DNA of 64,000 nucleotides from an uncultured delta proteobacterium (GTDB taxonomy: Bacteria > Desulfobacterota > RBG-13-43-22): assembly GCA_963790475.1 (NCBI GenBank), contig CAWBOS010000006.1:64001-128000 (forward strand), given 5' to 3'. Below the pieces are notes generated by a model. It saw nothing but the letters and a program-made list of their open reading frames with translations, ran no database searches and was not told where the DNA came from. This document shows positions 1 to 64,000 of this stretch, piece by piece (position 1 is the first letter of the stretch; each line of letters opens with the position of its first letter). Position numbers and translations under genes: made by a program.

Positions 1-150
1 GGCTTGCTGATCGGTCTTTCCAAAGACCGCCAGGTGGATGAGTTGTTCTATGGCTTCTTCCCGGAGCTTTTTTTTATCTTGAATCGATACCCGGCCCTGG
101 GGATCAATCTGGACACAATCGTTTAGAAATGCCAGAGCGGCGCTATTCAT
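1..150 (-). CDS. 5' end of a gene running off the window edge; possibly deltaproteobacterial class II fructose-bisphosphate aldolase family (partial)
   Basis: ATG at 150 preceded by AGGAGG; open frame MNSAALAFLNDCVQIDPQGRVSIQDKKKLREEAIEQLIHLAVFGKTDQQA; family call from recalled N-terminal similarity only. Confidence 0.45.
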   Translation of the reverse strand, partial: MNSAALAFLNDCVQIDPQGRVSIQDKKKLREEAIEQLIHLAVFGKTDQQA

Positions 151-763
151 GGGGTCCCTCCTGAAGGCAGTGGTTATGGAAAAATGGTTGATCCTGGGTT
201 TTTAATGATATCTTCGAAAATCCTTTTTTATAAGAAGTAGATCTATCCTAAGTTTTATAGAATTATTATACAACGCTTTCAAGAAAAAAAACATTTAAAT
301 TGCCTCGGGGCTTTTCTACTCCGATCCTTCCTGTTCATTTCTTCAAAGAACGTCCCTTACAACCCAGAGACCATCTGTTCCAGGTTTTCTCCTTGACCCG
401 GTCTTTTTCCAGTCATATACTCATTCTGCTCAAGAAGAAGTCCCTATCCAATTAATTACGATTCATGCCAGGCCGGTTAAACAACAACAAAAGCCCATTG
501 CCGGAAGCGACCGCGGTTATGGTCCTTCGGTCAGGTAGCCGAGGATGGAGATATTGATCTGTCCCTGGTGGAAGAAGGTCTTAGTCTGACACCTTCGGGA
601 AAAAAAGCCGGCCGACGACGACGCCTTGATTTTTGTTGAGTCATTGCGCGCTACTATGAAAAGAAAACATGTTTAATCTTGAACCTCACCAAATTTAAGT
701 CCTTCCACCCTCCCATCCTTCCTTGAAGGGGAGGGGGAACTTTTGAAAAAGGAGAAATCAATT

Positions 764-1972
764 ATGAAAAGTCCAAACGATATTGTCATTGTTTCCGCTG
801 CCCGCACCCCCATTGGAAAATTCGGAGAGGCCTTTAAAACCATCCGGGCCCACCGGTTGGCCGCCACCGTGATCACCGAGGTCCTTAAGCGGGCCAATAT
901 CACCGGAGACCAGTTGGATGATGTCATCCTGGGAGACTGCTGCCAGTGTGCGGATGAGGCCAATACGGCCCGTACCGCGGCCCTGAAAGCCGGCATCCCT
1001 TTCGAGGTGCCGGCCGTTACCGTTCAACGTCAGTGTTCCTCGGCCATGCAGGCTTTGGCCTTCGGAGTCCAGCAAATCAAGGCCGGGGATTCCCGAATGG
1101 TCCTGGCCGGCGGGGTGGAATCTATGAGTTCGGCCCCCTATCTGTTGATGACCGCCCGCTGGGGTCAGCGCTTAAACCACGGCCAGATGACCGATTCTTT
1201 ATGGGAGATGCTCCATTCCGGCAGCAACCTTCTGGAAAAAAACGGGTACATCATGGGGCAGACGGCCGAGAATCTGGCGGAAAAATACAACATCTCTCGG
1301 GAAGAACAGGATATTGTTTCCCTGCGCAGTCACAACAATGCCGAAGCGGCCATCAAGTCCGGCAAATTTAAAGATGAAATCATTCCGGTGCCCATTCCGC
1401 AAAAAAAAGGGGATCCTATCCTGGTAGACACCGATGAACATGTGCGCTATGGGTTGACCATGGGAGATCTTTCCCGATTGTCTCCGACCTTTAAAAAAGA
1501 CGGGACCGTTACCGCCGGTAATTCCTCCGGGCTTAACGATGGGGCTGCGGCGGTGATCATCACCTCTCGGGCTCACGCCCAGGCATCGGGACTCAAACCT
1601 ATGGCCCGGATTGTTGCCCAGGCCGTGGCCGGTGTCGATCCCAAGTTGATGGGCTATGGTCCGGTGCCGGCCACGGAAAAGTGCTTGGCCAAAGCCGGAA
1701 TGACGTTAAAGGATATTCAGCTTATTGAATTGAACGAAGCCTTTGCCGCTCAGTATCTGGCTTGTGAAAAAGGCTTAGGGTTAAATCGGGAGATCACCAA
1801 TGTCAACGGCAGCGGGATCGGTTTGGGACATCCGGTCGGGGCCACCGGTGTGCGGATCATCATCACCCTGATGTATGAAATGATCCGTCGAAACCTGACC
1901 ATCGGACTGGCAACTCTGTGTGTGGGCGGCGGGATGGGTATGACCACGATTATTGAGACTGAAAAGAATTGA
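764..1972 (+). CDS. Thiolase (acetyl-CoA C-acyltransferase)
   Basis: RTPIG, QRQCSS (catalytic Cys), [17 protein letters not shown] motifs; AAGGAG upstream of ATG 764. Confidence 0.95.
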
Positions 1973-2110
1973 ACATTTTTCAGAGCTCTCCATTTTTCAG
2001 GCAGATTACTTACAGGAGATATTGCCTTTCCTTAGGGTACGGCCAATAGGAAAAAATCCCCCTCGGCAGCAGCCGGAACCGATATCTCCGGTAACTCTTT
2101 GGGGGTCATA

Positions 2111-2152
2111 AAATAATAAGGGCGGGTAAAAACACCCGCCCTTACTATTTTT
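2111..2152. terminator. Likely bidirectional intrinsic terminator
   Basis: TAAGGGCGGGT-AAAAAC-ACCCGCCCTTA perfect 11-bp stem with A/T-rich flanks, between convergent genes. Confidence 0.8.
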
Positions 2153-2207
2153 AATCTGTCGCTAATATCTATCCGTCTTTCGCGAATCGCTGGAAAGAAA
2201 TAGAAGG

Positions 2208-3119
2208 TTATTGAAGTCCGGATGGTTCCTGGGGTTCTTTCATTCCTTTGAATTGTTTAAATTCATCCACCTGAGGATCATTAATAATGAACAGGCGTTT
2301 GGCTACCACAAAATTTCGGTTATAATAATCGGAGCCTTTCAGGTTGGAGATAACCACACCTTTTTTACTCGCCGAATGAATCATTCTCCCTTCGCCAATA
2401 TACATCCCGGTATGCCCGATTTGGGCCCCGCGATTACGCTTGAAAAATAATAGGTCCCCGATTTTCAACCGGCTCAAGTCCCATTCGGTGGTCACCAGAG
2501 ACCCCAACTTAGACTGTTCCCGGCTGGAGTGCGGCAGGGAAAGGGTAAGGGTCTGATAGATTTTTTTCATAAACCCGGAGCAATCAATCCCGTCATTGCC
2601 ATTCCCATTCCCACCCAGACGGTAGGATTTTCCAATCAGTTGTTCGGAGATCTTGACCAGCAGATTGGGAAAAGCCATTAAGGAATCATTGCTGGTTGCT
2701 TCGGATTTATTCTCTCCATCAAAAACCGGTTTTTTAATCAAGCTTAATGATTCGTTTCCCCGGTCACTATTTGATGATGAATCCATGGGCTCCAAGAGAA
2801 ATTTTCCGTTCTCCAGCGGTGTAATCTTGATTAAGGGGGGGGCATCCTGGGGTGTGTTAACGGGATTCTCATGCGCCACTTGCCTGGAATATCTTTTCCG
2901 GGCAAATTTTTTGCTTCTTTTTCTTTGGGCCGTTAAGGATTGCCTGGAATTTTTATGAGCCCTGATTTTGGTAGAGGCCGATTTTTTCTGGGTAACTTCT
3001 TTGGAAACAACAGGGTTTTTCTTTTTGACCAGATTCTTGGAAGATGCACCAAACACATGCCATGGAAACAACACCAGCAGTGCTATGGTAATAAAGAGTG
3101 CTCCTCTTTTTATTATCAT
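2208..3119 (-). CDS. NlpC/P60 (C40) cell-wall peptidase with signal peptide and basic N-terminal linker
   Basis: Hydrophobic signal; YRLGG..GIDCSG, GDLLFF, HTGMYIG, MIHSAS motifs. Confidence 0.9.
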   Translation of the reverse strand: MIIKRGALFITIALLVLFPWHVFGASSKNLVKKKNPVVSKEVTQKKSASTKIRAHKNSRQSLTAQRKRSKKFARKRYSRQVAHENPVNTPQDAPPLIKITPLENGKFLLEPMDSSSNSDRGNESLSLIKKPVFDGENKSEATSNDSLMAFPNLLVKISEQLIGKSYRLGGNGNGNDGIDCSGFMKKIYQTLTLSLPHSSREQSKLGSLVTTEWDLSRLKIGDLLFFKRNRGAQIGHTGMYIGEGRMIHSASKKGVVISNLKGSDYYNRNFVVAKRLFIINDPQVDEFKQFKGMKEPQEPSGLQ

Positions 3120-3325
3120 AGTCCGGTTTCCTTTATTTGAATGGTTGTGGTTGTGTCAATCGAATAAACCAGATTGATCTCGCTTATACTTCAAAAATTT
3201 TTCTTTGTCAACCTTTTTAACCACGGATTTTTTATGATTAAGACCCCAAGTCCCAGAAACCCGTATATCGTACTATATATTGCGGCCATGCCGAAGCATC
3301 ACCCAAGATCAAGGGGAATAATTTT

Positions 3326-5773
3326 TTATTCCGGATCCCCATTCTCCTCTTCCCGGGCGGCCGACCGGGCCACGCTGACCACCTTCTCCTGATCTTCCAG
3401 GTTGATCAATCGCACGCCTTGGGTATTTCTCCCGATCACTGAAATATCTTTGACCCGCAGACGAATAATTTTACCCCGATCGGTGATAATCATAAAATCG
3501 TCTTCATCGGTAACCTGCAATACTCCCACCACCGGCCCGTTTCTATCGGTGGTCTTAATGGTGATGATCCCCTTACCGGCCCGGCCCTGTTCCCGGTACT
3601 CTTCCGTCCGGGTCCGCTTGCCGAATCCATTTTCCGTAACGGTCATGATCGTCCCTTCTCGGGACAGGACTTCCACGCCCACGACCCAGTCGGCCGGGCT
3701 CAAACGGATACCTTTCACTCCCTGGGCCATTCTTCCCATCTCCCGGATATCTTTTTCTTTGAAGCGAATGGACAAGCCGTCCCGGGTTCCCAGAAAAATA
3801 TCCCGATCCCCACTGGTCACATCGGCGGCTATCAATTCATCCCCTTCCTGAATGTGGGTGGCAATAATACCGCCGGATCGGGGCCGGCTGAAGGACATCA
3901 AATCTGTCTTCTTGATCATCCCCTTGCGGGTCACCATGATCACCGATTTACCCTCTTCAAAGGAAGGTACGGTCAGGGTAGTGGCCACTTTTTCTTTGGG
4001 CTGAAGATTCAAAACATTGACCATGGCCTTGCCCCGGGCCAGTCGACCGGCCTGGGGAATCTCGTGGACCTTCAGCCAGTAGAGCCGCCCCAGATTGGTA
4101 AAGAACAAAAAGTAATCATGAGTGGAGGCTATAAAAAGATGTTCGACAAAATCATCTTCCTTGGTCTCCATACCGGTGATGCCCCGTCCTCCCCTTTTCT
4201 GACTGCGGTAGAGACTGACGGGGTTCCTTTTGATATAGCCGCTGTGGGAAATGGTCACCACCATATCCTCTTCCACAATCAGGTCTTCCAACTGGATCTC
4301 GGCGGTATCTTCAATAATCTCCGTGCGCCGATCATCCCCGTAGCGGTTTTTTATGTCGATCAATTCCTCCCGGATTAAATTCAGGATCAGGGCTTCGCTG
4401 GACAGTATTTGCTTCAGCCTTTCAATGGTCTTGATGATTTCCAGGTAATCCTGCTGAATCTTTTCCCGCTCCAGGTTGGTCAAGCGCTGCAGACGCATCT
4501 CTAAGATAGCCTGGGCCTGGGTTGCCGAAAAGGAAAAAGTACTGATGAGCTGAGACTTGGCCTCGGCCGGATTTTTAGCCTTGCGGATCAAGGCGATGAC
4601 CTCATCCAAGTGATCCAGGGCGATCTTCAACCCCTCCAGGATATGGGCCTTTCTTTCGGCTTCTTTTAATTCAAAGGCCGTTCTCTTACGAATGACTTCT
4701 TTTCGGAAATCGAGGAAAAGGACCAGCATGGTTTTTAAATCCATGATCCTGGGCCGGTTATTGACGATGGCCAGGAAGATGATCCCGAAAGTCACTTCCA
4801 TGGGAGTAAATTTATAAAGCTGATTTAGAATGACCTCGACGATTTCATCCTTTTTCAATTCTATGACGATCCTCATCCCCTCCCGGTCGGATTCATCACG
4901 GATATCCTGGATGCCCTCTATCTTTTTTTCTTTAACCAACTCGGCGATCTTTTCAATCAACTTGGCCTTATTGACCTGATAGGGTAACTCAGCAATAATG
5001 ATGCTTTCCCGGCTTTGCTGTTTTCTTTTCTCGATTAAAGCGCGGGCCCTCAGTTTGATAATTCCCCTCCCGGTTCGATAGGCCTGTTGAATACCATTCG
5101 TTCCATAAATAAACCCTGCTGTTGGAAAATCGGGCCCGGGGATCAGGCCGATCAATTTTTCGATGGGGAGGTCGGGATTATCAATTAGGGCCAAGAGTCC
5201 ATCGACGATTTCCCTTAAATTGTGGGGAGGGATATTGGTAGCCATACCCACGGCAATGCCCGATGAGCCATTTACCAGTAAATTGGGAATCCTGGTGGGT
5301 AAAATCGCCGGTTCGTCTAAGGAGCCGTCGTAATTAGGAATAAAATCGACCGTCTCTTTATCCAGGTCATCCAGGAATTCGTGGGCCAGCCGGGTCATGC
5401 GAATTTCGGTATAACGCATGGCCGCCGGCGAATCACCGTCCACGGAACCGAAGTTTCCCTGTCCGTCGACCAGGGGATAACGAAGGGAGAAATCTTGGGC
5501 CATCCTGACAATGGTGTCATAAATGGCTGCATCCCCGTGGGGATGATACTTACCCATCACATCTCCGACAATACGGGCTGATTTCTTATAGGGCTTGTTA
5601 TATTCATTGCCCATTTCCCTCATGCCAAAGAGGATCCGGCGATGAACCGGTTTTAATCCATCCCGGATATCGGGCAGGGCCCGTCCAATGATGACACTCA
5701 TGGCATAATCCATATAAGAGCGTTTGATCTCGTCTTCGATATTGGTTGGAAGTTCCTGAGAATCTAAGGTCAT
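3326..5773 (-). CDS. gyrA: DNA gyrase subunit A
   Basis: [13 protein letters not shown] catalytic Tyr, GyrA box QKRGGRG. Confidence 0.99.
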
Positions 5774-5788
5774 TAAAGGTCCTTGCTT

Positions 5789-5945
5789 AGAATCCAGAAG
5801 TCAGAATCCGGAATCCAGAAGAAAACGGTATCTCTTTTACCATTGTTACCCTTCTGAATTCTGGCTCCTTGTTCCAGGATTCCAATATTTCAAATGTATT
5901 AATTATAGTTGATTTCTATTGCCTATTGCCTAAAGCCTATTGGCT
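5789..5945. repeat. Heptamer tandem repeats (AGAATCC-type, inverted arms; CTATTGC-type) between gyrB and gyrA
   Basis: AGAATCC AGAAGTC AGAATCC GGAATCC at 5789-5816, inverted TTCTGAA TTCTGGC at 5852-5865, CTATTGC CTATTGC CTAAAGC CTATTGG at 5916-5943. Confidence 0.7.
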
Positions 5946-5949
5946 GTTT

Positions 5950-8355
<2,406 letters not shown>

Positions 8356-8433
8356 CTAGACCGTGAATAATATTAATTTCCCTTAATACGGTCTGACTAA
8401 TGTTTTTTAGTTTTTATTTATTAAGTTATTCAA

Positions 8434-8553
8434 GAGAGTCTTGGATAACTCACAAATTCCTCGATTCCGGTTAAAGCCGGCAATCAGGATAAGTTGAAAA
8501 GACTGGATTCCGGCATTCCGCCGGAAAGACGACAAAAGACTTTTTAAGAGGCT
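8434..8553. repeat. Degenerate palindromic (MITE/REP-like) element, related to 12870-13027
   Basis: ATTCCGG-TTAAAG-CCGG and CTGGATTCCGGCATTCCGCCGGAAAGAC hairpins, terminal GACTTTTTAAGAG. Confidence 0.45.
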
Positions 8554-8562
8554 AAAAGGGGA

Positions 8563-9702
8563 TTAAGGATTGTCCCCGGACTCATCCGTAAGCTTCATAG
8601 GCATGATCAGAGCCAGAAACCCCGGTTCTTTCTCTCCGCTTAATAAAGCGGGAGTAACCGATTCATTGAATTCCAGAATAACATTTTCGCTTTCCATAAC
8701 CTGAAGGGCGTCAATAAAAAACCGGGCATTGAATCCTACGACTAAATTACTCCCCTTATACTCCAGAGGTATACTTTCTTTGGCTTCACCAATCTCCGGA
8801 TTAACCGACAGGATTTCCAAATTACCTTTAGTCAGGGAAAATTTGACCCCTTTATATTTATCCGACGAGAGAACGCCCATCCTTTTCATGGTATCCATCA
8901 GATTATTTTTTGGAATAGTGACCACCTTTTCCTTTTTCTTCGGCAAGACCAAGGTATAATCAGGAAAATTGCTTTCTAATAATCTCATGATCATTAAGGT
9001 TTCCTCTTTTTTAAAAACGCCAAAGGACTCCTTAAATCCAATTTGTATCGGACCTGGTTTTTCCAAAATTTTTAATATTTCGGTTACGGCCTTTCGAGGT
9101 AACAGAACGCCTTTAGGAAAAACTCCCTCCCCTAACGGTTGAATTTCTTTATCCATAAGGGTTAACCGGCGACCATCGGTGGAAACCATTCGAAGAATAT
9201 TCTTTCCTTCTTTATCGATATATTCGAAGTAGATCCCCGATAAGTTATACCGTCCTTCATCCATTGATACAGATATAATGGTTTTTTGGATCATGTCCCC
9301 CAGCAAGGAACCGTCCAGAGTTATCATCTGTTTTAAATCGATATCCGGCAAGGGAGGGAAATCTATGGCTGGAAGACCGGAAATCGTAAACTGGGATCCT
9401 TGACAGGAGATAAAAAGCTTATTATTTTCCTTTAGTTTTATAAATATCTCTTCGTCCGGAAACTCCCGGATAATTTCAAAAAATTTTCGAGCTAAAATCG
9501 ATATACCACCGGCATTAATGATGGTTGCCGGACATTTTAACCGTATTCCCACTTGTAGATCAGTGGCTATAAGTTGAATGCCATCCCCATCGGTTTCGAT
9601 AAGGACATTGGAGAGAATGGGCATGGAACTTCTTTTTTCTATTATTCCCTGAACCATTTGTAGACCGTCGAAGAGGGATTGTTTTTGGATCGTCAATTCC
9701 AT
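8563..9702 (-). CDS. dnaN: DNA polymerase III beta sliding clamp
   Basis: 379 aa; MPILSNV, ATDL, STDGRRL, FPDY, GFNARF, LIMPM; upstream of gyrB. Confidence 0.97.
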   Translation of the reverse strand: MELTIQKQSLFDGLQMVQGIIEKRSSMPILSNVLIETDGDGIQLIATDLQVGIRLKCPATIINAGGISILARKFFEIIREFPDEEIFIKLKENNKLFISCQGSQFTISGLPAIDFPPLPDIDLKQMITLDGSLLGDMIQKTIISVSMDEGRYNLSGIYFEYIDKEGKNILRMVSTDGRRLTLMDKEIQPLGEGVFPKGVLLPRKAVTEILKILEKPGPIQIGFKESFGVFKKEETLMIMRLLESNFPDYTLVLPKKKEKVVTIPKNNLMDTMKRMGVLSSDKYKGVKFSLTKGNLEILSVNPEIGEAKESIPLEYKGSNLVVGFNARFFIDALQVMESENVILEFNESVTPALLSGEKEPGFLALIMPMKLTDESGDNP

Positions 9703-10131
9703 AACGACATTCTCCTTTTTTCTTATATTATTTTTCTTTATAAATTATTAGTAAATGTATTAAGATGACTCAATACTGGAATAAGTAGTATAAGGTATAA
9801 AAATGATTATTAAAAATTACAAAAAATTAAATTAATAACTAATTTAATAAGCCTTGAAATAAGAAACAAAAAAAGATGCCCTTTATTAAAAATAGAAAGG
9901 CTTTTGGCCTGTTTTAGACTTACTATTCAATATCACTGTTTAATTAGGAAATATTAATATAATTTACTGATTCCTCAAAGAAACTTGTCTTTATACTATA
10001 TAAGACGGTATAGAAAAAAGCAACCTAAAAAAATTATTCAAAAGCTCCTTTGGGAATAAGTTTTCCTGCTTTTCTTAAAAGAAAAACAGGGCTCTTGAGG
10101 ACGATATCTGAAAGGGGAAAAATAATAAATT
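9703..10131. promoter_or_regulatory. Very AT-rich divergent intergenic region upstream of dnaN (promoters; possible origin-related unwinding element)
   Basis: Visibly AT-rich, TAA/TAC trinucleotide runs near the dnaN start; no perfect TTATCCACA seen. Confidence 0.4.
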
Positions 10132-12099
10132 ATGGAAGACAAAAAAGTCATTTTTAATCCGGATAAAATAGAAATAACCGTGCCCCAGGGAGAAAATTTA
10201 TTAAGGGCGGCTATGAAAGCCGGGGTTCATATCAATGCTTCCTGTGCCGGTGAAGGGGTCTGCGGAAAATGCCGGGTGATTATAGACCGAGGGGATGTGG
10301 AAAGTGTAAGGACGGAAAAAATTACTCCGGAAGATTTTGCCTTGGGTGTTCGACAGGCATGTAAAACAAAAATTATCAGTGACTTAGAAATCACAATCCC
10401 CATGGAATCCCAGTTGGACCGTAAAGTGTTGGGCAGAGAAAGGCCCAGATCGGGAACCTGGCAGGTGATTTCAGAAATCAAGATCGAAGACTTGATTGTC
10501 GATGGTAAATTTCAACCCCCTTTTGAAAAAAAATACCTGGAAATTTCGCCACCTACCATATCTGACAATATAAGTGATCTTTCCCGGGTTATTCGTTCCC
10601 TAAAACAAACCCATGGCATTCATAACTTAATGGTTGATTTTTATACGATTCGAAAATTAGCTACCGTCCTTAGGGAAGGCAATTGGAAGGTAACAGTAAC
10701 GATTGGAAATCCTAGAAAAAAAAGTCGAAGAACTGAACTAGTAAATATTGAACCCGGGGATACTACCCATCAAAACTATGCCGTGGCCATCGATATTGGG
10801 ACAACTACTGTCTGGGGGCAATTATTGGATTTGAATACTGGCGATATCCTGGCCCAACAGGTCGAGTATAATGCCCAGATCAGTTACGGGGAAGATGTTA
10901 TCTCCCGTATTGTCTATGCCCAGAAACCGGAAGGTCGTCAAAAAATGAAAGACCTGGTGGTTTCTACTATTAATACCATTATCAAGGAATTACTTAAAAA
11001 ACACAAGGTGTCCCCGGATGGGATAACCCATATCACCTTGGCGGGCAACACCACCATGACCCATTTGTTTCTGGGTATAGAACCCCGATACATCCGGGAA
11101 ACCCCTTATACCCCTCCTATGAATTATATCCCGCCCATTCGGGCTAAAGAGGTGGGGATTAACCTGGGGGATCATGTTCAGGCCTATTTGTTTCCCTCCA
11201 TTGCCAGCTATGTGGGGGGGGATATCATTGCCGGGGTCATGGGATCGGGGATGTCCAGGCAGGAAAAATTGACCCTGTATATTGATCTGGGCACCAATGG
11301 CGAGATTGTTATCGGAAATTCGGAATGGATGACCTGTGCCGCCTGTTCTGCCGGCCCGGCCTTTGAAGGCGGGGGGATTAAACACGGGATGAGGGCCACG
11401 GAAGGGGCCATTGAAGATTTTAATGTCAATCCCAGCACCTTTGAACCCATGCTTCTGACTATTGGAATGAAAAAACCCAAAGGGATTTGTGGTTCGGGAC
11501 TAATCAATATCGTAGCCGGGTTGCTCGAATCCTGTGTTCTGGATCAAAACGGAAAATTCAAACATGGACTGAAAACAGACCGAATAAGAGAAGGAAGCGA
11601 TGGCCTGGAATACGTTCTGGCCTGGGCCCAGGATACCCAGATCAGCCGAGATCTGGTCATTACCGAGGTGGATATTGACAATCTGATCCGGGCCAAAGGG
11701 GCCATGTACGCCGGCTATATCACATTGTTAAGTGAAGTAGGTTTGACTATGAATGACTTGGAAGAGGTTATTATCGCAGGAGGATTTGGAAATTATATCA
11801 ACATTGAAAAATCGATTACTGTCGGGCTGCTGCCTGATCTGCCTTTAAATAAATTCAAGTTCATCGGCAACGGGTCCTTGTTGGGTGCCCGCCTGATTTG
11901 TCTCTCCAATATTCTTCGAACCGAGGTAAAAAGGATATTTAATAAAATTACGAATATAGAGTTAAGTGAAAACCATAATTTTATGAATCATTACATAGCC
12001 TCCCTTTTTCTTCCTCATACCGATCAAAAACTCTTTCCCCGGGTTTTTGAAAGGATAAATTGTATGGAAAAAAAAGTGAGTGAGGCAGAGAGGAATTGA
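10132..12099 (+). CDS. ASKHA-family reductive activator of corrinoid proteins (RACo/AcsV, DUF4445) with N-terminal 2Fe-2S domain
   Basis: C-x5-C-x2-C...C ferredoxin; DIGTTTV, YGEDVISRI, DLGTNGE, AGPAFEG, AGGFG motifs. Confidence 0.92.
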   Translation: MEDKKVIFNPDKIEITVPQGENLLRAAMKAGVHINASCAGEGVCGKCRVIIDRGDVESVRTEKITPEDFALGVRQACKTKIISDLEITIPMESQLDRKVLGRERPRSGTWQVISEIKIEDLIVDGKFQPPFEKKYLEISPPTISDNISDLSRVIRSLKQTHGIHNLMVDFYTIRKLATVLREGNWKVTVTIGNPRKKSRRTELVNIEPGDTTHQNYAVAIDIGTTTVWGQLLDLNTGDILAQQVEYNAQISYGEDVISRIVYAQKPEGRQKMKDLVVSTINTIIKELLKKHKVSPDGITHITLAGNTTMTHLFLGIEPRYIRETPYTPPMNYIPPIRAKEVGINLGDHVQAYLFPSIASYVGGDIIAGVMGSGMSRQEKLTLYIDLGTNGEIVIGNSEWMTCAACSAGPAFEGGGIKHGMRATEGAIEDFNVNPSTFEPMLLTIGMKKPKGICGSGLINIVAGLLESCVLDQNGKFKHGLKTDRIREGSDGLEYVLAWAQDTQISRDLVITEVDIDNLIRAKGAMYAGYITLLSEVGLTMNDLEEVIIAGGFGNYINIEKSITVGLLPDLPLNKFKFIGNGSLLGARLICLSNILRTEVKRIFNKITNIELSENHNFMNHYIASLFLPHTDQKLFPRVFERINCMEKKVSEAERN

Positions 12100-12102
12100 A
12101 AG

Positions 12103-12855
12103 ATGAGTTACACAATTGCTTTAGCGGGAAAAGGGGGGACCGGGAAAACGACCATGGCGGGTCTTTTGATTCGCTACATGGTGGGAAAGGGTCTCAAACC
12201 GGTGTTGGCCGTCGATGCTGATGCCAATGCCAACCTGAATGAGGTCCTGGGTGTCGAGGCCCGCCAAACTATCGGAGATGCCCGGGAAGAAATGAAAAAA
12301 GGCGGCTTGCCGGGTATGACCAAAGATATTTTCATGGAAATGAGGATTCAGGAATCTTTGGTGGAGTCTGAAGGGTTTGATCTGATCATTATGGGCCGGC
12401 CGGAAGGCCAAGGCTGTTATTGTGCCGCCAACAACCTCCTGACCGAATTTATAGAAAAATTATCTCAAAATTATCCCTATATGGTGGTGGATAACGAGGC
12501 CGGCATGGAACATATCAGCCGGCTGACCACCCGGGAGATTGATGTCTTATTGATCGTTTCCGACAGCTCCCGCCGGGGCCTCCAGGCTGCTGTTCGAATT
12601 GGAGAATTGACCCGGGAATTGGGGTTGAAGATAGAAAAAAGATTAGTCATCATTAACCGGGCCGAAAAAGAAGATCTTTCTGAAATCAAGGATTGGGAAA
12701 CCTTACTGAATGACCAGGGTTTAACCCTTTTAGGGATTGTCCCCAAGGATGAACTGATTTATGAATTCGACAAAGAAGGGAAGCCCACCAGTACCCTTCC
12801 GGAAAATTCCCTGGCCCGGTCGACAGCCTTTAAGTTGTTTGATTCTTTATTTTAA
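12103..12855 (+). CDS. cooC: CooC/AcsF-family nickel-insertion ATPase
   Basis: GKGGTGKTT, DAD, GCYC, DNEAGMEH motifs. Confidence 0.88.
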   Translation: MSYTIALAGKGGTGKTTMAGLLIRYMVGKGLKPVLAVDADANANLNEVLGVEARQTIGDAREEMKKGGLPGMTKDIFMEMRIQESLVESEGFDLIIMGRPEGQGCYCAANNLLTEFIEKLSQNYPYMVVDNEAGMEHISRLTTREIDVLLIVSDSSRRGLQAAVRIGELTRELGLKIEKRLVIINRAEKEDLSEIKDWETLLNDQGLTLLGIVPKDELIYEFDKEGKPTSTLPENSLARSTAFKLFDSLF

Positions 12856-12869
12856 ATTGTTTCGCTTAT

Positions 12870-13027
12870 GATAATCTCGTAAAAAGTTGCCGAAACCCCC
12901 ATTAAGTCATTCCGGTCCCGCATCAAGTGCGGGATAGACTCCAGTCGGAATCCAGTGTTTTTAAGTAATTATAATCTCCTGGACCCCGGCTTTCGCCAGA
13001 GGGGTGACGACTTTTTACGAATCCATC
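12870..13027. repeat. MITE-like palindromic element with 11-bp terminal inverted repeats
   Basis: TCGTAAAAAGT (12877-12887) / ACTTTTTACGA (13010-13020); internal GTCATTCCGG..CGGAATCCAG..CTGGACCCCGGC..GGGGTGAC hairpins. Confidence 0.7.
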
Positions 13028-13094
13028 TTAACAGACCCTTAATAACACCAGAAAAGACCTCACAGCTAAAACAATTCAAACCTGCAATGAACGA

Positions 13095-14297
13095 TTATCT
13101 TCTGCTAAAATCCGCCAGGGTCCCTTTATATTTTTCAAGCTTTTTCTCGTCCAGTTCGATGCCGATGCCCGGTCTCTCCGGAGGGATCAGGTCACCGTCC
13201 TTCCACTCGAAGGGTTCCTTGACGATGTCATCGAAGAAATCCCTGGATTTGTAAATGCTCTCCTGAACCAGAAAGTTGGGTATGTTGGCATCGATCTGCA
13301 GGGCGGCGGCGGTGATGACCGGCCCTCCCCAGACATGGGGGGCCATGAGCACGTAATAGGCTTCGGCCATGGAGGCGATCTTTTTGCAGGCCGTGATTCC
13401 TCCGCAGCTTCCCAGATCGGGCTGGGCCACAGCGCAGGCCCCGGCCTCGAAAAGTTTTTGAAAATCATGAATGGTGACCAATCTTTCGCCGGTGGCGATG
13501 GGGATGGTCGTACTGGCGGCCACCCGGGCCATTTCCTTAAAATTTTCCGGCGGGCAGGGCTCTTCCATCCACAAAGGGTCATATTTTTCAACCCTTTTGG
13601 CCAGGCGTCGGGAGACGGCCGGGGTGATCTGCCCGTGAGTGCCGATGCATATATCGGCCCTGTTGCCCACCGCCTGGCGGACCTTCTCCACAGCCCTTTC
13701 CGCGTGATCATACTCGGCCATGGTTATTTCCCAGGGGGCCAAGGGCATTCGTCTTAACCCGGCCTGGTGCAGGGGATCGAATTTGACCCCGGTAAATCCC
13801 GCCTCCACCATCCCGGCCGCCGTTTCGGCCAGCCCGTCGGGGTTGGTGAACCAATCCAGGGTGGCTTCCAGGAGATTGTCTTTTTTCAGGTCGAAGAGGT
13901 AGGTGTAGCTCCTGATCCGGTCTCTGAATTTACCCCCCAGCAGGTTGTACACCGGGGTGTTGTAGTATTTGCCGCAAATATCCCACAGGGCGATGTCAAA
14001 GGCGCTGATCAGTCCGACGGTCAGATAATCCGGATGTTGGGCGGTCAGGTTGGAATAAAGATAATGGTAAAGCGTTTCCCGGTTGATCGGGTCTTGGTCT
14101 TTCAGGTAAGTGTCGAAAATATTCTCCACCATTTTCTCGTAGCCATTTTCAAGCCCGTATAGGCTCCAGAGAACCGCGGTCTCCCCCCAGCCGGAAATTC
14201 CCTGGTCAGTTTCCAGCTTGAGAAAAAACCATAAAAATCCTCCCCAATTGGGGGGCTCGGTTTTTACAACATATGGCTTAACATTTGTCAGTTTCAT
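13095..14297 (-). CDS. Mandelate racemase/muconate lactonizing enzyme family (galactonate-dehydratase-like)
   Basis: GWGE, DIALWDI.GK, KFD, WMEEP, PIATGE, QPD, APH, PGIGIE motifs. Confidence 0.9.
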   Translation of the reverse strand: MKLTNVKPYVVKTEPPNWGGFLWFFLKLETDQGISGWGETAVLWSLYGLENGYEKMVENIFDTYLKDQDPINRETLYHYLYSNLTAQHPDYLTVGLISAFDIALWDICGKYYNTPVYNLLGGKFRDRIRSYTYLFDLKKDNLLEATLDWFTNPDGLAETAAGMVEAGFTGVKFDPLHQAGLRRMPLAPWEITMAEYDHAERAVEKVRQAVGNRADICIGTHGQITPAVSRRLAKRVEKYDPLWMEEPCPPENFKEMARVAASTTIPIATGERLVTIHDFQKLFEAGACAVAQPDLGSCGGITACKKIASMAEAYYVLMAPHVWGGPVITAAALQIDANIPNFLVQESIYKSRDFFDDIVKEPFEWKDGDLIPPERPGIGIELDEKKLEKYKGTLADFSRR

Positions 14298-14327
14298 GGT
14301 CGTCCTTTCTTAAGATGATGAGAAACC

Positions 14328-15302
14328 CTAAAGACATGACCAAATCGTCCTTTTAACCAGAGCCCGGGCGATCGGGACCATATAACCATTGTGGGCCAAG
14401 GGTTTGGCTCCAGCCACGGCGGACTCTGCGGCCTCCGTGGCGATTTTTTCGTTTAGCGGTTTTCCGATCATACCCCTTTCGGCGTTGACCGGCCGGTATG
14501 GTTTTACAAAGACAGCGTTCAGACAGATTCGGGCTTCTTCGACCTTTTGATCTTTCAAGGTGATCGCCACAGCGCAGTTAACGATAGGAAAATCAATGGA
14601 CTTCCTAAGGGCGAATTTGCTGAAGGCGCTTCCGGTGCCAGGGGCCGGAGTCGGAATATCGATCTCCAGGACGATCTCGTCCTTTTCCAGGATCGTGGTC
14701 CCGGTTATACTCACCCGAAAGAAGTCTTCAGCCGGGACGGTTCTCTTGGTCGTCCCGATGCGGCTGTTGAGGGCGATCAAGGCCGGGGCGGTATCACTGG
14801 GGTGCACGGCATAGCACCCTTCTTCCACGCTGCCGCCGAAGATGGAGTGATAGCGGTTGTCTCCATCAATGGCATAACAACGTCCGCCGCCTTTTCTCAG
14901 ACAGGGGAAACGATTGTCCGGAGTTCGGTAGTACCAGCACCTTATATCCTGGCAGATATTCCCGGCCAGAGTGCCCATCTCCCGTATATGGGGAGAAGCG
15001 GTCTTTCTGGCCGCCAGAGACAGGGCAGTAAATTTCTCTTTCACCACAGGATGGGTGGCTATATCCTCCAGGCGGGTCAAGGCGCCTATCGTCAACCCCT
15101 CCGGGCCTTCCCGAATAAAATCCAGTCCGGGGATAGACTTAATATTGATGACCGCTTCGGGATAGTAGGGCAGGATCCTGTCTTTCATCTTTCCCAGCAG
15201 ATCGGTTCCTCCGGCAATGAGCTGGGCCCTTCCCTGATATCTTTGAAGGATTGAAACCGCCTCGTTCGTAGACTGGGCATTGATATGAACGAATTTTTTC
15301 AC
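14328..15302 (-). CDS. Xanthine-dehydrogenase-family FAD subunit with 4Fe-4S insert (PaoB/HcrB-type)
   Basis: AGGTDL, IREMGTLAGN, RCWYYR..C..C..C.AVHPSD; GTG start at 15302 with AGGAGG. Confidence 0.92.
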   Translation of the reverse strand: MKKFVHINAQSTNEAVSILQRYQGRAQLIAGGTDLLGKMKDRILPYYPEAVINIKSIPGLDFIREGPEGLTIGALTRLEDIATHPVVKEKFTALSLAARKTASPHIREMGTLAGNICQDIRCWYYRTPDNRFPCLRKGGGRCYAIDGDNRYHSIFGGSVEEGCYAVHPSDTAPALIALNSRIGTTKRTVPAEDFFRVSITGTTILEKDEIVLEIDIPTPAPGTGSAFSKFALRKSIDFPIVNCAVAITLKDQKVEEARICLNAVFVKPYRPVNAERGMIGKPLNEKIATEAAESAVAGAKPLAHNGYMVPIARALVKRTIWSCL

Positions 15303-15312
15303 GGATTCCCTC

Positions 15313-17766
15313 CTAAACCTTTCCCAAGGCCTTGAGGATTCGGTTTGGTGTAATCGGGAAGTCATCGATCCACACCCCAAGGGCGTTATAAACCGCCGGG
15401 CCGACCAGGGCAGGCACCACAGTGCCAATATCCTCCCCGATGCCCACTACCCCATAGGGGCCGTAACCCATGCCGGTCTCCACCAGGATCGTGTCGATTG
15501 GGCCTTCGATATCCAGGATAGTGGAGATCTTATAATCCAGAAGATTCCCGTTGAGCATAACCCCGGTCACCGGGTCGTAAATGACCTCCTCGGTCAAGCC
15601 CCGGCCCACACCCATATAGGTTCCGCCGTACTGCTGTCCGTTACAGGATAAGGGGTTGATGGCCTTGCCCACGTCATTGACATTGACCACCTTGGTAACG
15701 ATGACCTCACCGGTTTCAGGATCGACCTCCACCTCCATGAAATGGGCCTGACGACAGAACTTGGTATAGATATGCTCGGGATTATAAGTTCCGTCCTGGA
15801 CATGATATCCGTAAGCGAAGAGCGGGAGAGAAAAAGCGGTTCGTACACCCAGGTTCTCATTATCGCTCATGGGACCGGCACCGGTGGAGGGCCCGACGAA
15901 TTCGGCCAAGGTGATCCTTTTTGAAGGATCTTTCTTCAGAAAGATTACACTGTCCCGCATATCCAGATCTTCGGCTTTGGTCTCAGGAAAGAAAGAAGGA
16001 AAACTGCCCCGTTGGGTTTGGGCAACGGGACCGGCAGCAGCTTCCAGGATCTGCTGTTTGAGGATACGGGCGGCATTGCGAACGGCAAAACCGTTGATGG
16101 CCATATTGGTTGAGGAATCCGGAGTCATTCGGAAGAAACCGGGATCAATCCGGGGGTTATAGAAGACATCCGTCAGTTTCATCCCCAACTCATCGGCAGC
16201 TATGCGGCAGTAAGAATTCTCGGCGTCCACCCCGTTGTCACAGCCCATAGCCAGGATGGAGGCCGCGCCGTCATTTCTCTCAATGCGGATGGCCATCTCA
16301 CTCGAACCGCCCGAATCGTCCCATTCGTGGGCGAAGGTGAAGGCCAGCCCATGCATCCGGCCATTGGCCAGACGTTTGCTACCCGGCGGGTGCCACTTTT
16401 TCTCCCAGTCTATGGCCGCCTTACCATTCTCAATACATTCCCGCAGACTGTCTCTCACCACAAATCCGCGTTCTTTTTTTTGTTGATTCAACCATTCCGG
16501 GCCATGGCCGAAGGCCCCGTCATTTTTTAAGGCCACCTCCGTCGGGTCCAGATTCAAGGCATTGGCCATATGGTCAAAGACCAAGGTCTGGGTATGGGTG
16601 TTGGCATTCTGTTCACACCGGGTGGGGACATTAGGCCCCTTGTTGGTCAACACGGTCAGCATCTTTCCGTATAAATTAGGAATTCGGGTATTTTCCAGCA
16701 GGTGTTTAAGAAAATGAAAAACCGGCCATTGCTGATTAGCCAGCACGGCCCTTCCCTCAACCGCAGTAATGGTGCCGTCTTTTTTGGCCCCTACTTTGAG
16801 AGTATAGGTGCCTTCGTCCATCTCTCCGCCGAAAAAATCCTCTCGCCGGGTAAAGGTCCATTTGATCGGCCTCCCGGTGCGCCTGGACAGCAAGGCAGCG
16901 CAATAATGGCCGGCAAAATTCCAGTTGACCTGGCTCCAACCTCCGAAGCTGGCCCCCTGGTAAAGGCAATGAACTTGGATTTTGTTCATGGGAACGCCCC
17001 CGAACCAGGAAGCAATAACCCTTTTGGCAATATGGGGCCGCTGTTGTTTGACCCAGACTTCGGCCATATCGCCGTTCCAGCGAAAGACCCCGCAGGGGCG
17101 CTCAGGCCCAATCCAGGTATGGAGGCGTCGTTCGGAACGAAATTCAACGATCTGATCGGCTTCGGCAAAGCCTTTTTCAATATCGCCCTGTTTGATGTCC
17201 GAAAACGTCTCGCCCAGCAAAAGTTCGTTATAGTGATTCCCAAATGAGAAAACCTCCGGATTGGCCAGGGGTGCCTCCGGTTTCAGGGCCTCCTCCGGAT
17301 CCAGGACAAAGGGGCGGACTTCCCATTCCAGCTCGATGAGCCGCAGGGCCTGTTCGGCAATATCCTCCGTATCGGCTGCCACGGCCGCTCCGCATTCCTG
17401 CCCCTGAAAATAAACGATACCGGGAAGCACAATTTCGGCCTGTGGCACATGTCCGCCCAAGTCGGCGGTCTCGGGCAGTTCGGGATCATCATAGCGCAGA
17501 ATGGCCCGGACGCCGGGAAAATCCCGGGCCCTGGTCGTATCCATTTTTAATATTTTAGCATGAGGATAAGGCGAGGTCAGGAATCGCAAGTGGAGCATTC
17601 CGGGCAACTGGACATCCATGGTATAGTCGGCCCGCCCACCAGCCTTGTGAAGGCCATCCACCCGACGCGGGCCTCGCTGGCCGATATGGACATACTCTTT
17701 CCGGGGGTATTTGTCGGCCCCCAGGTTGTCGAACATCTCCTTCATTCGGGAGATCTCTTCAGACAT
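15313..17766 (-). CDS. Xanthine-dehydrogenase-family molybdopterin-binding large subunit
   Basis: G.ADYT.D..LPGML, SPYPHA, GASFGG, EVEVDPETG, GIGE motifs; start MSEEISR overlaps the upstream gene. Confidence 0.93.
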   Translation of the reverse strand: MSEEISRMKEMFDNLGADKYPRKEYVHIGQRGPRRVDGLHKAGGRADYTMDVQLPGMLHLRFLTSPYPHAKILKMDTTRARDFPGVRAILRYDDPELPETADLGGHVPQAEIVLPGIVYFQGQECGAAVAADTEDIAEQALRLIELEWEVRPFVLDPEEALKPEAPLANPEVFSFGNHYNELLLGETFSDIKQGDIEKGFAEADQIVEFRSERRLHTWIGPERPCGVFRWNGDMAEVWVKQQRPHIAKRVIASWFGGVPMNKIQVHCLYQGASFGGWSQVNWNFAGHYCAALLSRRTGRPIKWTFTRREDFFGGEMDEGTYTLKVGAKKDGTITAVEGRAVLANQQWPVFHFLKHLLENTRIPNLYGKMLTVLTNKGPNVPTRCEQNANTHTQTLVFDHMANALNLDPTEVALKNDGAFGHGPEWLNQQKKERGFVVRDSLRECIENGKAAIDWEKKWHPPGSKRLANGRMHGLAFTFAHEWDDSGGSSEMAIRIERNDGAASILAMGCDNGVDAENSYCRIAADELGMKLTDVFYNPRIDPGFFRMTPDSSTNMAINGFAVRNAARILKQQILEAAAGPVAQTQRGSFPSFFPETKAEDLDMRDSVIFLKKDPSKRITLAEFVGPSTGAGPMSDNENLGVRTAFSLPLFAYGYHVQDGTYNPEHIYTKFCRQAHFMEVEVDPETGEVIVTKVVNVNDVGKAINPLSCNGQQYGGTYMGVGRGLTEEVIYDPVTGVMLNGNLLDYKISTILDIEGPIDTILVETGMGYGPYGVVGIGEDIGTVVPALVGPAVYNALGVWIDDFPITPNRILKALGKV

Positions 17767-18373
17767 CTTCTTTTCCTTCCCGCTCTTTAATAAAATCCTG
17801 AACAGCAATCGGATGCTGCGGGTAGGTGCCGCAGCGACAAAGATTGCCGGCCAATGCCTCCCGGATTTCCCGGTCAGTGGGATTTGGGTTCTTATCCAGC
17901 AGGGCCTTGGCCGTGACCACGAATCCGGGAGTACAATAACCGCATTGCATGGCATGGTGTTCGGCGTACTTTTCTATCAGCTTGGGATGGGCGGCAGCCA
18001 CACCTTCCACCGTTTCGATTACGGCACCATTGCATTCGATGGCCAGGGTCATGCAGGAGAGAATGGCCCGGCTGTTCATGATGACCGTACAGGAACCACA
18101 GGCCCCTCGATCGCAGAACATCTTGGCCCCGGTCAAGCCCAACCGGTCATGAATGACCTGGTACAGGGTCCACTCCGGTTCAACTATGATCTCGTAGGGT
18201 TGACTGTTGACAGTCAGCCGGATCAGCCCTTCCGGCTCGGGGACAGGTTCTGTCTTGTGCTCGGCCAGGACATGGATTTTCAAGGCTTCAAAGGTTTCCT
18301 GGAGCCGGGAACAATAAGGGCATTGGAAGCGGGCTCCCAGTTCCGAATTTTTCATATCCATAGTTCTCCCCAT
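17759..18373 (-). CDS. Xanthine-dehydrogenase-family 2x[2Fe-2S] subunit with N-terminal C2H2 zinc finger
   Basis: CDRGACGSCTV, QCGYCTPG, NLCRC; N-terminal C-x2-C-x12-H-x4-H. Confidence 0.93.
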   Translation of the reverse strand: MGRTMDMKNSELGARFQCPYCSRLQETFEALKIHVLAEHKTEPVPEPEGLIRLTVNSQPYEIIVEPEWTLYQVIHDRLGLTGAKMFCDRGACGSCTVIMNSRAILSCMTLAIECNGAVIETVEGVAAAHPKLIEKYAEHHAMQCGYCTPGFVVTAKALLDKNPNPTDREIREALAGNLCRCGTYPQHPIAVQDFIKEREGKEDV

Positions 18374-18378
18374 TCGGA

Positions 18379-19604
18379 TTAAATACTTTTCAGAGTCCTC
18401 AAAAATCGTGATTGTGTCAAACGTTGCTCATATTCCTCTTTAAAATACTTCAACGAATCCAGGACCGGTACGGGGACGGATTGACCCAGTCCGCACAAAG
18501 AGGCCTGCATCATAGCCGGAGAGAGGGCTTCCAGGGCCGAGAGATCTTCCGCCCGGCCTTCCCCATGGACCAACCGGTTGAAGATCTCCATCATCACCTC
18601 AGTGCCTTCGCGGCAGGGGGTACATTTCCCGCAGGATTCCTCGGCAAAAAAAAGAATATTTCGGAAAACCGTATCGATCATGTCCCGGCTCCGGTTAAGG
18701 ACGATCACCGCCCCTGAACCCAGTACCTGCTCAAAAGCCAAAGGGGTATTCAGCAGCTCGGGGGTAAGATCCTTCCTGAAGCTCCGCCGATCTGGACCGC
18801 TTTGATCTCTCGCGCGCCGGCCAGGTCCTCGACCAGTTCCTTTAAGGGGCTGCCCATGAGGAGCTCATAAACTCCCGGCCTTTCCACATCGCCACTGACG
18901 GAAAAAACCTTGGTACCTCTGCTTTTCTCCGTCCCCATGGCCCTGAACCAGCCGGCACCGTTCAGCATGATCCTTGGGATGTTCACCAGGGTCTCGACAT
19001 TGTTGATAATCGTTGGATATCCAAAGAGACCTTTCATTGGCGGGAAGGGAGGTTTATAACGGGGCTCTCCCCGTTTACCTTCGATGGAATCCATGAGGGC
19101 CGATTCCTCTCCACAGATATAGGCTCCGGCCCCTTCGACGATCCGAATATCCATATGATTCAGGAACCCGGCCTCTTTAACCTGTAGAAGGATTTGTTCC
19201 AGGCCATTCAACAAAAAATGGTATTCAGCCCGCAGATAAAGGTAGGCCCTTTTTGCTCCTATGGCATACCCGGCAATGGCCAGGCCTTCAATAAGAGAAA
19301 AAGGGTCCCCGGAAAGGATGGTTCGGTCTTTAAAAGCGCCGACTTCGCCCTCATCGGCATTACAGATCAGGTATTTTTCTTTCCCTTTTGTTTTTCGAGC
19401 CAACTCCCATTTCAAGCCACAACTGAATCCCGCCCCACCCCGGCCCAGAAGTTCTGAAGATTTGATCTCATCGATGACCGCTTCCGGGCTTAACTCCTCT
19501 TGACATCTTTTCCAGGCCTTAAACCCGTCTGCGGCAAGATAGGTTTTGAGATCTTGGGGATCAATCTTACCCACATTCTTAAGGACGATTCGCGTTTCCG
19601 GCAC
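18379..19604 (-). pseudogene. NuoF-like FMN/NAD-binding subunit split by a 1-bp frameshift (ORFs 18750-19604 and 18379-18741)
   Basis: GRGGAGF, NADEGE, GAYICGEE, NNVET in the first part; ESCGKCTPCREG, CGLG in the second; adding one C to the C5 run at 18760-18764 restores LPPELLNTPLAFE. Confidence 0.85.
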
Positions 19605-19623
19605 GGTATTCTCCCTAAATATT

Positions 19624-20043
19624 TTAGGTATATTTCTTTAGGACTTTTGATAGCTTCTCTGGAGTTAAATGCCCATGAACATCGTCGTTGATCAACATGG
19701 CCGGGGCCAGGTCGCAGGCCCCGATGCAATTGGTCAATTCAAAGCTGAACCGGCCGTCTTTGGAGACTTCACCGGGTCCGATACCCAAGACCTCCTGAAT
19801 GCCATTGATAATCATCGGCGAATCCTGCATGTGGCAGGGGAGGCTTTTGCATATACGAATAACATACCGGCCCCGCGGCTTCAGGGATAAAAAGGAATAG
19901 AAACTGGATACCCCGAATATTTCGTTATTCGGGAGGTTCAAAGAATCGGATAATTCTTCCAGGGCGGTGGGAGACAAAAAAGACTCTTTAGTTTGTGATT
20001 GTTTCAATAATTCGAGCAGGTCTTGACGATTGGGTTCAGACAT
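19624..20043 (-). CDS. NuoE-like [2Fe-2S] subunit
   Basis: SFYSF, C-x4-C (CKSLPC), CIGACDLAP. Confidence 0.92.
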   Translation of the reverse strand: MSEPNRQDLLELLKQSQTKESFLSPTALEELSDSLNLPNNEIFGVSSFYSFLSLKPRGRYVIRICKSLPCHMQDSPMIINGIQEVLGIGPGEVSKDGRFSFELTNCIGACDLAPAMLINDDVHGHLTPEKLSKVLKKYT

Positions 20044-20064
20044 ATGAAGCAGGCTCCCTCTATA

Positions 20065-20703
20065 TTAATTCGTGGGTTTGCTTAAGGCCCCGGTGGGGCA
20101 GTAGTCGATACAGATTCCACAATCTCTGCATACTTCTTTTTTTAATGGACCGTCCAGGTCGGTGATGATCTTGGACTGAAAGCCCCGATAAGCGACGCTT
20201 AAGACATTCTTTTGGGCGATCTCGTTGCAGGCCCCGACACACCGACGGCAGAGAATGCATTTGGAAAGGTCCCGTCGTACATAGGGATTATCGTCTTCAG
20301 GAGGATAATAACGGGGGGCCTCCACTTGAAAGCGGGGAGGCCCGATTTCAAGTTCAGCAGCCAGTTTATGGAGTGTACAGGCTTTGGCATTGATGTCTGC
20401 AACACAAGCCCCGGTATGAGCGGTCAGGAGGAGTTCAATAATCGTCCTTCTGGTTTCCAGGACCTTGGGCGAACGGGTATGAACAACCATGCCATTGGAA
20501 ATAGGCGTATGGCAGGCCGCTATCAGAGTACGGGACCCCGCCACTTCGATCAGGCAGACACGGCAAACACCCGTGGGTTGAAGGTCCGGCGAATGACACA
20601 GGGTCGGGATTTTAATATTAACCTGCTCGGCCGCTTGAAGGATGGTCATCCCCACCCGGCCTTTTACTGCGCTTCCGTCGATAGTAAGATGAATATCATT
20701 CAT
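20065..20703 (-). CDS. Stand-alone NuoG/HydA/FdhA-N-terminal-like iron-sulfur protein
   Basis: IPTLCH..CRVC..AAC (2Fe-2S), CILCRRCVGAC and CRDCGICIDYCP (2x4Fe-4S); no catalytic domain. Confidence 0.88.
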   Translation of the reverse strand: MNDIHLTIDGSAVKGRVGMTILQAAEQVNIKIPTLCHSPDLQPTGVCRVCLIEVAGSRTLIAACHTPISNGMVVHTRSPKVLETRRTIIELLLTAHTGACVADINAKACTLHKLAAELEIGPPRFQVEAPRYYPPEDDNPYVRRDLSKCILCRRCVGACNEIAQKNVLSVAYRGFQSKIITDLDGPLKKEVCRDCGICIDYCPTGALSKPTN

Positions 20704-20886
20704 AATATTTGAAGAAAAAGGGGATTAATAAATTTTGAGGAAAGGGACAAGCCAACAGTTGCTATCGGTAAAAGACAAGAAGGTCCTTTTTGCCGATTGC
20801 CTGTAACTCCCAAGGAATCAAATTCTGCGCTTCAGGACATCCCCCTGGATGAGATGGGTAGCCAGAAATTCCTTGTGGATGGTAGG

Positions 20887-20916
20887 AGTATAAAATAGTC
20901 AAACAATAAGAGTCAA
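20887..20916 (-). promoter_or_regulatory. Putative sigma70 promoter of the FeS-NuoEF-XDH operon
   Basis: TTGACT-18 nt-TATACT on the minus strand. Confidence 0.5.
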
Positions 20917-21128
20917 GCATAAAACCTGGCCAAAAATCCTGACTCAAAAGGTCCAGTGATCGCCGGACGTTTCGATATTCATATATGAGAGGCCTTCTTA
21001 GAAATAACCCGGAGGTCCGATTTTTTTTGACGAAGTATCCAAGAGGCGTTATTATTGACGCTCTAAAGATCAGGTAAATTTGAATTACGATTCTCACCCT
21101 CGGGGGTGTAGAAATTTCAAGGAGAAGC

Positions 21129-21902
21129 ATGGATAAATACCCAACTCCCCCCATGGCCGATTACCAGGATTTAAGGAAGCTCTGCCTGGAAATTGCCATT
21201 GCTGTGGGTCCCCCGATTTTCTATACCGAAAAAGAAGAATCCGTCGCACAATCCCGGATCGCTTTTGAAAAAAATGAGACGGTCCAAGAGTGTTTAGGGA
21301 TTGTGGCTCAGGAAGGATTTTTCGCCGGTCATGCCGAGGTGCATATCCGCAATGTGGCCATTGATGCCGGGGCTATCGTTCTCATTGAAGCCGATGGATC
21401 GTCAGCTATAGGGAAAATCGGCCAAAGGCTTTCTTTCCTGGCCCACATAGCCGGCGTTCTTCATGATATCAAGCGGTCACACCCCGAGCATGCCCGTCTC
21501 GGCGCCCTTGAAGCCGAAAGGATTCTGAAGCGGTTTGATCTGGAAGAGGTCGAACAGCAAATGATCGTCAAGGCCATTGCCAATCATGAGGCCTTTCAAC
21601 CGTCTGAACCTCTCGAATCGTCGAATGCCCAACTTCTTTCCGATGCCCTTTATGATGCCGATAAATTCCAGTGGGGGCCGGAAAATTTCACCGAAACCCT
21701 CTGGGCCATGCTGGCCTTACGACAGAACGAAAATGTTCCTCTCCTTTTCCAGAGGTTTCCCCAAAGCATGGAAGGCATCGAACGAATCCGCAGCACCTTC
21801 CGTTCGCGCACCGGCCAGTTCTATGGGCCCGACTTTATCGACCGGGGTCTGGAAATCGGCCATCGACTTTATGACCAGTATAAAGCTATCCAAGGAGATT
21901 GA
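21129..21902 (+). CDS. HD-domain protein
   Basis: GHAEVH, AGVLHDI, HARLGA, IANH, DADK. Confidence 0.85.
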   Translation: MDKYPTPPMADYQDLRKLCLEIAIAVGPPIFYTEKEESVAQSRIAFEKNETVQECLGIVAQEGFFAGHAEVHIRNVAIDAGAIVLIEADGSSAIGKIGQRLSFLAHIAGVLHDIKRSHPEHARLGALEAERILKRFDLEEVEQQMIVKAIANHEAFQPSEPLESSNAQLLSDALYDADKFQWGPENFTETLWAMLALRQNENVPLLFQRFPQSMEGIERIRSTFRSRTGQFYGPDFIDRGLEIGHRLYDQYKAIQGD

Positions 21903-21977
21903 AATTCTGGAATTCAGGAGCCGGGATTTGTTTATTAAGAGATAATTTCCCAAATCAGTTATCAAGAACCTAACCAC

Positions 21978-23108
21978 TCAGGACAACAAAATCTGAGCCA
22001 ACTGTTGTTTGTGATAGGCCGGTTCACCCAGAAAATTATAAAGGTAACGGGAAGTCCGTGTGTGTAGGGCCAAAGGGTGCTCCATGGAATAACTGATGCC
22101 GCTTATGGCCCGATGTGCCATATTGCAGGCCTGAAAATAAGCCTCACTGGCCACGGCCTTGGCCAAATGAACACTCTTCGGGACCAAGCCCTGGACATCC
22201 AGTTTCCACAAGGCTTCATAGGTGGTCCAGCGGGCGGCGTCAACCTGATTGACGATTTCAATAATCAAATCCTGGACACGCTGAAAACGGCCTATGGTCT
22301 GTCCGAACTGAATCCTGACCCGGCTGTAATCCACGGCGATATCGAAAACAGCCTGGCAACCGCCGACTTTATAGGCACAAAGAACAGGAATGGAACTCTG
22401 GATGCCTTTGATTAAAGGGATCCAGCCGGTATCCTTTTTCCCTAATAAAGCCGAAGGAGGCAACTTGACATTGTCAAATTTCACTTCAAAGTTTCTGCCG
22501 ATTAAATATCCGGGTAATTTTCGTATCGAAACCCCCCCCGCTTTTTTATCCACTAAAAAAAGCGAAATGATATCGCTGTCATCTCCGGTGCGAAGCGGAA
22601 CAATAAAGTGTGTGGCCGACAAGGCATCTTGAACAAACAGCTTGACCCCGCTCAGAACAAAATCTCCGTTTTTTTCTTCAGGTCTGATTTTTATGGATCC
22701 GGAATTCCACCCATACTCCGCTTCGGTCATGGCCAGGGCCAATACTATTGATCCATCGGCAACCTGAGGTAAAATTTCTTTTTTTTGCTCATCCGTTCCG
22801 GCTTCCTGGACGATCAGACTCCCCAAAATTCCTGAGGAAAAATAAGGGCCGGGAAGAGGCCCGGTTCCCAGGGCCTCAAACAGGACCCCGGCGGTAGTCA
22901 GGGGATAGCCTGTCCCCCCAAACTCTTCCGGTATAACGATTCCCAGCCAACCCATATCGGCAACTTTTTTCCAAATAACCTCATTGAACCCGGTATCGGA
23001 ATCATGGAGAGCCATCAGCGTTTCCTTGGATATATCCCGTTTCATAAAATTGATGGCTGCAGTTTTAAGTATCTCTTCACTTTCGGTAAGCCTAATATCC
23101 AAATTCAT
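21978..23108 (-). CDS. Acyl-CoA dehydrogenase family (probable non-catalytic partner subunit)
   Basis: GWLGI.IPEEFGG, ALAMTE, LSGVKLFV, R.QFGQ.IGRFQ. Confidence 0.88.
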   Translation of the reverse strand: MNLDIRLTESEEILKTAAINFMKRDISKETLMALHDSDTGFNEVIWKKVADMGWLGIVIPEEFGGTGYPLTTAGVLFEALGTGPLPGPYFSSGILGSLIVQEAGTDEQKKEILPQVADGSIVLALAMTEAEYGWNSGSIKIRPEEKNGDFVLSGVKLFVQDALSATHFIVPLRTGDDSDIISLFLVDKKAGGVSIRKLPGYLIGRNFEVKFDNVKLPPSALLGKKDTGWIPLIKGIQSSIPVLCAYKVGGCQAVFDIAVDYSRVRIQFGQTIGRFQRVQDLIIEIVNQVDAARWTTYEALWKLDVQGLVPKSVHLAKAVASEAYFQACNMAHRAISGISYSMEHPLALHTRTSRYLYNFLGEPAYHKQQLAQILLS

Positions 23109-23237
23109 GGGTAATCTCCTTAGAAAAAATTGTTATGGTTAATCCCCTTCTCCTATTGATGAGGGCATCATAAATCATGAAAATTTGATTTGCCGAACTC
23201 TTGAAAGAAAAAGGGCATTTTCATGTCCATATTTTGG

Positions 23238-24494
23238 CTATCTTCCAATCCGCAGCGCCCTGGAGATAACGATTTTCAAGGCCTCCGGGGTGCCACCAGG
23301 GGCAATACATAGGCCGCTTCGTTCACAAACTTCAAAAAGGCCTTCCTCCAGAATGAGCTGATCGTCGTTGGTCAGGGCTTGGGGACCAAGAATCCTGGAT
23401 AGATAGGCGGTCATATTCAAACCCAACATTTTGGTAAACAGGGCGGTTTGGGGTCCGGCATAGGCGGCGCGTTTTCCTGCTCTGGGCAAGGCGGCGTTTC
23501 GCATATGAAAAAGCCGCTCTATCTCTCCTCCGATAAAGGTTTCAACCATGTCTCCTTGGAGCATGGGGTTTTGCAGCAGACGGTTTTTTATAACCGGATT
23601 GTTTTTACACTGGTCAAGCAATTTATCTACCATATGATTACGTGGAATAAAGGCGGCTCCGGTGCCGGCACGATCGGTATCTCTATCCCCATGTTCAACG
23701 GTTAAGGTGGCTGTGGTAACCTTCCAGCCGTCATTGTCCCCGCCGATCAAAAAGGAGTCAGGAATTTTAACGTCATCAAAAAAAACGGAATGTTTAACCC
23801 CCGGCGCGCTGTCCGCAGTTTGATAACAGACCTGACCGATAGTGCCCTCGGGAAAAAGGTCCAGTGGGAAAATTTGAACTCCCGCCAGATTAGCCGGGGC
23901 CAGAAACATAGCCAGATTCTGATGGCGGGGAGCCTCCATACTACTTCGGGTCAGGAGCAAAAATTGATCGGGTGGGGCGTAAAGGCCCCCGACAAATATT
24001 TTATTGCCGTTAACAACGAAATATTCTTTTTCCTTGACCGATCGCAGGGCGTTGGTCTGTTGGTTGGCCTCGTCCGTCCCGGCCTCCGGTTCGGTAAAAA
24101 GCTGCCAGGTGACGGCTTCTCCTTTTAGAATGGGGGGCAGTAAACGTTTCTTTTGCTCTTCTGTGGCACAGGCCATAAGGGTAGGGGCAGCGAGTTTCCC
24201 TGAGTCGTAAAGGGGTGGCAAGCTCAACCCTATTTCGGCCATTTCTTTATTCAGAACTGCCGATTTATCTCCCCCAAGGCCTCCTCCTCCGTATTCACTG
24301 GGAAATATAGGATAGAGCCACCCTTTTTGGCCAAGTTTGCGGCATAGATTGCGGCGCATTTCCCACTGTTCGCGGCTCATCTTAAAAATGCTCCGCGGTC
24401 TGACGAGGTCCTTAGGGACGTTCTCCTCCAGCCAGGCGCGAACTTCTTTGGCGAATGCTTCCTGTTCCGCATTGTATTTGTTGGAAAAGTCCAT
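23238..24494 (-). CDS. Acyl-CoA dehydrogenase family (FadE26-like subunit)
   Basis: WQLFTEPEAGTD, NGNKIF, VFFDDV, GWKV, LTVEH, GGTPE; start at MDFSNKY. Confidence 0.88.
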   Translation of the reverse strand: MDFSNKYNAEQEAFAKEVRAWLEENVPKDLVRPRSIFKMSREQWEMRRNLCRKLGQKGWLYPIFPSEYGGGGLGGDKSAVLNKEMAEIGLSLPPLYDSGKLAAPTLMACATEEQKKRLLPPILKGEAVTWQLFTEPEAGTDEANQQTNALRSVKEKEYFVVNGNKIFVGGLYAPPDQFLLLTRSSMEAPRHQNLAMFLAPANLAGVQIFPLDLFPEGTIGQVCYQTADSAPGVKHSVFFDDVKIPDSFLIGGDNDGWKVTTATLTVEHGDRDTDRAGTGAAFIPRNHMVDKLLDQCKNNPVIKNRLLQNPMLQGDMVETFIGGEIERLFHMRNAALPRAGKRAAYAGPQTALFTKMLGLNMTAYLSRILGPQALTNDDQLILEEGLFEVCERSGLCIAPGGTPEALKIVISRALRIGR

Positions 24495-24760
24495 AATGTA
24501 ATCCTTTCGTTTTTTTTGGGGTTCTGGGCTATCGGATCCCGGTGCCAAATGGAGTCCGATCATCACATAAAATAAGTTCTCTTTATTTCACAAATTTAGA
24601 TCATTTAGAATCGTTACAAAACTCTGTTAATGAAGTCAATATTTATTTATCCGCAGGAAGTCTATTTATCTTTTGGTTTGACAAGTCGATACTAACAAGA
24701 TATTTCAGAAATTGTCAAAAATATCAAGGAGAGTCAAAAAAGATTCTGGAGGGAATTAGG

Positions 24761-25885
24761 ATGGCAACCCAACTATTTGAACCGATCAAAATAAATAAAT
24801 TGAAAATCAAGAACCGCCTGATGCGCTCAGCTACCTGGGATGGGAGTGCGGACGAGTCCGGCGGGATAACGGACCAATCTATCCGCATATACCAACAACT
24901 GGGACAAGGGGACATCGGGCTCATTGTTACCGGTTACGCCTTTGTTTCTCATCCGCTGGGACAGGCCAATCCTGGGCAGTACGGAATATACAACGATCAG
25001 CTCCTGCCCGGTTGGAAACACCTGGTAAAAACAGTACATGAAAGCGGCGAGAGCAAGATTGCCATGCAGATCGTCCATGCCGGGATCAATTCCCCCTACC
25101 TGTTAAGGAAAGGCTATACCCTGCTATCGGTATCAAGAAAACCGGAATTGAGCCGCCCCCATCAGGAGATGTCTGAGAAAGAGATCAAGGGGATAATCAA
25201 AGACTTCGCCGATGCGGCGGTACGGGTCCGGGAGGCGGGCTTTGATGCCGTCCAGATCCACGGCGCACACGGCTATTTATTGAGCCAGTTCGTTTCCCCG
25301 ATTTTCAACCAAAGGACCGACCGCTGGGGGGGCAGTCCTGAGAACCGCCGTCGTTTTCATTTGGAGGTTATCCGGAGAATCCGGAAAGCGGTGGGAAATG
25401 ATTATCCGGTATTGATTAAATTCGGGGCGGAGGATAACCAGGAAGGCGGCATGCCCTTTTCCGAAGGTCTGGAGACTTGCCGTCAGATGGAAAAAGCGGG
25501 GATAGACAGTATCGAAATCAGCACCGGTGTGGGGGAAGGCTCTGGGGCGATTAGCAAAAGTGAATTGAAAAAAGGTGCGGTCGACAAGGTCCTTTTCCGG
25601 CAGAACGCGGCGGCGGTAAAAAAGGCCGTGGGCGTGCCGGTTGCGGTGGTCAACGGCATCCGCAGTCTGGAGAAGGCCCAGGAAATTATTGCCAGCAGTG
25701 ATGCCGATATGATTTCCCTGTGCCGCCCGTTTATCCGCGAGCCGCACTTGATTTCCCGCTGGCTGGCTGGAGATACCCGACCGGCGGCCTGCATCTCCTG
25801 TAACCTGTGTTTTCCGATCTTGAGACGGGGTGAGCCGCTGGAATGCGGAGAAGAAAGAAGGCAGAAGGAAAAAGGGAAGAAGTGA
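24761..25885 (+). CDS. NADH:flavin oxidoreductase (Old Yellow Enzyme family)
   Basis: NRLMRSAT, QIVHAG, GFDAVQIHGAHGYLLSQF, NQRTDRWGG, CISCNLC. Confidence 0.92.
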   Translation: MATQLFEPIKINKLKIKNRLMRSATWDGSADESGGITDQSIRIYQQLGQGDIGLIVTGYAFVSHPLGQANPGQYGIYNDQLLPGWKHLVKTVHESGESKIAMQIVHAGINSPYLLRKGYTLLSVSRKPELSRPHQEMSEKEIKGIIKDFADAAVRVREAGFDAVQIHGAHGYLLSQFVSPIFNQRTDRWGGSPENRRRFHLEVIRRIRKAVGNDYPVLIKFGAEDNQEGGMPFSEGLETCRQMEKAGIDSIEISTGVGEGSGAISKSELKKGAVDKVLFRQNAAAVKKAVGVPVAVVNGIRSLEKAQEIIASSDADMISLCRPFIREPHLISRWLAGDTRPAACISCNLCFPILRRGEPLECGEERRQKEKGKK

Positions 25886-26076
25886 TTCGGAGTCCAATGG
25901 TCAAAGGTAGGGATTGAATTTTGAATGTATAGGTGTTGAGCCATAGACGCTCGTTGGGTTCCGGTATCCGCCTGGCCAAGTCATACCGCGGACCTAAATC
26001 GTTCCGATATAATCCATAATCTGTCGGTTGAATAAACTCATCCTAAACCCGTCATTTGGGCGATCGGATGCGGTGA

Positions 26077-26763
26077 TTAGTCGGACGAATCGATGACTCC
26101 CTTCAGTTCAGAGAGCGATCTGATCGTAGGAATTCCTTCCTGACAATTTAAGCCGCTGCGGTTCAGCCATATCCCCCGTAGCCCGGCCGAGAGACTGCCT
26201 TGGGCATCTGCATTTAAACTGTCGCCGATATGCCAGGACTCTGAAGGACTAACTTTTGCGGCCCGACAGGCTTCAAGGAAGATTCTCGGATCTGGTTTTG
26301 CTATGCCGAGTTCCTCGGAGATTATGACTGTCGAAAATCGGTCCATAAGGCCCGTATGGATAAGCTTTCGTCTTTGCTGAAAGGCCTGGCCATTGGAGAT
26401 GATCCCCAGTCTGGTTCCCGCCAACTGGTCCAGACAAGATTCCACGTCAGAGAATAGGGTCCAATTCTTTTCATAGTAATCAAGGTAGGTTTCAAAGAGT
26501 GTATCTGCTTCTGCGTCGCTCAGAATAAGGTGATGGGCGAAGAGTTCCTTCAGCCGTTCTCGTCTTTGGCCTTGAAAAGACAACTCCCCCGACAGATACC
26601 GGCGTGTGTGCTTTTCCGTGGCCACTCGCCAACGGGTCGCAAACTCCTCGGGGGATACAGGAAAGACATCTTCGTGAAGCCGATGGAATTCCATAGCCGC
26701 TGTCCACTCCGCCCTTCGGTTATCAAGAAGTGTGTCGTCAATGTCGAAGAAGATCATCATCAA
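26077..26763 (-). CDS. HAD-superfamily hydrolase
   Basis: FFDIDDTL, ISNG, KPDPRIF, IGDS...D. Confidence 0.9.
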   Translation of the reverse strand: MMMIFFDIDDTLLDNRRAEWTAAMEFHRLHEDVFPVSPEEFATRWRVATEKHTRRYLSGELSFQGQRRERLKELFAHHLILSDAEADTLFETYLDYYEKNWTLFSDVESCLDQLAGTRLGIISNGQAFQQRRKLIHTGLMDRFSTVIISEELGIAKPDPRIFLEACRAAKVSPSESWHIGDSLNADAQGSLSAGLRGIWLNRSGLNCQEGIPTIRSLSELKGVIDSSD

Positions 26764-27362
26764 CTTTCAGGACACAAGGTCCTGGTTGAGCCGAAGCCTG
26801 CAGTTCGGGTGTTTGGCAACAAAGCTCGATTAAAGGACCTTATCCATTTTCCTTCAAGATTCTCGTGTCTTATCTGCTTTTCTCCAAAATGGTATTCAAC
26901 GGCCCGAAGAACACCTTCGTGACTTACCGCAAGGATGGGACCAGACCACGAGGACAAGCTGCATAGTCCTTGAAGAACTCTTTCCAAAAAATTGGGCCAG
27001 GCTTCTCCGCCAGGTATGTCGATGATCTGACCGGCTCGCCACCTATCCAAGAGACCTGGAAACCGAATGCCAATTTCTTGAGAGGTGAGGCCGCAGATAT
27101 CCCCGGATTGGCGTTCTTTCAACTCTGGAAGCGGGGGAGCCAAGTCAATTCCCAATTCACTGGCCATGATTGCCGCCGTTTCCCGTGCACGTCTAAGATC
27201 AGAACTGGTCACTGACCGGAAGCCCATTTCCTTCAATCTTGAACTGGCCTTTTGGGCCTGCCGACGTCCCAGGTCCGTCAGGGGCGGGTCTGCCTGTCCA
27301 GCCCACCTGTGCTCGTCATTCCATGTCGATTGACCATGCCGCACCAGATAGATTTCGGTCAT
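26760..27362 (-). CDS. Histidine phosphatase (phosphoglycerate mutase family)
   Basis: LVRHGQS, SSDLRRARET, SHEG. Confidence 0.9.
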   Translation of the reverse strand: MTEIYLVRHGQSTWNDEHRWAGQADPPLTDLGRRQAQKASSRLKEMGFRSVTSSDLRRARETAAIMASELGIDLAPPLPELKERQSGDICGLTSQEIGIRFPGLLDRWRAGQIIDIPGGEAWPNFLERVLQGLCSLSSWSGPILAVSHEGVLRAVEYHFGEKQIRHENLEGKWIRSFNRALLPNTRTAGFGSTRTLCPES

Positions 27363-28144
27363 TTGGTTACCAAACCGGTCAGCATCGATAATGATATGTC
27401 GACAGGAAAGAGGATTGTTTGGCCGGTTTTTCCAGCGTTGCGCAGGTCGGCTTCAATTTGGACTTTGCCCTTCGCGTACTCTTCCGAAGAAAGAAGAGTC
27501 AGTTGAGAGGTGAACTCCTTGGTCAAAGAAAGAACTTCGTCCCCGCGCTTATCGTTAAGAATATGTTCCCCTACTGACCATTGAATTTTTCCAAACCCGG
27601 TGGCAATCATCCAGTCAGTAATGGCCCCCGGGGAAGGATAGCGCTTTAGGTCCGCCTCACGGGTTCCCGGAAAATAGTCATAAATGAACCAACGGTCCTT
27701 CAAGGGGTGGGGATTCATGCCTATCACTGCCAGAACTCCATTCTCCTTAAGAACCTTATAAGCCTCCGCTATGAAGGCTGAAGGATATTTGAAGTGATGG
27801 AGGGCGTTGACACAATACACCATATCAAAACTATTGCTTTGGAATGGTAATAGACTCGCGTCTCCCTGAATGAGAGAGAATTTCCCCTTCTGTTCAACAG
27901 CCTTTCGAAGCATGCCAGGAGATGGGTCTAGGCCGACAACCCGGGCCTTATCCTGTAAAATGCCCAGCCAATGCCCGGTGCCGCAACCGACTTCAAGGAC
28001 TCTTTCGGCGTCCGTTTCATGAACGAGATTCAGCAGCTTTGAAGCAATCCCCTCCGGCCTGTAGGCACCACTTTTGTACCTCTCGTTGTAGCTGGCGGCT
28101 ACCTCGTCATAGTCGATGCCTTTCAGCGGCTTATCTTGCATCAT
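27359..28144 (-). CDS. Class I SAM-dependent methyltransferase
   Basis: VLEVGCGTG, GLDPS..ML, GDASLLPF, FD. Confidence 0.9.
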   Translation of the reverse strand: MMQDKPLKGIDYDEVAASYNERYKSGAYRPEGIASKLLNLVHETDAERVLEVGCGTGHWLGILQDKARVVGLDPSPGMLRKAVEQKGKFSLIQGDASLLPFQSNSFDMVYCVNALHHFKYPSAFIAEAYKVLKENGVLAVIGMNPHPLKDRWFIYDYFPGTREADLKRYPSPGAITDWMIATGFGKIQWSVGEHILNDKRGDEVLSLTKEFTSQLTLLSSEEYAKGKVQIEADLRNAGKTGQTILFPVDISLSMLTGLVTK

Positions 28145-28160
28145 GGTCACAAGATCCAAG

Positions 28161-28634
28161 CTAGCTGGAATAGGTTTTTTTGTGTTTTCGGGTTGAGAAT
28201 TTTGATCTCCTTTTTTTCTCAGTTTGTTGTTTTTTATAAAAAACTAAAAACTCTTTGGGGGAAAAGACTTTGGTACCTTGACATAGGTCGACGGGGAAAT
28301 GCTTTTGATTTCCTGTAACAAGACAAGTTGCCTGACTGGCTAGGGCAACTTCGAGAAATGGCTCATCGTCTGGATCAGGGAGCGAATGGTTCAAAGGGGA
28401 GGATGCAATTGTCTGGCCACGATATATAATATAATCAAGGAGAGAAGCCACCTTTTCTTCTTCAAACATAAACTTCGGTCTTCGCAAAACCTCATTGTAT
28501 TCCAACAGAATTCGAGCATCAAAAGAAAGCGTCAATTCGCCGGAGGAAATCATGCGGACAATTTCCCCACTAGCCCCGAAGGGTGATAAAAGACCCGCTA
28601 CCAGAACATTGGTGTCTATGACAAGGTCCATCAT
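28161..28634 (-). CDS. PIN-family toxin of a type II TA system
   Basis: VIDTNVLV, DPDDEPFLEVA, LVTGN.KHF; ATGA overlap with the antitoxin. Confidence 0.9.
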   Translation of the reverse strand: MMDLVIDTNVLVAGLLSPFGASGEIVRMISSGELTLSFDARILLEYNEVLRRPKFMFEEEKVASLLDYIIYRGQTIASSPLNHSLPDPDDEPFLEVALASQATCLVTGNQKHFPVDLCQGTKVFSPKEFLVFYKKQQTEKKRRSKFSTRKHKKTYSS

Positions 28635-28915
28635 TTATGTTTTTCACGAACTGATTTTATTTCGGCATTGATTTCATCCAACGAAATCTTGTCTGTTCCT
28701 TTCTCTACAGAACTCCGTTGGAGAGAAACAACGGCCTCAATAGCGCGGGCCCGGCGAAAGGCCGAGAGGGATTCCTCAAGATTCGCTTCAGTTATTGCCG
28801 CAAGAATGGCTATTGGCCGTCCATTGTTGGTAACAATCATCTCTCTTTCATCAGGAAGCTCTTTCCAGATTTGTGAGGATTTGCCTCTTAAATCGCGTAT
28901 GCTTAAAAATTTCAT
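28631..28915 (-). CDS. Phd/YefM-family antitoxin
   Basis: MKFLSIRDLR..IVTNNGRPIAIL; upstream of the PIN gene. Confidence 0.88.
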   Translation of the reverse strand: MKFLSIRDLRGKSSQIWKELPDEREMIVTNNGRPIAILAAITEANLEESLSAFRRARAIEAVVSLQRSSVEKGTDKISLDEINAEIKSVREKHK

Positions 28916-28928
28916 ATTTGTACCCCCC

Positions 28929-28972
28929 AATATGTGTCCCATATTATGTACACAAATGTCACCCAAAGTCAA
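28929..28972 (-). promoter_or_regulatory. TA promoter/operator
   Basis: TTGACT-18-CATAAT with an overlapping inverted repeat AATATG-GGACA-CATATT. Confidence 0.55.
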
Positions 28973-29469
28973 CCCTTTTTACCGAATCCCATTTCCCCTT
29001 CAATAAGAATGCAGTCGAAAAACCTTTCCAGATTGAATCGGCTGATCTTATTTCGCTGTTTATGAGCTTCACCGTTGGTCATAAGGGCCAAGGGAATATT
29101 TTTCGCGATCAAGTGTTCAAGAGTCTGTTCTGCTTTTTCAAATAGGTAAATCGCTTCCTCCCTTTGCGCAGAAAAGGCATCTGCAACTTCTCCGGCCAAA
29201 GCAAGATTTTTAATGCCCAAGTTCTGAAAGGCCTGGTTAACAATCAGCCTCCGGGCGAAGTTGAGATCCCGGCGGCCATGTTTGTGACGTTCTTTGTCAG
29301 ACCAATACCAGGAGCTTACTTCATGGATCGCCTGGAAAAGATTGTCCGGAGTAACAGAATCCATTCGGTCGGTAAAGTCTGCACAAATCCTTCTCCAGAT
29401 CGGTTCGGCGACCGGCGAATAGGCGATGATCGTGTCATCCAAGTCAAAGAGTATACCTTTGGGCAACAT
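28969..29469 (-). pseudogene. C-terminally truncated HAD hydrolase
   Basis: LFDLDDT and MTNG present; ends at IEGEMGFGK just before the KP and GD motifs; stop codon lies inside the TA -35 box. Confidence 0.75.
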
Positions 29470-29564
29470 ATTCTATCCTTTTTTTGATATTGACAGAGGA
29501 TAAAGATGCGGCTATCATTCGTCAAATTAATAATTATTATAATATTTATTAGTAGGACAAATAT

Positions 29565-30458
29565 ATGGATTTTACCTTTGAACAAATCAATTCCTTTTAT
29601 GCCGTGGCCACTACGGGAAGTTTTTCAAACGCTGCCGAAAAGATCTTCCGGACCCAGTCGGCTGTCAGTATTCAGGTAGCCCGGCTGGAAGAGACCATCG
29701 GCCGGCGGTTGATTCACCGGACCACTAAAAGCATCGAGCTGACCGAAGCGGGAAAAGTCTTTTTGGGTTATGTGGAAAAGATTCGGGGCCTTTTGGCCGA
29801 AGCCCAACAGGAGTTGCTTGATCTGGAGAAAATGGAACGGGGCCGGCTGACCATCTCCACCTCGGATACAACAGCCTGTTACCTGCTGCCGGGAATCCTG
29901 CAAACCTATAAGGACCAATATCCGGGGATTGAGATTGTCGTCCGAAATTCAACCTCGCTTCAGACCATCGAAAAGGTCATGCACAATGAAGTGGATATCG
30001 GCATTGCCACCCTGGCCTATTTAAAGCCGGGTCTGGAGGCGATTCCGTTGTTTCCCAGGTTTGACGTGGTGATTTGCCACCCGGATCATCCCCTGGCCCA
30101 TCGAAAGCAGGTTTTTCTAAAGGATGTGGAAAAGCATCTCTGCGTTCTGCTGGATGACCATTGTTCGTCTCGGAGGATTCTGGATCAGGCTTGTCTGGCG
30201 GCGGGGGTGAAACTAACTATTGCTATGGAACTCAGCTCCATTGAGGTAATCAAGAACCTGGTTATGATCAAATCCGGGATCTCCATCGTCCCGGAGGTGG
30301 CCATCCGAAAAGAGGTCCAGGCCGGCTCGCTGTCCGCCATAAAAATAAAGGATTTTAAGCCGAACCGCACCATCCAAGTGGGAGTGATCTATAAGAAGAA
30401 CCGTTATCTTTCCCTGGCCGCCCAAAGTTTCCTGAAACAATTGAAGCCGGAAAAATAG
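29565..30458 (+). CDS. LysR-family transcriptional regulator
   Basis: GSFSNAAEKIFRTQSAVSIQVARLE HTH, LTEAG, 297 aa. Confidence 0.95.
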   Translation: MDFTFEQINSFYAVATTGSFSNAAEKIFRTQSAVSIQVARLEETIGRRLIHRTTKSIELTEAGKVFLGYVEKIRGLLAEAQQELLDLEKMERGRLTISTSDTTACYLLPGILQTYKDQYPGIEIVVRNSTSLQTIEKVMHNEVDIGIATLAYLKPGLEAIPLFPRFDVVICHPDHPLAHRKQVFLKDVEKHLCVLLDDHCSSRRILDQACLAAGVKLTIAMELSSIEVIKNLVMIKSGISIVPEVAIRKEVQAGSLSAIKIKDFKPNRTIQVGVIYKKNRYLSLAAQSFLKQLKPEK

Positions 30459-30670
30459 CCTTTAAAAAGGGGACCGAAAAACCAGGCCTTGGTTCTGAGT
30501 CGCCTTTTACATTTTGGGGAATAATGGTCTAATAGGCGGATAGATAAAATTGAAAAATTGAGTTAGGCGTGGTAATTATTAAGCTAAAGATTTTTCTTGT
30601 TGTTTATCCTTCGAGATAGTTTGAAATAGAAAATATAGAAAGTTGATTTTAAGAAAGGGGTTTTGTAATT

Positions 30671-31621
30671 ATGGCTAAAGTCAATACTGTTCTTGGACCA
30701 ATGAATACCGAAGACCTCGGATTTACCCTGATGCACGAGCACCTGCTCTGCGCCTTTCCTAATGCCTACCGGGAATACCCTGATATTCTGGTCCCCAATG
30801 TTTTGGAATACGTCGTGACCAGGCTGAAACAGGCTAAAGCGGAAGGGGTGGATACGGTGGTGGATATGACCACCCTTGACCTGGGCCGGGATATCCTTTT
30901 CATAAGAGAAGCGGCAAAGCAAAGCGGAGTCAATATCATCGCCTGCACCGGGTGGTGGCAGGATGTCCCCCGTTTTGTCAGCGGCATCATGGGCAGTGTC
31001 ACCGCCGCCCAGATGGCGGAGTCGTTTGTCCGCGAGATTGATAAGGGCATCGGGGATACGGGTATCAAGCCGGGGGTGCTGAAATCGGCGAGCGACGTCG
31101 GCGGTGTGACGCCACCGCAGGAGATCACCCTGCGGGCTGTGGCCAAGGCCCATCTCAAAACCGGGGTGCCTATCGCCATTCATTCCTATCATCCGGGACA
31201 AGTGGCCAAACAGCAGCTCGATATTCTCAAGGATGAGGGCGTCAACCTGAAATATGTCAAGGTGGACCACTGCAACGACACCACCGATATCGAATACCTG
31301 ATCTGGATTTTAAATCAGGGGTGCACCATGGGTTTGGACCGCTATCCGGGCCGCCTGGTCAGCCCCCTGGCCCGTACCAAAACCCTAAAGGCGCTGATGG
31401 AGGCCGGTTTTAGCGATAAGCTCTGTCCGTCCCACGATTGTCTTTTGGCTTATGTCCTGCCCGAGGGATTTACAACCGAACAGTTCGAATTCTTGAACCC
31501 CCACCGGATTCTTTATTTGAAGAAGGTGGTCTTCCCCTGGCTGAAGGAAATGGGAGTGGCGGATGAAAAAATCAATCAACTGTGTATCACCGGACCCAGG
31601 AATTTTTTGGAAGGGAAGTAA
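30671..31621 (+). CDS. Phosphotriesterase-family amidohydrolase
   Basis: TLMHEH, LGRD, ACTG, carboxylated-Lys region LKSA, IH, DH, SHD. Confidence 0.92.
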   Translation: MAKVNTVLGPMNTEDLGFTLMHEHLLCAFPNAYREYPDILVPNVLEYVVTRLKQAKAEGVDTVVDMTTLDLGRDILFIREAAKQSGVNIIACTGWWQDVPRFVSGIMGSVTAAQMAESFVREIDKGIGDTGIKPGVLKSASDVGGVTPPQEITLRAVAKAHLKTGVPIAIHSYHPGQVAKQQLDILKDEGVNLKYVKVDHCNDTTDIEYLIWILNQGCTMGLDRYPGRLVSPLARTKTLKALMEAGFSDKLCPSHDCLLAYVLPEGFTTEQFEFLNPHRILYLKKVVFPWLKEMGVADEKINQLCITGPRNFLEGK

Positions 31622-31794
31622 GAATGGTCCCTATGCCTTCAGAGATATGACATCGACCCGGTCGGCATAGCGGGCTGCTACACCAGTATCCTCGGAGAGG
31701 ACTAAATTTTTATTGAAAAAATATTTATATTAGTATTGTCCGCAAAGGGATGAGCGGTTCAGGCACATCCCCTTGCGGTGTTTACCGATATCGA

Positions 31795-32430
31795 TTAATA
31801 CCCCATCTTTTTCTTCAGTTCCTGATCGATCCAGATACGGGAAATAATCGGAGAAGCCCGGTGGGCACCGACTCGAATCTCCCCGTAATAATTCTTAACC
31901 CAGGGCCACCAGGCGGCATAGGTATAAGCGGTGGGCAGAATTACGCAAGGGACCTGTTCCATGATATACACAGAAAGTTTTTTCATGGCCTCAAAAGCCT
32001 GCTTGTCGGTCAGTTTGGGTTTTCCACCGTGTCCTGCCAGGTCTTGTCCACATAGGGAATACTCATTATGTGCAGATTCCAGGTCTGCCCGGTGAGGAAG
32101 TTCTTCCGGATAGCGGAGAAAGGACCCCCGTGATCATTGGAGAAAAAATACCCTTCGGAGTTATTCTTTCTGGTCATCCGGCTCAGATGGGAAGGGTAAT
32201 CCATGGGATCCAGCACCAGGGTGACTCCGATCTTGGCCAAATAGGCCACCATCATTGCGGCCTGACCAGCAGCCGCATGGTCGAGGCCCGCAGGTCGTCC
32301 GTCGTCCGCACTTATCTGTTCTCCCGGGTGGCAATCGTCGACCCGGGTAATCCGGGAACAGGCGATGCCGAATTGCAAGGCCACAACCAAGATGATCTGC
32401 CACATCCCCGGCCAATGGTGGATAAGGCCA
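31795..32430 (-). pseudogene. Chimeric relic of a paralogous ABC operon: permease fragment fused to the C-terminus of a solute-binding protein
   Basis: 32262-32430 resembles permease 36713-37645 (WQIILV.ALQFGIA.SRI); 31795-32260 closely resembles the end of SBP 34716-36440; frameshifted. Confidence 0.85.
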
Positions 32431-32633
32431 TAAAGAGAGATTATTTTTAGATTAGATCCTTTTGGATAATATGATGTTAGTAAAACTAATATCTATTTCG
32501 TACCTAAAAAAAGTCAAGGGGAAAAAAGATTAGATTTCTTGCTTAAAGAAATCCCTCGTTGGGCATAAAGAAAAGGAGAGTAATACACAAAACAGGGAAA
32601 GAGGTAAAAAAAGATGGAAAAATAAAGCCTCCC

Positions 32634-33623
32634 TTAATATAGATGACACTTGGTCCAATGACCGGGAGTGATCTCTTTTTTCAACGGCGCCTGTTGAGAA
32701 CAAATCGCTATGGCCGAATTACATCGGGGATGAAAATGGCAGCCCCGTGGCGGAAATAAGGGGCTGGGCACTTCGCCCTTGAGGATAATATGTTCCCGTT
32801 TGGCCTCCACGGTGGGATTGGCGATGGGCACGGCGGAAAGCAGGGCTCGGGTATAGGGATGAAGCGGATTATGATAGAGCTCCATCCTGGAACCGATCTC
32901 CACCAGTTCTCCCAAGTACATGACGGCGATCCGATCGCTGATGTGCCTGACCACGGCCAGGTCATGGGCGATAAAGAGATAGGTCAGATTAAATTTTTCC
33001 TGGAGGTCCTCTAAAAGGTTGATGATCTGGGCCTGGATGGAGACATCCAAGGCCGATACCGGCTCATCGCAGACAATGAAACTCGGCTTTAAGGCCAGGG
33101 CCCTGGCCACACCGATTCGCTGCCTTTGCCCGCCGCTGAATTCGTGGGGATAGCGATCTCCCATGGAAGGATCCAGGCCCACCACCCGGAGCAGGTCCGC
33201 GGTCTGGTCGCGATATTCGGCCCGGCTCCCGGCCATACCATGGATCAACAAGGGCTCGCCGATAATGTCGGAGACCTTCATCCGCGGATCCAGGGAGCTG
33301 AAAGGATCCTGAAAGATGATCTGCATCCTCCGGCGCAGCTTCCGGATCTCTCTCTTCTCGATTCCGGTGATATCCTGCCCTTCGAAAAAGATCTTTCCCC
33401 CCGTAGGACGGTCAAGCTGCAGCAAGGCATTGCCCGTGGTGGTCTTGCCGCTGCCGCTTTCTCCCACCAGACCCAGGGTTTCGCCCTGCAGGATGGAAAA
33501 ACTGACCCCGTCGACGGCCTTGATGTCGCCGATCTTCTTTTTGAATAGGTTGCCTACCGACACCGGGAAATGGACCTTCAGGTCCTGCACCTCAACCAAT
33601 ATTTCTTTTTTATTTGTTAACAT
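32634..33623 (-). CDS. Dipeptide/oligopeptide ABC transporter ATPase (DppF/OppF-like)
   Basis: [32 protein letters not shown]. Confidence 0.95.
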
Positions 33624-34584
33624 CGATCCAGCACGCTTTCTCATGTATTCCGCCGATGAGGACCAGTTGCGGGGTCTCTTCCCGGCATCGATCAATGACG
33701 TGGTTGCAACGAGGATGAAAAGGACACCCTTTGGGGATATTGGCCAGGTTGGGCGGTTGTCCCTGGATGGGCACCAGTTTTGTTTTGATATCCTGATCCA
33801 GCCGAGGCACGGAGGCCATCAGCCCGATGGTGTAAGGGTGCAGCGGATTTTCGTAAATGTCATGGGCCGTCCCCTTTTCCACAATCTTGCCGGCATACAT
33901 GACGTTGACCCGGTCCGCGTAGCGGGCCACTACTCCCAGGTTATGAGTGATGATGATCAGGGACACCCCGAAGTCCCGGGTGAGATTCTTAAGCAATTCC
34001 AGAAGCTGGGCCTGCACCGTGACATCCAGGGCGGTGGTGGGTTCGTCGGCAATGATCAGCCGGGGGTTGCAGCCCAACCCCATGGCGATCATGGCCCGCT
34101 GACGCATACCCCCGCTGAACTGATGGGGATAATCCCGGATCCGTTTGTCGCCATCGGCGATCTGAACCTTTCCCAGCAGCTCTTCAGCCTTCTTCAGGGC
34201 CTCGTTCAAGGGCATGTCCCTATGCACTTCCAGGGGCTCGGCCAATTGCCGGCCCACGGTCAAGACCGGGTTAAGCGAGGTCATCGGTTCCTGAAAGATC
34301 ATGGCGATGCGATTGCCCCGTACTTTGCGGATTTCCTCGTTGCTCAATTTGAGAAGGTCCTGGCCTTCAAAGAAGACCTCTCCCCCAACAATCTCCCCCG
34401 GCGGATCAGGAATCAAGCGGAGAATGGAAAGGGCAGAGACGCTTTTGCCGCAGCCGCTCTCTCCTACCAGGCCGAGGGTCTCACCCTCATAAAGGTCAAA
34501 GGAAACACCGTCCACGGCCTTGATAGTCCCGTCCATGCCGAAAAAATAGGTTCGAAGGTCTTTCACATCCAATAAGGGCTGCAT
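33610..34584 (-). CDS. Dipeptide/oligopeptide ABC transporter ATPase (DppD/OppD-like)
   Basis: [24 protein letters not shown]. Confidence 0.95.
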
Positions 34585-34637
34585 ACGTTTAGCTTCTTTC
34601 TTCAGTACAAGATCTGAATTTCACTCAACAAGTCGAT

Positions 34638-34710
34638 GGGCTATAGGCAATAGGCTGTGGGAAAGACAAAATCCTTTACACCCATTACCTATTGCCTATA
34701 GCCCTTAGCC
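34638..34710. repeat. Heptamer-based hairpin between the SBP and ATPase genes
   Basis: GGGCTATAGGCAATAGG (34638-34654) / CCTATTGCCTATAGCCC (34688-34704) perfect 17-bp inverted repeat. Confidence 0.8.
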
Positions 34711-34715
34711 TTCTT

Positions 34716-36440
34716 TTAATAGCCCATCTTCTTCTTCAGTTCCTGGTCGATCCAGATGCGGGCAATGATCGGGGCCGCCCGGTGGGCACCCACCCTTAAT
34801 TCTCCGTGATAATTCTTAACCCAGGGCCACCAGGCGGTATAGGAATAAGGGGTAGGGAGTATAATGCAAGGCGCCTGTTCCGTTATATAAACAGCCAGTT
34901 TTTTCATGACCGCAAGGGCCTGTTTGTCGGTCAGCTTCGGATTTTCCACTGTATCTTGCCAGGTCTTGTCCACATAGGGATCGCTCATCATGTGCGGGTT
35001 CCAGGTCTGACCGGTCAGGAAGTTCTTTCGGATCCCGGCGAAGGGGGTCCCCTGGTCATTGGAGAAAAAATACCCTTCGGAATGATTCTTTTTGGTCATC
35101 CGGCTCAGATAGGAGGGGTAATCCATGGGGTCCAAAATCAGAGTGACCCCGATCTTGGCCAGATAGGACACGACCATGGCCCCCAAGTCCAATCCGGTCT
35201 GGCCGGCATTGGAAATTTGGGCCTTGAAGGTAAAACCATTGGGGTAGCCGGCCTCAGCCAAAAGCTTTTTGGCCTTTTCCGGGTTGTAAGTGAAAAGCTC
35301 CCTGGCCGCCGGGGGCAGCTTCTCCAGAGGGGTGTAAACATCCGTAAAGGAGGGCGGGAAGGGATAGGTGTGCAATACGGCATTGCCGCCGTAGAAAGAA
35401 TTGATGATCTCCTGTTTATTGATGGCCAGGTTCATGGCCCGCCTTACCCGGATATCGTTAAAGGGCTTCTGGTCCATGCGCAGGGCCACGGTAAAATTGT
35501 CGGTATAAAGCCACCGCGACCATTGCAGTTGGGGGTTGCTCTTCTTGAGGCCATCAACATACTTCCAGTTCATGGTCAGCATCAGATCGATTTTACCGGT
35601 CCGTAGAGAAGCGATTTGCGTGGCTTCATCCTTGATGATCTGCATCACCACCTTGTCGGTAAAGGGGAGTTTGTACTTCTTCCCTCCGATGGTTTCCGAA
35701 TCCCAGTATTTCTGGTTTTTGGTGTAGATCTGAGAATGTCCTTCCTTATACTCGGAGAGCATGTAAGGCCCGGTTCCGCAGGCATTCTCCCATTTAGCCG
35801 CCCCCCCTGGGGCCTTTTCCTGCTCCGGGGCCTGGATGCCGTCATAGTACCCCCAACCCAGACTATACCACCAGTCGACCTTCCACTCGGGCATATTGAT
35901 AACCACGGTGTATTTATCGGGGGTTTCCATCTTGCCTACAAAATCCATATAAAGGGGAATGGCCTTGCGGGAGTTTTTAAGGCGGTTGATGGCATAAACG
36001 ACATCATCGGCCACGAATTCCCGGGCCTTCATGACCCCGGGTTTCTCCTGCCACATAATTCCTTTGCGGAGATGAAAGATGAGCTGCAAGGGACTTTTTT
36101 TTACTTCCCATTTTTCCAAAAGCTCGCCCCTCACGACATCGGGTGGTATCCAGGCATTGGATTGAAAGTTGAATTTTTTGGAACCTCTCGGCCCTTTCTG
36201 GAGATCCCCCATGAGAAGATGCTCCATATAAAATCCGGTATCATAACCGTGTTTCCAGTTCCAGTCGGCAATATCCCAGGTCATAGGATTGAGTGTAGGC
36301 GTCCGATCCAGATAGGTGAGGGTGCCGCCGTACTGCACTTTTTCGGCAGCCGCAGCGCCGGCATCAGTAATGAACACACCGAGGGGCAATATCATCATTA
36401 TCGCTAAATATATAAAGATTCCCTGATATCTTTTTTTCAT
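34716..36440 (-). CDS. ABC transporter substrate-binding protein, family 5
   Basis: Signal peptide, YGGTL, GTGPY, PFNDIRVRRA, AKKLLAEAGYP. Confidence 0.95.
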   Translation of the reverse strand: MKKRYQGIFIYLAIMMILPLGVFITDAGAAAAEKVQYGGTLTYLDRTPTLNPMTWDIADWNWKHGYDTGFYMEHLLMGDLQKGPRGSKKFNFQSNAWIPPDVVRGELLEKWEVKKSPLQLIFHLRKGIMWQEKPGVMKAREFVADDVVYAINRLKNSRKAIPLYMDFVGKMETPDKYTVVINMPEWKVDWWYSLGWGYYDGIQAPEQEKAPGGAAKWENACGTGPYMLSEYKEGHSQIYTKNQKYWDSETIGGKKYKLPFTDKVVMQIIKDEATQIASLRTGKIDLMLTMNWKYVDGLKKSNPQLQWSRWLYTDNFTVALRMDQKPFNDIRVRRAMNLAINKQEIINSFYGGNAVLHTYPFPPSFTDVYTPLEKLPPAARELFTYNPEKAKKLLAEAGYPNGFTFKAQISNAGQTGLDLGAMVVSYLAKIGVTLILDPMDYPSYLSRMTKKNHSEGYFFSNDQGTPFAGIRKNFLTGQTWNPHMMSDPYVDKTWQDTVENPKLTDKQALAVMKKLAVYITEQAPCIILPTPYSYTAWWPWVKNYHGELRVGAHRAAPIIARIWIDQELKKKMGY

Positions 36441-36712
36441 TTCACTTCTCCTTTTACACCATATGAAGATCCGGCATTCTGTGGAAAATCCAGGCCGGTT
36501 GTCCTCCCGGAAAATCCTGGATAAAGCCTTTTGAGCGCGATGAAAACATCCCCCTAAGACGATCCCGACCGGGGGGTATCCCGCACCGAATACAAATCCG
36601 GAATTAAGATAAAAAATGTTAGATTTAATGAATATGGTTATGTAAAATTAACTTATCGAGTAGGATACGGTTTTGAATCTCACACCACCTTTCAGGTTTT
36701 TTAGGCTGATGC

Positions 36713-37645
36713 CTATTTTCTTTTTTTGACGGAATAGCTCCCGCCGCCGCCCCGCAGCCTCGGGTCCAGAAGGTCTCGCATGGCATCCCCGAAGACATTG
36801 ATCCCGTAAACCACAATCGTCAAACACAGACCAGGAATCAAGGCCATCATGGGTGCGATGAGCATATACTGACGCCCGGTCCCGCTCAGCATCCCTCCCC
36901 AGCTCGGCGCCGGAGGTGGAATACCCAGACCCAGGAAACTCAAAGTGGCCTCGGATAGAACGACCGCCGCCACACGGGTGGTGAACAGGATGATGATCGG
37001 GGCCATGATGTTGGGCAGGATGTGCCGCCAAAGTAACCTCATGGTCGAGGCCCCCAGGGCATCCGCCGCCCGCACATACATGTTTTCCCTGGCGGCAATC
37101 GTGGACCCCCTTATAATTCTGGAACCGGCGATTCCGAACTGCAAGGCCAGAACCAGGATGATCTGCCACGTCCCCGGACCGATAATGGATACGGCGACAA
37201 TCAGAATGACCAGACCGGGAAAGATCATCCAGGCGTCCACAAACCGCTGCATCACCATATCGTACTTACCGCCGAAGAACCCGGTGGTAATACCGATAAC
37301 GGTGGAGATGATGATCGAAATGGCCGTGGCCGCAAAGCCGACAATCACCGACAGACGAGCCCCGTAAATGATACGGCTCAGTATATCCCGGCCCAGGTTG
37401 TCGGTCCCAAACCAATATTGGGCCGAGGGGGGCTTCAGGGATTGGAGAGGATTAATGTCATTGTACCCGTAGGGCGCCAGGAAATTGGCAAAAATGCCGG
37501 TGATAAGGAGAATCAGGCATATGATCCCTCCCACGGCGCCCAGGTGCTTTTCCTTGAACAGCCGGATAAAAAAATCTGCAAAAAAGCCGCGCCGTATCGG
37601 CGCAAAAAGATGTTCTGAATCGACAGTGACAGATTGATTGGCCAT
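36713..37645 (-). CDS. ABC permease (DppC/OppC-like)
   Basis: FGTDNLGRD, EAA-like loop AADALGAS, HILPN, SFLGLG. Confidence 0.95.
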   Translation of the reverse strand: MANQSVTVDSEHLFAPIRRGFFADFFIRLFKEKHLGAVGGIICLILLITGIFANFLAPYGYNDINPLQSLKPPSAQYWFGTDNLGRDILSRIIYGARLSVIVGFAATAISIIISTVIGITTGFFGGKYDMVMQRFVDAWMIFPGLVILIVAVSIIGPGTWQIILVLALQFGIAGSRIIRGSTIAARENMYVRAADALGASTMRLLWRHILPNIMAPIIILFTTRVAAVVLSEATLSFLGLGIPPPAPSWGGMLSGTGRQYMLIAPMMALIPGLCLTIVVYGINVFGDAMRDLLDPRLRGGGGSYSVKKRK

Positions 37646-37676
37646 AGAAAACGCCCCTTCAAATGTTGAAAATCTG

Positions 37677-38633
37677 TTATCTGAACCGAACCTTGGGATC
37701 GAGATAACCGTAACTCATATCCACCAGCAGGTTGCACACCAGAACCACAACGCCGATGATCATCATGAGACCCGTGATAATCGGGTAATCCCGCTGTTGA
37801 ATGGCATCAAACATCAGATTGCCCATGCCCGGTAAAACAAAAATCTGTTCGACGATGATCGTGCCCCCGATAAGGACCGGTAAATAAAGTCCGAATACGG
37901 TGACCACCGGGATCAGGGCGTTCTTTAAAGCATGCCTCATGATAACCACCTTTTCTTTGAGACCCTTGGCCCAGGCGGTCCGGATATAGTCCTGCCGAAG
38001 CACCTCCAGCATCATGGCCCGCATCATTCTCATGGTGACCCCGGATAAGGAAAATCCTAGAACAATGCTTGGAGTAATAAACTGCATAATATTGGCCCAG
38101 GGATGCTTGAAGAAAGGGACTAATTCCACGGAAGGGGACCACCCCCACCAGATCGCCGGATAGATAACCACCATCGTCCCCAACCAAAAATTGGGAATGG
38201 CAATGCCCAGGATGGATAGGGTTCGTCCGGCATAGTCTCCGGCCGTATCCTGGCGTATGGCCGAGTAAATCCCGATAGGAATGGCCAGGAGGATGGAAAA
38301 AATAATGGCGATACCGCTGAGTTCAAAAGTTATCGGCAATCGTTCCATCACCAGAGCGGTGACCGGGGTCTGTTTCCACAGGGAACTCCCCAGGTCGCCG
38401 TGTAAAAAAATCCTTTCCATCCATCGGAAGTACTGGATATAAATGGGGGCATCCAGTCCCATGGCCTTCTCCAGAGATTTACGGGATATTTCCTGCGACC
38501 CGATATCATGCTGGGATACCATCTGATCAATAATATCTCCAGGAATCAGACGAATAACCACGAATACAATCATGGTGGCAAATAAAATGGTGGGGATAAG
38601 CGCGAGAATTCTTTTGATTAAAAAGGCACGCAT
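37677..38633 (-). CDS. ABC permease (DppB/OppB-like)
   Basis: GDLGSS, DYIRTAWAKGL, HALKNA, RDYP, LDPKVR. Confidence 0.95.
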   Translation of the reverse strand: MRAFLIKRILALIPTILFATMIVFVVIRLIPGDIIDQMVSQHDIGSQEISRKSLEKAMGLDAPIYIQYFRWMERIFLHGDLGSSLWKQTPVTALVMERLPITFELSGIAIIFSILLAIPIGIYSAIRQDTAGDYAGRTLSILGIAIPNFWLGTMVVIYPAIWWGWSPSVELVPFFKHPWANIMQFITPSIVLGFSLSGVTMRMMRAMMLEVLRQDYIRTAWAKGLKEKVVIMRHALKNALIPVVTVFGLYLPVLIGGTIIVEQIFVLPGMGNLMFDAIQQRDYPIITGLMMIIGVVVLVCNLLVDMSYGYLDPKVRFR

Positions 38634-38890
38634 AAATTACTCCAATTGGGAAAAGGATTAACGGTTGCCTTAGATAAAAATCATTCAGGAAGATTATAAA
38701 TATATAATTAAAAAACATATAATTTTAAGTTTAAATTAAAGTCAAGAAAAAAAGAAAAGATAAAAAAATAACTTGTGGAAAATGGAAATACTTATGTGAT
38801 ACAGATAATACAAAGGTAAGTGTCCTATAGATTCTTGAAAAAAAGCCGAATCCAAAGTATTTTTATAATAAACCATATGATGGTGATCTA

Positions 38891-39643
38891 ATGCAACCTC
38901 AGCCTAAAAAAGACCTTATCCCCTTGTACAGCCGCGTCTCGTCGATCATTCAAAATAAAATATTGTCAGGACAGTATGAACCCGGGGATAAACTGCCGAC
39001 TGAAGATGAACTGGTCGAATACTTCGGGGTCAGTAAAATCACCGTTCGAAATGCGTTAGCCCTTCTTGAGGCCGATGGGCTGATTTTCCGAACCAGAGGA
39101 AAAGGGACTTTTGTAGCCTCGGTTATTCCGGAAACCAAACAGTATATTCATACCAGTTTGAATAAAATGGCTTTTGCTTTGGAGAGAGGAGAAACCAAAC
39201 CACTGGAAATAAGATCTATTAAAGTGGGGGAGAGCAGAATCCCGAAAGATATTTCCACGTTCTTCAAGATGACCAATAATGATGAAATCGGCCGGATCCG
39301 GAGGATGACCACCATAAAAAATATTCCCTACTTTTTTGAAAATTTTTTGCCGGCGGATATTGCACGGAATTTAACCAAAAAGGAATTATCAGAAGAAAAA
39401 CTGATACTGAGATTATTAAAGAAAAAGATCGGATTGAAGATCTCCAAAGGAGAAATGTTTTTACAGGCGGTCCCGGCTGAACCGGATATTTCAAAAGTGC
39501 TTCAGTGCCAGTCCTTTGATCCGCTTATCCATATACAAACCTATTTCTGGTCTGAACCGGAACAACCCTTCGGCATAGCCAATGCCTATTTCCGCTCTTG
39601 TTACTTCAAATACAAGGTCAATGTGGAAATCAATTCGTATTAG
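38891..39643 (+). CDS. GntR-family regulator (HutC/UTRA type)
   Basis: LPTEDEL..FGVSKITVRNAL..RGKGTFV; divergent from the ABC operon. Confidence 0.92.
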   Translation: MQPQPKKDLIPLYSRVSSIIQNKILSGQYEPGDKLPTEDELVEYFGVSKITVRNALALLEADGLIFRTRGKGTFVASVIPETKQYIHTSLNKMAFALERGETKPLEIRSIKVGESRIPKDISTFFKMTNNDEIGRIRRMTTIKNIPYFFENFLPADIARNLTKKELSEEKLILRLLKKKIGLKISKGEMFLQAVPAEPDISKVLQCQSFDPLIHIQTYFWSEPEQPFGIANAYFRSCYFKYKVNVEINSY

Positions 39644-39662
39644 GGTAACAACGCAGGCAGAT

Positions 39663-39794
39663 AGACTGAAGGCCGAAGGTTTTTAGGGATACCTCCTCTT
39701 ATTAAACCAAAGATCTTAAAAATCGAGAAATCTTATACGGTTTGATGCAGGTCATTCGATAGGTTGAAAAACCTTCAGCCTTCAGTCTTCAGCC
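39663..39794. repeat. Heptamer (CTTCAGC-type) inverted-arm hairpin between convergent genes
   Basis: AGACTGAAGGCCGAAGGTTTT (39663-39683) / AAAACCTTCAGCCTTCAGTCTTCAGCC (39768-39794). Confidence 0.75.
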
Positions 39795-41185
39795 TAAATA
39801 TCTGATAATTCCCTCAGCCATTCGGCACGTCGGACCAATCGCCGCAGGGCCCTGACCGCACGCTCCATGCTGTCAAAAGACGGCACGCCCAGCTTAGTGG
39901 AAAGGCGCATGAAGGGCTGCATCACATGGCCGTAGGGAGGAACGGAAAAGATCGGTTTCTGAAACCGGTCCCTTAGTTCGGCCAGCAATCGGGCCAAACC
40001 CTCATGATCTTGCGGGGGATAGTAGCCGACAATGAAGGCATCCACCCAGGGCGCCATTATTTCCATGGACCGTCCGTAGATTTCTTCTTCCATACCGGGG
40101 GGCGCCCAAACCAGATCCACCGGATTAGCGATCCCGGCGAAAGGAGGGAGTATCTTCTTTAAATAGTCCCGCAATTCCTTCTGGACATTGATCGGGAGTC
40201 GGGGTATTTCAAGCCCCATCAATTCGCAGGCGTCACAGGCGGCTACACCTATCCCGCCCGTATCTACCACAACACCGACACGCCGGCCGTGAGGCAAGAG
40301 CGGAGAATGGAAGGCCACCATGGCATCCATCAAATCTTCAATCCCTACCGCTTCTTCCATCCCGGTTTGAATAAACGCTGCCCGGGCAACCTCCGCGGCG
40401 CCGGCCATCGACCCGGTGTGCGACTGGGTGAAGAGTGCTCCGGAAGGAGTCCGTCCGGATTTCCAGATGACCACCGGTTTTTTGCGGGCAGCCTGCCTGG
40501 CTGCCTTAAGAAAACGGCGGCCGTCCTTAAAACCTTCTACGTAAGCGCCAATAACTTTGGTCTCAGGATCTTCGCCGAAATAATCCAGATAGTCAGAGAT
40601 GGACAAGTCGGCTTGATTGCCGCAGGAGACCACGGCACTAAAGCCCAGCCCGCGATCCATACCGCCGAGCAAGGCGTATTCGGTGGCCCAGCCGCTCTGA
40701 CCGGCAAAGCTTAAGCCCCCGCGATCTAAAAACGGGTGCCGGGTGGTCACCATGTTGATATGCGAAGACGGGCAGGCAATGCCCATGCAATTGGGTCCGA
40801 CGATACGCATGCCGGAGGCCCTGGCCGTTTTCTCCATCTCTTCCTGCTGAACCCGCCCTTCTTCTCCAAGCTCGGCAAATCCCGCTCCGTGGACAATGGC
40901 CACCTTCACCCCTTTTCGGGCGCAGTCTTCTATGGCCGAAGGAACAGCCCGTGCCGGTACAAACAAGATAGCCAAGTCGATATGGCCGGGGATGTCCGAG
41001 ACCTGGCGAAAGACGTGCTCTCCGGGAACGGCGTCGGTGTTGGTATTGACCAGGTAAATCATACCCCGGTATTCCAGGGCCTGAAGGGACTCGACGACTC
41101 GAGTGCTGAATTTGGCTTTGTCGACCGAGGCCCCGATGATGGCGATGGAAGAAGGATGAAATAAAGGAGACAGATCAATACTCAT
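39794..41185 (-). CDS. CoA-binding protein, ADP-forming acyl-CoA synthetase alpha-subunit-like
   Basis: SIAIIGAS, GPNCMG, QSG, GNQAD, SHTGSMAG (phospho-His), NPVDL; no ATP-grasp domain. Confidence 0.88.
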   Translation of the reverse strand: MSIDLSPLFHPSSIAIIGASVDKAKFSTRVVESLQALEYRGMIYLVNTNTDAVPGEHVFRQVSDIPGHIDLAILFVPARAVPSAIEDCARKGVKVAIVHGAGFAELGEEGRVQQEEMEKTARASGMRIVGPNCMGIACPSSHINMVTTRHPFLDRGGLSFAGQSGWATEYALLGGMDRGLGFSAVVSCGNQADLSISDYLDYFGEDPETKVIGAYVEGFKDGRRFLKAARQAARKKPVVIWKSGRTPSGALFTQSHTGSMAGAAEVARAAFIQTGMEEAVGIEDLMDAMVAFHSPLLPHGRRVGVVVDTGGIGVAACDACELMGLEIPRLPINVQKELRDYLKKILPPFAGIANPVDLVWAPPGMEEEIYGRSMEIMAPWVDAFIVGYYPPQDHEGLARLLAELRDRFQKPIFSVPPYGHVMQPFMRLSTKLGVPSFDSMERAVRALRRLVRRAEWLRELSDI

Positions 41186-41197
41186 GGGTGTTCCAGT

Positions 41198-42913
41198 TTA
41201 GACCAGGCGCACTTTTTTGGCCTTGGCCACGAACTCCTCCATCCTCTTTCTGACGGCGATCTTATCGTATTTCCCAACGCTGGTCTTGGGGATATCATCC
41301 ACAAAGGCCACATACACCGGAAGCATCCACTTGGTGATTTTCCCCTTATCCACACCTTCGGTCTGCAGGAAACTGAGGATATCTTCCTCAACCTTATCCG
41401 CACCCTGAGTCAGCTTGACCAGGGCCATAGGGATTTCGCCCCACTTCTCGTCGGGCACACCGACATAAGTGGCTTCCAGAACGAAATCGGCATTGCTGGT
41501 CAGGTTCTCAAGCAGGACCGTGGGCACCATCTCGGAGCCGCTGCGGATGACGTCGGTTATCCGGTCGGCGATAACGATGTAGCCGTCCTTATCGATTTTG
41601 GCCGCATCCCCGGTGTGAAACCAGCCGTCCTTCCAGGCGGCGGCCGTCTTTTCCGGGTCCTTATAATATTGTTCCATAATCCAGTGGCCTCTTAAAACAA
41701 TCTCGCCGATCGTTTCATTGTCATGCGGCACATCCCGGCCCTTTTCATCAATAACCCGGGCATCGATGGCTGGAATAACAGGTATGCCTGTTTTAACTAA
41801 TACCTGGTCAATTTCTTCCTTAGACCAGTTTACCATGTATCGCCGGATACTGGCCCCGACAACCCCGGCCATGGTCTCGGTCATACCATATCCGGAGGCG
41901 GCGCGCATATGGGGGAATAACTTTTCGGCCTTACGCTTTAAACCCAGGGGGAGTGCGCCCCCTCCGATAGCGATAAAAATAAGAGAGCTCAGATCCCATT
42001 GGTTGAGGTCTTTATATTCCAGCAGCATGGCCAACATGGTCGGCACCATCATGGCTGCGGTCACTTTTTCTTTTTGAACCAATTCACAGAAGGCCTCCGG
42101 AGTGAATCGGCCCGGAAAGACAATCTTGGCACAGCTATAAACACTGGAAAAGGGGGCCCCCCAGGCATGAATATGGAAGAGGGGAACGTTCATCATCGGT
42201 ATTGGTAGATTGGGACGTTCCGGATCATCGGGAAGCCGTATAACCGTTCCAAGCTGGGCAATCGAGTGGAGACAATGTAAATAGATCTGACGGTTGGTGT
42301 ATATGACCCCTTTGGGAAGACCGGTGGTACCGGTGGTGTAATAGAGCACGGCATTGGTGTCTTCCGGCAAATCAGGCCAATCGTAGAAGGTCGGCTGCCC
42401 CTTGATCAGTTCTTCATACGCATAAAGGGGTTCTATCCGGGTTTTGGGCAGGCCCGGCTTATCGGACATATAGACAAATTTTTTCACCGCTGGTTTTATC
42501 CGATCATAAAGGGCTTCAACCAGGGGCAACAGAAGATCGTCAAAAAAGAGGATATACTCCTCGGCATGGGTTATGGTATAGGCCATATGATCCAAAGATA
42601 GCCTGATATTAATAGGATGCGAAACAGCTCCAATACCTATAGTCGCATAAATGATCTCCATGTGCCGGTGGTGATTAAGGGCCATGGTGGCTATTTTATC
42701 TCCTTTCTGCACCCCGAGGGAATTGAGGGCATGCGCCAGTTGACAGGTCCGTTCGTGCCATTGCCGCCAGGTAAATCGGAAATACTCGCCGGCATCGTTT
42801 CTATAGACCATGGCCTCATCATCCGGACATAGGAACAGGGGTCTTTTCATCAAGTTTTTCACCAGTAACGGGTAGTTCTTGCTGTACTCAGGATAGGTGG
42901 TTTTCTCTGGCAT
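41198..42913 (-). CDS. AMP-forming acyl-CoA ligase (long-chain-fatty-acid-CoA ligase family)
   Basis: YTTGTTGLPKG, GYGMTE, WFHTGD, PKTSVGK. Confidence 0.93.
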   Translation of the reverse strand: MPEKTTYPEYSKNYPLLVKNLMKRPLFLCPDDEAMVYRNDAGEYFRFTWRQWHERTCQLAHALNSLGVQKGDKIATMALNHHRHMEIIYATIGIGAVSHPINIRLSLDHMAYTITHAEEYILFFDDLLLPLVEALYDRIKPAVKKFVYMSDKPGLPKTRIEPLYAYEELIKGQPTFYDWPDLPEDTNAVLYYTTGTTGLPKGVIYTNRQIYLHCLHSIAQLGTVIRLPDDPERPNLPIPMMNVPLFHIHAWGAPFSSVYSCAKIVFPGRFTPEAFCELVQKEKVTAAMMVPTMLAMLLEYKDLNQWDLSSLIFIAIGGGALPLGLKRKAEKLFPHMRAASGYGMTETMAGVVGASIRRYMVNWSKEEIDQVLVKTGIPVIPAIDARVIDEKGRDVPHDNETIGEIVLRGHWIMEQYYKDPEKTAAAWKDGWFHTGDAAKIDKDGYIVIADRITDVIRSGSEMVPTVLLENLTSNADFVLEATYVGVPDEKWGEIPMALVKLTQGADKVEEDILSFLQTEGVDKGKITKWMLPVYVAFVDDIPKTSVGKYDKIAVRKRMEEFVAKAKKVRLV

Positions 42914-43452
42914 TTCTTTGTTCTCCTTGCTTATTCATTAACAAGATCGATCTTAGGTAGCGGAGTATAGTGAAAGACGAACTTTTATGTCAAGGCAATT
43001 TACCCTTCCGAAAAGTCGGATATCGGCCAGCAAGGTTGTGTTCACTGCAGCGGGAAGCCGGATTTACCGGGCAGACATATTGACGGCCCCTTTCAAAATG
43101 GGGGAAAATATTATTAGAAATAAGCATGTCGCGGAAAATTGGCCGGAATAGGGCAATTGTCTTTTAACTATTTTATATAAAACAATAACATGTCAAGAAC
43201 AAGGATTTGGAAACAGGATATCCACGGCCATCAGACTTCATTGGTGGAATCGGCAAAGGGGGGAAAAGGGGAGGCTGGGTCGGCAGGAGCGGCCTGTCTG
43301 GTGGATTAAAAACAGGACAGGATGGCCTTTTCTCGGAAGAGCAAATGAGATTGGATTAAAGGAGGTAAAGGTGATATTACGAAGGGTATTAAAAATACAA
43401 TATAATATAATAATATAAATATGTTATGTTAATAAAACTCTAAAAAAGACAT

Positions 43453-44322
43453 TTATCGGGGCATAAGTAAATCGACGATTCGAATCAATTCCTCTTCGGA
43501 ATGAAAATGGATTTCCAGCAATCCACCTTTTTTCTTCCTTTTCAGCTTTATTCGGGTCTTATATCTTTGAATCATGTCTTTAACCCAATCGTCTTCATAA
43601 ATTGGAGTAGCCGGAGAACCCTTCTTGGCCGGGACCCGGGCCTTTTTTTGGATCATCCGCTCTAATTCTCTGACGGAAAGGCCTTTTTCGACCACCTCTC
43701 CCGCCATTTTGTTTTGATCCAAAGCCGATTCCAGGCTCAGCAAGCACTTGGCATGGCCGAAAGATAAGGCCCCTTCGGCTATCTTTTCCTGAACCCCGGG
43801 CGACAATTTCAATAACCTTAAAAAATTGGCGACGGATGACCGGTCTTTTCCCACCCGGCGGGCCACGTCCTCTTGGGAGATATTGAATTCTTGAATCAGC
43901 CTCTGATAAGCTTCGGCCTCTTCCATGGCATTCAGGTTCTGCCTTTGAATATTCTCAATCAAGGCCAGTTCTAATTGAGCTGTCGGTTCGGCCTCGCGGA
44001 TCAGTACCGGGATTTCCGTTAGACCGGCCTTTTGGGCGGCACGCCATCTTCTTTCTCCGGCAATCAATTCATACCCATCGCCCACTTTCCGGACCAGCAA
44101 GGGTTGAATAATCCCTTTTTCCTTTATGGATTGAGCCAGCTCTTCTATAGCCGCTTCTTTAACTTTTTTTCGAGGCTGAAGGGGATTCGGCCGAACATCT
44201 TCAATCCCTACAAACAAAAAGGGCCGATTTTCGGCTTTATGAGGTTCGACGGACGGAATCAAAGCCCCCAGGCCCCGGCCCAATCCTTTCTTTTTAATAT
44301 TAAGCGTCTTGGTTTCTTCCAT
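43453..44322 (-). CDS. parB: Chromosome partitioning protein ParB/Spo0J
   Basis: LGRGLGALIP, QPR, IAGERRWRAA, ENIQR, HTH RSSVANFLRLL. Confidence 0.97.
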   Translation of the reverse strand: MEETKTLNIKKKGLGRGLGALIPSVEPHKAENRPFLFVGIEDVRPNPLQPRKKVKEAAIEELAQSIKEKGIIQPLLVRKVGDGYELIAGERRWRAAQKAGLTEIPVLIREAEPTAQLELALIENIQRQNLNAMEEAEAYQRLIQEFNISQEDVARRVGKDRSSVANFLRLLKLSPGVQEKIAEGALSFGHAKCLLSLESALDQNKMAGEVVEKGLSVRELERMIQKKARVPAKKGSPATPIYEDDWVKDMIQRYKTRIKLKRKKKGGLLEIHFHSEEELIRIVDLLMPR

Positions 44323-45088
44323 TGCCTTTCACTCCCGCCAATATTTCTTTGGCCAGTTCAAAATAGCTTTGGGCACCCTTTGATTGCGGATCATACAGAA
44401 GAACAGGCAACCCATGACTTGGACTTTCGCTGATTCTAACGTTTCTCGGGATAACAGTTTTAAAAACGAGATCTTTCAAATGGGTCCGGACTTCATTTTC
44501 CACCTGGGATGAGAGGTTGTTGCGTCCATCGAACATGGTCAGAAGAATCCCTTCTACGTAAAGAGAGGGGTTCAAATCCCTTTGAACGATCTGTATAGTA
44601 TTAAGGAGGTTACCCAACCCCTCCAAGGCATAATATTCACACTGGGTTGGAACAATAATGGACTGGGCTGCAGTCAGGGCATTAACCGTAAGTAACCCTA
44701 AAGAAGGAGGACAGTCAATAAAGAGATAGTCAAATTCTGGTCTTAGCGGTTCGATCTTTTCCTTCAGTATCTTTTCCCGGTTGGGCAGAGGCACCAGTTC
44801 AATATCCGCCCCCACCAAATCCATATCCGAAGGGATAATTTTTAATAAAGGGATGTCGGTTGGCAATATCAGGCCAGCCGGGTCGAGGTGGTCAATCAAA
44901 AGGTCATAGATGGAATATTCGAATTCCTGCTTATTGGCCCCGAGCCCGCTGGTGGCATTCCCCTGAGGGTCAAAGTCTATGAGCAGGGTTTTTTTCTCCA
45001 TAATGGCCAAAGCGGCGGCCAGATTAACGGCCGTAGCCGTTTTACCCACCCCCCCCTTTTGGTTAACCACACAGATGATCTTTCCCAT
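44300..45088 (-). CDS. parA: Chromosome partitioning ATPase ParA/Soj
   Basis: NQKGGVGKT, DPQGNATSGLG, DCPPSLG, IPRNVRISESPSHG. Confidence 0.97.
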   Translation of the reverse strand: MGKIICVVNQKGGVGKTATAVNLAAALAIMEKKTLLIDFDPQGNATSGLGANKQEFEYSIYDLLIDHLDPAGLILPTDIPLLKIIPSDMDLVGADIELVPLPNREKILKEKIEPLRPEFDYLFIDCPPSLGLLTVNALTAAQSIIVPTQCEYYALEGLGNLLNTIQIVQRDLNPSLYVEGILLTMFDGRNNLSSQVENEVRTHLKDLVFKTVIPRNVRISESPSHGLPVLLYDPQSKGAQSYFELAKEILAGVKGNGRNQDA

Positions 45089-45160
45089 CAAACCACCTTT
45101 TAAAAATGATGGCCCCTACTATTACATAAAATTGCCGTTTTGAAAAGGTTTTAATGTTCC

Positions 45161-46156
45161 GTGGCAGAGACCTTTGGTCACCCGTTGTTGCTGCTGGAGA
45201 CCTTTGTAGACCCCCAGCGGTTTAGGGGAACCGTGTATCAAGCGGCAATTGGGTCTATGTCGGGGACACCAAGGGGTTTCGACGAACCAGCCGGGGATAT
45301 AGCCCCACGGCCCAGTCCCCCAAAATGGTCTTTCTTAAACCCTTAAGCGCGGAGGCTCAGACCCTATTAGCTCAACCCACGCTTCCCTTATCTTATCGTA
45401 TTGGAGGACCCAGAATCATGTTGAAGGCCGAACAAATGAAATCCTTACCCTATTTTTTTCGAGCTATCCCCGATCCTCGCCGCTCTCAAGGACGACGGCA
45501 CCCTTTGGCCACCGTTTTGGGTATTGCCGCCGGGGCCATTCTGTGTGGCATGCGGGGCTATAAAGCCATCTCCGATTGGGCGGAAAGCCTTGGCCCCAAG
45601 GCCCGGGAACGTTTCCGTTGCCGTCGCCAAAACGGCCGTTATGTCGTTCCCAGTGAATACGTCATCCGGGATCTCCTGATCCGCATCCCTCCCCAGGATC
45701 TCGACCAAGCCTTGCAACGCTGGAACGATACTTATGCCCAACAGGACCAAAGTCTGGCCATTGATGGTAAAACCATGCGCAACGCTATTGATGATCAGGG
45801 TTATCAAACCCACATCATGAGCGTCGTCGGCCATCAGACCAAAACCTGCTACACCCAAAAAAAGTCGAATCCTTACCCCTAGACGGTGACGACCAAATCA
45901 AACGAACCAACGAGATCAAAACGGCCGCCCCTCTGCTCGAAAACATCAACATCCAGGGGAAGACCATTACTGCCGATGCTTTATTAACCCAACGAAAACT
46001 GGCCGAATATCTAGTCCAAGATCGTCAGGCCCATTATCACTTCACGGTCAAAGGAAACCAGTCCACACTCCTGCAAGATCTGACTTTATTCTTCCAGGAA
46101 CGTCAGGAACCGGAGTTCATTGACTATACCCCTTCCGACCATGGCCGGATTGAAAC
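45161..46156 (+). mobile_element. Internal fragment of an ISAs1-family element encoding a DUF4338-transposase fusion; both ends missing
   Basis: DUF4338-like GHPLLLLETFVDPQRF.GTVY.AA; transposase DPR..GRRH, AIDGKT, TNEI, TADAL.TQ, TVKGNQ, HGRIET, then abrupt end; A7G shift site at about 45857-45864. Confidence 0.85.
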
Positions 46157-46172
46157 TGTTCCACGTGGAACA
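46157..46172. promoter_or_regulatory. parS: parS centromere-like site
   Basis: TGTTCCACGTGGAACA perfect palindrome matching the widespread parS consensus, about 1 kb upstream of parA. Confidence 0.9.
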
Positions 46173-46607
46173 GTTAGGTAATAAATAGATAATATTTAAT
46201 AAAAAGATAAATGTCTTGTTGCCGGAGAATGAATGGAGGAGAATATTAGGTAGAGAAGGTCTTTAGTCTGGCAGGCTTTGAGTTCGCTGAAAACAGCTGA
46301 CTTCATTCCCAGAAAGACCGTTCTTGGTTTGATATATTTAATTTATTTAGTATATTCAATTAATTATGTTATTATTATGGTTTCCGGCAATGAATTCCCT
46401 GAATTCTTCAGTGCCTCAAACCCTGTTTTTTTTGAACAACCAGGGATTGAAAGACTCCCCTTTCAAATAGCTTCCCCCGGTAATATCCAAACAATAACGA
46501 TTTGCAATTATGCAAATTGGAATGTGAACTTCCAATATGCAAAGTATCGGAAGAGAGCGTTGCCCCGCAAGATCATTTCCCTTCCTTCACTCTCTCAAAG
46601 AAAAAGA

Positions 46608-47411
46608 CTATTCCGGCGATGAAAAACGAAGACCCTCTTCAGGTGGAAGGCTGAACCAGGTCGCCAGGACTCGACCCACCAGTTGCCCTGCGACATTAAA
46701 GACGGCCGTTCCGGCAAACAATTTTTTCCCATCAACAGCTACAGGCCAGGCAATAACCACACAAGGCTCCCCAACCGGGAGTGGAAGATCGATTTGTCCG
46801 ATGAGTCGACCTGACATACCCGGCTGATGGTCGGTCAATTCCAGGAAAGCAAAGGCCCCCGGACAGTCAAGGGCCGTCCAGATAAATTCAGGGCGGACAT
46901 AACCGGTATCATCGCCAAGTTCAGGTGCCGGAATCCAAGGCGCGGCCACGATTTCAGATCCATTGATACGGCCGGGATGTATCTTTAGCCCCTTCGCCTC
47001 AGAACCATCGGCCCCGCAACAAAAACAAAAGGGATGAATGCCAAGAGTTTTCCAACCGGGATAAGGGGATTCTTTTAAAGCGATTGAGGTTTTTGCCGCT
47101 TCGACGGCCATTTCATAATTTGGGGGTTTGGGTACTTCAAGATCGAGGGAAGCGGCCTTGGCTTGAACCACAACGTTTTCTCCATCCATCAGATAATAAT
47201 TCCCATCGCCCGGTGCGACCACCGGCATCTCATGGTCAACCGGTGTCGGCCTCCGAATTAACACCTCAGCCGGTCCGTCGATAAAGTTGGCCATTAAGCC
47301 ACAGACATAACCGCCATTAGCGATATTGGGGGGACCGACATAACCGGATGGGATCTTCAGCTTCGCAATTACATTTTTGTTCTGATTTTTTATCTCTTGC
47401 GGCTTATGCAT
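46608..47411 (-). CDS. Double hot-dog fold (thioesterase-like) protein
   Basis: GPPNIANGGYVCG, CFCCG, VRPEFIWTALDCPG. Confidence 0.7.
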   Translation of the reverse strand: MHKPQEIKNQNKNVIAKLKIPSGYVGPPNIANGGYVCGLMANFIDGPAEVLIRRPTPVDHEMPVVAPGDGNYYLMDGENVVVQAKAASLDLEVPKPPNYEMAVEAAKTSIALKESPYPGWKTLGIHPFCFCCGADGSEAKGLKIHPGRINGSEIVAAPWIPAPELGDDTGYVRPEFIWTALDCPGAFAFLELTDHQPGMSGRLIGQIDLPLPVGEPCVVIAWPVAVDGKKLFAGTAVFNVAGQLVGRVLATWFSLPPEEGLRFSSPE

Positions 47412-47703
47412 TATTACTGTCCTTTCTTCAACAAGTCGTTCTTACCCGCTAATAAGTTTTTCTTTTGAGTTTTCTAAGATCGACATCGTCGAATTGTAAT
47501 AACCCTATCAGGCGAGTCCTTTTTATAGGTAATCCTTATTTCTTGTCAAGATAATTAGACTCTATAATAATGAGGTAGTTTTGGCCTTCGGTTTTGAATT
47601 CATGAAGGATGAGGGCTTCATCGAAATATAAAATTGCTATTTTTGGATGGAGCCTTCAATAAATAGTAAAATTACAGAAATTACGTTTCTGATAAAATTT
47701 ATC

Positions 47704-47733
47704 TTGACAAACGTAAAATATTTGCAATATAAT
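47704..47733 (+). promoter_or_regulatory. Consensus sigma70 promoter of the R-M island
   Basis: TTGACA-18 nt-TATAAT. Confidence 0.7.
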
Positions 47734-47774
47734 GTTGCCGTAACGATATTTCAGCAATATATTTATGGTGCAGA

Positions 47775-48350
47775 GTGAAAGTTAAATTAAAAGATATCGC
47801 ATTAATTCAAATGGGTTATTCATTTCGGTCTCGCCTTGAATCGTCGGAAATCGGAACTGTATCCGTCATCCAGATGAAGGACCTGACGGACCAGAACCGT
47901 GTTGACAACAATTCTCTGACGTTGGTTGACATGGAAATGCCCAAGGAGCATCATCTCGTAAAACCGGGCGATCTTATTTTCCGATCCAGGGGGTTGACAA
48001 CTACGTCGGCGATCCTTTTAGATGATCCGGGCACGGCTATAGTGGCAGCCCCCCTTTTGAGGATCAGGGCGAAGGATCGTGACATTATGCCCGAGTATCT
48101 GAACTGGTTTATCAGCCAGAAGCCGGCCCAAACTTTTTTTGCCAGTCAGGCCAAAGGAACCACCCAAAGGATGATTAGTAAAGAGGCTTTGGATGAACTC
48201 GAAGTATTCGTGCCCTCTCTTGATCGGCAAAGGGCCATTGTTGCATTGGCCTTTTTGGCGGAGGAAGAGCAGCATATCATGGAAAAACTGGCTGAAAAAC
48301 GCAGGCAATATATTTCAACTGTTTTAATTCGCAAGGCGCAAGGAGCATAA
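47775..48350 (+). CDS. Half-size (single TRD) HsdS-like subunit
   Basis: VKLKDIA..G, GDLIFRSRG, PEYLNWFI, GTTQRMISKEAL..LEV.VP..RQ..I; 191 aa. Confidence 0.8.
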   Translation: MKVKLKDIALIQMGYSFRSRLESSEIGTVSVIQMKDLTDQNRVDNNSLTLVDMEMPKEHHLVKPGDLIFRSRGLTTTSAILLDDPGTAIVAAPLLRIRAKDRDIMPEYLNWFISQKPAQTFFASQAKGTTQRMISKEALDELEVFVPSLDRQRAIVALAFLAEEEQHIMEKLAEKRRQYISTVLIRKAQGA

Positions 48351-48354
48351 AATA

Positions 48355-49911
48355 ATGAATGGAAAAATTGACCAGAAAGACATAAACAACGCGGCCTGGG
48401 CCGCCTGCGACACCTTCCGGGGCGTTGTCGATCCGGCGCAGTACAAGGATTACATTCTGGTGATGCTCTTTGTAAAATACATCTCCGATGTCTGGAACGA
48501 CCATTATGAGAATTATCGCAAACAGTACGGGGATGATGATACCCGCATTCGCCGCCGGCTGGAACGCGAGCGGTTTGTCCTGCCCTATGCGGAACTGAAG
48601 AACCATGTGACGGGAGAGGTCGAAGACCGATTTCTGGCCGATTATTACAGTCTCTATGAACGGCGCGCTTCGGCCAACATCGGCGAACTGATCAATATCG
48701 TTCTGGATGCCATCGAAGAGACGAACAAGGCGAAACTGGAAGGGGTCTTCCGGAACATCGACTTCAACAGCGAGGCGAATCTCGGAAAGACCAAGGACCG
48801 AAACCGCCGTCTGAAGACACTCCTGGAGGATTTCAATAAACCTCAATTAGACATGAGCCCCAGCAAGGTTTCCGAAGATGTTATCGGCAACACCTACATT
48901 TACCTGATCGAGCGTTTTGCCACCGATGCCGGTAAGAAGGCGGGAGAATTCTACACGCCGCACAAGGTCTCCGAACTGGTGGCCAAACTGGCAGGTCCCA
49001 AGCCGGGGGACCGCATCTGCGATCCGGCCTGCGGTTCCGGCGGCTTGCTGATCGAGGTCGCCAGGGAAGTCAATGATCGCAATTTCGCCCTTTTCGGTAT
49101 GGAATCCAACGGCAGCACCTGGGCGCTGGCCCGGATGAACATGTTCCTGCACGGGGCCGACTCCGCCCGCATCGAATGGTGCGACACACTCAACAGCCCG
49201 GCGCTGGTGGAAAAGGACCGGCTGATGAAATTCGACATCGTCGTCGCCAATCCGCCTTTTTCTCTGGATAAATGGGGCGCCGAGGAGGCCCAGAACGACC
49301 GCTACAACCGCTTCTGGCGGGGCATACCGCCAAAGAGCAAAGGGGACTGGGCCTTTATCAGCCACATGGTGGAGGCGGCCCTTGAAAAAGAAGGGCGTGT
49401 GGCTGTGGTCGTTCCACATGGGGTGCTATTCAGGGGAGCAGCCGAAGGAAGAATCCGTCAGAAGATGATCGAGGAGAATATCCTCGATGCCGTCATCGGT
49501 CTGCCGGGGAACCTCTTTCCAACCACCTCGATTCCCGTCGCCATCCTGATCTTTGACCGCAGCCGCGAAAAAGGCGGGGTAAATGAGTCCCGCAAAAACG
49601 TGATCTTTGTTGACGCCAGCCGAGAGTACGTGCCCGGTAAAAATCAGAACGCCCTCTCCGATGACCATATCCGTAAAATCGTAAAAACGGTCAAGGCCCG
49701 TACAAAAGTTGAAAAGTACGCGCATGTCGCGACCTTCGAAGAAATCAGAGGGAACGACTTCAACCTTAATATCCCCCGTTATGTAGACACCTTCGAAGAG
49801 GAGGAAGAGATAGATATCGACGCCGTCCAGAAGGAGATTGACCAGCTTGAAGGCGAACTCGTCGAGGTCCGGGCGAAGATGGCCAAAATGCTTAAGGAGA
49901 TTAAGCGATGA
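48355..49911 (+). CDS. hsdM: Type I restriction-modification methyltransferase
   Basis: GEFYTP, DPACGSGG, NPPF (m6A), NLNIPRYVD. Confidence 0.97.
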   Translation: MNGKIDQKDINNAAWAACDTFRGVVDPAQYKDYILVMLFVKYISDVWNDHYENYRKQYGDDDTRIRRRLERERFVLPYAELKNHVTGEVEDRFLADYYSLYERRASANIGELINIVLDAIEETNKAKLEGVFRNIDFNSEANLGKTKDRNRRLKTLLEDFNKPQLDMSPSKVSEDVIGNTYIYLIERFATDAGKKAGEFYTPHKVSELVAKLAGPKPGDRICDPACGSGGLLIEVAREVNDRNFALFGMESNGSTWALARMNMFLHGADSARIEWCDTLNSPALVEKDRLMKFDIVVANPPFSLDKWGAEEAQNDRYNRFWRGIPPKSKGDWAFISHMVEAALEKEGRVAVVVPHGVLFRGAAEGRIRQKMIEENILDAVIGLPGNLFPTTSIPVAILIFDRSREKGGVNESRKNVIFVDASREYVPGKNQNALSDDHIRKIVKTVKARTKVEKYAHVATFEEIRGNDFNLNIPRYVDTFEEEEEIDIDAVQKEIDQLEGELVEVRAKMAKMLKEIKR

Positions 49912-50987
49912 CTACTAAAAAAAAGTCAAATGGGAGTGACACAGTTCCCGAAGACCCCGTTAAAGGGAACTTGCTGGTCTACCAGACCGACGATGGCCGG
50001 GTTAAGCTGGAAGTACGCCTGGAAAACGAAACAGTCTGGCTTACCCAGCAAATGATGGCGGAGCTTTTTCATTCGACCAAACAGAACATAAACCACCATA
50101 TTCAAAGTATTTATGATGAAGGCGAATTAAACCCGGAGGCAACTGTCAAAAAATATTTGACAGTTCAATTAGAGGGGGAAAGGCAGGTTCGCCGCAGTCT
50201 GGATTATTACAATTTGGACATGATCATCTCTGTCGGCTACCGCGTCAAGAGTCTGATTGCCACCCGTTTCCGAATCTGGGCAACCCAGCGATTGAAGGAG
50301 TATATCGTCAAGGGGTTCGTCATGGACGATGAACGTCTGAAAAATCCCCCAGTGGCCGGTTCCGCCATCCCCGACTATTTCGACGAGATGCTTGAACGTA
50401 TCCGCGATATCCGTGCCAGTGAACGCCGCATGTACCTGCGGGTGAAGGAAATATTTGCCATGGCAGGGGATTACGATCCCACTTGGGAGGAGACAACAAA
50501 GTTCTTCAGCGTCATTCAGAACAAGCTCCATTTTGCTGCAACCGGCCTGACGGCTGCAGAACTGATCAAAAGCCGTGCCGATCACGTTCAGCCAAATATG
50601 GGGCTGACAAACTGGAAGGCTGGGGAAGTCCGCAAAACCGACGTGACCATAGCCAAGAATTACCTGAAAGAAGACGAAATCGACGGGCTGAACCGGATCG
50701 TGGTCATGTGGTTGGACTATGCCGAAGATCAAGCCAATCGCCGCAAACAGGTTTTCATGAAGGATTGGGAACGGAAACTGGACGAGTTTTTAGCGTTCAA
50801 TGACCGGAAGGTGCTCCCTCACGCCGGAAGCGTCAGCAAGAAGGACGCGGACGAGTTTGCCAAGCAGGAGTATGACCATTTTGCCCAGCGCCGACGGGAA
50901 TACAAGGAAGCCATCGGCCAGGAGGAATCTATAAGGCTGCTTGAGGAGGCGGCCAAAAGACTGCCTAAGGGAAAGGGCGACATATGA
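49908..50987 (+). CDS. rhuM: RhuM-family protein
   Basis: TVWLTQ..MAELF, YNLDMIISVGYRVKS, DYFDEMLERIRDIRASE, QNKLH.A, AKNYL. Confidence 0.88.
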   Translation: MTTKKKSNGSDTVPEDPVKGNLLVYQTDDGRVKLEVRLENETVWLTQQMMAELFHSTKQNINHHIQSIYDEGELNPEATVKKYLTVQLEGERQVRRSLDYYNLDMIISVGYRVKSLIATRFRIWATQRLKEYIVKGFVMDDERLKNPPVAGSAIPDYFDEMLERIRDIRASERRMYLRVKEIFAMAGDYDPTWEETTKFFSVIQNKLHFAATGLTAAELIKSRADHVQPNMGLTNWKAGEVRKTDVTIAKNYLKEDEIDGLNRIVVMWLDYAEDQANRRKQVFMKDWERKLDEFLAFNDRKVLPHAGSVSKKDADEFAKQEYDHFAQRRREYKEAIGQEESIRLLEEAAKRLPKGKGDI

Positions 50988-51310
50988 ACGTTTCCAAACA
51001 ACCGTACGAAAATATCGTACGATTGAAATTGCCTGCCAGAAGAAAATATATGAATAAGGGTCCTGGAACGGCTCAAAAGGTGGGGACAAATTGTCCCCTC
51101 CTTTATCCTGAAAACTGGTGGATCAGGTTAAGGGCAGCTATAATCTCCGTGACCACCGAGATCGCAAGGAAAAAAGATACCCAGGGATTCAAGAAAACCG
51201 CACCGCCGCCCGGGAAGGTGGCCATATCGCCGGCAACGCCCGCAAGGCACTGGAAGCCAAGACGGGCACTCCGGTCGTCAGCAGCGAGAATTTCCTGAAT
51301 CCACCCCCAA
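50984..51310 (+). pseudogene. Internally deleted Bro-N/antirepressor-like gene relic
   Basis: Pieces QPYENIVRLKL, NLRDH, EIARKKD.QG, AAREGG.IAGNARKALE.KTG..VVS.ENFL in different frames. Confidence 0.55.
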
Positions 51311-51524
51311 AACGATTTTCGGAAACTGCAGCGAAGGCCTTCATCAAAACCCGGGCTAAGGCGTTGGCCCATGATTCGAAGGACTTGCCCAAAACCCGAC
51401 AGCGAGTGAAAGGGAAGATCCACAAAGTTATCGAGGAAGTTGATGGCACAATAACAGAAACCCTTTATGGATCGGAGAAGATAGCGAAACGATTGAAGCC
51501 GGAGAGGAAGTTGGAGGGAGGGAA

Positions 51525-52651
51525 ATGAAGATCTGGAAGAAGGCCACTCTTAAGGATTTGGTCGATCTTCAGCGAGGATATGATCTGCCTTCCCAAAATC
51601 GAATTCCAGGAAATATTCCCGTAATGGGTGGCGGTGGGTTGGCTGGATACCATGCTGAATCAAATGTGAGAGGTCCGGGAGTCATCATCGGTCGAAGTGG
51701 GGCAGGCTTCGGAACAGCTTTTTATTGTGAGTCCGATTATTGGGCTCACAATACAGGTCTTTTTGTCAGTAATTTTAAGGGAAACCACCCCAAATACGTG
51801 TTTCATTTTTTGGATCGTTTTGATTTTTCTAGGTACAATTCAGGTGGTGCTCAACCATCGTTGAATAGGAATTTTATCTATCCGATAGAAATTGAAATAC
51901 CTCCATATTCAGAACAAAAAAGCATAGCACAGCTGCTTGACACCTGGGACCAGGCCGTCGAAAAGACCGAGCGGCTGATCAAAGCCAGGAAAAAAAGATT
52001 CTCATGGCTTGGACAGGCGTTAGTTAATAATCAAAAAGATAAACCTGGCATGCATAATGTGATACTTGGGGATGTATGCAAACCTGTAACAAGAAAAAAT
52101 AATATTGGAGAAACAAATATTCTGACGTCTTTGGCGCAGCATGGCCTCATAAGTCAGCTTGATTATTATAGCAAAAGTGTCTCCGGTGCCGATCTGAGTG
52201 GTTATTATTTACTGAAGAAAGGTGAATTTGCCTACAATAGGAGTTCTGCAAGCGGCTATCCTTATGGCGCAATAAAGCGCCTGGACTATTGTGATCAAGG
52301 TGCCTTCTCTACACTCTACATTTGTTTCAAAATTTCAGATAGAGAGAAGATATATTCAGATTTTTTATGCCACTACTTCGAATCCGGATGCCTGAACCGC
52401 CCGTTGAGGGAAATTTGTCAAGCTGGCGCAAGGAGCCATGGCTTGTTGAATGTCTCAAAAGGGGAATTCTTTAATTTAAAACTCTTTTTACCACCAATCG
52501 ACCAACAAAAAAAATTGCTTCCATCATCAACACCGCTCGCCAGGAAATAGACCTTCTAAAAAAACAGGCAGACGCCTTTCGAAAACAGAAACGCGGCCTG
52601 ATGCAGAAATTATTAACCGGTAAATGGCGGGTGAAAAATAACGTATCGTAG
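51525..52651 (+). CDS. hsdS: Type I R-M specificity subunit, frameshifted at an A8 tract near the 3' end
   Basis: Two TRDs, PPYSEQKSIA spacer; adding one A at 52507-52514 gives QQKKIASII..KQKRGLMQKLLTGKWRV, stop at 52651. Confidence 0.88.
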
Positions 52652-52774
52652 AGGCAGGCACGGGGGCCTGCCCCTACACCTGCCCTGATTTGTCCCGGTG
52701 ATCATTACAAAACAGGATGAACAAAATTGAATTGGCGACCATCATGACGGGCAACCACGGGGGGTTGCCCCTAC
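52648..52774. repeat. REP palindromes upstream of RAYT
   Basis: GTAGAGGCAGGCACGGGGGCCTGCCCCTAC (52648-52677), GGGCAACCACGGGGGGTTGCCCCTAC (52749-52774). Confidence 0.85.
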
Positions 52775-52792
52775 ACGTCCCAACGGGGATAC

Positions 52793-53449
52793 ATGATCGA
52801 TAACGATAACATCCATCAACGCCGTTCCATTCGATTGCCGGGATATGATTATTCCCAATTGGGTGCCTATTTTATCACCATCTGCACGCAAGACAGGAAA
52901 TGCCTATTTGGAAACATTGTGGACGGAAAAATGACATCTAACGATGCGGGCACCATAATTCAAACCGTTTGGCGCGAATTACCAATCCATTACAACGGAA
53001 CAGAAATTGATGAATTCGTCGTCATGCCTAATCACATCCACGGTATCGTTATTGTAGGGGCAACCCCCCGAATCGGGCAGGCACAGGAGGGAGGGCAACC
53101 ACAGGGGGTTGCCCCTACGGAAAATATTACGGGAAATACGGAACCGTTGTCGTTGCCGGATGTGGTGCATCGGTTCAAGACCATGACCACCAAACGTTAT
53201 GCCGATGGTGTTAAACAATATGGGTGGCCTCCATTTCCTGGCAGATTATGGCAACGTAATTATTGGGAACACATTGTGCGCAATGAAATCGAATTGAATA
53301 AGATTCGTGAATACATACGGAATAATTCCACACAATGGGACCATGACCGATTAAATTCATGGGCATACGTAGGGGCAGGCCCCCGTGCCTGCCCGAATGG
53401 CGTGAAGGAATCCCACGCCTATTACGGAGAAAAATCATGGATGATGTGA
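52793..53449 (+). mobile_element. REP-associated tyrosine transposase (RAYT, IS200/HUH-like)
   Basis: RRSIRL.GYDYS..GAYFITICT, VVMPNHIHG, WQRNYWEHIVR, YI.NN; GTAG-type REPs flanking and inside (53054-53118, 53369-53394). Confidence 0.9.
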
Positions 53450-56400
53450 ATGGTTTCCGTTTCAATGAAAAATACCTCTCCCAGATCCCAGCGCTGCAAC
53501 TCCTGATCAATCTGGGCTTTGAATACCTGCCCCCCTCGAAGGCGCTCGCCGCCCGCCAGGGAAAGACCGGCAACATCTTGCTGGAAGGGATTCTCAGAGA
53601 CCAGATCAAACGGATTAACCGGATCAACTACAAGGGGCATGAGTTTCTTTTCAGCGAGGAGAATATCCAGACAGCTATTCAGAAACTCAAGAACGTCAAA
53701 TATGACGGCCTGCTTAAGACCAACGAGGCTGTATATGATCTCATTACGCTGGGCACGGCCCTGGAACAGACCATCGAAGGCGATTCTAAAAGCTACAACC
53801 TGAACTACATCGACTGGCGTGTTTGGGAAAACAATGTCTTCCACGTCTTGGCCGAATACAGCGTGGAGCGCTCCCGCAGCACGGAAATAATCCGCCCCGA
53901 CATCGTTCTGTTTGTCAACGGCATCCCCCTGGCGGTCATCGAGTGCAAGTCCCCCAAGGTCGAAATCGAACAGGCCGTATCCCAGTCCATCCGCAATCAG
54001 GGTGATGATTACATCCCCAAGCTCTTTGCCTTTGTGCAGTTGGTGATGGGCCTCAATAAGAACACGGCCAAGTATGCAACTGTTGGTTCATCGGCTAAAT
54101 TCTGGAGCAACTGGAAGGAGCTGCGTGATAAAGAAAAGGAAAGTACTCGCTTTGTCCATAAAAATCTGACCGGCGAACAGAAAGAACAGCTCTTTAGCGG
54201 GGAGTTTGCCGTGGCCCAAACCTTTTTCGAAGCCCAGGAGGCCGAGGGGAACCGCCTAGTCACGGAGCAGGATAATACCCTCTATAGCCTATGCCGACCG
54301 GAACGACTGCTGGAGATGGCTTTCAAATTCACGGTCTTCGACGGCGGCATCAAGAAGATCGCCCACTATCAGCAATATTTTGTTGTTAAATCCACCCTGG
54401 AGCGGATCAAGCAATTCGACCGGCAAGGCCGGCGCAAGGGAGGCATCATCTGGCACACGCAGGGGTCGGGCAAATCGTTGAGCATGGTCATGTTGGCCAG
54501 AAATCTGGCCCTCGATCCGGGGACGCCCAATCCACGCATCGTACTGGTGACGGACCGCGACGATCTGGACAAGCAATTGAAAAATACCTTTGCCGCCTGC
54601 GGACTGGACCCGAACCGGGCGACTTCAGGAAAAAATCTGCTTGAATTGGTAGCGGAACAGAAGGCCGGCATCGTCACAACACTGATCCACAAGTTCGACA
54701 AGGCCTTGAATCAAAGAAAATATCAGGATGATTCCGCCGACATATTTATGCTGATCGATGAAAGCCATCGGACCAACTTCGGGTCCTTCTCGGTGCGGAT
54801 GCGCCAGATGTTTCCCAAGGCCTGCTATCTCGGCTTTACCGGCACCCCATTACTGAAAAAGGAGAAAAACAGCTTTGTCAAGTTTGGCGGATTGATCGAA
54901 CCGCACTACTCCATCCATCAGGCGGTGGAAGACCAATCCGTTGTCCCTCTGCTTTATGAAGGCCGCCATGTGGAAATGGAACAGAACAAATCAGCCATCG
55001 ACCTTTGGTTCGAACGCCACACCCAGGGCTTAACCCGTGAACAGAAGGCCGATCTGAAAAGGAAATATGCCCGTTCCGAGATGCTCAACAAAGCGGATCA
55101 GGTCATTTATATGCGGGCTTTCGACATCGGCGAGCACTATCGAGCGTCCTGGCAGGGCACAGGATTCAAGGCTCAGCTTGTTGCGCCCAGCAAGGCGGCG
55201 GCCCTGAAGTATCATGAACACCTGACCGATATCGGCTTCGTGACCTCCGAAGTACTTATTTCCCCGCCGGATGCCCGCGAAGGCTATGAGGAAACGGACG
55301 AAGAATCTACAGACGAGGTGGTCAAATTCTGGCAGAAAATGATGAAGCGCTTCGGCAAGGAGGATGAATACAACAAGCAGATCATCAACCAATTCAAGTT
55401 CGGATCGGAACCGGAAATTCTGATCGTGGTCAGTAAGCTGCTGACCGGTTTCGATGCGCCGCGCAATGTCGTCATTTACCTCTGTAAAGAGCTGAGGGAG
55501 CATTCGCTCTTGCAGGCCATTGCCCGAGTGAACCGGATATACGAAGATAAGGAATACGGCTACGTTATCGATTATGTGGGTCTGTTGGGGGAACTGGACA
55601 AGGCGTTGACCATGTACAGTGCTTTTGAAGGTTTTGACGAGGAAGACCTGGCGGACACACTGGCTTCGGTCAATGTTGAAGTGGAAAGGTTGCCCCAGCG
55701 ATACTCCGATCTCTGGGATCTCTTCAAGGAAGTTAAAAACAGCTATGACGAAGAGGCTTATGAAATACTTCTGGCTGATGACGCCCTGAGAAAAGAATTT
55801 TATCAAAGACTGGCCGAATATGCCAAAACCTTCGCCATTGCCCTGTCTACGGAAGCCTTTGTCATGGGCATAGACGAGGCCAAGCTGCGGCGCTATAAGG
55901 CCGATCTAAAGCGTTTCCAAAACCTGAAGGTCTCTGTGAAGCTTCGCTATGCCGAAGCGATAGACTACCGCGATTATGAGCCGAAGATCAAAAAACTACT
56001 CGACACGCACATCCAGGCCAACGAAGTCATAAAGTTAAATGAGCCGGTGAACATCTTCGACAGTACTACTTTTTCAATGGTGAAAGAGGAACAAAGCGTC
56101 TACGGGAAAACCACGGCGTCTAAGGCCGACGCCATTGCCTACGCGACCAGGAAGGTCATCACGGAAAAGATGGAAGAAGATCCGGCTTTTTATGAGAAGT
56201 TTTCCAAGCTGATCCAACAGGCCATAGAGGGTTTTCGGGCGAGGCGATTTTCCGATCTGGATTATCTGAATCGGGTTATGGAGATCCGCAGCAAAGTCGT
56301 GACTCGTCATCATGATGATGTTCCTGAGAAACTTTCCGGAAATGAGAATGCCATGGCCTACTACGGTGTTCTGAAACCTTTCTTCGCTAACCATCCGATT

Positions 56401-56643
56401 CCCCCGGAACGATGTGATTCGATCGCCGCAGACACCGCCTTGGCCATCGATGCTATCCTGATCCGCCACTGGAAGGTACAGTTCTGGGAAGATGAAGATG
56501 CCCAGAATCAAGCCATCAATGATATCGACGATTATCTCTTTGACGAGGTAAAAGGCAAGGCGGGTGTGGAGATCAGCCTTGGGCAAATGGACGCTCTCAT
56601 TGAACGGACAATGCAGGTTGCCAAAAGCAGGAGCGGAAAATGA
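53437..56643 (+). CDS. hsdR: Type I restriction endonuclease subunit R
   Basis: RPDIVLFVNGIPL.VIECK nuclease, HTQGSGKS, DESHR, FTGTP, LLTGFD, QAIARVNR. Confidence 0.96.
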   Translation: MDDVNGFRFNEKYLSQIPALQLLINLGFEYLPPSKALAARQGKTGNILLEGILRDQIKRINRINYKGHEFLFSEENIQTAIQKLKNVKYDGLLKTNEAVYDLITLGTALEQTIEGDSKSYNLNYIDWRVWENNVFHVLAEYSVERSRSTEIIRPDIVLFVNGIPLAVIECKSPKVEIEQAVSQSIRNQGDDYIPKLFAFVQLVMGLNKNTAKYATVGSSAKFWSNWKELRDKEKESTRFVHKNLTGEQKEQLFSGEFAVAQTFFEAQEAEGNRLVTEQDNTLYSLCRPERLLEMAFKFTVFDGGIKKIAHYQQYFVVKSTLERIKQFDRQGRRKGGIIWHTQGSGKSLSMVMLARNLALDPGTPNPRIVLVTDRDDLDKQLKNTFAACGLDPNRATSGKNLLELVAEQKAGIVTTLIHKFDKALNQRKYQDDSADIFMLIDESHRTNFGSFSVRMRQMFPKACYLGFTGTPLLKKEKNSFVKFGGLIEPHYSIHQAVEDQSVVPLLYEGRHVEMEQNKSAIDLWFERHTQGLTREQKADLKRKYARSEMLNKADQVIYMRAFDIGEHYRASWQGTGFKAQLVAPSKAAALKYHEHLTDIGFVTSEVLISPPDAREGYEETDEESTDEVVKFWQKMMKRFGKEDEYNKQIINQFKFGSEPEILIVVSKLLTGFDAPRNVVIYLCKELREHSLLQAIARVNRIYEDKEYGYVIDYVGLLGELDKALTMYSAFEGFDEEDLADTLASVNVEVERLPQRYSDLWDLFKEVKNSYDEEAYEILLADDALRKEFYQRLAEYAKTFAIALSTEAFVMGIDEAKLRRYKADLKRFQNLKVSVKLRYAEAIDYRDYEPKIKKLLDTHIQANEVIKLNEPVNIFDSTTFSMVKEEQSVYGKTTASKADAIAYATRKVITEKMEEDPAFYEKFSKLIQQAIEGFRARRFSDLDYLNRVMEIRSKVVTRHHDDVPEKLSGNENAMAYYGVLKPFFANHPIPPERCDSIAADTALAIDAILIRHWKVQFWEDEDAQNQAINDIDDYLFDEVKGKAGVEISLGQMDALIERTMQVAKSRSGK

Positions 56644-57353
56644 GCTTGTCCCGCGGGGTCATCGCCTATGGCAAGGATAACATAGAATTTACCTGGTTCT
56701 ATGTCGATAGGAAGACATTGGAAATCGCCGTTCATCCCGATCAGACGGTAGTCATCAGAGCACCGCTTGGTACCGAGATCGAAGAAATACAAAAAAGGGT
56801 CGTCAGGCGAGCTGCCTGGATCATGAAGCAGCGTGTATTTTTTCGGCAATTTGATCCCAGGACGCCCGCAAGACGATATGTCGGAGGAGAAACACACTTG
56901 TACCTTGGGAAACATTATCGCCTCCGAATCAGAAAAGGGGATCAGGATGCCGTCAAGCTGATCAAAGGCTTTTTTGAAATTCGAGTTCAGGGGTGCATTT
57001 CCTCGGAAAAGGTCAAATGTTTGTTGGAAGGGTGGTACAAGGAAAAGGCAGTGCGGAAGTTTAATGAAAGCACAGACCGGTGCTGGCCTTTTGTAGAGAA
57101 ACCTTCATCGGTAAAACCAGAACTGCAGGTCAGGCTTATGCGGAAGCGCTGGGGGAGTTTTTCCGCAAACGGCAGGCTGACATTGAATGCCGATTTAATC
57201 AGAGCCCCCAAGGAATGTATCGATTACGTAATTGTCCATGAGTTAAGCCATCTGCGATACGACAACCACGGTTCCGAGTTTTACAAATTCCTGGACAAAG
57301 TAATGCCCGATTGGGAAAAAAGGAAGCACAGGCTGGAAGTAACCTTGGCTTAA
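56640..57353 (+). CDS. M48/SprT-like zinc metalloprotease (YgjP/DUF45)
   Basis: KRWGS, IDYVIVHELSHL..NH, typical hsdR neighbour. Confidence 0.9.
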   Translation: MSLSRGVIAYGKDNIEFTWFYVDRKTLEIAVHPDQTVVIRAPLGTEIEEIQKRVVRRAAWIMKQRVFFRQFDPRTPARRYVGGETHLYLGKHYRLRIRKGDQDAVKLIKGFFEIRVQGCISSEKVKCLLEGWYKEKAVRKFNESTDRCWPFVEKPSSVKPELQVRLMRKRWGSFSANGRLTLNADLIRAPKECIDYVIVHELSHLRYDNHGSEFYKFLDKVMPDWEKRKHRLEVTLA

Positions 57354-57420
57354 TGTTGATAAAGTTCACTTCTCACCTTCAAAAATAAGGTTCCAAAAAG
57401 ATAATACAGAGGTCACAAAA

Positions 57421-57705
57421 ATGCCTTTAATAAAAGTAAAAAAGAATTACCAGATCACCCTCCCCACTGGCTTGAGAAGGATGTTAAAGATTGCCGAGGG
57501 GGATTATCTGGAGGTTGAGAGGCAGAACAATGCGCTGGTATTGAAGCCGGTAAAAATGATACACCCCGACCAGGCCTATTTCTACAGTAAGGAATGGCAG
57601 GAAGGCGAGAAAAAGGCGGACAAAAATATTGCCAAGGGCGAAGTCTTGGGTCCTTTCAGCAAAATCAAAGACGGCCTTAAGGCCTTGAAGACCGTTAAAA
57701 TATGA
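57421..57705 (+). CDS. AbrB/MazE-family antitoxin
   Basis: KVKKNYQITLP..LR..LKI.EGDYL, DQAYFYSKEWQ.GE. Confidence 0.85.
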   Translation: MPLIKVKKNYQITLPTGLRRMLKIAEGDYLEVERQNNALVLKPVKMIHPDQAYFYSKEWQEGEKKADKNIAKGEVLGPFSKIKDGLKALKTVKI

Positions 57706-57957
57706 AGTTTCTTTTATCAAAAACTTCGTCTGGGAATTCCGAAAGCTGCCCCAGGAGATCCAGAAATCCGTTGATAAACAGCTTGAATTGCTAATGGAGA
57801 ATCCAAAACATCCGTCTTTGAATTTGAAAAAATGCAAGACCCCCGGGGCATTTGGGAGTGTCGGGTTACCTACTCTTATCGGTTTACCTTTCAATTAGAA
57901 GATGATACTTATATTTTACGAAAAGTCGGGACCCATGACACTTTAAAGAATCCTTAA
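57702..57957 (+). pseudogene. RelE/YafQ-like toxin with two 1-bp frameshifts
   Basis: ATGA overlap with the antitoxin; reconstructed ..FRKLPQEIQKSVDKQLELLMENPKHPSL.LKKMQDPRGIWECRVTYSYRFTF..ILRKVGTHD. Confidence 0.75.
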
Positions 57958-58121
57958 ATTAAGAAAATAACGCTGAAGTCCTGGCTGAAGGGTTCTGAGG
58001 GGGTCGCACCGACCAACCCATAACGCCAGCAATCTTCTAATAGAAAGGCTGGTCCATGAAGCAGTCCAACAAGACCCCATTTTTTTAAAACAAGGATATG
58101 GAGTTTTTGTTTTCAAACTGA

Positions 58122-58343
<222 letters not shown>

Positions 58344-58346
58344 CCC

Positions 58347-59393
58347 ATGAAATCTTTTGAAAACAATTATCTCGAAAAACATCGCTTGCCGCATTCTCTG
58401 TTGCGAACTATCCGATTGTTGGGTGAATATCGCGGAAAAGAATCGCTTTTTAAACAGCAGACGCCCCAAGTGCTTGAATCCTTGCGCCAGGCGGCTGTGA
58501 TCCAGAGCACCGAATCCTCCAACCGTATCGAGGGAATAGAAGCCCCGGCCGAGAGAATCAAGAAAATCGTGGAGCAAAAGACCACGCCGAAGAATCGATC
58601 CGAACAGGAGATCGCAGGATATCGTGATGCACTGGCGACGATTCACGCCAACTCTCCTAACATGCCCTTTACCCCAGGCCTTGTTCTTCAACTCCACCGC
58701 GATCTTTATCAGTTCGTCCCCCAGCAGGGCGGACACTGGAAGATGACGGACAATGAGATTTCCGAGACTAACGCCGACGGCACAAAGGTTACCCGGTTCA
58801 GACCGATTCCCGCCCATCAAACACCCGAGGCCATGGATAGGCTCCATACCCTTTTTAAGGAACAATGGGACCGGGGAGAAATCGATCCACTGCTGTTGAT
58901 TCCGGCTTATGTGCTCGATTTCCTCTGCATCCATCCATTCACCGATGGTAACGGGAGGATGGCACGGCTGCTGACTCTGCTTCTCCTCTATCAAGCCGGT
59001 TTTGAAGTTGGCCGTTACATCAGTTTGGAACATCTAATCGAGAACCAGCGGGAAGGGTACTACGATGCGCTCTACAAATCTTCCCAAGGGTGGCACGATG
59101 GCGAACATTCATTATTGCCCTGGTGGGAATATTTTCTGGGCGTTATGTTATTTGGATCATACCGGGAGTTCGAACGTCGAGTAGGATTGATCACCACCGG
59201 GAGGGGCACAAAAACGGCAATGATATCGGATGCTATAGGTCATTTCGTTGGGGATTTCTCCATACGCGATATTCAAGATAAGTGTCCCAATGTCGGGATA
59301 GATTTGATTCGCCGTATCCTTAAGGAGCAGAGAGAGTTAGGGAAACTTGAGTGTTTGGGTAGAGGGCCAAACGCCAAATGGAAGAATAGATAA
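58347..59393 (+). CDS. Fic-domain protein
   Basis: HPFTDGNGRMAR canonical motif; STESSNRIEG inhibitory-helix-like motif; C-terminal wHTH-like segment. Confidence 0.93.
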   Translation: MKSFENNYLEKHRLPHSLLRTIRLLGEYRGKESLFKQQTPQVLESLRQAAVIQSTESSNRIEGIEAPAERIKKIVEQKTTPKNRSEQEIAGYRDALATIHANSPNMPFTPGLVLQLHRDLYQFVPQQGGHWKMTDNEISETNADGTKVTRFRPIPAHQTPEAMDRLHTLFKEQWDRGEIDPLLLIPAYVLDFLCIHPFTDGNGRMARLLTLLLLYQAGFEVGRYISLEHLIENQREGYYDALYKSSQGWHDGEHSLLPWWEYFLGVMLFGSYREFERRVGLITTGRGTKTAMISDAIGHFVGDFSIRDIQDKCPNVGIDLIRRILKEQRELGKLECLGRGPNAKWKNR

Positions 59394-59498
59394 AATACCC
59401 ATTTAATAGGTATTGAACCATGGTAAATACCTATATAATAACTCAAGAACATTCCACCAATCCTGTTACATACGGTTTCCATCTCAAAATTTTGAGGC

Positions 59499-59530
59499 TT
59501 ATCTTGATTATCTTGTATCTTGTTATCTTG
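59499..59530. repeat. Four imperfect tandem TATCTTG repeats
   Basis: TTATCTTG ATTATCTTG TATCTTG TTATCTTG. Confidence 0.6.
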
Positions 59531-59814
59531 GGCCACGACAACTTGTTGATTATTCAAAGTTAATGTCCTGGAAGTAGGTGTTTTCACGGCCTATATCGAC
59601 TTTTTCTGGCCCCAAAAGAGTTTTATAGAAAGTATCCCCTTCCCGGAGTTGGCACCCTCCACCGCCTTCTAAGAGACCGTGCCCATGTTGAACCCTTTTT
59701 CTCGTCGAGGTTCGGGGCGAAGATGGCCAACACGCTCAGGGAGATCGACCGATGACCTCATTAAATCATGCGGCAACTGTCAAGTAATACTTGTAAGTTC
59801 ATTATGCTCTTTTT

Positions 59815-59925
59815 ATGGAGGGAAAGAGACACTCCCAAGCGCTACTGGTCCGATCTCAAACACAAAATGGCTCTGGAATCGGGCGTGGTTCAACCGTTCG
59901 AAAAAATCGTACGGTTGAAATTGAG
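59815..59925 (+). pseudogene. Second Bro-N-like fragment
   Basis: TPKRYWSDLKHKMALESGVVQPFEKIVRLKL, similar to the 50984 fragment. Confidence 0.45.
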
Positions 59926-60006
59926 TAAATCCGGGGCTATACTTATTTATGTTCCCAGTTCAGGAAGGACTCCGCCGGAATTCAAATTAATAAAGGAAGG
60001 TCTATT

Positions 60007-60702
60007 ATGAATCGTACCGTTCTTATTACCGGATCGACTCGGGGAATCGGCCTGCAGACCGCCGCCGAATTTTTGAAAAACGGGGGTCAGGTGGTTATTT
60101 TCAGCCGGGAGAAAGAGCATGTCGAAGAGGCCAGGAAGCGTCTCTTGGCCTTCGGGAAAAAAGAGGCCCTCTTAAGTCTGGTCGGCGACGTTCGAAAACA
60201 AAAGGATGTGGAAAGGATCGTCCAACAGTCCCTTAAGCGCTTCGACCGGATTGATGTCTTGATCAACAACGCCGGGGTCGGTGTCTACAGGCGGGTCGAA
60301 GAGACAACGGAGGAGGAGTGGGATCACATTATCAATACCAATTTAAAGGGGACCTTTCTATTTTTGCGGCAGATCATCCCCGTCATGAAACGGCAGGGAA
60401 AAGGGATCATCGTTAATATTTCCTCAGGCCTGGGGGTAGAAGGGATGGCCAATTTTTCGGCTTATTGTGCTTCGAAATTCGGGGTGGTCGGTTTGACCAA
60501 GGCCATCGGCGATGAATTGTCTGACTCTGCCATTCGGATTTATGCCGTGCTTCCCGGCGCAGTGAATACCACCTTGCTGGCCGATAGCGGCTTTCAGATG
60601 GACCCCTCGGACCTGCTCAGGCCAGAATATGTCGCCCATAAAATATTCGGGGTGGCCCAAGGCAGGAGAAGATCAGGGTCTTTGATTACCGTCTATTCCT
60701 GA
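60007..60702 (+). CDS. Short-chain dehydrogenase/reductase
   Basis: TGSTRGIG, NNAG, YCASK. Confidence 0.95.
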   Translation: MNRTVLITGSTRGIGLQTAAEFLKNGGQVVIFSREKEHVEEARKRLLAFGKKEALLSLVGDVRKQKDVERIVQQSLKRFDRIDVLINNAGVGVYRRVEETTEEEWDHIINTNLKGTFLFLRQIIPVMKRQGKGIIVNISSGLGVEGMANFSAYCASKFGVVGLTKAIGDELSDSAIRIYAVLPGAVNTTLLADSGFQMDPSDLLRPEYVAHKIFGVAQGRRRSGSLITVYS

Positions 60703-60796
60703 AGGAAGGTCCATAGTCCATTGCTGAGAATCGGGGACTGAGATCCCTATTCTCTTGAGAGTGGATTTTTAATATGCTGGCCCCCTACGATAATCC

Positions 60797-62008
60797 ATGA
60801 AAATCGTCCTGGTAACATTCGGATCGCGCGGTGATGTCCAACCCATGCTGGCCCTGGCCTTGACCATTCAACGGGAAGGGCATGATGTTCTTCTGGCGGG
60901 GCCTCCGGAGAGGGCGGAATGGGCCCGAGAATACGGCTGCTCCTATCATCCCTTGGGGAACAATCTTACGGCCTTCGTTGACCGGTTGCCTCAGGCCCAT
61001 ACCCTTGGATCGGGTTTTCGTTTTGTCTCCTATATCCATAAAGAGGTGACCGCTCAATTTGAGGTGCTTCGAGAAATCATTAAAGGGGCTGACCTGGTTA
61101 TCGGCGCTTCCCTGGTTTTGGCACTGTCAACAGTGGCCGAGCATATGGGAATCCCTTATCGCTTTATCGCCTTTTGTCCCCAAGTATTGCCCTCGAGCCA
61201 TCATCCCTATCCGGCCATCAAAACCCAGGTTTTTCCGGGAGGGCTTAACCGGATAACCTGGGGGATGGGGCGAATCATAGGTCGAATCAGTCTATCGCCG
61301 ATGTTAAATAAAAAACGGAAGAATCTGGGGCTCAAACCGGTTGAAGATCCGTGGCTTCATGTTTTGGGTCAAGGGGTTATTGTGGCCTCTGATAAGGAGA
61401 TCGTTGGGCTGCCCGATGACCTGGAAATCAGCGCCACCCAAACCGGCTATTTACATTTGTTACAACACAGGACTTCCAATCCATCCTTGGAAAGATTTTT
61501 TGATTCCGGCCCGCCTCCGGTGTACGCCGGATTCGGAAGTATGCCCCGGTCGGATCAGGCCGGCAATGTATCCATGATTGTGGATGCGGCTCGATCGATC
61601 GGGCAACGGGCGATCATAGCCAAATTCTGGGATGGACCGTCCGATTTCTCAAATGCAGAGGACGTTTTTCTTCTAAGAGGATATCCTCACCTGGAGTTGT
61701 TTCCTAAGGTAAGTATGGTAATCCATCACGGCGGGGCCGGGACCACGGCAACTTCAGCCATCAGCGGTGTACCGCAGATCGTCGTACCTCATATCCTGGA
61801 TCAATATTATTGGGGACATCAGGTTTTTCGATCCCAACTTGGACCAAAGCCCATAAGGCGTTCCAGAATATCGAGTCGAAGACTCGCCAGCGCAATGCTC
61901 GAATGTTTGACCAATGACCGGATGCGGGAAAAGGCCAAGGATATCTCAAGTCAGATAAGACAAAGGGATAGTCTGGGATTGACTTTTAGGGCACTTTCAT
62001 TATCATAG
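60797..62008 (+). CDS. GT-B glycosyltransferase (GT1/GT28, sterol-glucosyltransferase-like)
   Basis: GSRGDVQP, GFGSM, HHGGAGTT, DQYYW. Confidence 0.92.
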   Translation: MKIVLVTFGSRGDVQPMLALALTIQREGHDVLLAGPPERAEWAREYGCSYHPLGNNLTAFVDRLPQAHTLGSGFRFVSYIHKEVTAQFEVLREIIKGADLVIGASLVLALSTVAEHMGIPYRFIAFCPQVLPSSHHPYPAIKTQVFPGGLNRITWGMGRIIGRISLSPMLNKKRKNLGLKPVEDPWLHVLGQGVIVASDKEIVGLPDDLEISATQTGYLHLLQHRTSNPSLERFFDSGPPPVYAGFGSMPRSDQAGNVSMIVDAARSIGQRAIIAKFWDGPSDFSNAEDVFLLRGYPHLELFPKVSMVIHHGGAGTTATSAISGVPQIVVPHILDQYYWGHQVFRSQLGPKPIRRSRISSRRLASAMLECLTNDRMREKAKDISSQIRQRDSLGLTFRALSLS

Positions 62009-62117
62009 AAAAAAAGGGGGCCAGGCCGAAAAAGGGATTGAAGAAGAATTGGCGAATTAATAAAAAACTCCCCTTGAATATCTATTTTTAAAAAAACTTA
62101 GTTGGCAGGTCATCATA

Positions 62118-62261
62118 ATGCCCATTTCCTGTATCGAACACCGTGAAACCATGCAGTTGCTGGCTTTAAAGAAGAAGCTGGCCGAGGAAAAATTGGAACC
62201 CGCGGAGCGGAAAGAGTTGGAAGAGTTGATCCGAAAACTGGAAGAAAAGTTGGGATTATAA
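62118..62261 (+). CDS. Small 47-aa helical hypothetical protein
   Basis: MPISCIEHRETMQLLALKKKLAEEKLEPAERKELEELIRKLEEKLGL; clean ORF with coiled-coil periodicity, below the ORF track cutoff. Confidence 0.55.
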   Translation: MPISCIEHRETMQLLALKKKLAEEKLEPAERKELEELIRKLEEKLGL

Positions 62262-62326
62262 AAAACTCGGGTTCTTAGGTTTTAGGGTTGGGTCCAAGGT
62301 AAGGGGTCATGGTCCCTGCTCGTCAT

Positions 62327-64000
62327 TTAGGTATTTTTAGAGGATAACCATTCAGGTTCCAAGGGGAGGTTGAGGGTGAACGTAGAACCTTTTCCGATCT
62401 TGGATTGAACTTCCACGGTCCCCCCGTGAGATTCTATAATATGCTTGACAATAGCCAGCCCCAGCCCGGTTCCCCCCAATTGGCGGGATTGATCCCTGTC
62501 CACCCGATAGAAGCGTTCAAAGATCCGGGGAAGATGTTCCTTGGGAATGCCGATACCGGTGTCCGCCACCGAGATTTCGATGAAATCTCGGTGGAGTTCG
62601 GAGTTCGGAGTTCGGAGTTCGCCGATTTCATCTTTTCGCTGAACGCTGAACACTGAACGCTGAACGGGTTTCGCTGTCAGGTGAATTTGTCCCCCGGTCA
62701 GGGTATATTTAATGGCGTTATCCAGTACATTGACCAGGGCCTGCAGTACCCGATTCTTTTCCCAAAAAGCCGTTATTGCCTCGGGCAGATTTCCGATTTC
62801 CAGCTCAAGATTGATCATTTTCTCCTGGGCTTGGTCCTTGACCATCTTTACGGCACTCTCCAGAATCTCTTTGACCAATACCCTTTCAAAATTCTTCTTT
62901 GATTTTTCTTGTACATCCAGGTTAGCCAGATCCAGCATGTCTGATATTAATAGGCTAAGGCGGATAATCTCTTTACTAATCGAGATTAAACGTTCTCGAA
63001 CTTCAGGAGGATCGGCCGGAATCGAAGGAAGCAGGGTATTCAATTGTCCATTGATCGCCTTTAAAGGGGAACCTAATTCGTAGGAGGCATTGGCAACAAA
63101 ATCATGACGGACCCTTAACAGGTATTGCAGTTCGGTTGTATCGTGGAAAATAGCTACGGCCCGGGGTGGGCGATGATTTGAGGTCAAGGCCACGACCTGG
63201 ACCTCAAAATGTCGCTGAAGGTCGTGCCCGAAAAAAAGCTGCATCCGCCGAAAAGGGTCCCCTTTAAGGACGGCTTCTATGGCATCATGCAGTTCAGCAC
63301 TCATAAAGGCTTCCTGAACGGAGCGCTTTTTCCAGGAAACCTTGCCGCCCAAGACTTCATCTAAAAAGGGGTTGGTCAGGATGATCCGGCCTTTTTCATC
63401 AGTGACCAGCACCCCTTCCCGCATGGAGGAAAGCAGGGTTTTTAGTTCGCTGGTTTCGGTTTCCAGTAACTCCATTTTACCGGTCAGCCCGGCAGCCAGG
63501 GATTCCAGGGAAAGGGCCAACTCCTTTATCTCACTCTGGGTCAGAAGATGAAAGGGTTGTTTGAAATCTCCCTTATCCATTCTTTGGACCATGTCGGTCA
63601 GTTCCTGGAGAGGGCGCCCCATACCCTTGGTTAAAAGAAAACTAAGCCAAGCGGCCAGAAGGATGGTCAGTCCCCCCGCAAGATATAAGCCCCAGCGCTG
63701 GGAGGAAACGGCTTTTTCTATCTGATTAAGAGGAAGGGCTATGCGGACATAACCCAGGAGGGTTTCTTTATTCCTGATCGGGGCGGCTCCAAAGAGGATA
63801 TTCGACTTCATTTCAGGACTATAGCGAACGGTCTGGCCATATCCTTTGGTTTTCACGGCCAGGATCTCCGGGCTATTGGAGAAATCCTCTGCTTTATCCA
63901 CGAGCTCCCAGTTGAGAAGAGAATCCCCAATGACCCGGTCCTCTTTGGAAAGCAGGGTTACCCTTTGACCGAGATGGCGGCCTAATTGGTCGGTTAACTG
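62327..64000 (-). CDS. PhoR-like membrane sensor kinase (HAMP-PAS-DHp-HATPase) lacking the phospho-His; 5' end beyond the window
   Basis: Frame open to the window edge; TM, HAMP, PAS; H-box reads FVANASYELGSPL; N, G1, F, G2 boxes intact. Confidence 0.88.
   Translation of the reverse strand, partial: QLTDQLGRHLGQRVTLLSKEDRVIGDSLLNWELVDKAEDFSNSPEILAVKTKGYGQTVRYSPEMKSNILFGAAPIRNKETLLGYVRIALPLNQIEKAVSSQRWGLYLAGGLTILLAAWLSFLLTKGMGRPLQELTDMVQRMDKGDFKQPFHLLTQSEIKELALSLESLAAGLTGKMELLETETSELKTLLSSMREGVLVTDEKGRIILTNPFLDEVLGGKVSWKKRSVQEAFMSAELHDAIEAVLKGDPFRRMQLFFGHDLQRHFEVQVVALTSNHRPPRAVAIFHDTTELQYLLRVRHDFVANASYELGSPLKAINGQLNTLLPSIPADPPEVRERLISISKEIIRLSLLISDMLDLANLDVQEKSKKNFERVLVKEILESAVKMVKDQAQEKMINLELEIGNLPEAITAFWEKNRVLQALVNVLDNAIKYTLTGGQIHLTAKPVQRSVFSVQRKDEIGELRTPNSELHRDFIEISVADTGIGIPKEHLPRIFERFYRVDRDQSRQLGGTGLGLAIVKHIIESHGGTVEVQSKIGKGSTFTLNLPLEPEWLSSKNT
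62593..62666. repeat. Heptamer tandem repeats inserted in frame in the kinase ATPase domain
   Basis: GGAGTTC x4 (62593-62620) and CGCTGAA-type x4 (62637-62664). Confidence 0.85.

Follow-up and report, generated by a model that had tools for sequence, protein, structure and literature searches.

Modules composed of NuoE- and NuoF-type subunits and a NuoG-N-type Fe-S protein transfer electrons between NAD(H) and the metal site of a catalytic partner in HoxEFU/HoxFU, FdsGBA (6TG9) and non-bifurcating HydABC. While HoxEFU/FdsGBA-type modules serve a hydrogenase or formate dehydrogenase, a module with the same domains and motifs is encoded in the window (the whole stretch of 64,000 nucleotides analysed here) beside an XDH-family trimer. 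In PMC9304861, the bifurcating Bfu-type complexes of anaerobes, with a tungsten aldehyde oxidoreductase (Wor-Bfu) or BamB-I, likewise couple a NuoEF-type module to a pterin enzyme that converts aldehydes or aryl-CoA. Their catalytic partner is a W enzyme of the AOR family and their BfuB is long, with four additional clusters, in contrast to the XDH-family Mo enzyme and short NuoF of the present system.

Several described XDH-family systems resemble the trimer. HcrABC of Thauera aromatica (1RM6/1SB3), a three-subunit enzyme with an extra [4Fe-4S] loop in its FAD subunit, is both the best sequence match and a top structural match of the Mo subunit. Hcr receives its electrons from free ferredoxin. 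It differs from the present system in the absence of NuoEF/HoxU genes and of a C2H2 extension on the small subunit, in the Cys pattern of the FAD-subunit insert and in having Gly where this family has Cys383, while identity to HcrA is only about 25 % and every equivalog cut-off is missed. PaoABC of Escherichia coli (5G5G) and the Methylobacillus aldehyde oxidase (5Y6Q) are periplasmic aldehyde oxidoreductases, which also have a [4Fe-4S]-binding FAD subunit. Their Mo subunits are distant relatives of that encoded here and, unlike the present system, they have no NAD link through a NuoEF module. The Mo-Cu CO dehydrogenase CoxLMS (1N5W, 8UEM), which passes its electrons to the aerobic respiratory chain and not to NAD, shares an active-site Arg-Cys at the same aligned position, but beyond this its signature is not conserved here, and the score stays below the family cut-off. 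Finally, the Sulfolobus glyceraldehyde oxidoreductase (4ZOH; glyceraldDH alpha/beta/gamma) oxidises aldehydes in the same pathway as an enolase-family sugar-acid dehydratase, but lacks both an NADH module and the [4Fe-4S] insert, and the glyceraldDH cut-offs are missed here (157.4/290, 132.5/350 and 171/790 bits).

Gene organisation and the NuoF reading frame

All seven genes are located on the minus strand, between positions 13095 and 20703. From the HoxU-like gene to the dehydratase gene, they are separated by 21, 19, 5, -5 (overlap), 10 and 30 nt, and a scan of the minus strand found no terminator-like sites in any intergenic gap of the operon. A sigma-70-like promoter match (TTGACT-18-TATACT; 20887..20916, minus strand) occurs upstream of the HoxU-like gene, at a distance of approximately 184 nt, but with eight such matches in the region against 6.8 ± 2.5 in shuffled sequences there is no excess, and it indicates a position only. 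The longest ORF of the FAD subunit gene, from 15428, runs into the Mo subunit gene, while a GTG start at 15302 fits the relatives. Two acyl-CoA dehydrogenase (ACAD) genes and an OYE-type reductase gene are also found near the cluster.

The NuoF-type gene (18379..19604, minus strand), assigned by Pfam and junction alignment, is split into two ORFs in different frames, an N-part of 284 aa (18750-19604; Complex1_51K and SLBB) and a C-part of 120 aa (18379-18741; NADH_4Fe-4S). The window is one base short compared to the junctions of 8/8 relatives, all of which are in frame. The break lies in a C-run at around 18755-18760, with C5 instead of C6 on the coding strand. An extra G behind 18759 is present in public contigs of three runs from three studies, including a contig of 520 nt which is otherwise identical to the window, while a fourth run has zero depth at this site. 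As contigs of three runs contain the base lacking here, the break is a homopolymer error of the assembly rather than the mark of a dead gene, and NuoF is intact in the population. The seven tightly packed minus-strand genes of the earlier note stand at their coordinates, with the correction that NuoF appears as two ORFs through a missing base.

Cofactor sites of the NADH module and the molybdenum trimer

The HoxU/NuoG-N/HydA-N-type Fe-S 'wire' protein (20065..20703, minus strand; 212 aa) incorporates the Pfam domains Fer2_4, NADH-G_4Fe-4S_3 and Fer4_Nqo3 and no catalytic domain, as the earlier note had read it. It differs from its counterparts in known diaphorase modules in being free-standing, in the gene order HoxU-NuoE-NuoF and in an N5-like site (H96-x3-C100-x2-D103-x5-C109) where Asp replaces the second Cys. 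Its Cys motifs correspond to one [2Fe-2S] and two [4Fe-4S] clusters, with the Cys, His and Asp residues invariant in 38/38 aligned sequences. NCBIfam comparison gave 183.4 bits for HoxU, short of the equivalog cut-off of 333, and 214.7 bits for the FeFe A6 N-terminus, while the closest solved chains are the N-terminal ~205 residues of HydA1 (8a6t/7q4v), 7t2r_A and FdsA (6tg9). The NuoE-type [2Fe-2S] subunit (19624..20043, minus strand; 139 aa; 2Fe-2S_thioredx, 1.4e-43) shares a Cx4C...Cx3C motif with 21/21 family members examined. The FMN and NADH motifs of the NuoF-type FMN/NAD(H) subunit are present in 41/41 family N-parts and the N3 [4Fe-4S] motif in 41/43 C-parts. An intact same-genus ortholog of 409 aa comprises the FMN, SLBB and N3-cluster domains only. 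A G[AT]FKD motif, seen as GAFKD in the window and already noted as AFKD, has Lys rather than Met in 41/41 N-parts. Bifurcating BfuB is marked by the extra clusters B2-B5 and by M204, and by the criteria in PMC9304861 these marks are absent from the family NuoF. This short form fits a non-bifurcating type, which the earlier note had proposed from the short NuoF and its AFKD.

The XDH-family small subunit (17759..18373, minus strand; Fer2 and Fer2_2), with two [2Fe-2S] clusters, is extended at its N-terminus by a C2H2 zinc-finger-like segment (CPYC-x12-H-x4-H; window 18257-18322), in which C18, C21 and H39 are invariant and H34 is conserved in at least 90 % of 22 aligned sequences. Its best NCBIfam match is the glyceraldDH family, at 157.4 bits. 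The molybdopterin subunit (15313..17763, minus strand; 816 aa; Ald_Xan_dh_C, MoCoBD_1 and MoCoBD_2) was modelled with AF2 (pLDDT 81.6), with 1t3q_B, 1rm6 and 8uem_A the top Foldseek matches (TMq 0.74-0.78). Aside from Gln241 and Glu777, it carries an R382-C383-E384 loop (window 16612-16620) which is invariant in 76/76 sequences. In single-sequence and profile alignments alike, Cys383 falls on the Cys that binds copper in Mo-Cu CO dehydrogenase (8uem_A, 1n5w_B), where the CoxL loop reads (A)Y(R/A)CSFR; Hcr and Qor have Gly at this position, and the S-F-R remainder is not retained in the family. The standard hydroxylase mechanism assigns no function to this invariant Cys, which adjoins a universal Arg, and this counts against a simple assignment of that kind.

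For the FAD subunit (14328..15302, minus strand; 324 aa; FAD_binding_5 and CO_deh_flav_C), the best PDB match is the aldehyde oxidase chain 5y6q_B (1.8e-39), followed by Hcr. All four Cys of its insert, which the earlier note had picked out, align with Cys of 5y6q_B, and two align with Cys of HcrB (1rm6_B) which are presumably cluster ligands. C107, C119, C127 and C148 are invariant in 36/36 aligned family members, and the insert is predicted to be a [4Fe-4S] site of the PaoB/5Y6Q type.

Conservation of the gene set

A wider survey found 277 relatives, of which the best 80 loci were kept for counting. Among these best 80 of 277, diaphorase genes adjoin XDH genes in 46 loci and all six core genes occur in 27, in two gene orders. 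Related loci are found in the Thermodesulfobacteriota, Chloroflexota, Acidobacteriota and other phyla. This neighbourhood search had been suggested in the earlier note, and the opposite was found of a family whose XDH homologs never occur with NuoEFG-like genes. A reverse test across 301 genomes of the phylum, in which the 1.5-kb flanks of thirty NuoF matches (E <= 1e-90) were inspected, agreed with this. HoxU and XDH genes flank 7/7 of the closest NuoF relatives (at least 62 % identity), as opposed to 0/23 of the next matches (48-55 % identity; long forms) within the same flanks. These twenty-three Bfu-like homologs represent a separate identity class with a different gene order. The diaphorase and XDH genes lie side by side in 7/8 same-genus regions fetched, the eighth stopping at a contig end, with the entire gene set duplicated in tandem in one region and NuoE missing from one cluster. 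Distance matrices of HoxU or NuoF correlate with those of the Mo, FAD or small subunit (r 0.55-0.69) to much the same degree as within-module pairs do (0.65-0.77), and 0/999 permutations across 26 loci reached the observed value, although shared descent alone can produce such correlations.

Adjacency of the diaphorase and Mo genes is not obligatory, as 15/61 assessable loci contain a Mo gene without an adjoining diaphorase gene. A family-type FAD subunit is encoded elsewhere in 5/5 genomes with such 'orphan' Mo genes that were checked, and beside HoxU, NuoE, NuoF and small-subunit genes in 4/5 fetched regions. One of these four is a 'headless' module, which combines HoxU, NuoE and NuoF with the XDH small and FAD subunits, without any Mo gene. 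Many paralogs of the family occur in Dehalococcoidia MAGs. Genomes can contain several diverged copies.

Predicted reaction and alternative explanations

The sequence evidence supports the overall reading of the earlier note, in which an XDH trimer is joined to a NuoEF/HoxU-type module, and the six core genes probably specify a single NAD(H)-linked molybdenum hydroxylase that is soluble and does not bifurcate. The trimer of Mo-pterin, 2x[2Fe-2S] and FAD/[4Fe-4S] subunits would form the catalytic head, with the HoxU-like wire, NuoE and NuoF as a dedicated complex-I-type module tying it to NAD. Each step of the electron path is drawn from cofactor motifs. The substrate would be hydroxylated with water at Mo, with Glu777 acting as base and Gln241 near the oxo group, and the two small-subunit [2Fe-2S] clusters would carry electrons to FAD. 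From there they may pass to the FAD-subunit [4Fe-4S] cluster as exit port, and through the clusters of the HoxU-like protein and the NuoF N3 cluster to FMN, which would reduce NAD+.

Neighbouring genes provide some indications of the substrate. The enolase-superfamily (MR/MLE) acid-sugar-dehydratase-like gene (13095..14297, minus strand; MR_MLE_N and MR_MLE_C), which scores 271.5 bits against a galactonate dehydratase cut-off of 311, adjoins the FAD gene in the window and, among the relatives, in L021 and L023/L030. It was not found in L020 or L022, nor in 79/80 wider loci (best 80 of 277), and is a clade-specific accessory outside the conserved core, kept only in the closest relatives. Among the best 80 of 277 loci, a glycerol-dehydrogenase-subfamily gene (462-470 bits; cut-off 336) is located directly upstream in ten, across phyla, while maturation genes encoding XdhC and a MobA-like NTP-transferase are nearby in seven and four, respectively. 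Other loci have KduD-like SDR, ADH, ALDH or aldo-keto reductase neighbours. The earlier hint at an aldehyde or hydroxy-acid substrate gains some support from such neighbours in other clades, among them the glycerol-dehydrogenase-family genes. If the complex is real, oxidation of an aldehyde-type substrate, here an aldose or hydroxy-aldehyde converted to the acid for the adjoining dehydratase, may be tentatively proposed, at somewhat less than even confidence.

The closest characterised enzyme by sequence, Hcr, is a reductase working in the opposite direction. The same complex could run in reverse, using NADH to remove hydroxyl groups reductively from hydroxylated aryl-CoA esters or similar compounds in obligate anaerobes, but this is unlikely. 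It would then be a counterpart of the 4-hydroxybenzoyl-CoA reductase that depends on ferredoxin, and electrons would enter at the FAD-subunit [4Fe-4S] cluster. In its favour are the rank of Hcr among NCBIfam and PDB sequence matches (best for the Mo subunit, second for the FAD subunit) and the extra [4Fe-4S] cluster common to both. CoA-ligase, ACAD and enoyl-CoA hydratase genes adjoining some loci would fit an acyl-CoA substrate, as would the two ACAD genes here. The OYE-type reductase gene near the cluster also speaks for this reading, and Hcr-like genes are noted in PMC4959651 for the Dehalococcoidia, where the family has many paralogs. However, all three subunits fall far short of the Hcr equivalog cut-offs (294.6/994.55, with HcrA the best NCBIfam match of the Mo subunit; 146/404.55; 144.3/257.8), the insert follows the 5Y6Q/PaoB pattern, with Tyr aligned to one HcrB Cys which is taken here to be a cluster ligand, and the ACADs of the window were not found in eight same-genus regions. 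NADH (-320 mV) without bifurcation is moreover a poor reductant for a reaction of the Birch type.

It is very unlikely that the complex bifurcates or confurcates electrons with ferredoxin as third partner, branching at the XDH FAD/[4Fe-4S] pair or the NuoF FMN. FMN and FAD give the complex two flavins in addition to its numerous clusters, the HoxU-like protein is nearest to the N-terminus of bifurcating HydA1, and PMC9304861 describes bifurcation by NuoEF-type modules on aldehyde-oxidising W enzymes. Set against this, NuoF has none of the extra-cluster domains described there for BfuB and has Lys for its Met, no conserved ferredoxin gene was found in the cluster among the loci surveyed, and the long Bfu-like homologs of the phylum are a class apart. 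A new small-molecule oxidoreductase, oxidising CO, H2 or C1 compounds with NAD+ at an active site related to Mo-Cu CO dehydrogenase, in which Cys383 carries an additional metal, or else a persulfide, at the Mo sulfido, is highly improbable. The invariant R-C-E loop, the CoxL alignment and CODH chains among the top structural matches agree with it, but the Mo subunit scores 163.9 against a CO_dehy_Mo_lg cut-off of 991.15, S-F-R is lost, no CoxD/E/F-type genes were found among the neighbours scanned around the loci, and organic substrates are suggested by the sugar/alcohol-type neighbours and by the several diverged paralogs of a genome. That two unrelated enzymes are chance neighbours, or the operon is decaying, can scarcely be credited. 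The NuoF frameshift of the window and the fifteen loci without diaphorase neighbours speak for this reading, which is contradicted by the run contigs, the arrangement kept across phyla, the 'headless' module and the reverse test.

The preferred NAD(H)-linked hydroxylase would belong to a family that has diversified, and in some genomes a single electron-transfer module is retained together with several Mo subunits that stand alone. As far as the literature was searched, no bench study of an NADH module paired with an XDH-type Mo enzyme was found; this pairing of a complex-I-type NADH module and an XDH-type Mo enzyme has been kept together in several bacterial phyla.

The gene set and its reading frames

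Eight ORFs, all on the minus strand, fill positions 13095-20703 of the window. The first in the direction of transcription encodes a 212-aa HoxU-like Fe-S protein (20065-20703), in which Pfam and NCBIfam recognise the N-terminal part of NuoG/HoxU/HydA with its three cluster domains and no further domain, in agreement with the earlier note, which had described an Fe-S protein lacking a catalytic domain. It is followed by NuoE (19624-20043; Pfam, NCBIfam) and by NuoF in two pieces, one comprising the FMN domain and SLBB (18750-19604) and the other the N3-cluster domain (18379-18741; both by Pfam). The XDH-family genes encode a small subunit with two [2Fe-2S] sites (17759-18373), recognised by Pfam and by invariant Cys residues in the family alignment, a Mo subunit (15313-17763) with the Pfam domains PF01315, PF02738 and PF20256, all above their cut-offs, and a FAD subunit (FAD_binding_5; 14328-15302) with a GTG start at 15302, in line with the ortholog from a same-genus locus. 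The last gene encodes an MR/MLE-family protein with the N- and C-terminal MR_MLE domains (13095-14297; Pfam). Intergenic distances are, in transcription order, 21, 19, 5, -5, 10 and 30 nt. No minus-strand site resembling a terminator was detected between the genes by a sequence scan, and promoter and terminator matches in a scan of the region were not more numerous than in shuffled sequence.

The two NuoF ORFs lie in different frames. Compared to eight same-genus junctions, all of which are in frame (8/8), the window is one base short in a coding-strand C-run at 18755-18760 (C5 for C6). Among Logan contigs of four public sequencing runs (X1-X4) covering 17800-20700, the sole indel is a G inserted behind 18759. 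This extra G is carried by contigs of X1, X2 and X3, which belong to three studies, while X4 has no depth there. The X1 contig (520 nt) is identical to the window apart from the extra G and is not fully independent, as it may stem from the window's own sample; the X2 and X3 contigs represent diverged strains. With the base restored, NuoF reads through at the length seen in its relatives, and the same-genus ortholog at L021 is intact, with 409 aa and Complex1_51K, SLBB and NADH_4Fe-4S domains only. The break is a homopolymer assembly error; a pseudogene is rejected given the in-frame relatives and the extra base in contigs of three runs. The earlier note had claimed one short NuoF gene: the shortness stands with the intact ortholog, but the single frame does not, the break between the two ORFs having gone unnoticed. 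Further homopolymer errors may be present in this assembly.

The source genome (6.34 Mb in 20 contigs; estimated contamination 9.68 %) contains, elsewhere in its contig set, twelve more Mo-subunit matches, mostly of 26-44 % identity, at approximately seven loci, as well as three further NuoF paralogs (42-48 % identity), two of them long, and one XdhC gene. The genes gyrA, gyrB and dnaN are found close to the gene set (stretches 3326-9702, 10132-12855 and 21978-25885), placing the region near the replication origin. Other genes in these stretches specify a corrinoid activator of the RACo type together with an ATPase of the CbiA family, and a pair of acyl-CoA dehydrogenases, after which comes a flavoenzyme of the OYE family. 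Since the acyl-CoA dehydrogenases have no counterpart at 40 % identity or above in eight same-genus regions, they are not counted as part of the system. A divergent gene on the plus strand (21129-21902; 257 aa) has no Pfam match; its product weakly matches (2e-06) the HD-domain part of a DVU_1551-family NTP transferase, a maturation-type neighbour of these enzymes at other loci.

Association of the diaphorase with the XDH-family genes

The known partners of NuoEF-type NADH modules include hydrogenases, formate dehydrogenases and the tungsten enzymes that act on aldehydes or benzoyl-CoA, and the electron partners of bacterial three-subunit XDH-family enzymes are often unknown or non-NAD. No paper on an XDH-family enzyme with NuoE/NuoF/HoxU genes was found in a literature search outside of which most subscription journals lie. 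Each of the two modules is textbook; their union is not.

Orthologs of the Mo subunit (E ≤ 1e-100) occur in 7/13 other genomes of the genus, with none found at this threshold in seven other genomes of the family or twenty other sampled genomes of the phylum. Eight regions were examined from the seven same-genus genomes. HoxU and NuoF genes are located directly upstream of the XDH genes in seven of these, accompanied by NuoE in six, and the eighth region stops at a contig end. In one same-genus genome (G001:C22; L023/L030/L128), NuoF comes immediately after HoxU, the NuoE gene that would separate the two being absent. The six-gene set is complete twice, in tandem, at L027 (G009:C33:8000-27999), where the Mo subunits of the two copies are 61 % and 49 % identical to that of the window, and the diaphorase genes score nearly alike between copies.

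A wider scan of one genome per prokaryote species yielded 277 relatives of the Mo subunit, the best 80 of which were analysed, with neighbouring genes detected by tblastn using the proteins of the window. All 80 loci derive from MAGs, labelled as Thermodesulfobacteriota, Dehalococcoidia, Anaerolineales, Acidobacteriota, Binatia and a few others; among the matches listed, the Dehalococcoidia carry four to five loci per MAG. A neighbourhood search had been proposed in the earlier note as a check on its claim of a six-subunit, NAD-linked enzyme, and its outcome is favourable: at least one diaphorase gene lies beside the XDH genes in 46/80 loci, and all six genes are present in 27 of these, most of the other nineteen being cut by contig ends. 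No diaphorase gene was found in 15/80 loci with at least 4 kb of upstream sequence, while seventeen loci are too short to tell and two contain a fragment only. Two main gene orders could be distinguished, HoxU-NuoE-NuoF-small-Mo-FAD and HoxU-NuoE-NuoF-Mo-small-FAD, which fall in separate, well-supported clades of a FastTree phylogeny of 76 Mo subunits.

The genomes with 'orphan' Mo genes encode a family-type FAD subunit elsewhere (65-68 % identity; 5/5 examined). In four regions out of five, this FAD gene is grouped with those for HoxU, NuoE, NuoF and the small subunit, and the fifth region begins at a contig end. One Acidobacteriota genome contains a 'headless' HoxU-NuoE-NuoF-small-FAD module without a Mo gene. 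Genomes with such a Mo-less module and one or more free-standing Mo subunits at other places (L122, G044:C1:4327000-4346500; L042, L043, L057, L070 and L096) suggest that a single electron-transfer module may accept different Mo subunits as catalytic heads.

The association was also approached in reverse, by a NuoF search of 301 genomes of the phylum, which gave thirty matches at E ≤ 1e-90. Each of the seven with at least 62 % identity has HoxU and either the small or the Mo subunit of an XDH-family enzyme in its flanks, and they have open frames of 414-430 aa, with one of 747. The other twenty-three (48-55 % identity; open frames of 536-1085 aa) are arranged in the customary way, as NuoE-NuoF-HydA/HoxU, and their 1.5-kb flanks yielded no XDH gene. 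The difference in XDH neighbourhood (7/7 versus 0/23) indicates that the diaphorase constitutes a dedicated clade. Furthermore, across 26 complete loci, pairwise distances of HoxU or NuoF track the distances of the Mo, FAD and small subunits (r 0.55-0.69), compared with 0.65-0.77 for within-module pairs; the observed value was reached by 0/999 permutations, with shared descent contributing to the correlation. Gene neighbourhoods and alignments together point to a real and widespread, uncharacterised class of XDH-family enzymes that are putatively NAD(H)-linked and have a number of features specific to the family.

Cofactor sites of the subunits

All features of a complex-I N-module-type diaphorase, namely the motifs and domains of NuoF, NuoE and NuoG-N/HoxU, are present. 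The FMN motif GRGGxGF and the NADH motif GxGxYxCGEE are found in 41/41 NuoF N-parts of the family, the N3 Cys motif in 41/43 C-parts, and the Cx4C...Cx3C motif of NuoE in 21/21 family members. In the HoxU-like protein, the four Cys of the [2Fe-2S] site, two CxxCxxCxxxC motifs and the stretch H96-x3-C100-x2-D103-x5-C109 (residues 96-109; 20377-20418 in the window) are invariant (38/38). The last of these differs from the HxxxCxxCxxxxxC site of HydA1 (8a6t, 7q4v) in having Asp in place of the second Cys. The HoxU-like protein scores 183.4 bits against the NCBIfam HoxU model (cut-off 333) and 214.7 bits against the first 207 positions of the A6 [FeFe] hydrogenase model. As the equivalog cut-offs of NuoF, NuoE and HoxU are not reached, the three proteins are relatives rather than orthologs of those subunits.

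The main text of PMC9304861 describes bifurcating BfuB as having four extra clusters (B2-B5) and conserved F182, A202 and M204, with hydrogenase, formate dehydrogenase, tungsten aldehyde oxidoreductase, benzoyl-CoA reductase and others as partners of the Bfu enzymes; the strings 'molybd-' and 'xanthine' are absent from that main text. By comparison with BfuB, the NuoF studied here is a short form: the intact 409-aa ortholog contains the FMN, SLBB and N3 domains without extra cluster domains, and a Lys occupies the position of M204 in a G[AT]FKD motif (41/41). The three-domain NuoF and the Lys for Met argue for a simple NAD(H)-linked enzyme, in keeping with the suggestion of the earlier note that it is not bifurcating.

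The best PDB match of the FAD subunit is 5y6q_B (1.8e-39), the [4Fe-4S]-bearing chain of an aldehyde oxidase. All four insert Cys align with this chain and are invariant in the family (36/36), so that the four-Cys 4Fe-4S insert seen earlier is upheld. The insert pattern follows 5y6q_B; in the alignment with HcrB of 4-hydroxybenzoyl-CoA reductase (1rm6_B), one HcrB Cys, presumably a [4Fe-4S] ligand, aligns with a Tyr. The extra [4Fe-4S] of such PaoB/HcrB-type FAD subunits is a candidate docking port for a protein wire. The small subunit carries an N-terminal extension (residues 18-39; 18257-18322 in the window) with the pattern CP[YF]C-x12-H-x4-H, reading CPYC in the window, which precedes the family-model matches (NCBIfam from residue 44 or later, Pfam domains from 54). 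Across 22 sequences, C18, C21 and H39 are invariant, with H34 conserved in at least 90 %. Locus L033 was left out of this small-subunit alignment (A4); its internal stop proved to be the gene's own stop codon, which the BLAST range had overrun. As read from its sequence pattern, the extension is a C2H2 zinc-finger-like motif, and it could serve as a docking element for the NADH module.

The best matches of the Mo subunit in family-profile searches are HcrA, Qor and CoxL (E 1e-81 to 1e-53), and no NCBIfam equivalog cut-off is approached. An AlphaFold2 model (pLDDT 81.6, pTM 0.82) matches the folds of 1t3q_B, 1rm6 and 8uem_A (TMq 0.74-0.78; 24-26 % identity), and Pfam and the fold matches reveal the a/b-hammerhead and two Moco-binding domains of an XDH-family large subunit. 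Scores against the HcrABC equivalogs fall below the cut-offs for the alpha (294.6/994.55), beta (146/404.55) and gamma (144.3/257.8) subunits, as does the score against the CoxL model CO_dehy_Mo_lg (163.9 versus 991.15). The G-x-G-E/S-E-G motif of Hcr, Qor and CoxL contains a Glu whose counterpart in the alignment is Glu777. Both Glu777, by family precedent the catalytic base, and Gln241, by the same precedent near the Mo oxo group, are invariant (76/76). The GGGFGGK stretch of the XDH family reads YQGASFGGW in the Mo subunit.

The most striking invariant feature (76/76) is the R382-C383-E384 loop after the universal Arg (16612-16620 in the window). Cys383 is matched with the CoxL-loop Cys (8uem_A, 1n5w_B), the copper ligand of Mo-Cu CO dehydrogenase, whether a single sequence or a profile is aligned, with a Gly at this position in Hcr and Qor. 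Only the Arg-Cys of the form I CoxL signature VAYRCSFR is retained in the family loop, [PA][TV]RCE[QML]. As the 80 loci were gathered with patterns from other parts of the protein, the invariance of the loop is not built in. An invariant Cys-Glu pair is located where Mo-Cu CO dehydrogenase binds copper, and one improbable reading would place a further metal there, or a persulfide of the Cys at the Mo sulfido. On the basis of these alignments and profiles, the Mo subunit is assigned to a branch of its own within the XDH family. It appears improbable that the full combination holds, that is, a new molybdenum-hydroxylase branch with its own active-site chemistry and a plug-in build of one NAD-linked 'socket' and several Mo 'heads'. 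Such a socket would consist of HoxU-NuoE-NuoF with the small and FAD subunits and would serve several interchangeable heads per genome.

Neighbouring genes, substrate and implications

The neighbour genes of the best 80 of the 277 loci vary by clade. The most telling for the substrate is a glycerol-dehydrogenase-subfamily gene (462-470 bits; cut-off 336) directly upstream in 10/80 loci (L040, L048, L049, L051, L056, L057, L073, L096, L106 and L107), located before either the whole cluster or an orphan Mo gene and encoding proteins with 66-82 % identity to that of L051. As these loci occur in MAGs labelled Desulfobacteraceae, Anaerolineales, Acidobacteriaceae and others, spanning several labelled phyla, the gene hints at a transferable unit and at a polyol or hydroxy-aldehyde substrate. 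Among genes for maturation of the putative Mo-pterin (MCD) cofactor with its sulfido ligand, XdhC is found beside seven of the 80 loci and a MobA-like NTP transferase with an HD domain beside four. An SDR with a radical-SAM protein and a small protein, and a thymidylate-synthase-like gene, are each found in 4/80 loci. In four Acidobacteriota orphan loci (L070, L077, L086 and L093), the Mo gene has as its neighbours genes for a radical-SAM protein resembling TrsS, a small dicluster protein and an AMP-dependent ligase of the DVU_1553 family; the D. vulgaris locus after which the TrsS and DVU_1553 families are named presumably lies near the aldehyde oxidoreductase gene of that organism. Genes for CoA ligase, enoyl-CoA hydratase, ADH, ALDH and aldo-keto reductase occur occasionally.

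The best equivalog match of the MR/MLE-family protein is galactonate dehydratase (GalD/ManD group of the enolase-superfamily acid-sugar dehydratases), with 271.5 bits versus the NCBIfam cut-off of 311. Among the same-genus regions and the 80 loci, the window, L021 and L023/L030 are the only ones in which its gene comes after that for the FAD subunit. The suggestion that this dehydratase hints at an aldehyde or hydroxy-acid substrate is strengthened somewhat by the polyol-dehydrogenase-type neighbours in 10/80 loci; the dehydratase-like gene itself is confined to the closest relatives. Neighbours of the polyol-dehydrogenase and sugar-acid types speak for substrates of the aldehyde type and for a reaction in the oxidative direction, and the oxidation of aldehydes with NAD+ is thermodynamically easy. 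A reductive reading, with an aryl-CoA substrate, is kept alive by the likeness of the Mo subunit to Hcr and by the CoA-type neighbour genes at some loci.

Among the best 80 of the 277 loci, the pairing of the two modules occurs in Thermodesulfobacteriota, Dehalococcoidia, Anaerolineales, Acidobacteriota and others, and is multiplied in the Dehalococcoidia. If real, a dedicated NADH module would explain where the electrons of molybdenum hydroxylases go to, or come from, in strict anaerobes, and the enigmatic extra [4Fe-4S] of the FAD subunits would gain a concrete, testable role. The R-C-E loop marks at least 277 uncharacterised loci, the chemistry of which may differ from that of the textbook hydroxylases. 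Should interchangeable Mo heads on a common module prove true, anaerobes would gain the water-dependent, NAD+-coupled oxidation of many substrates.
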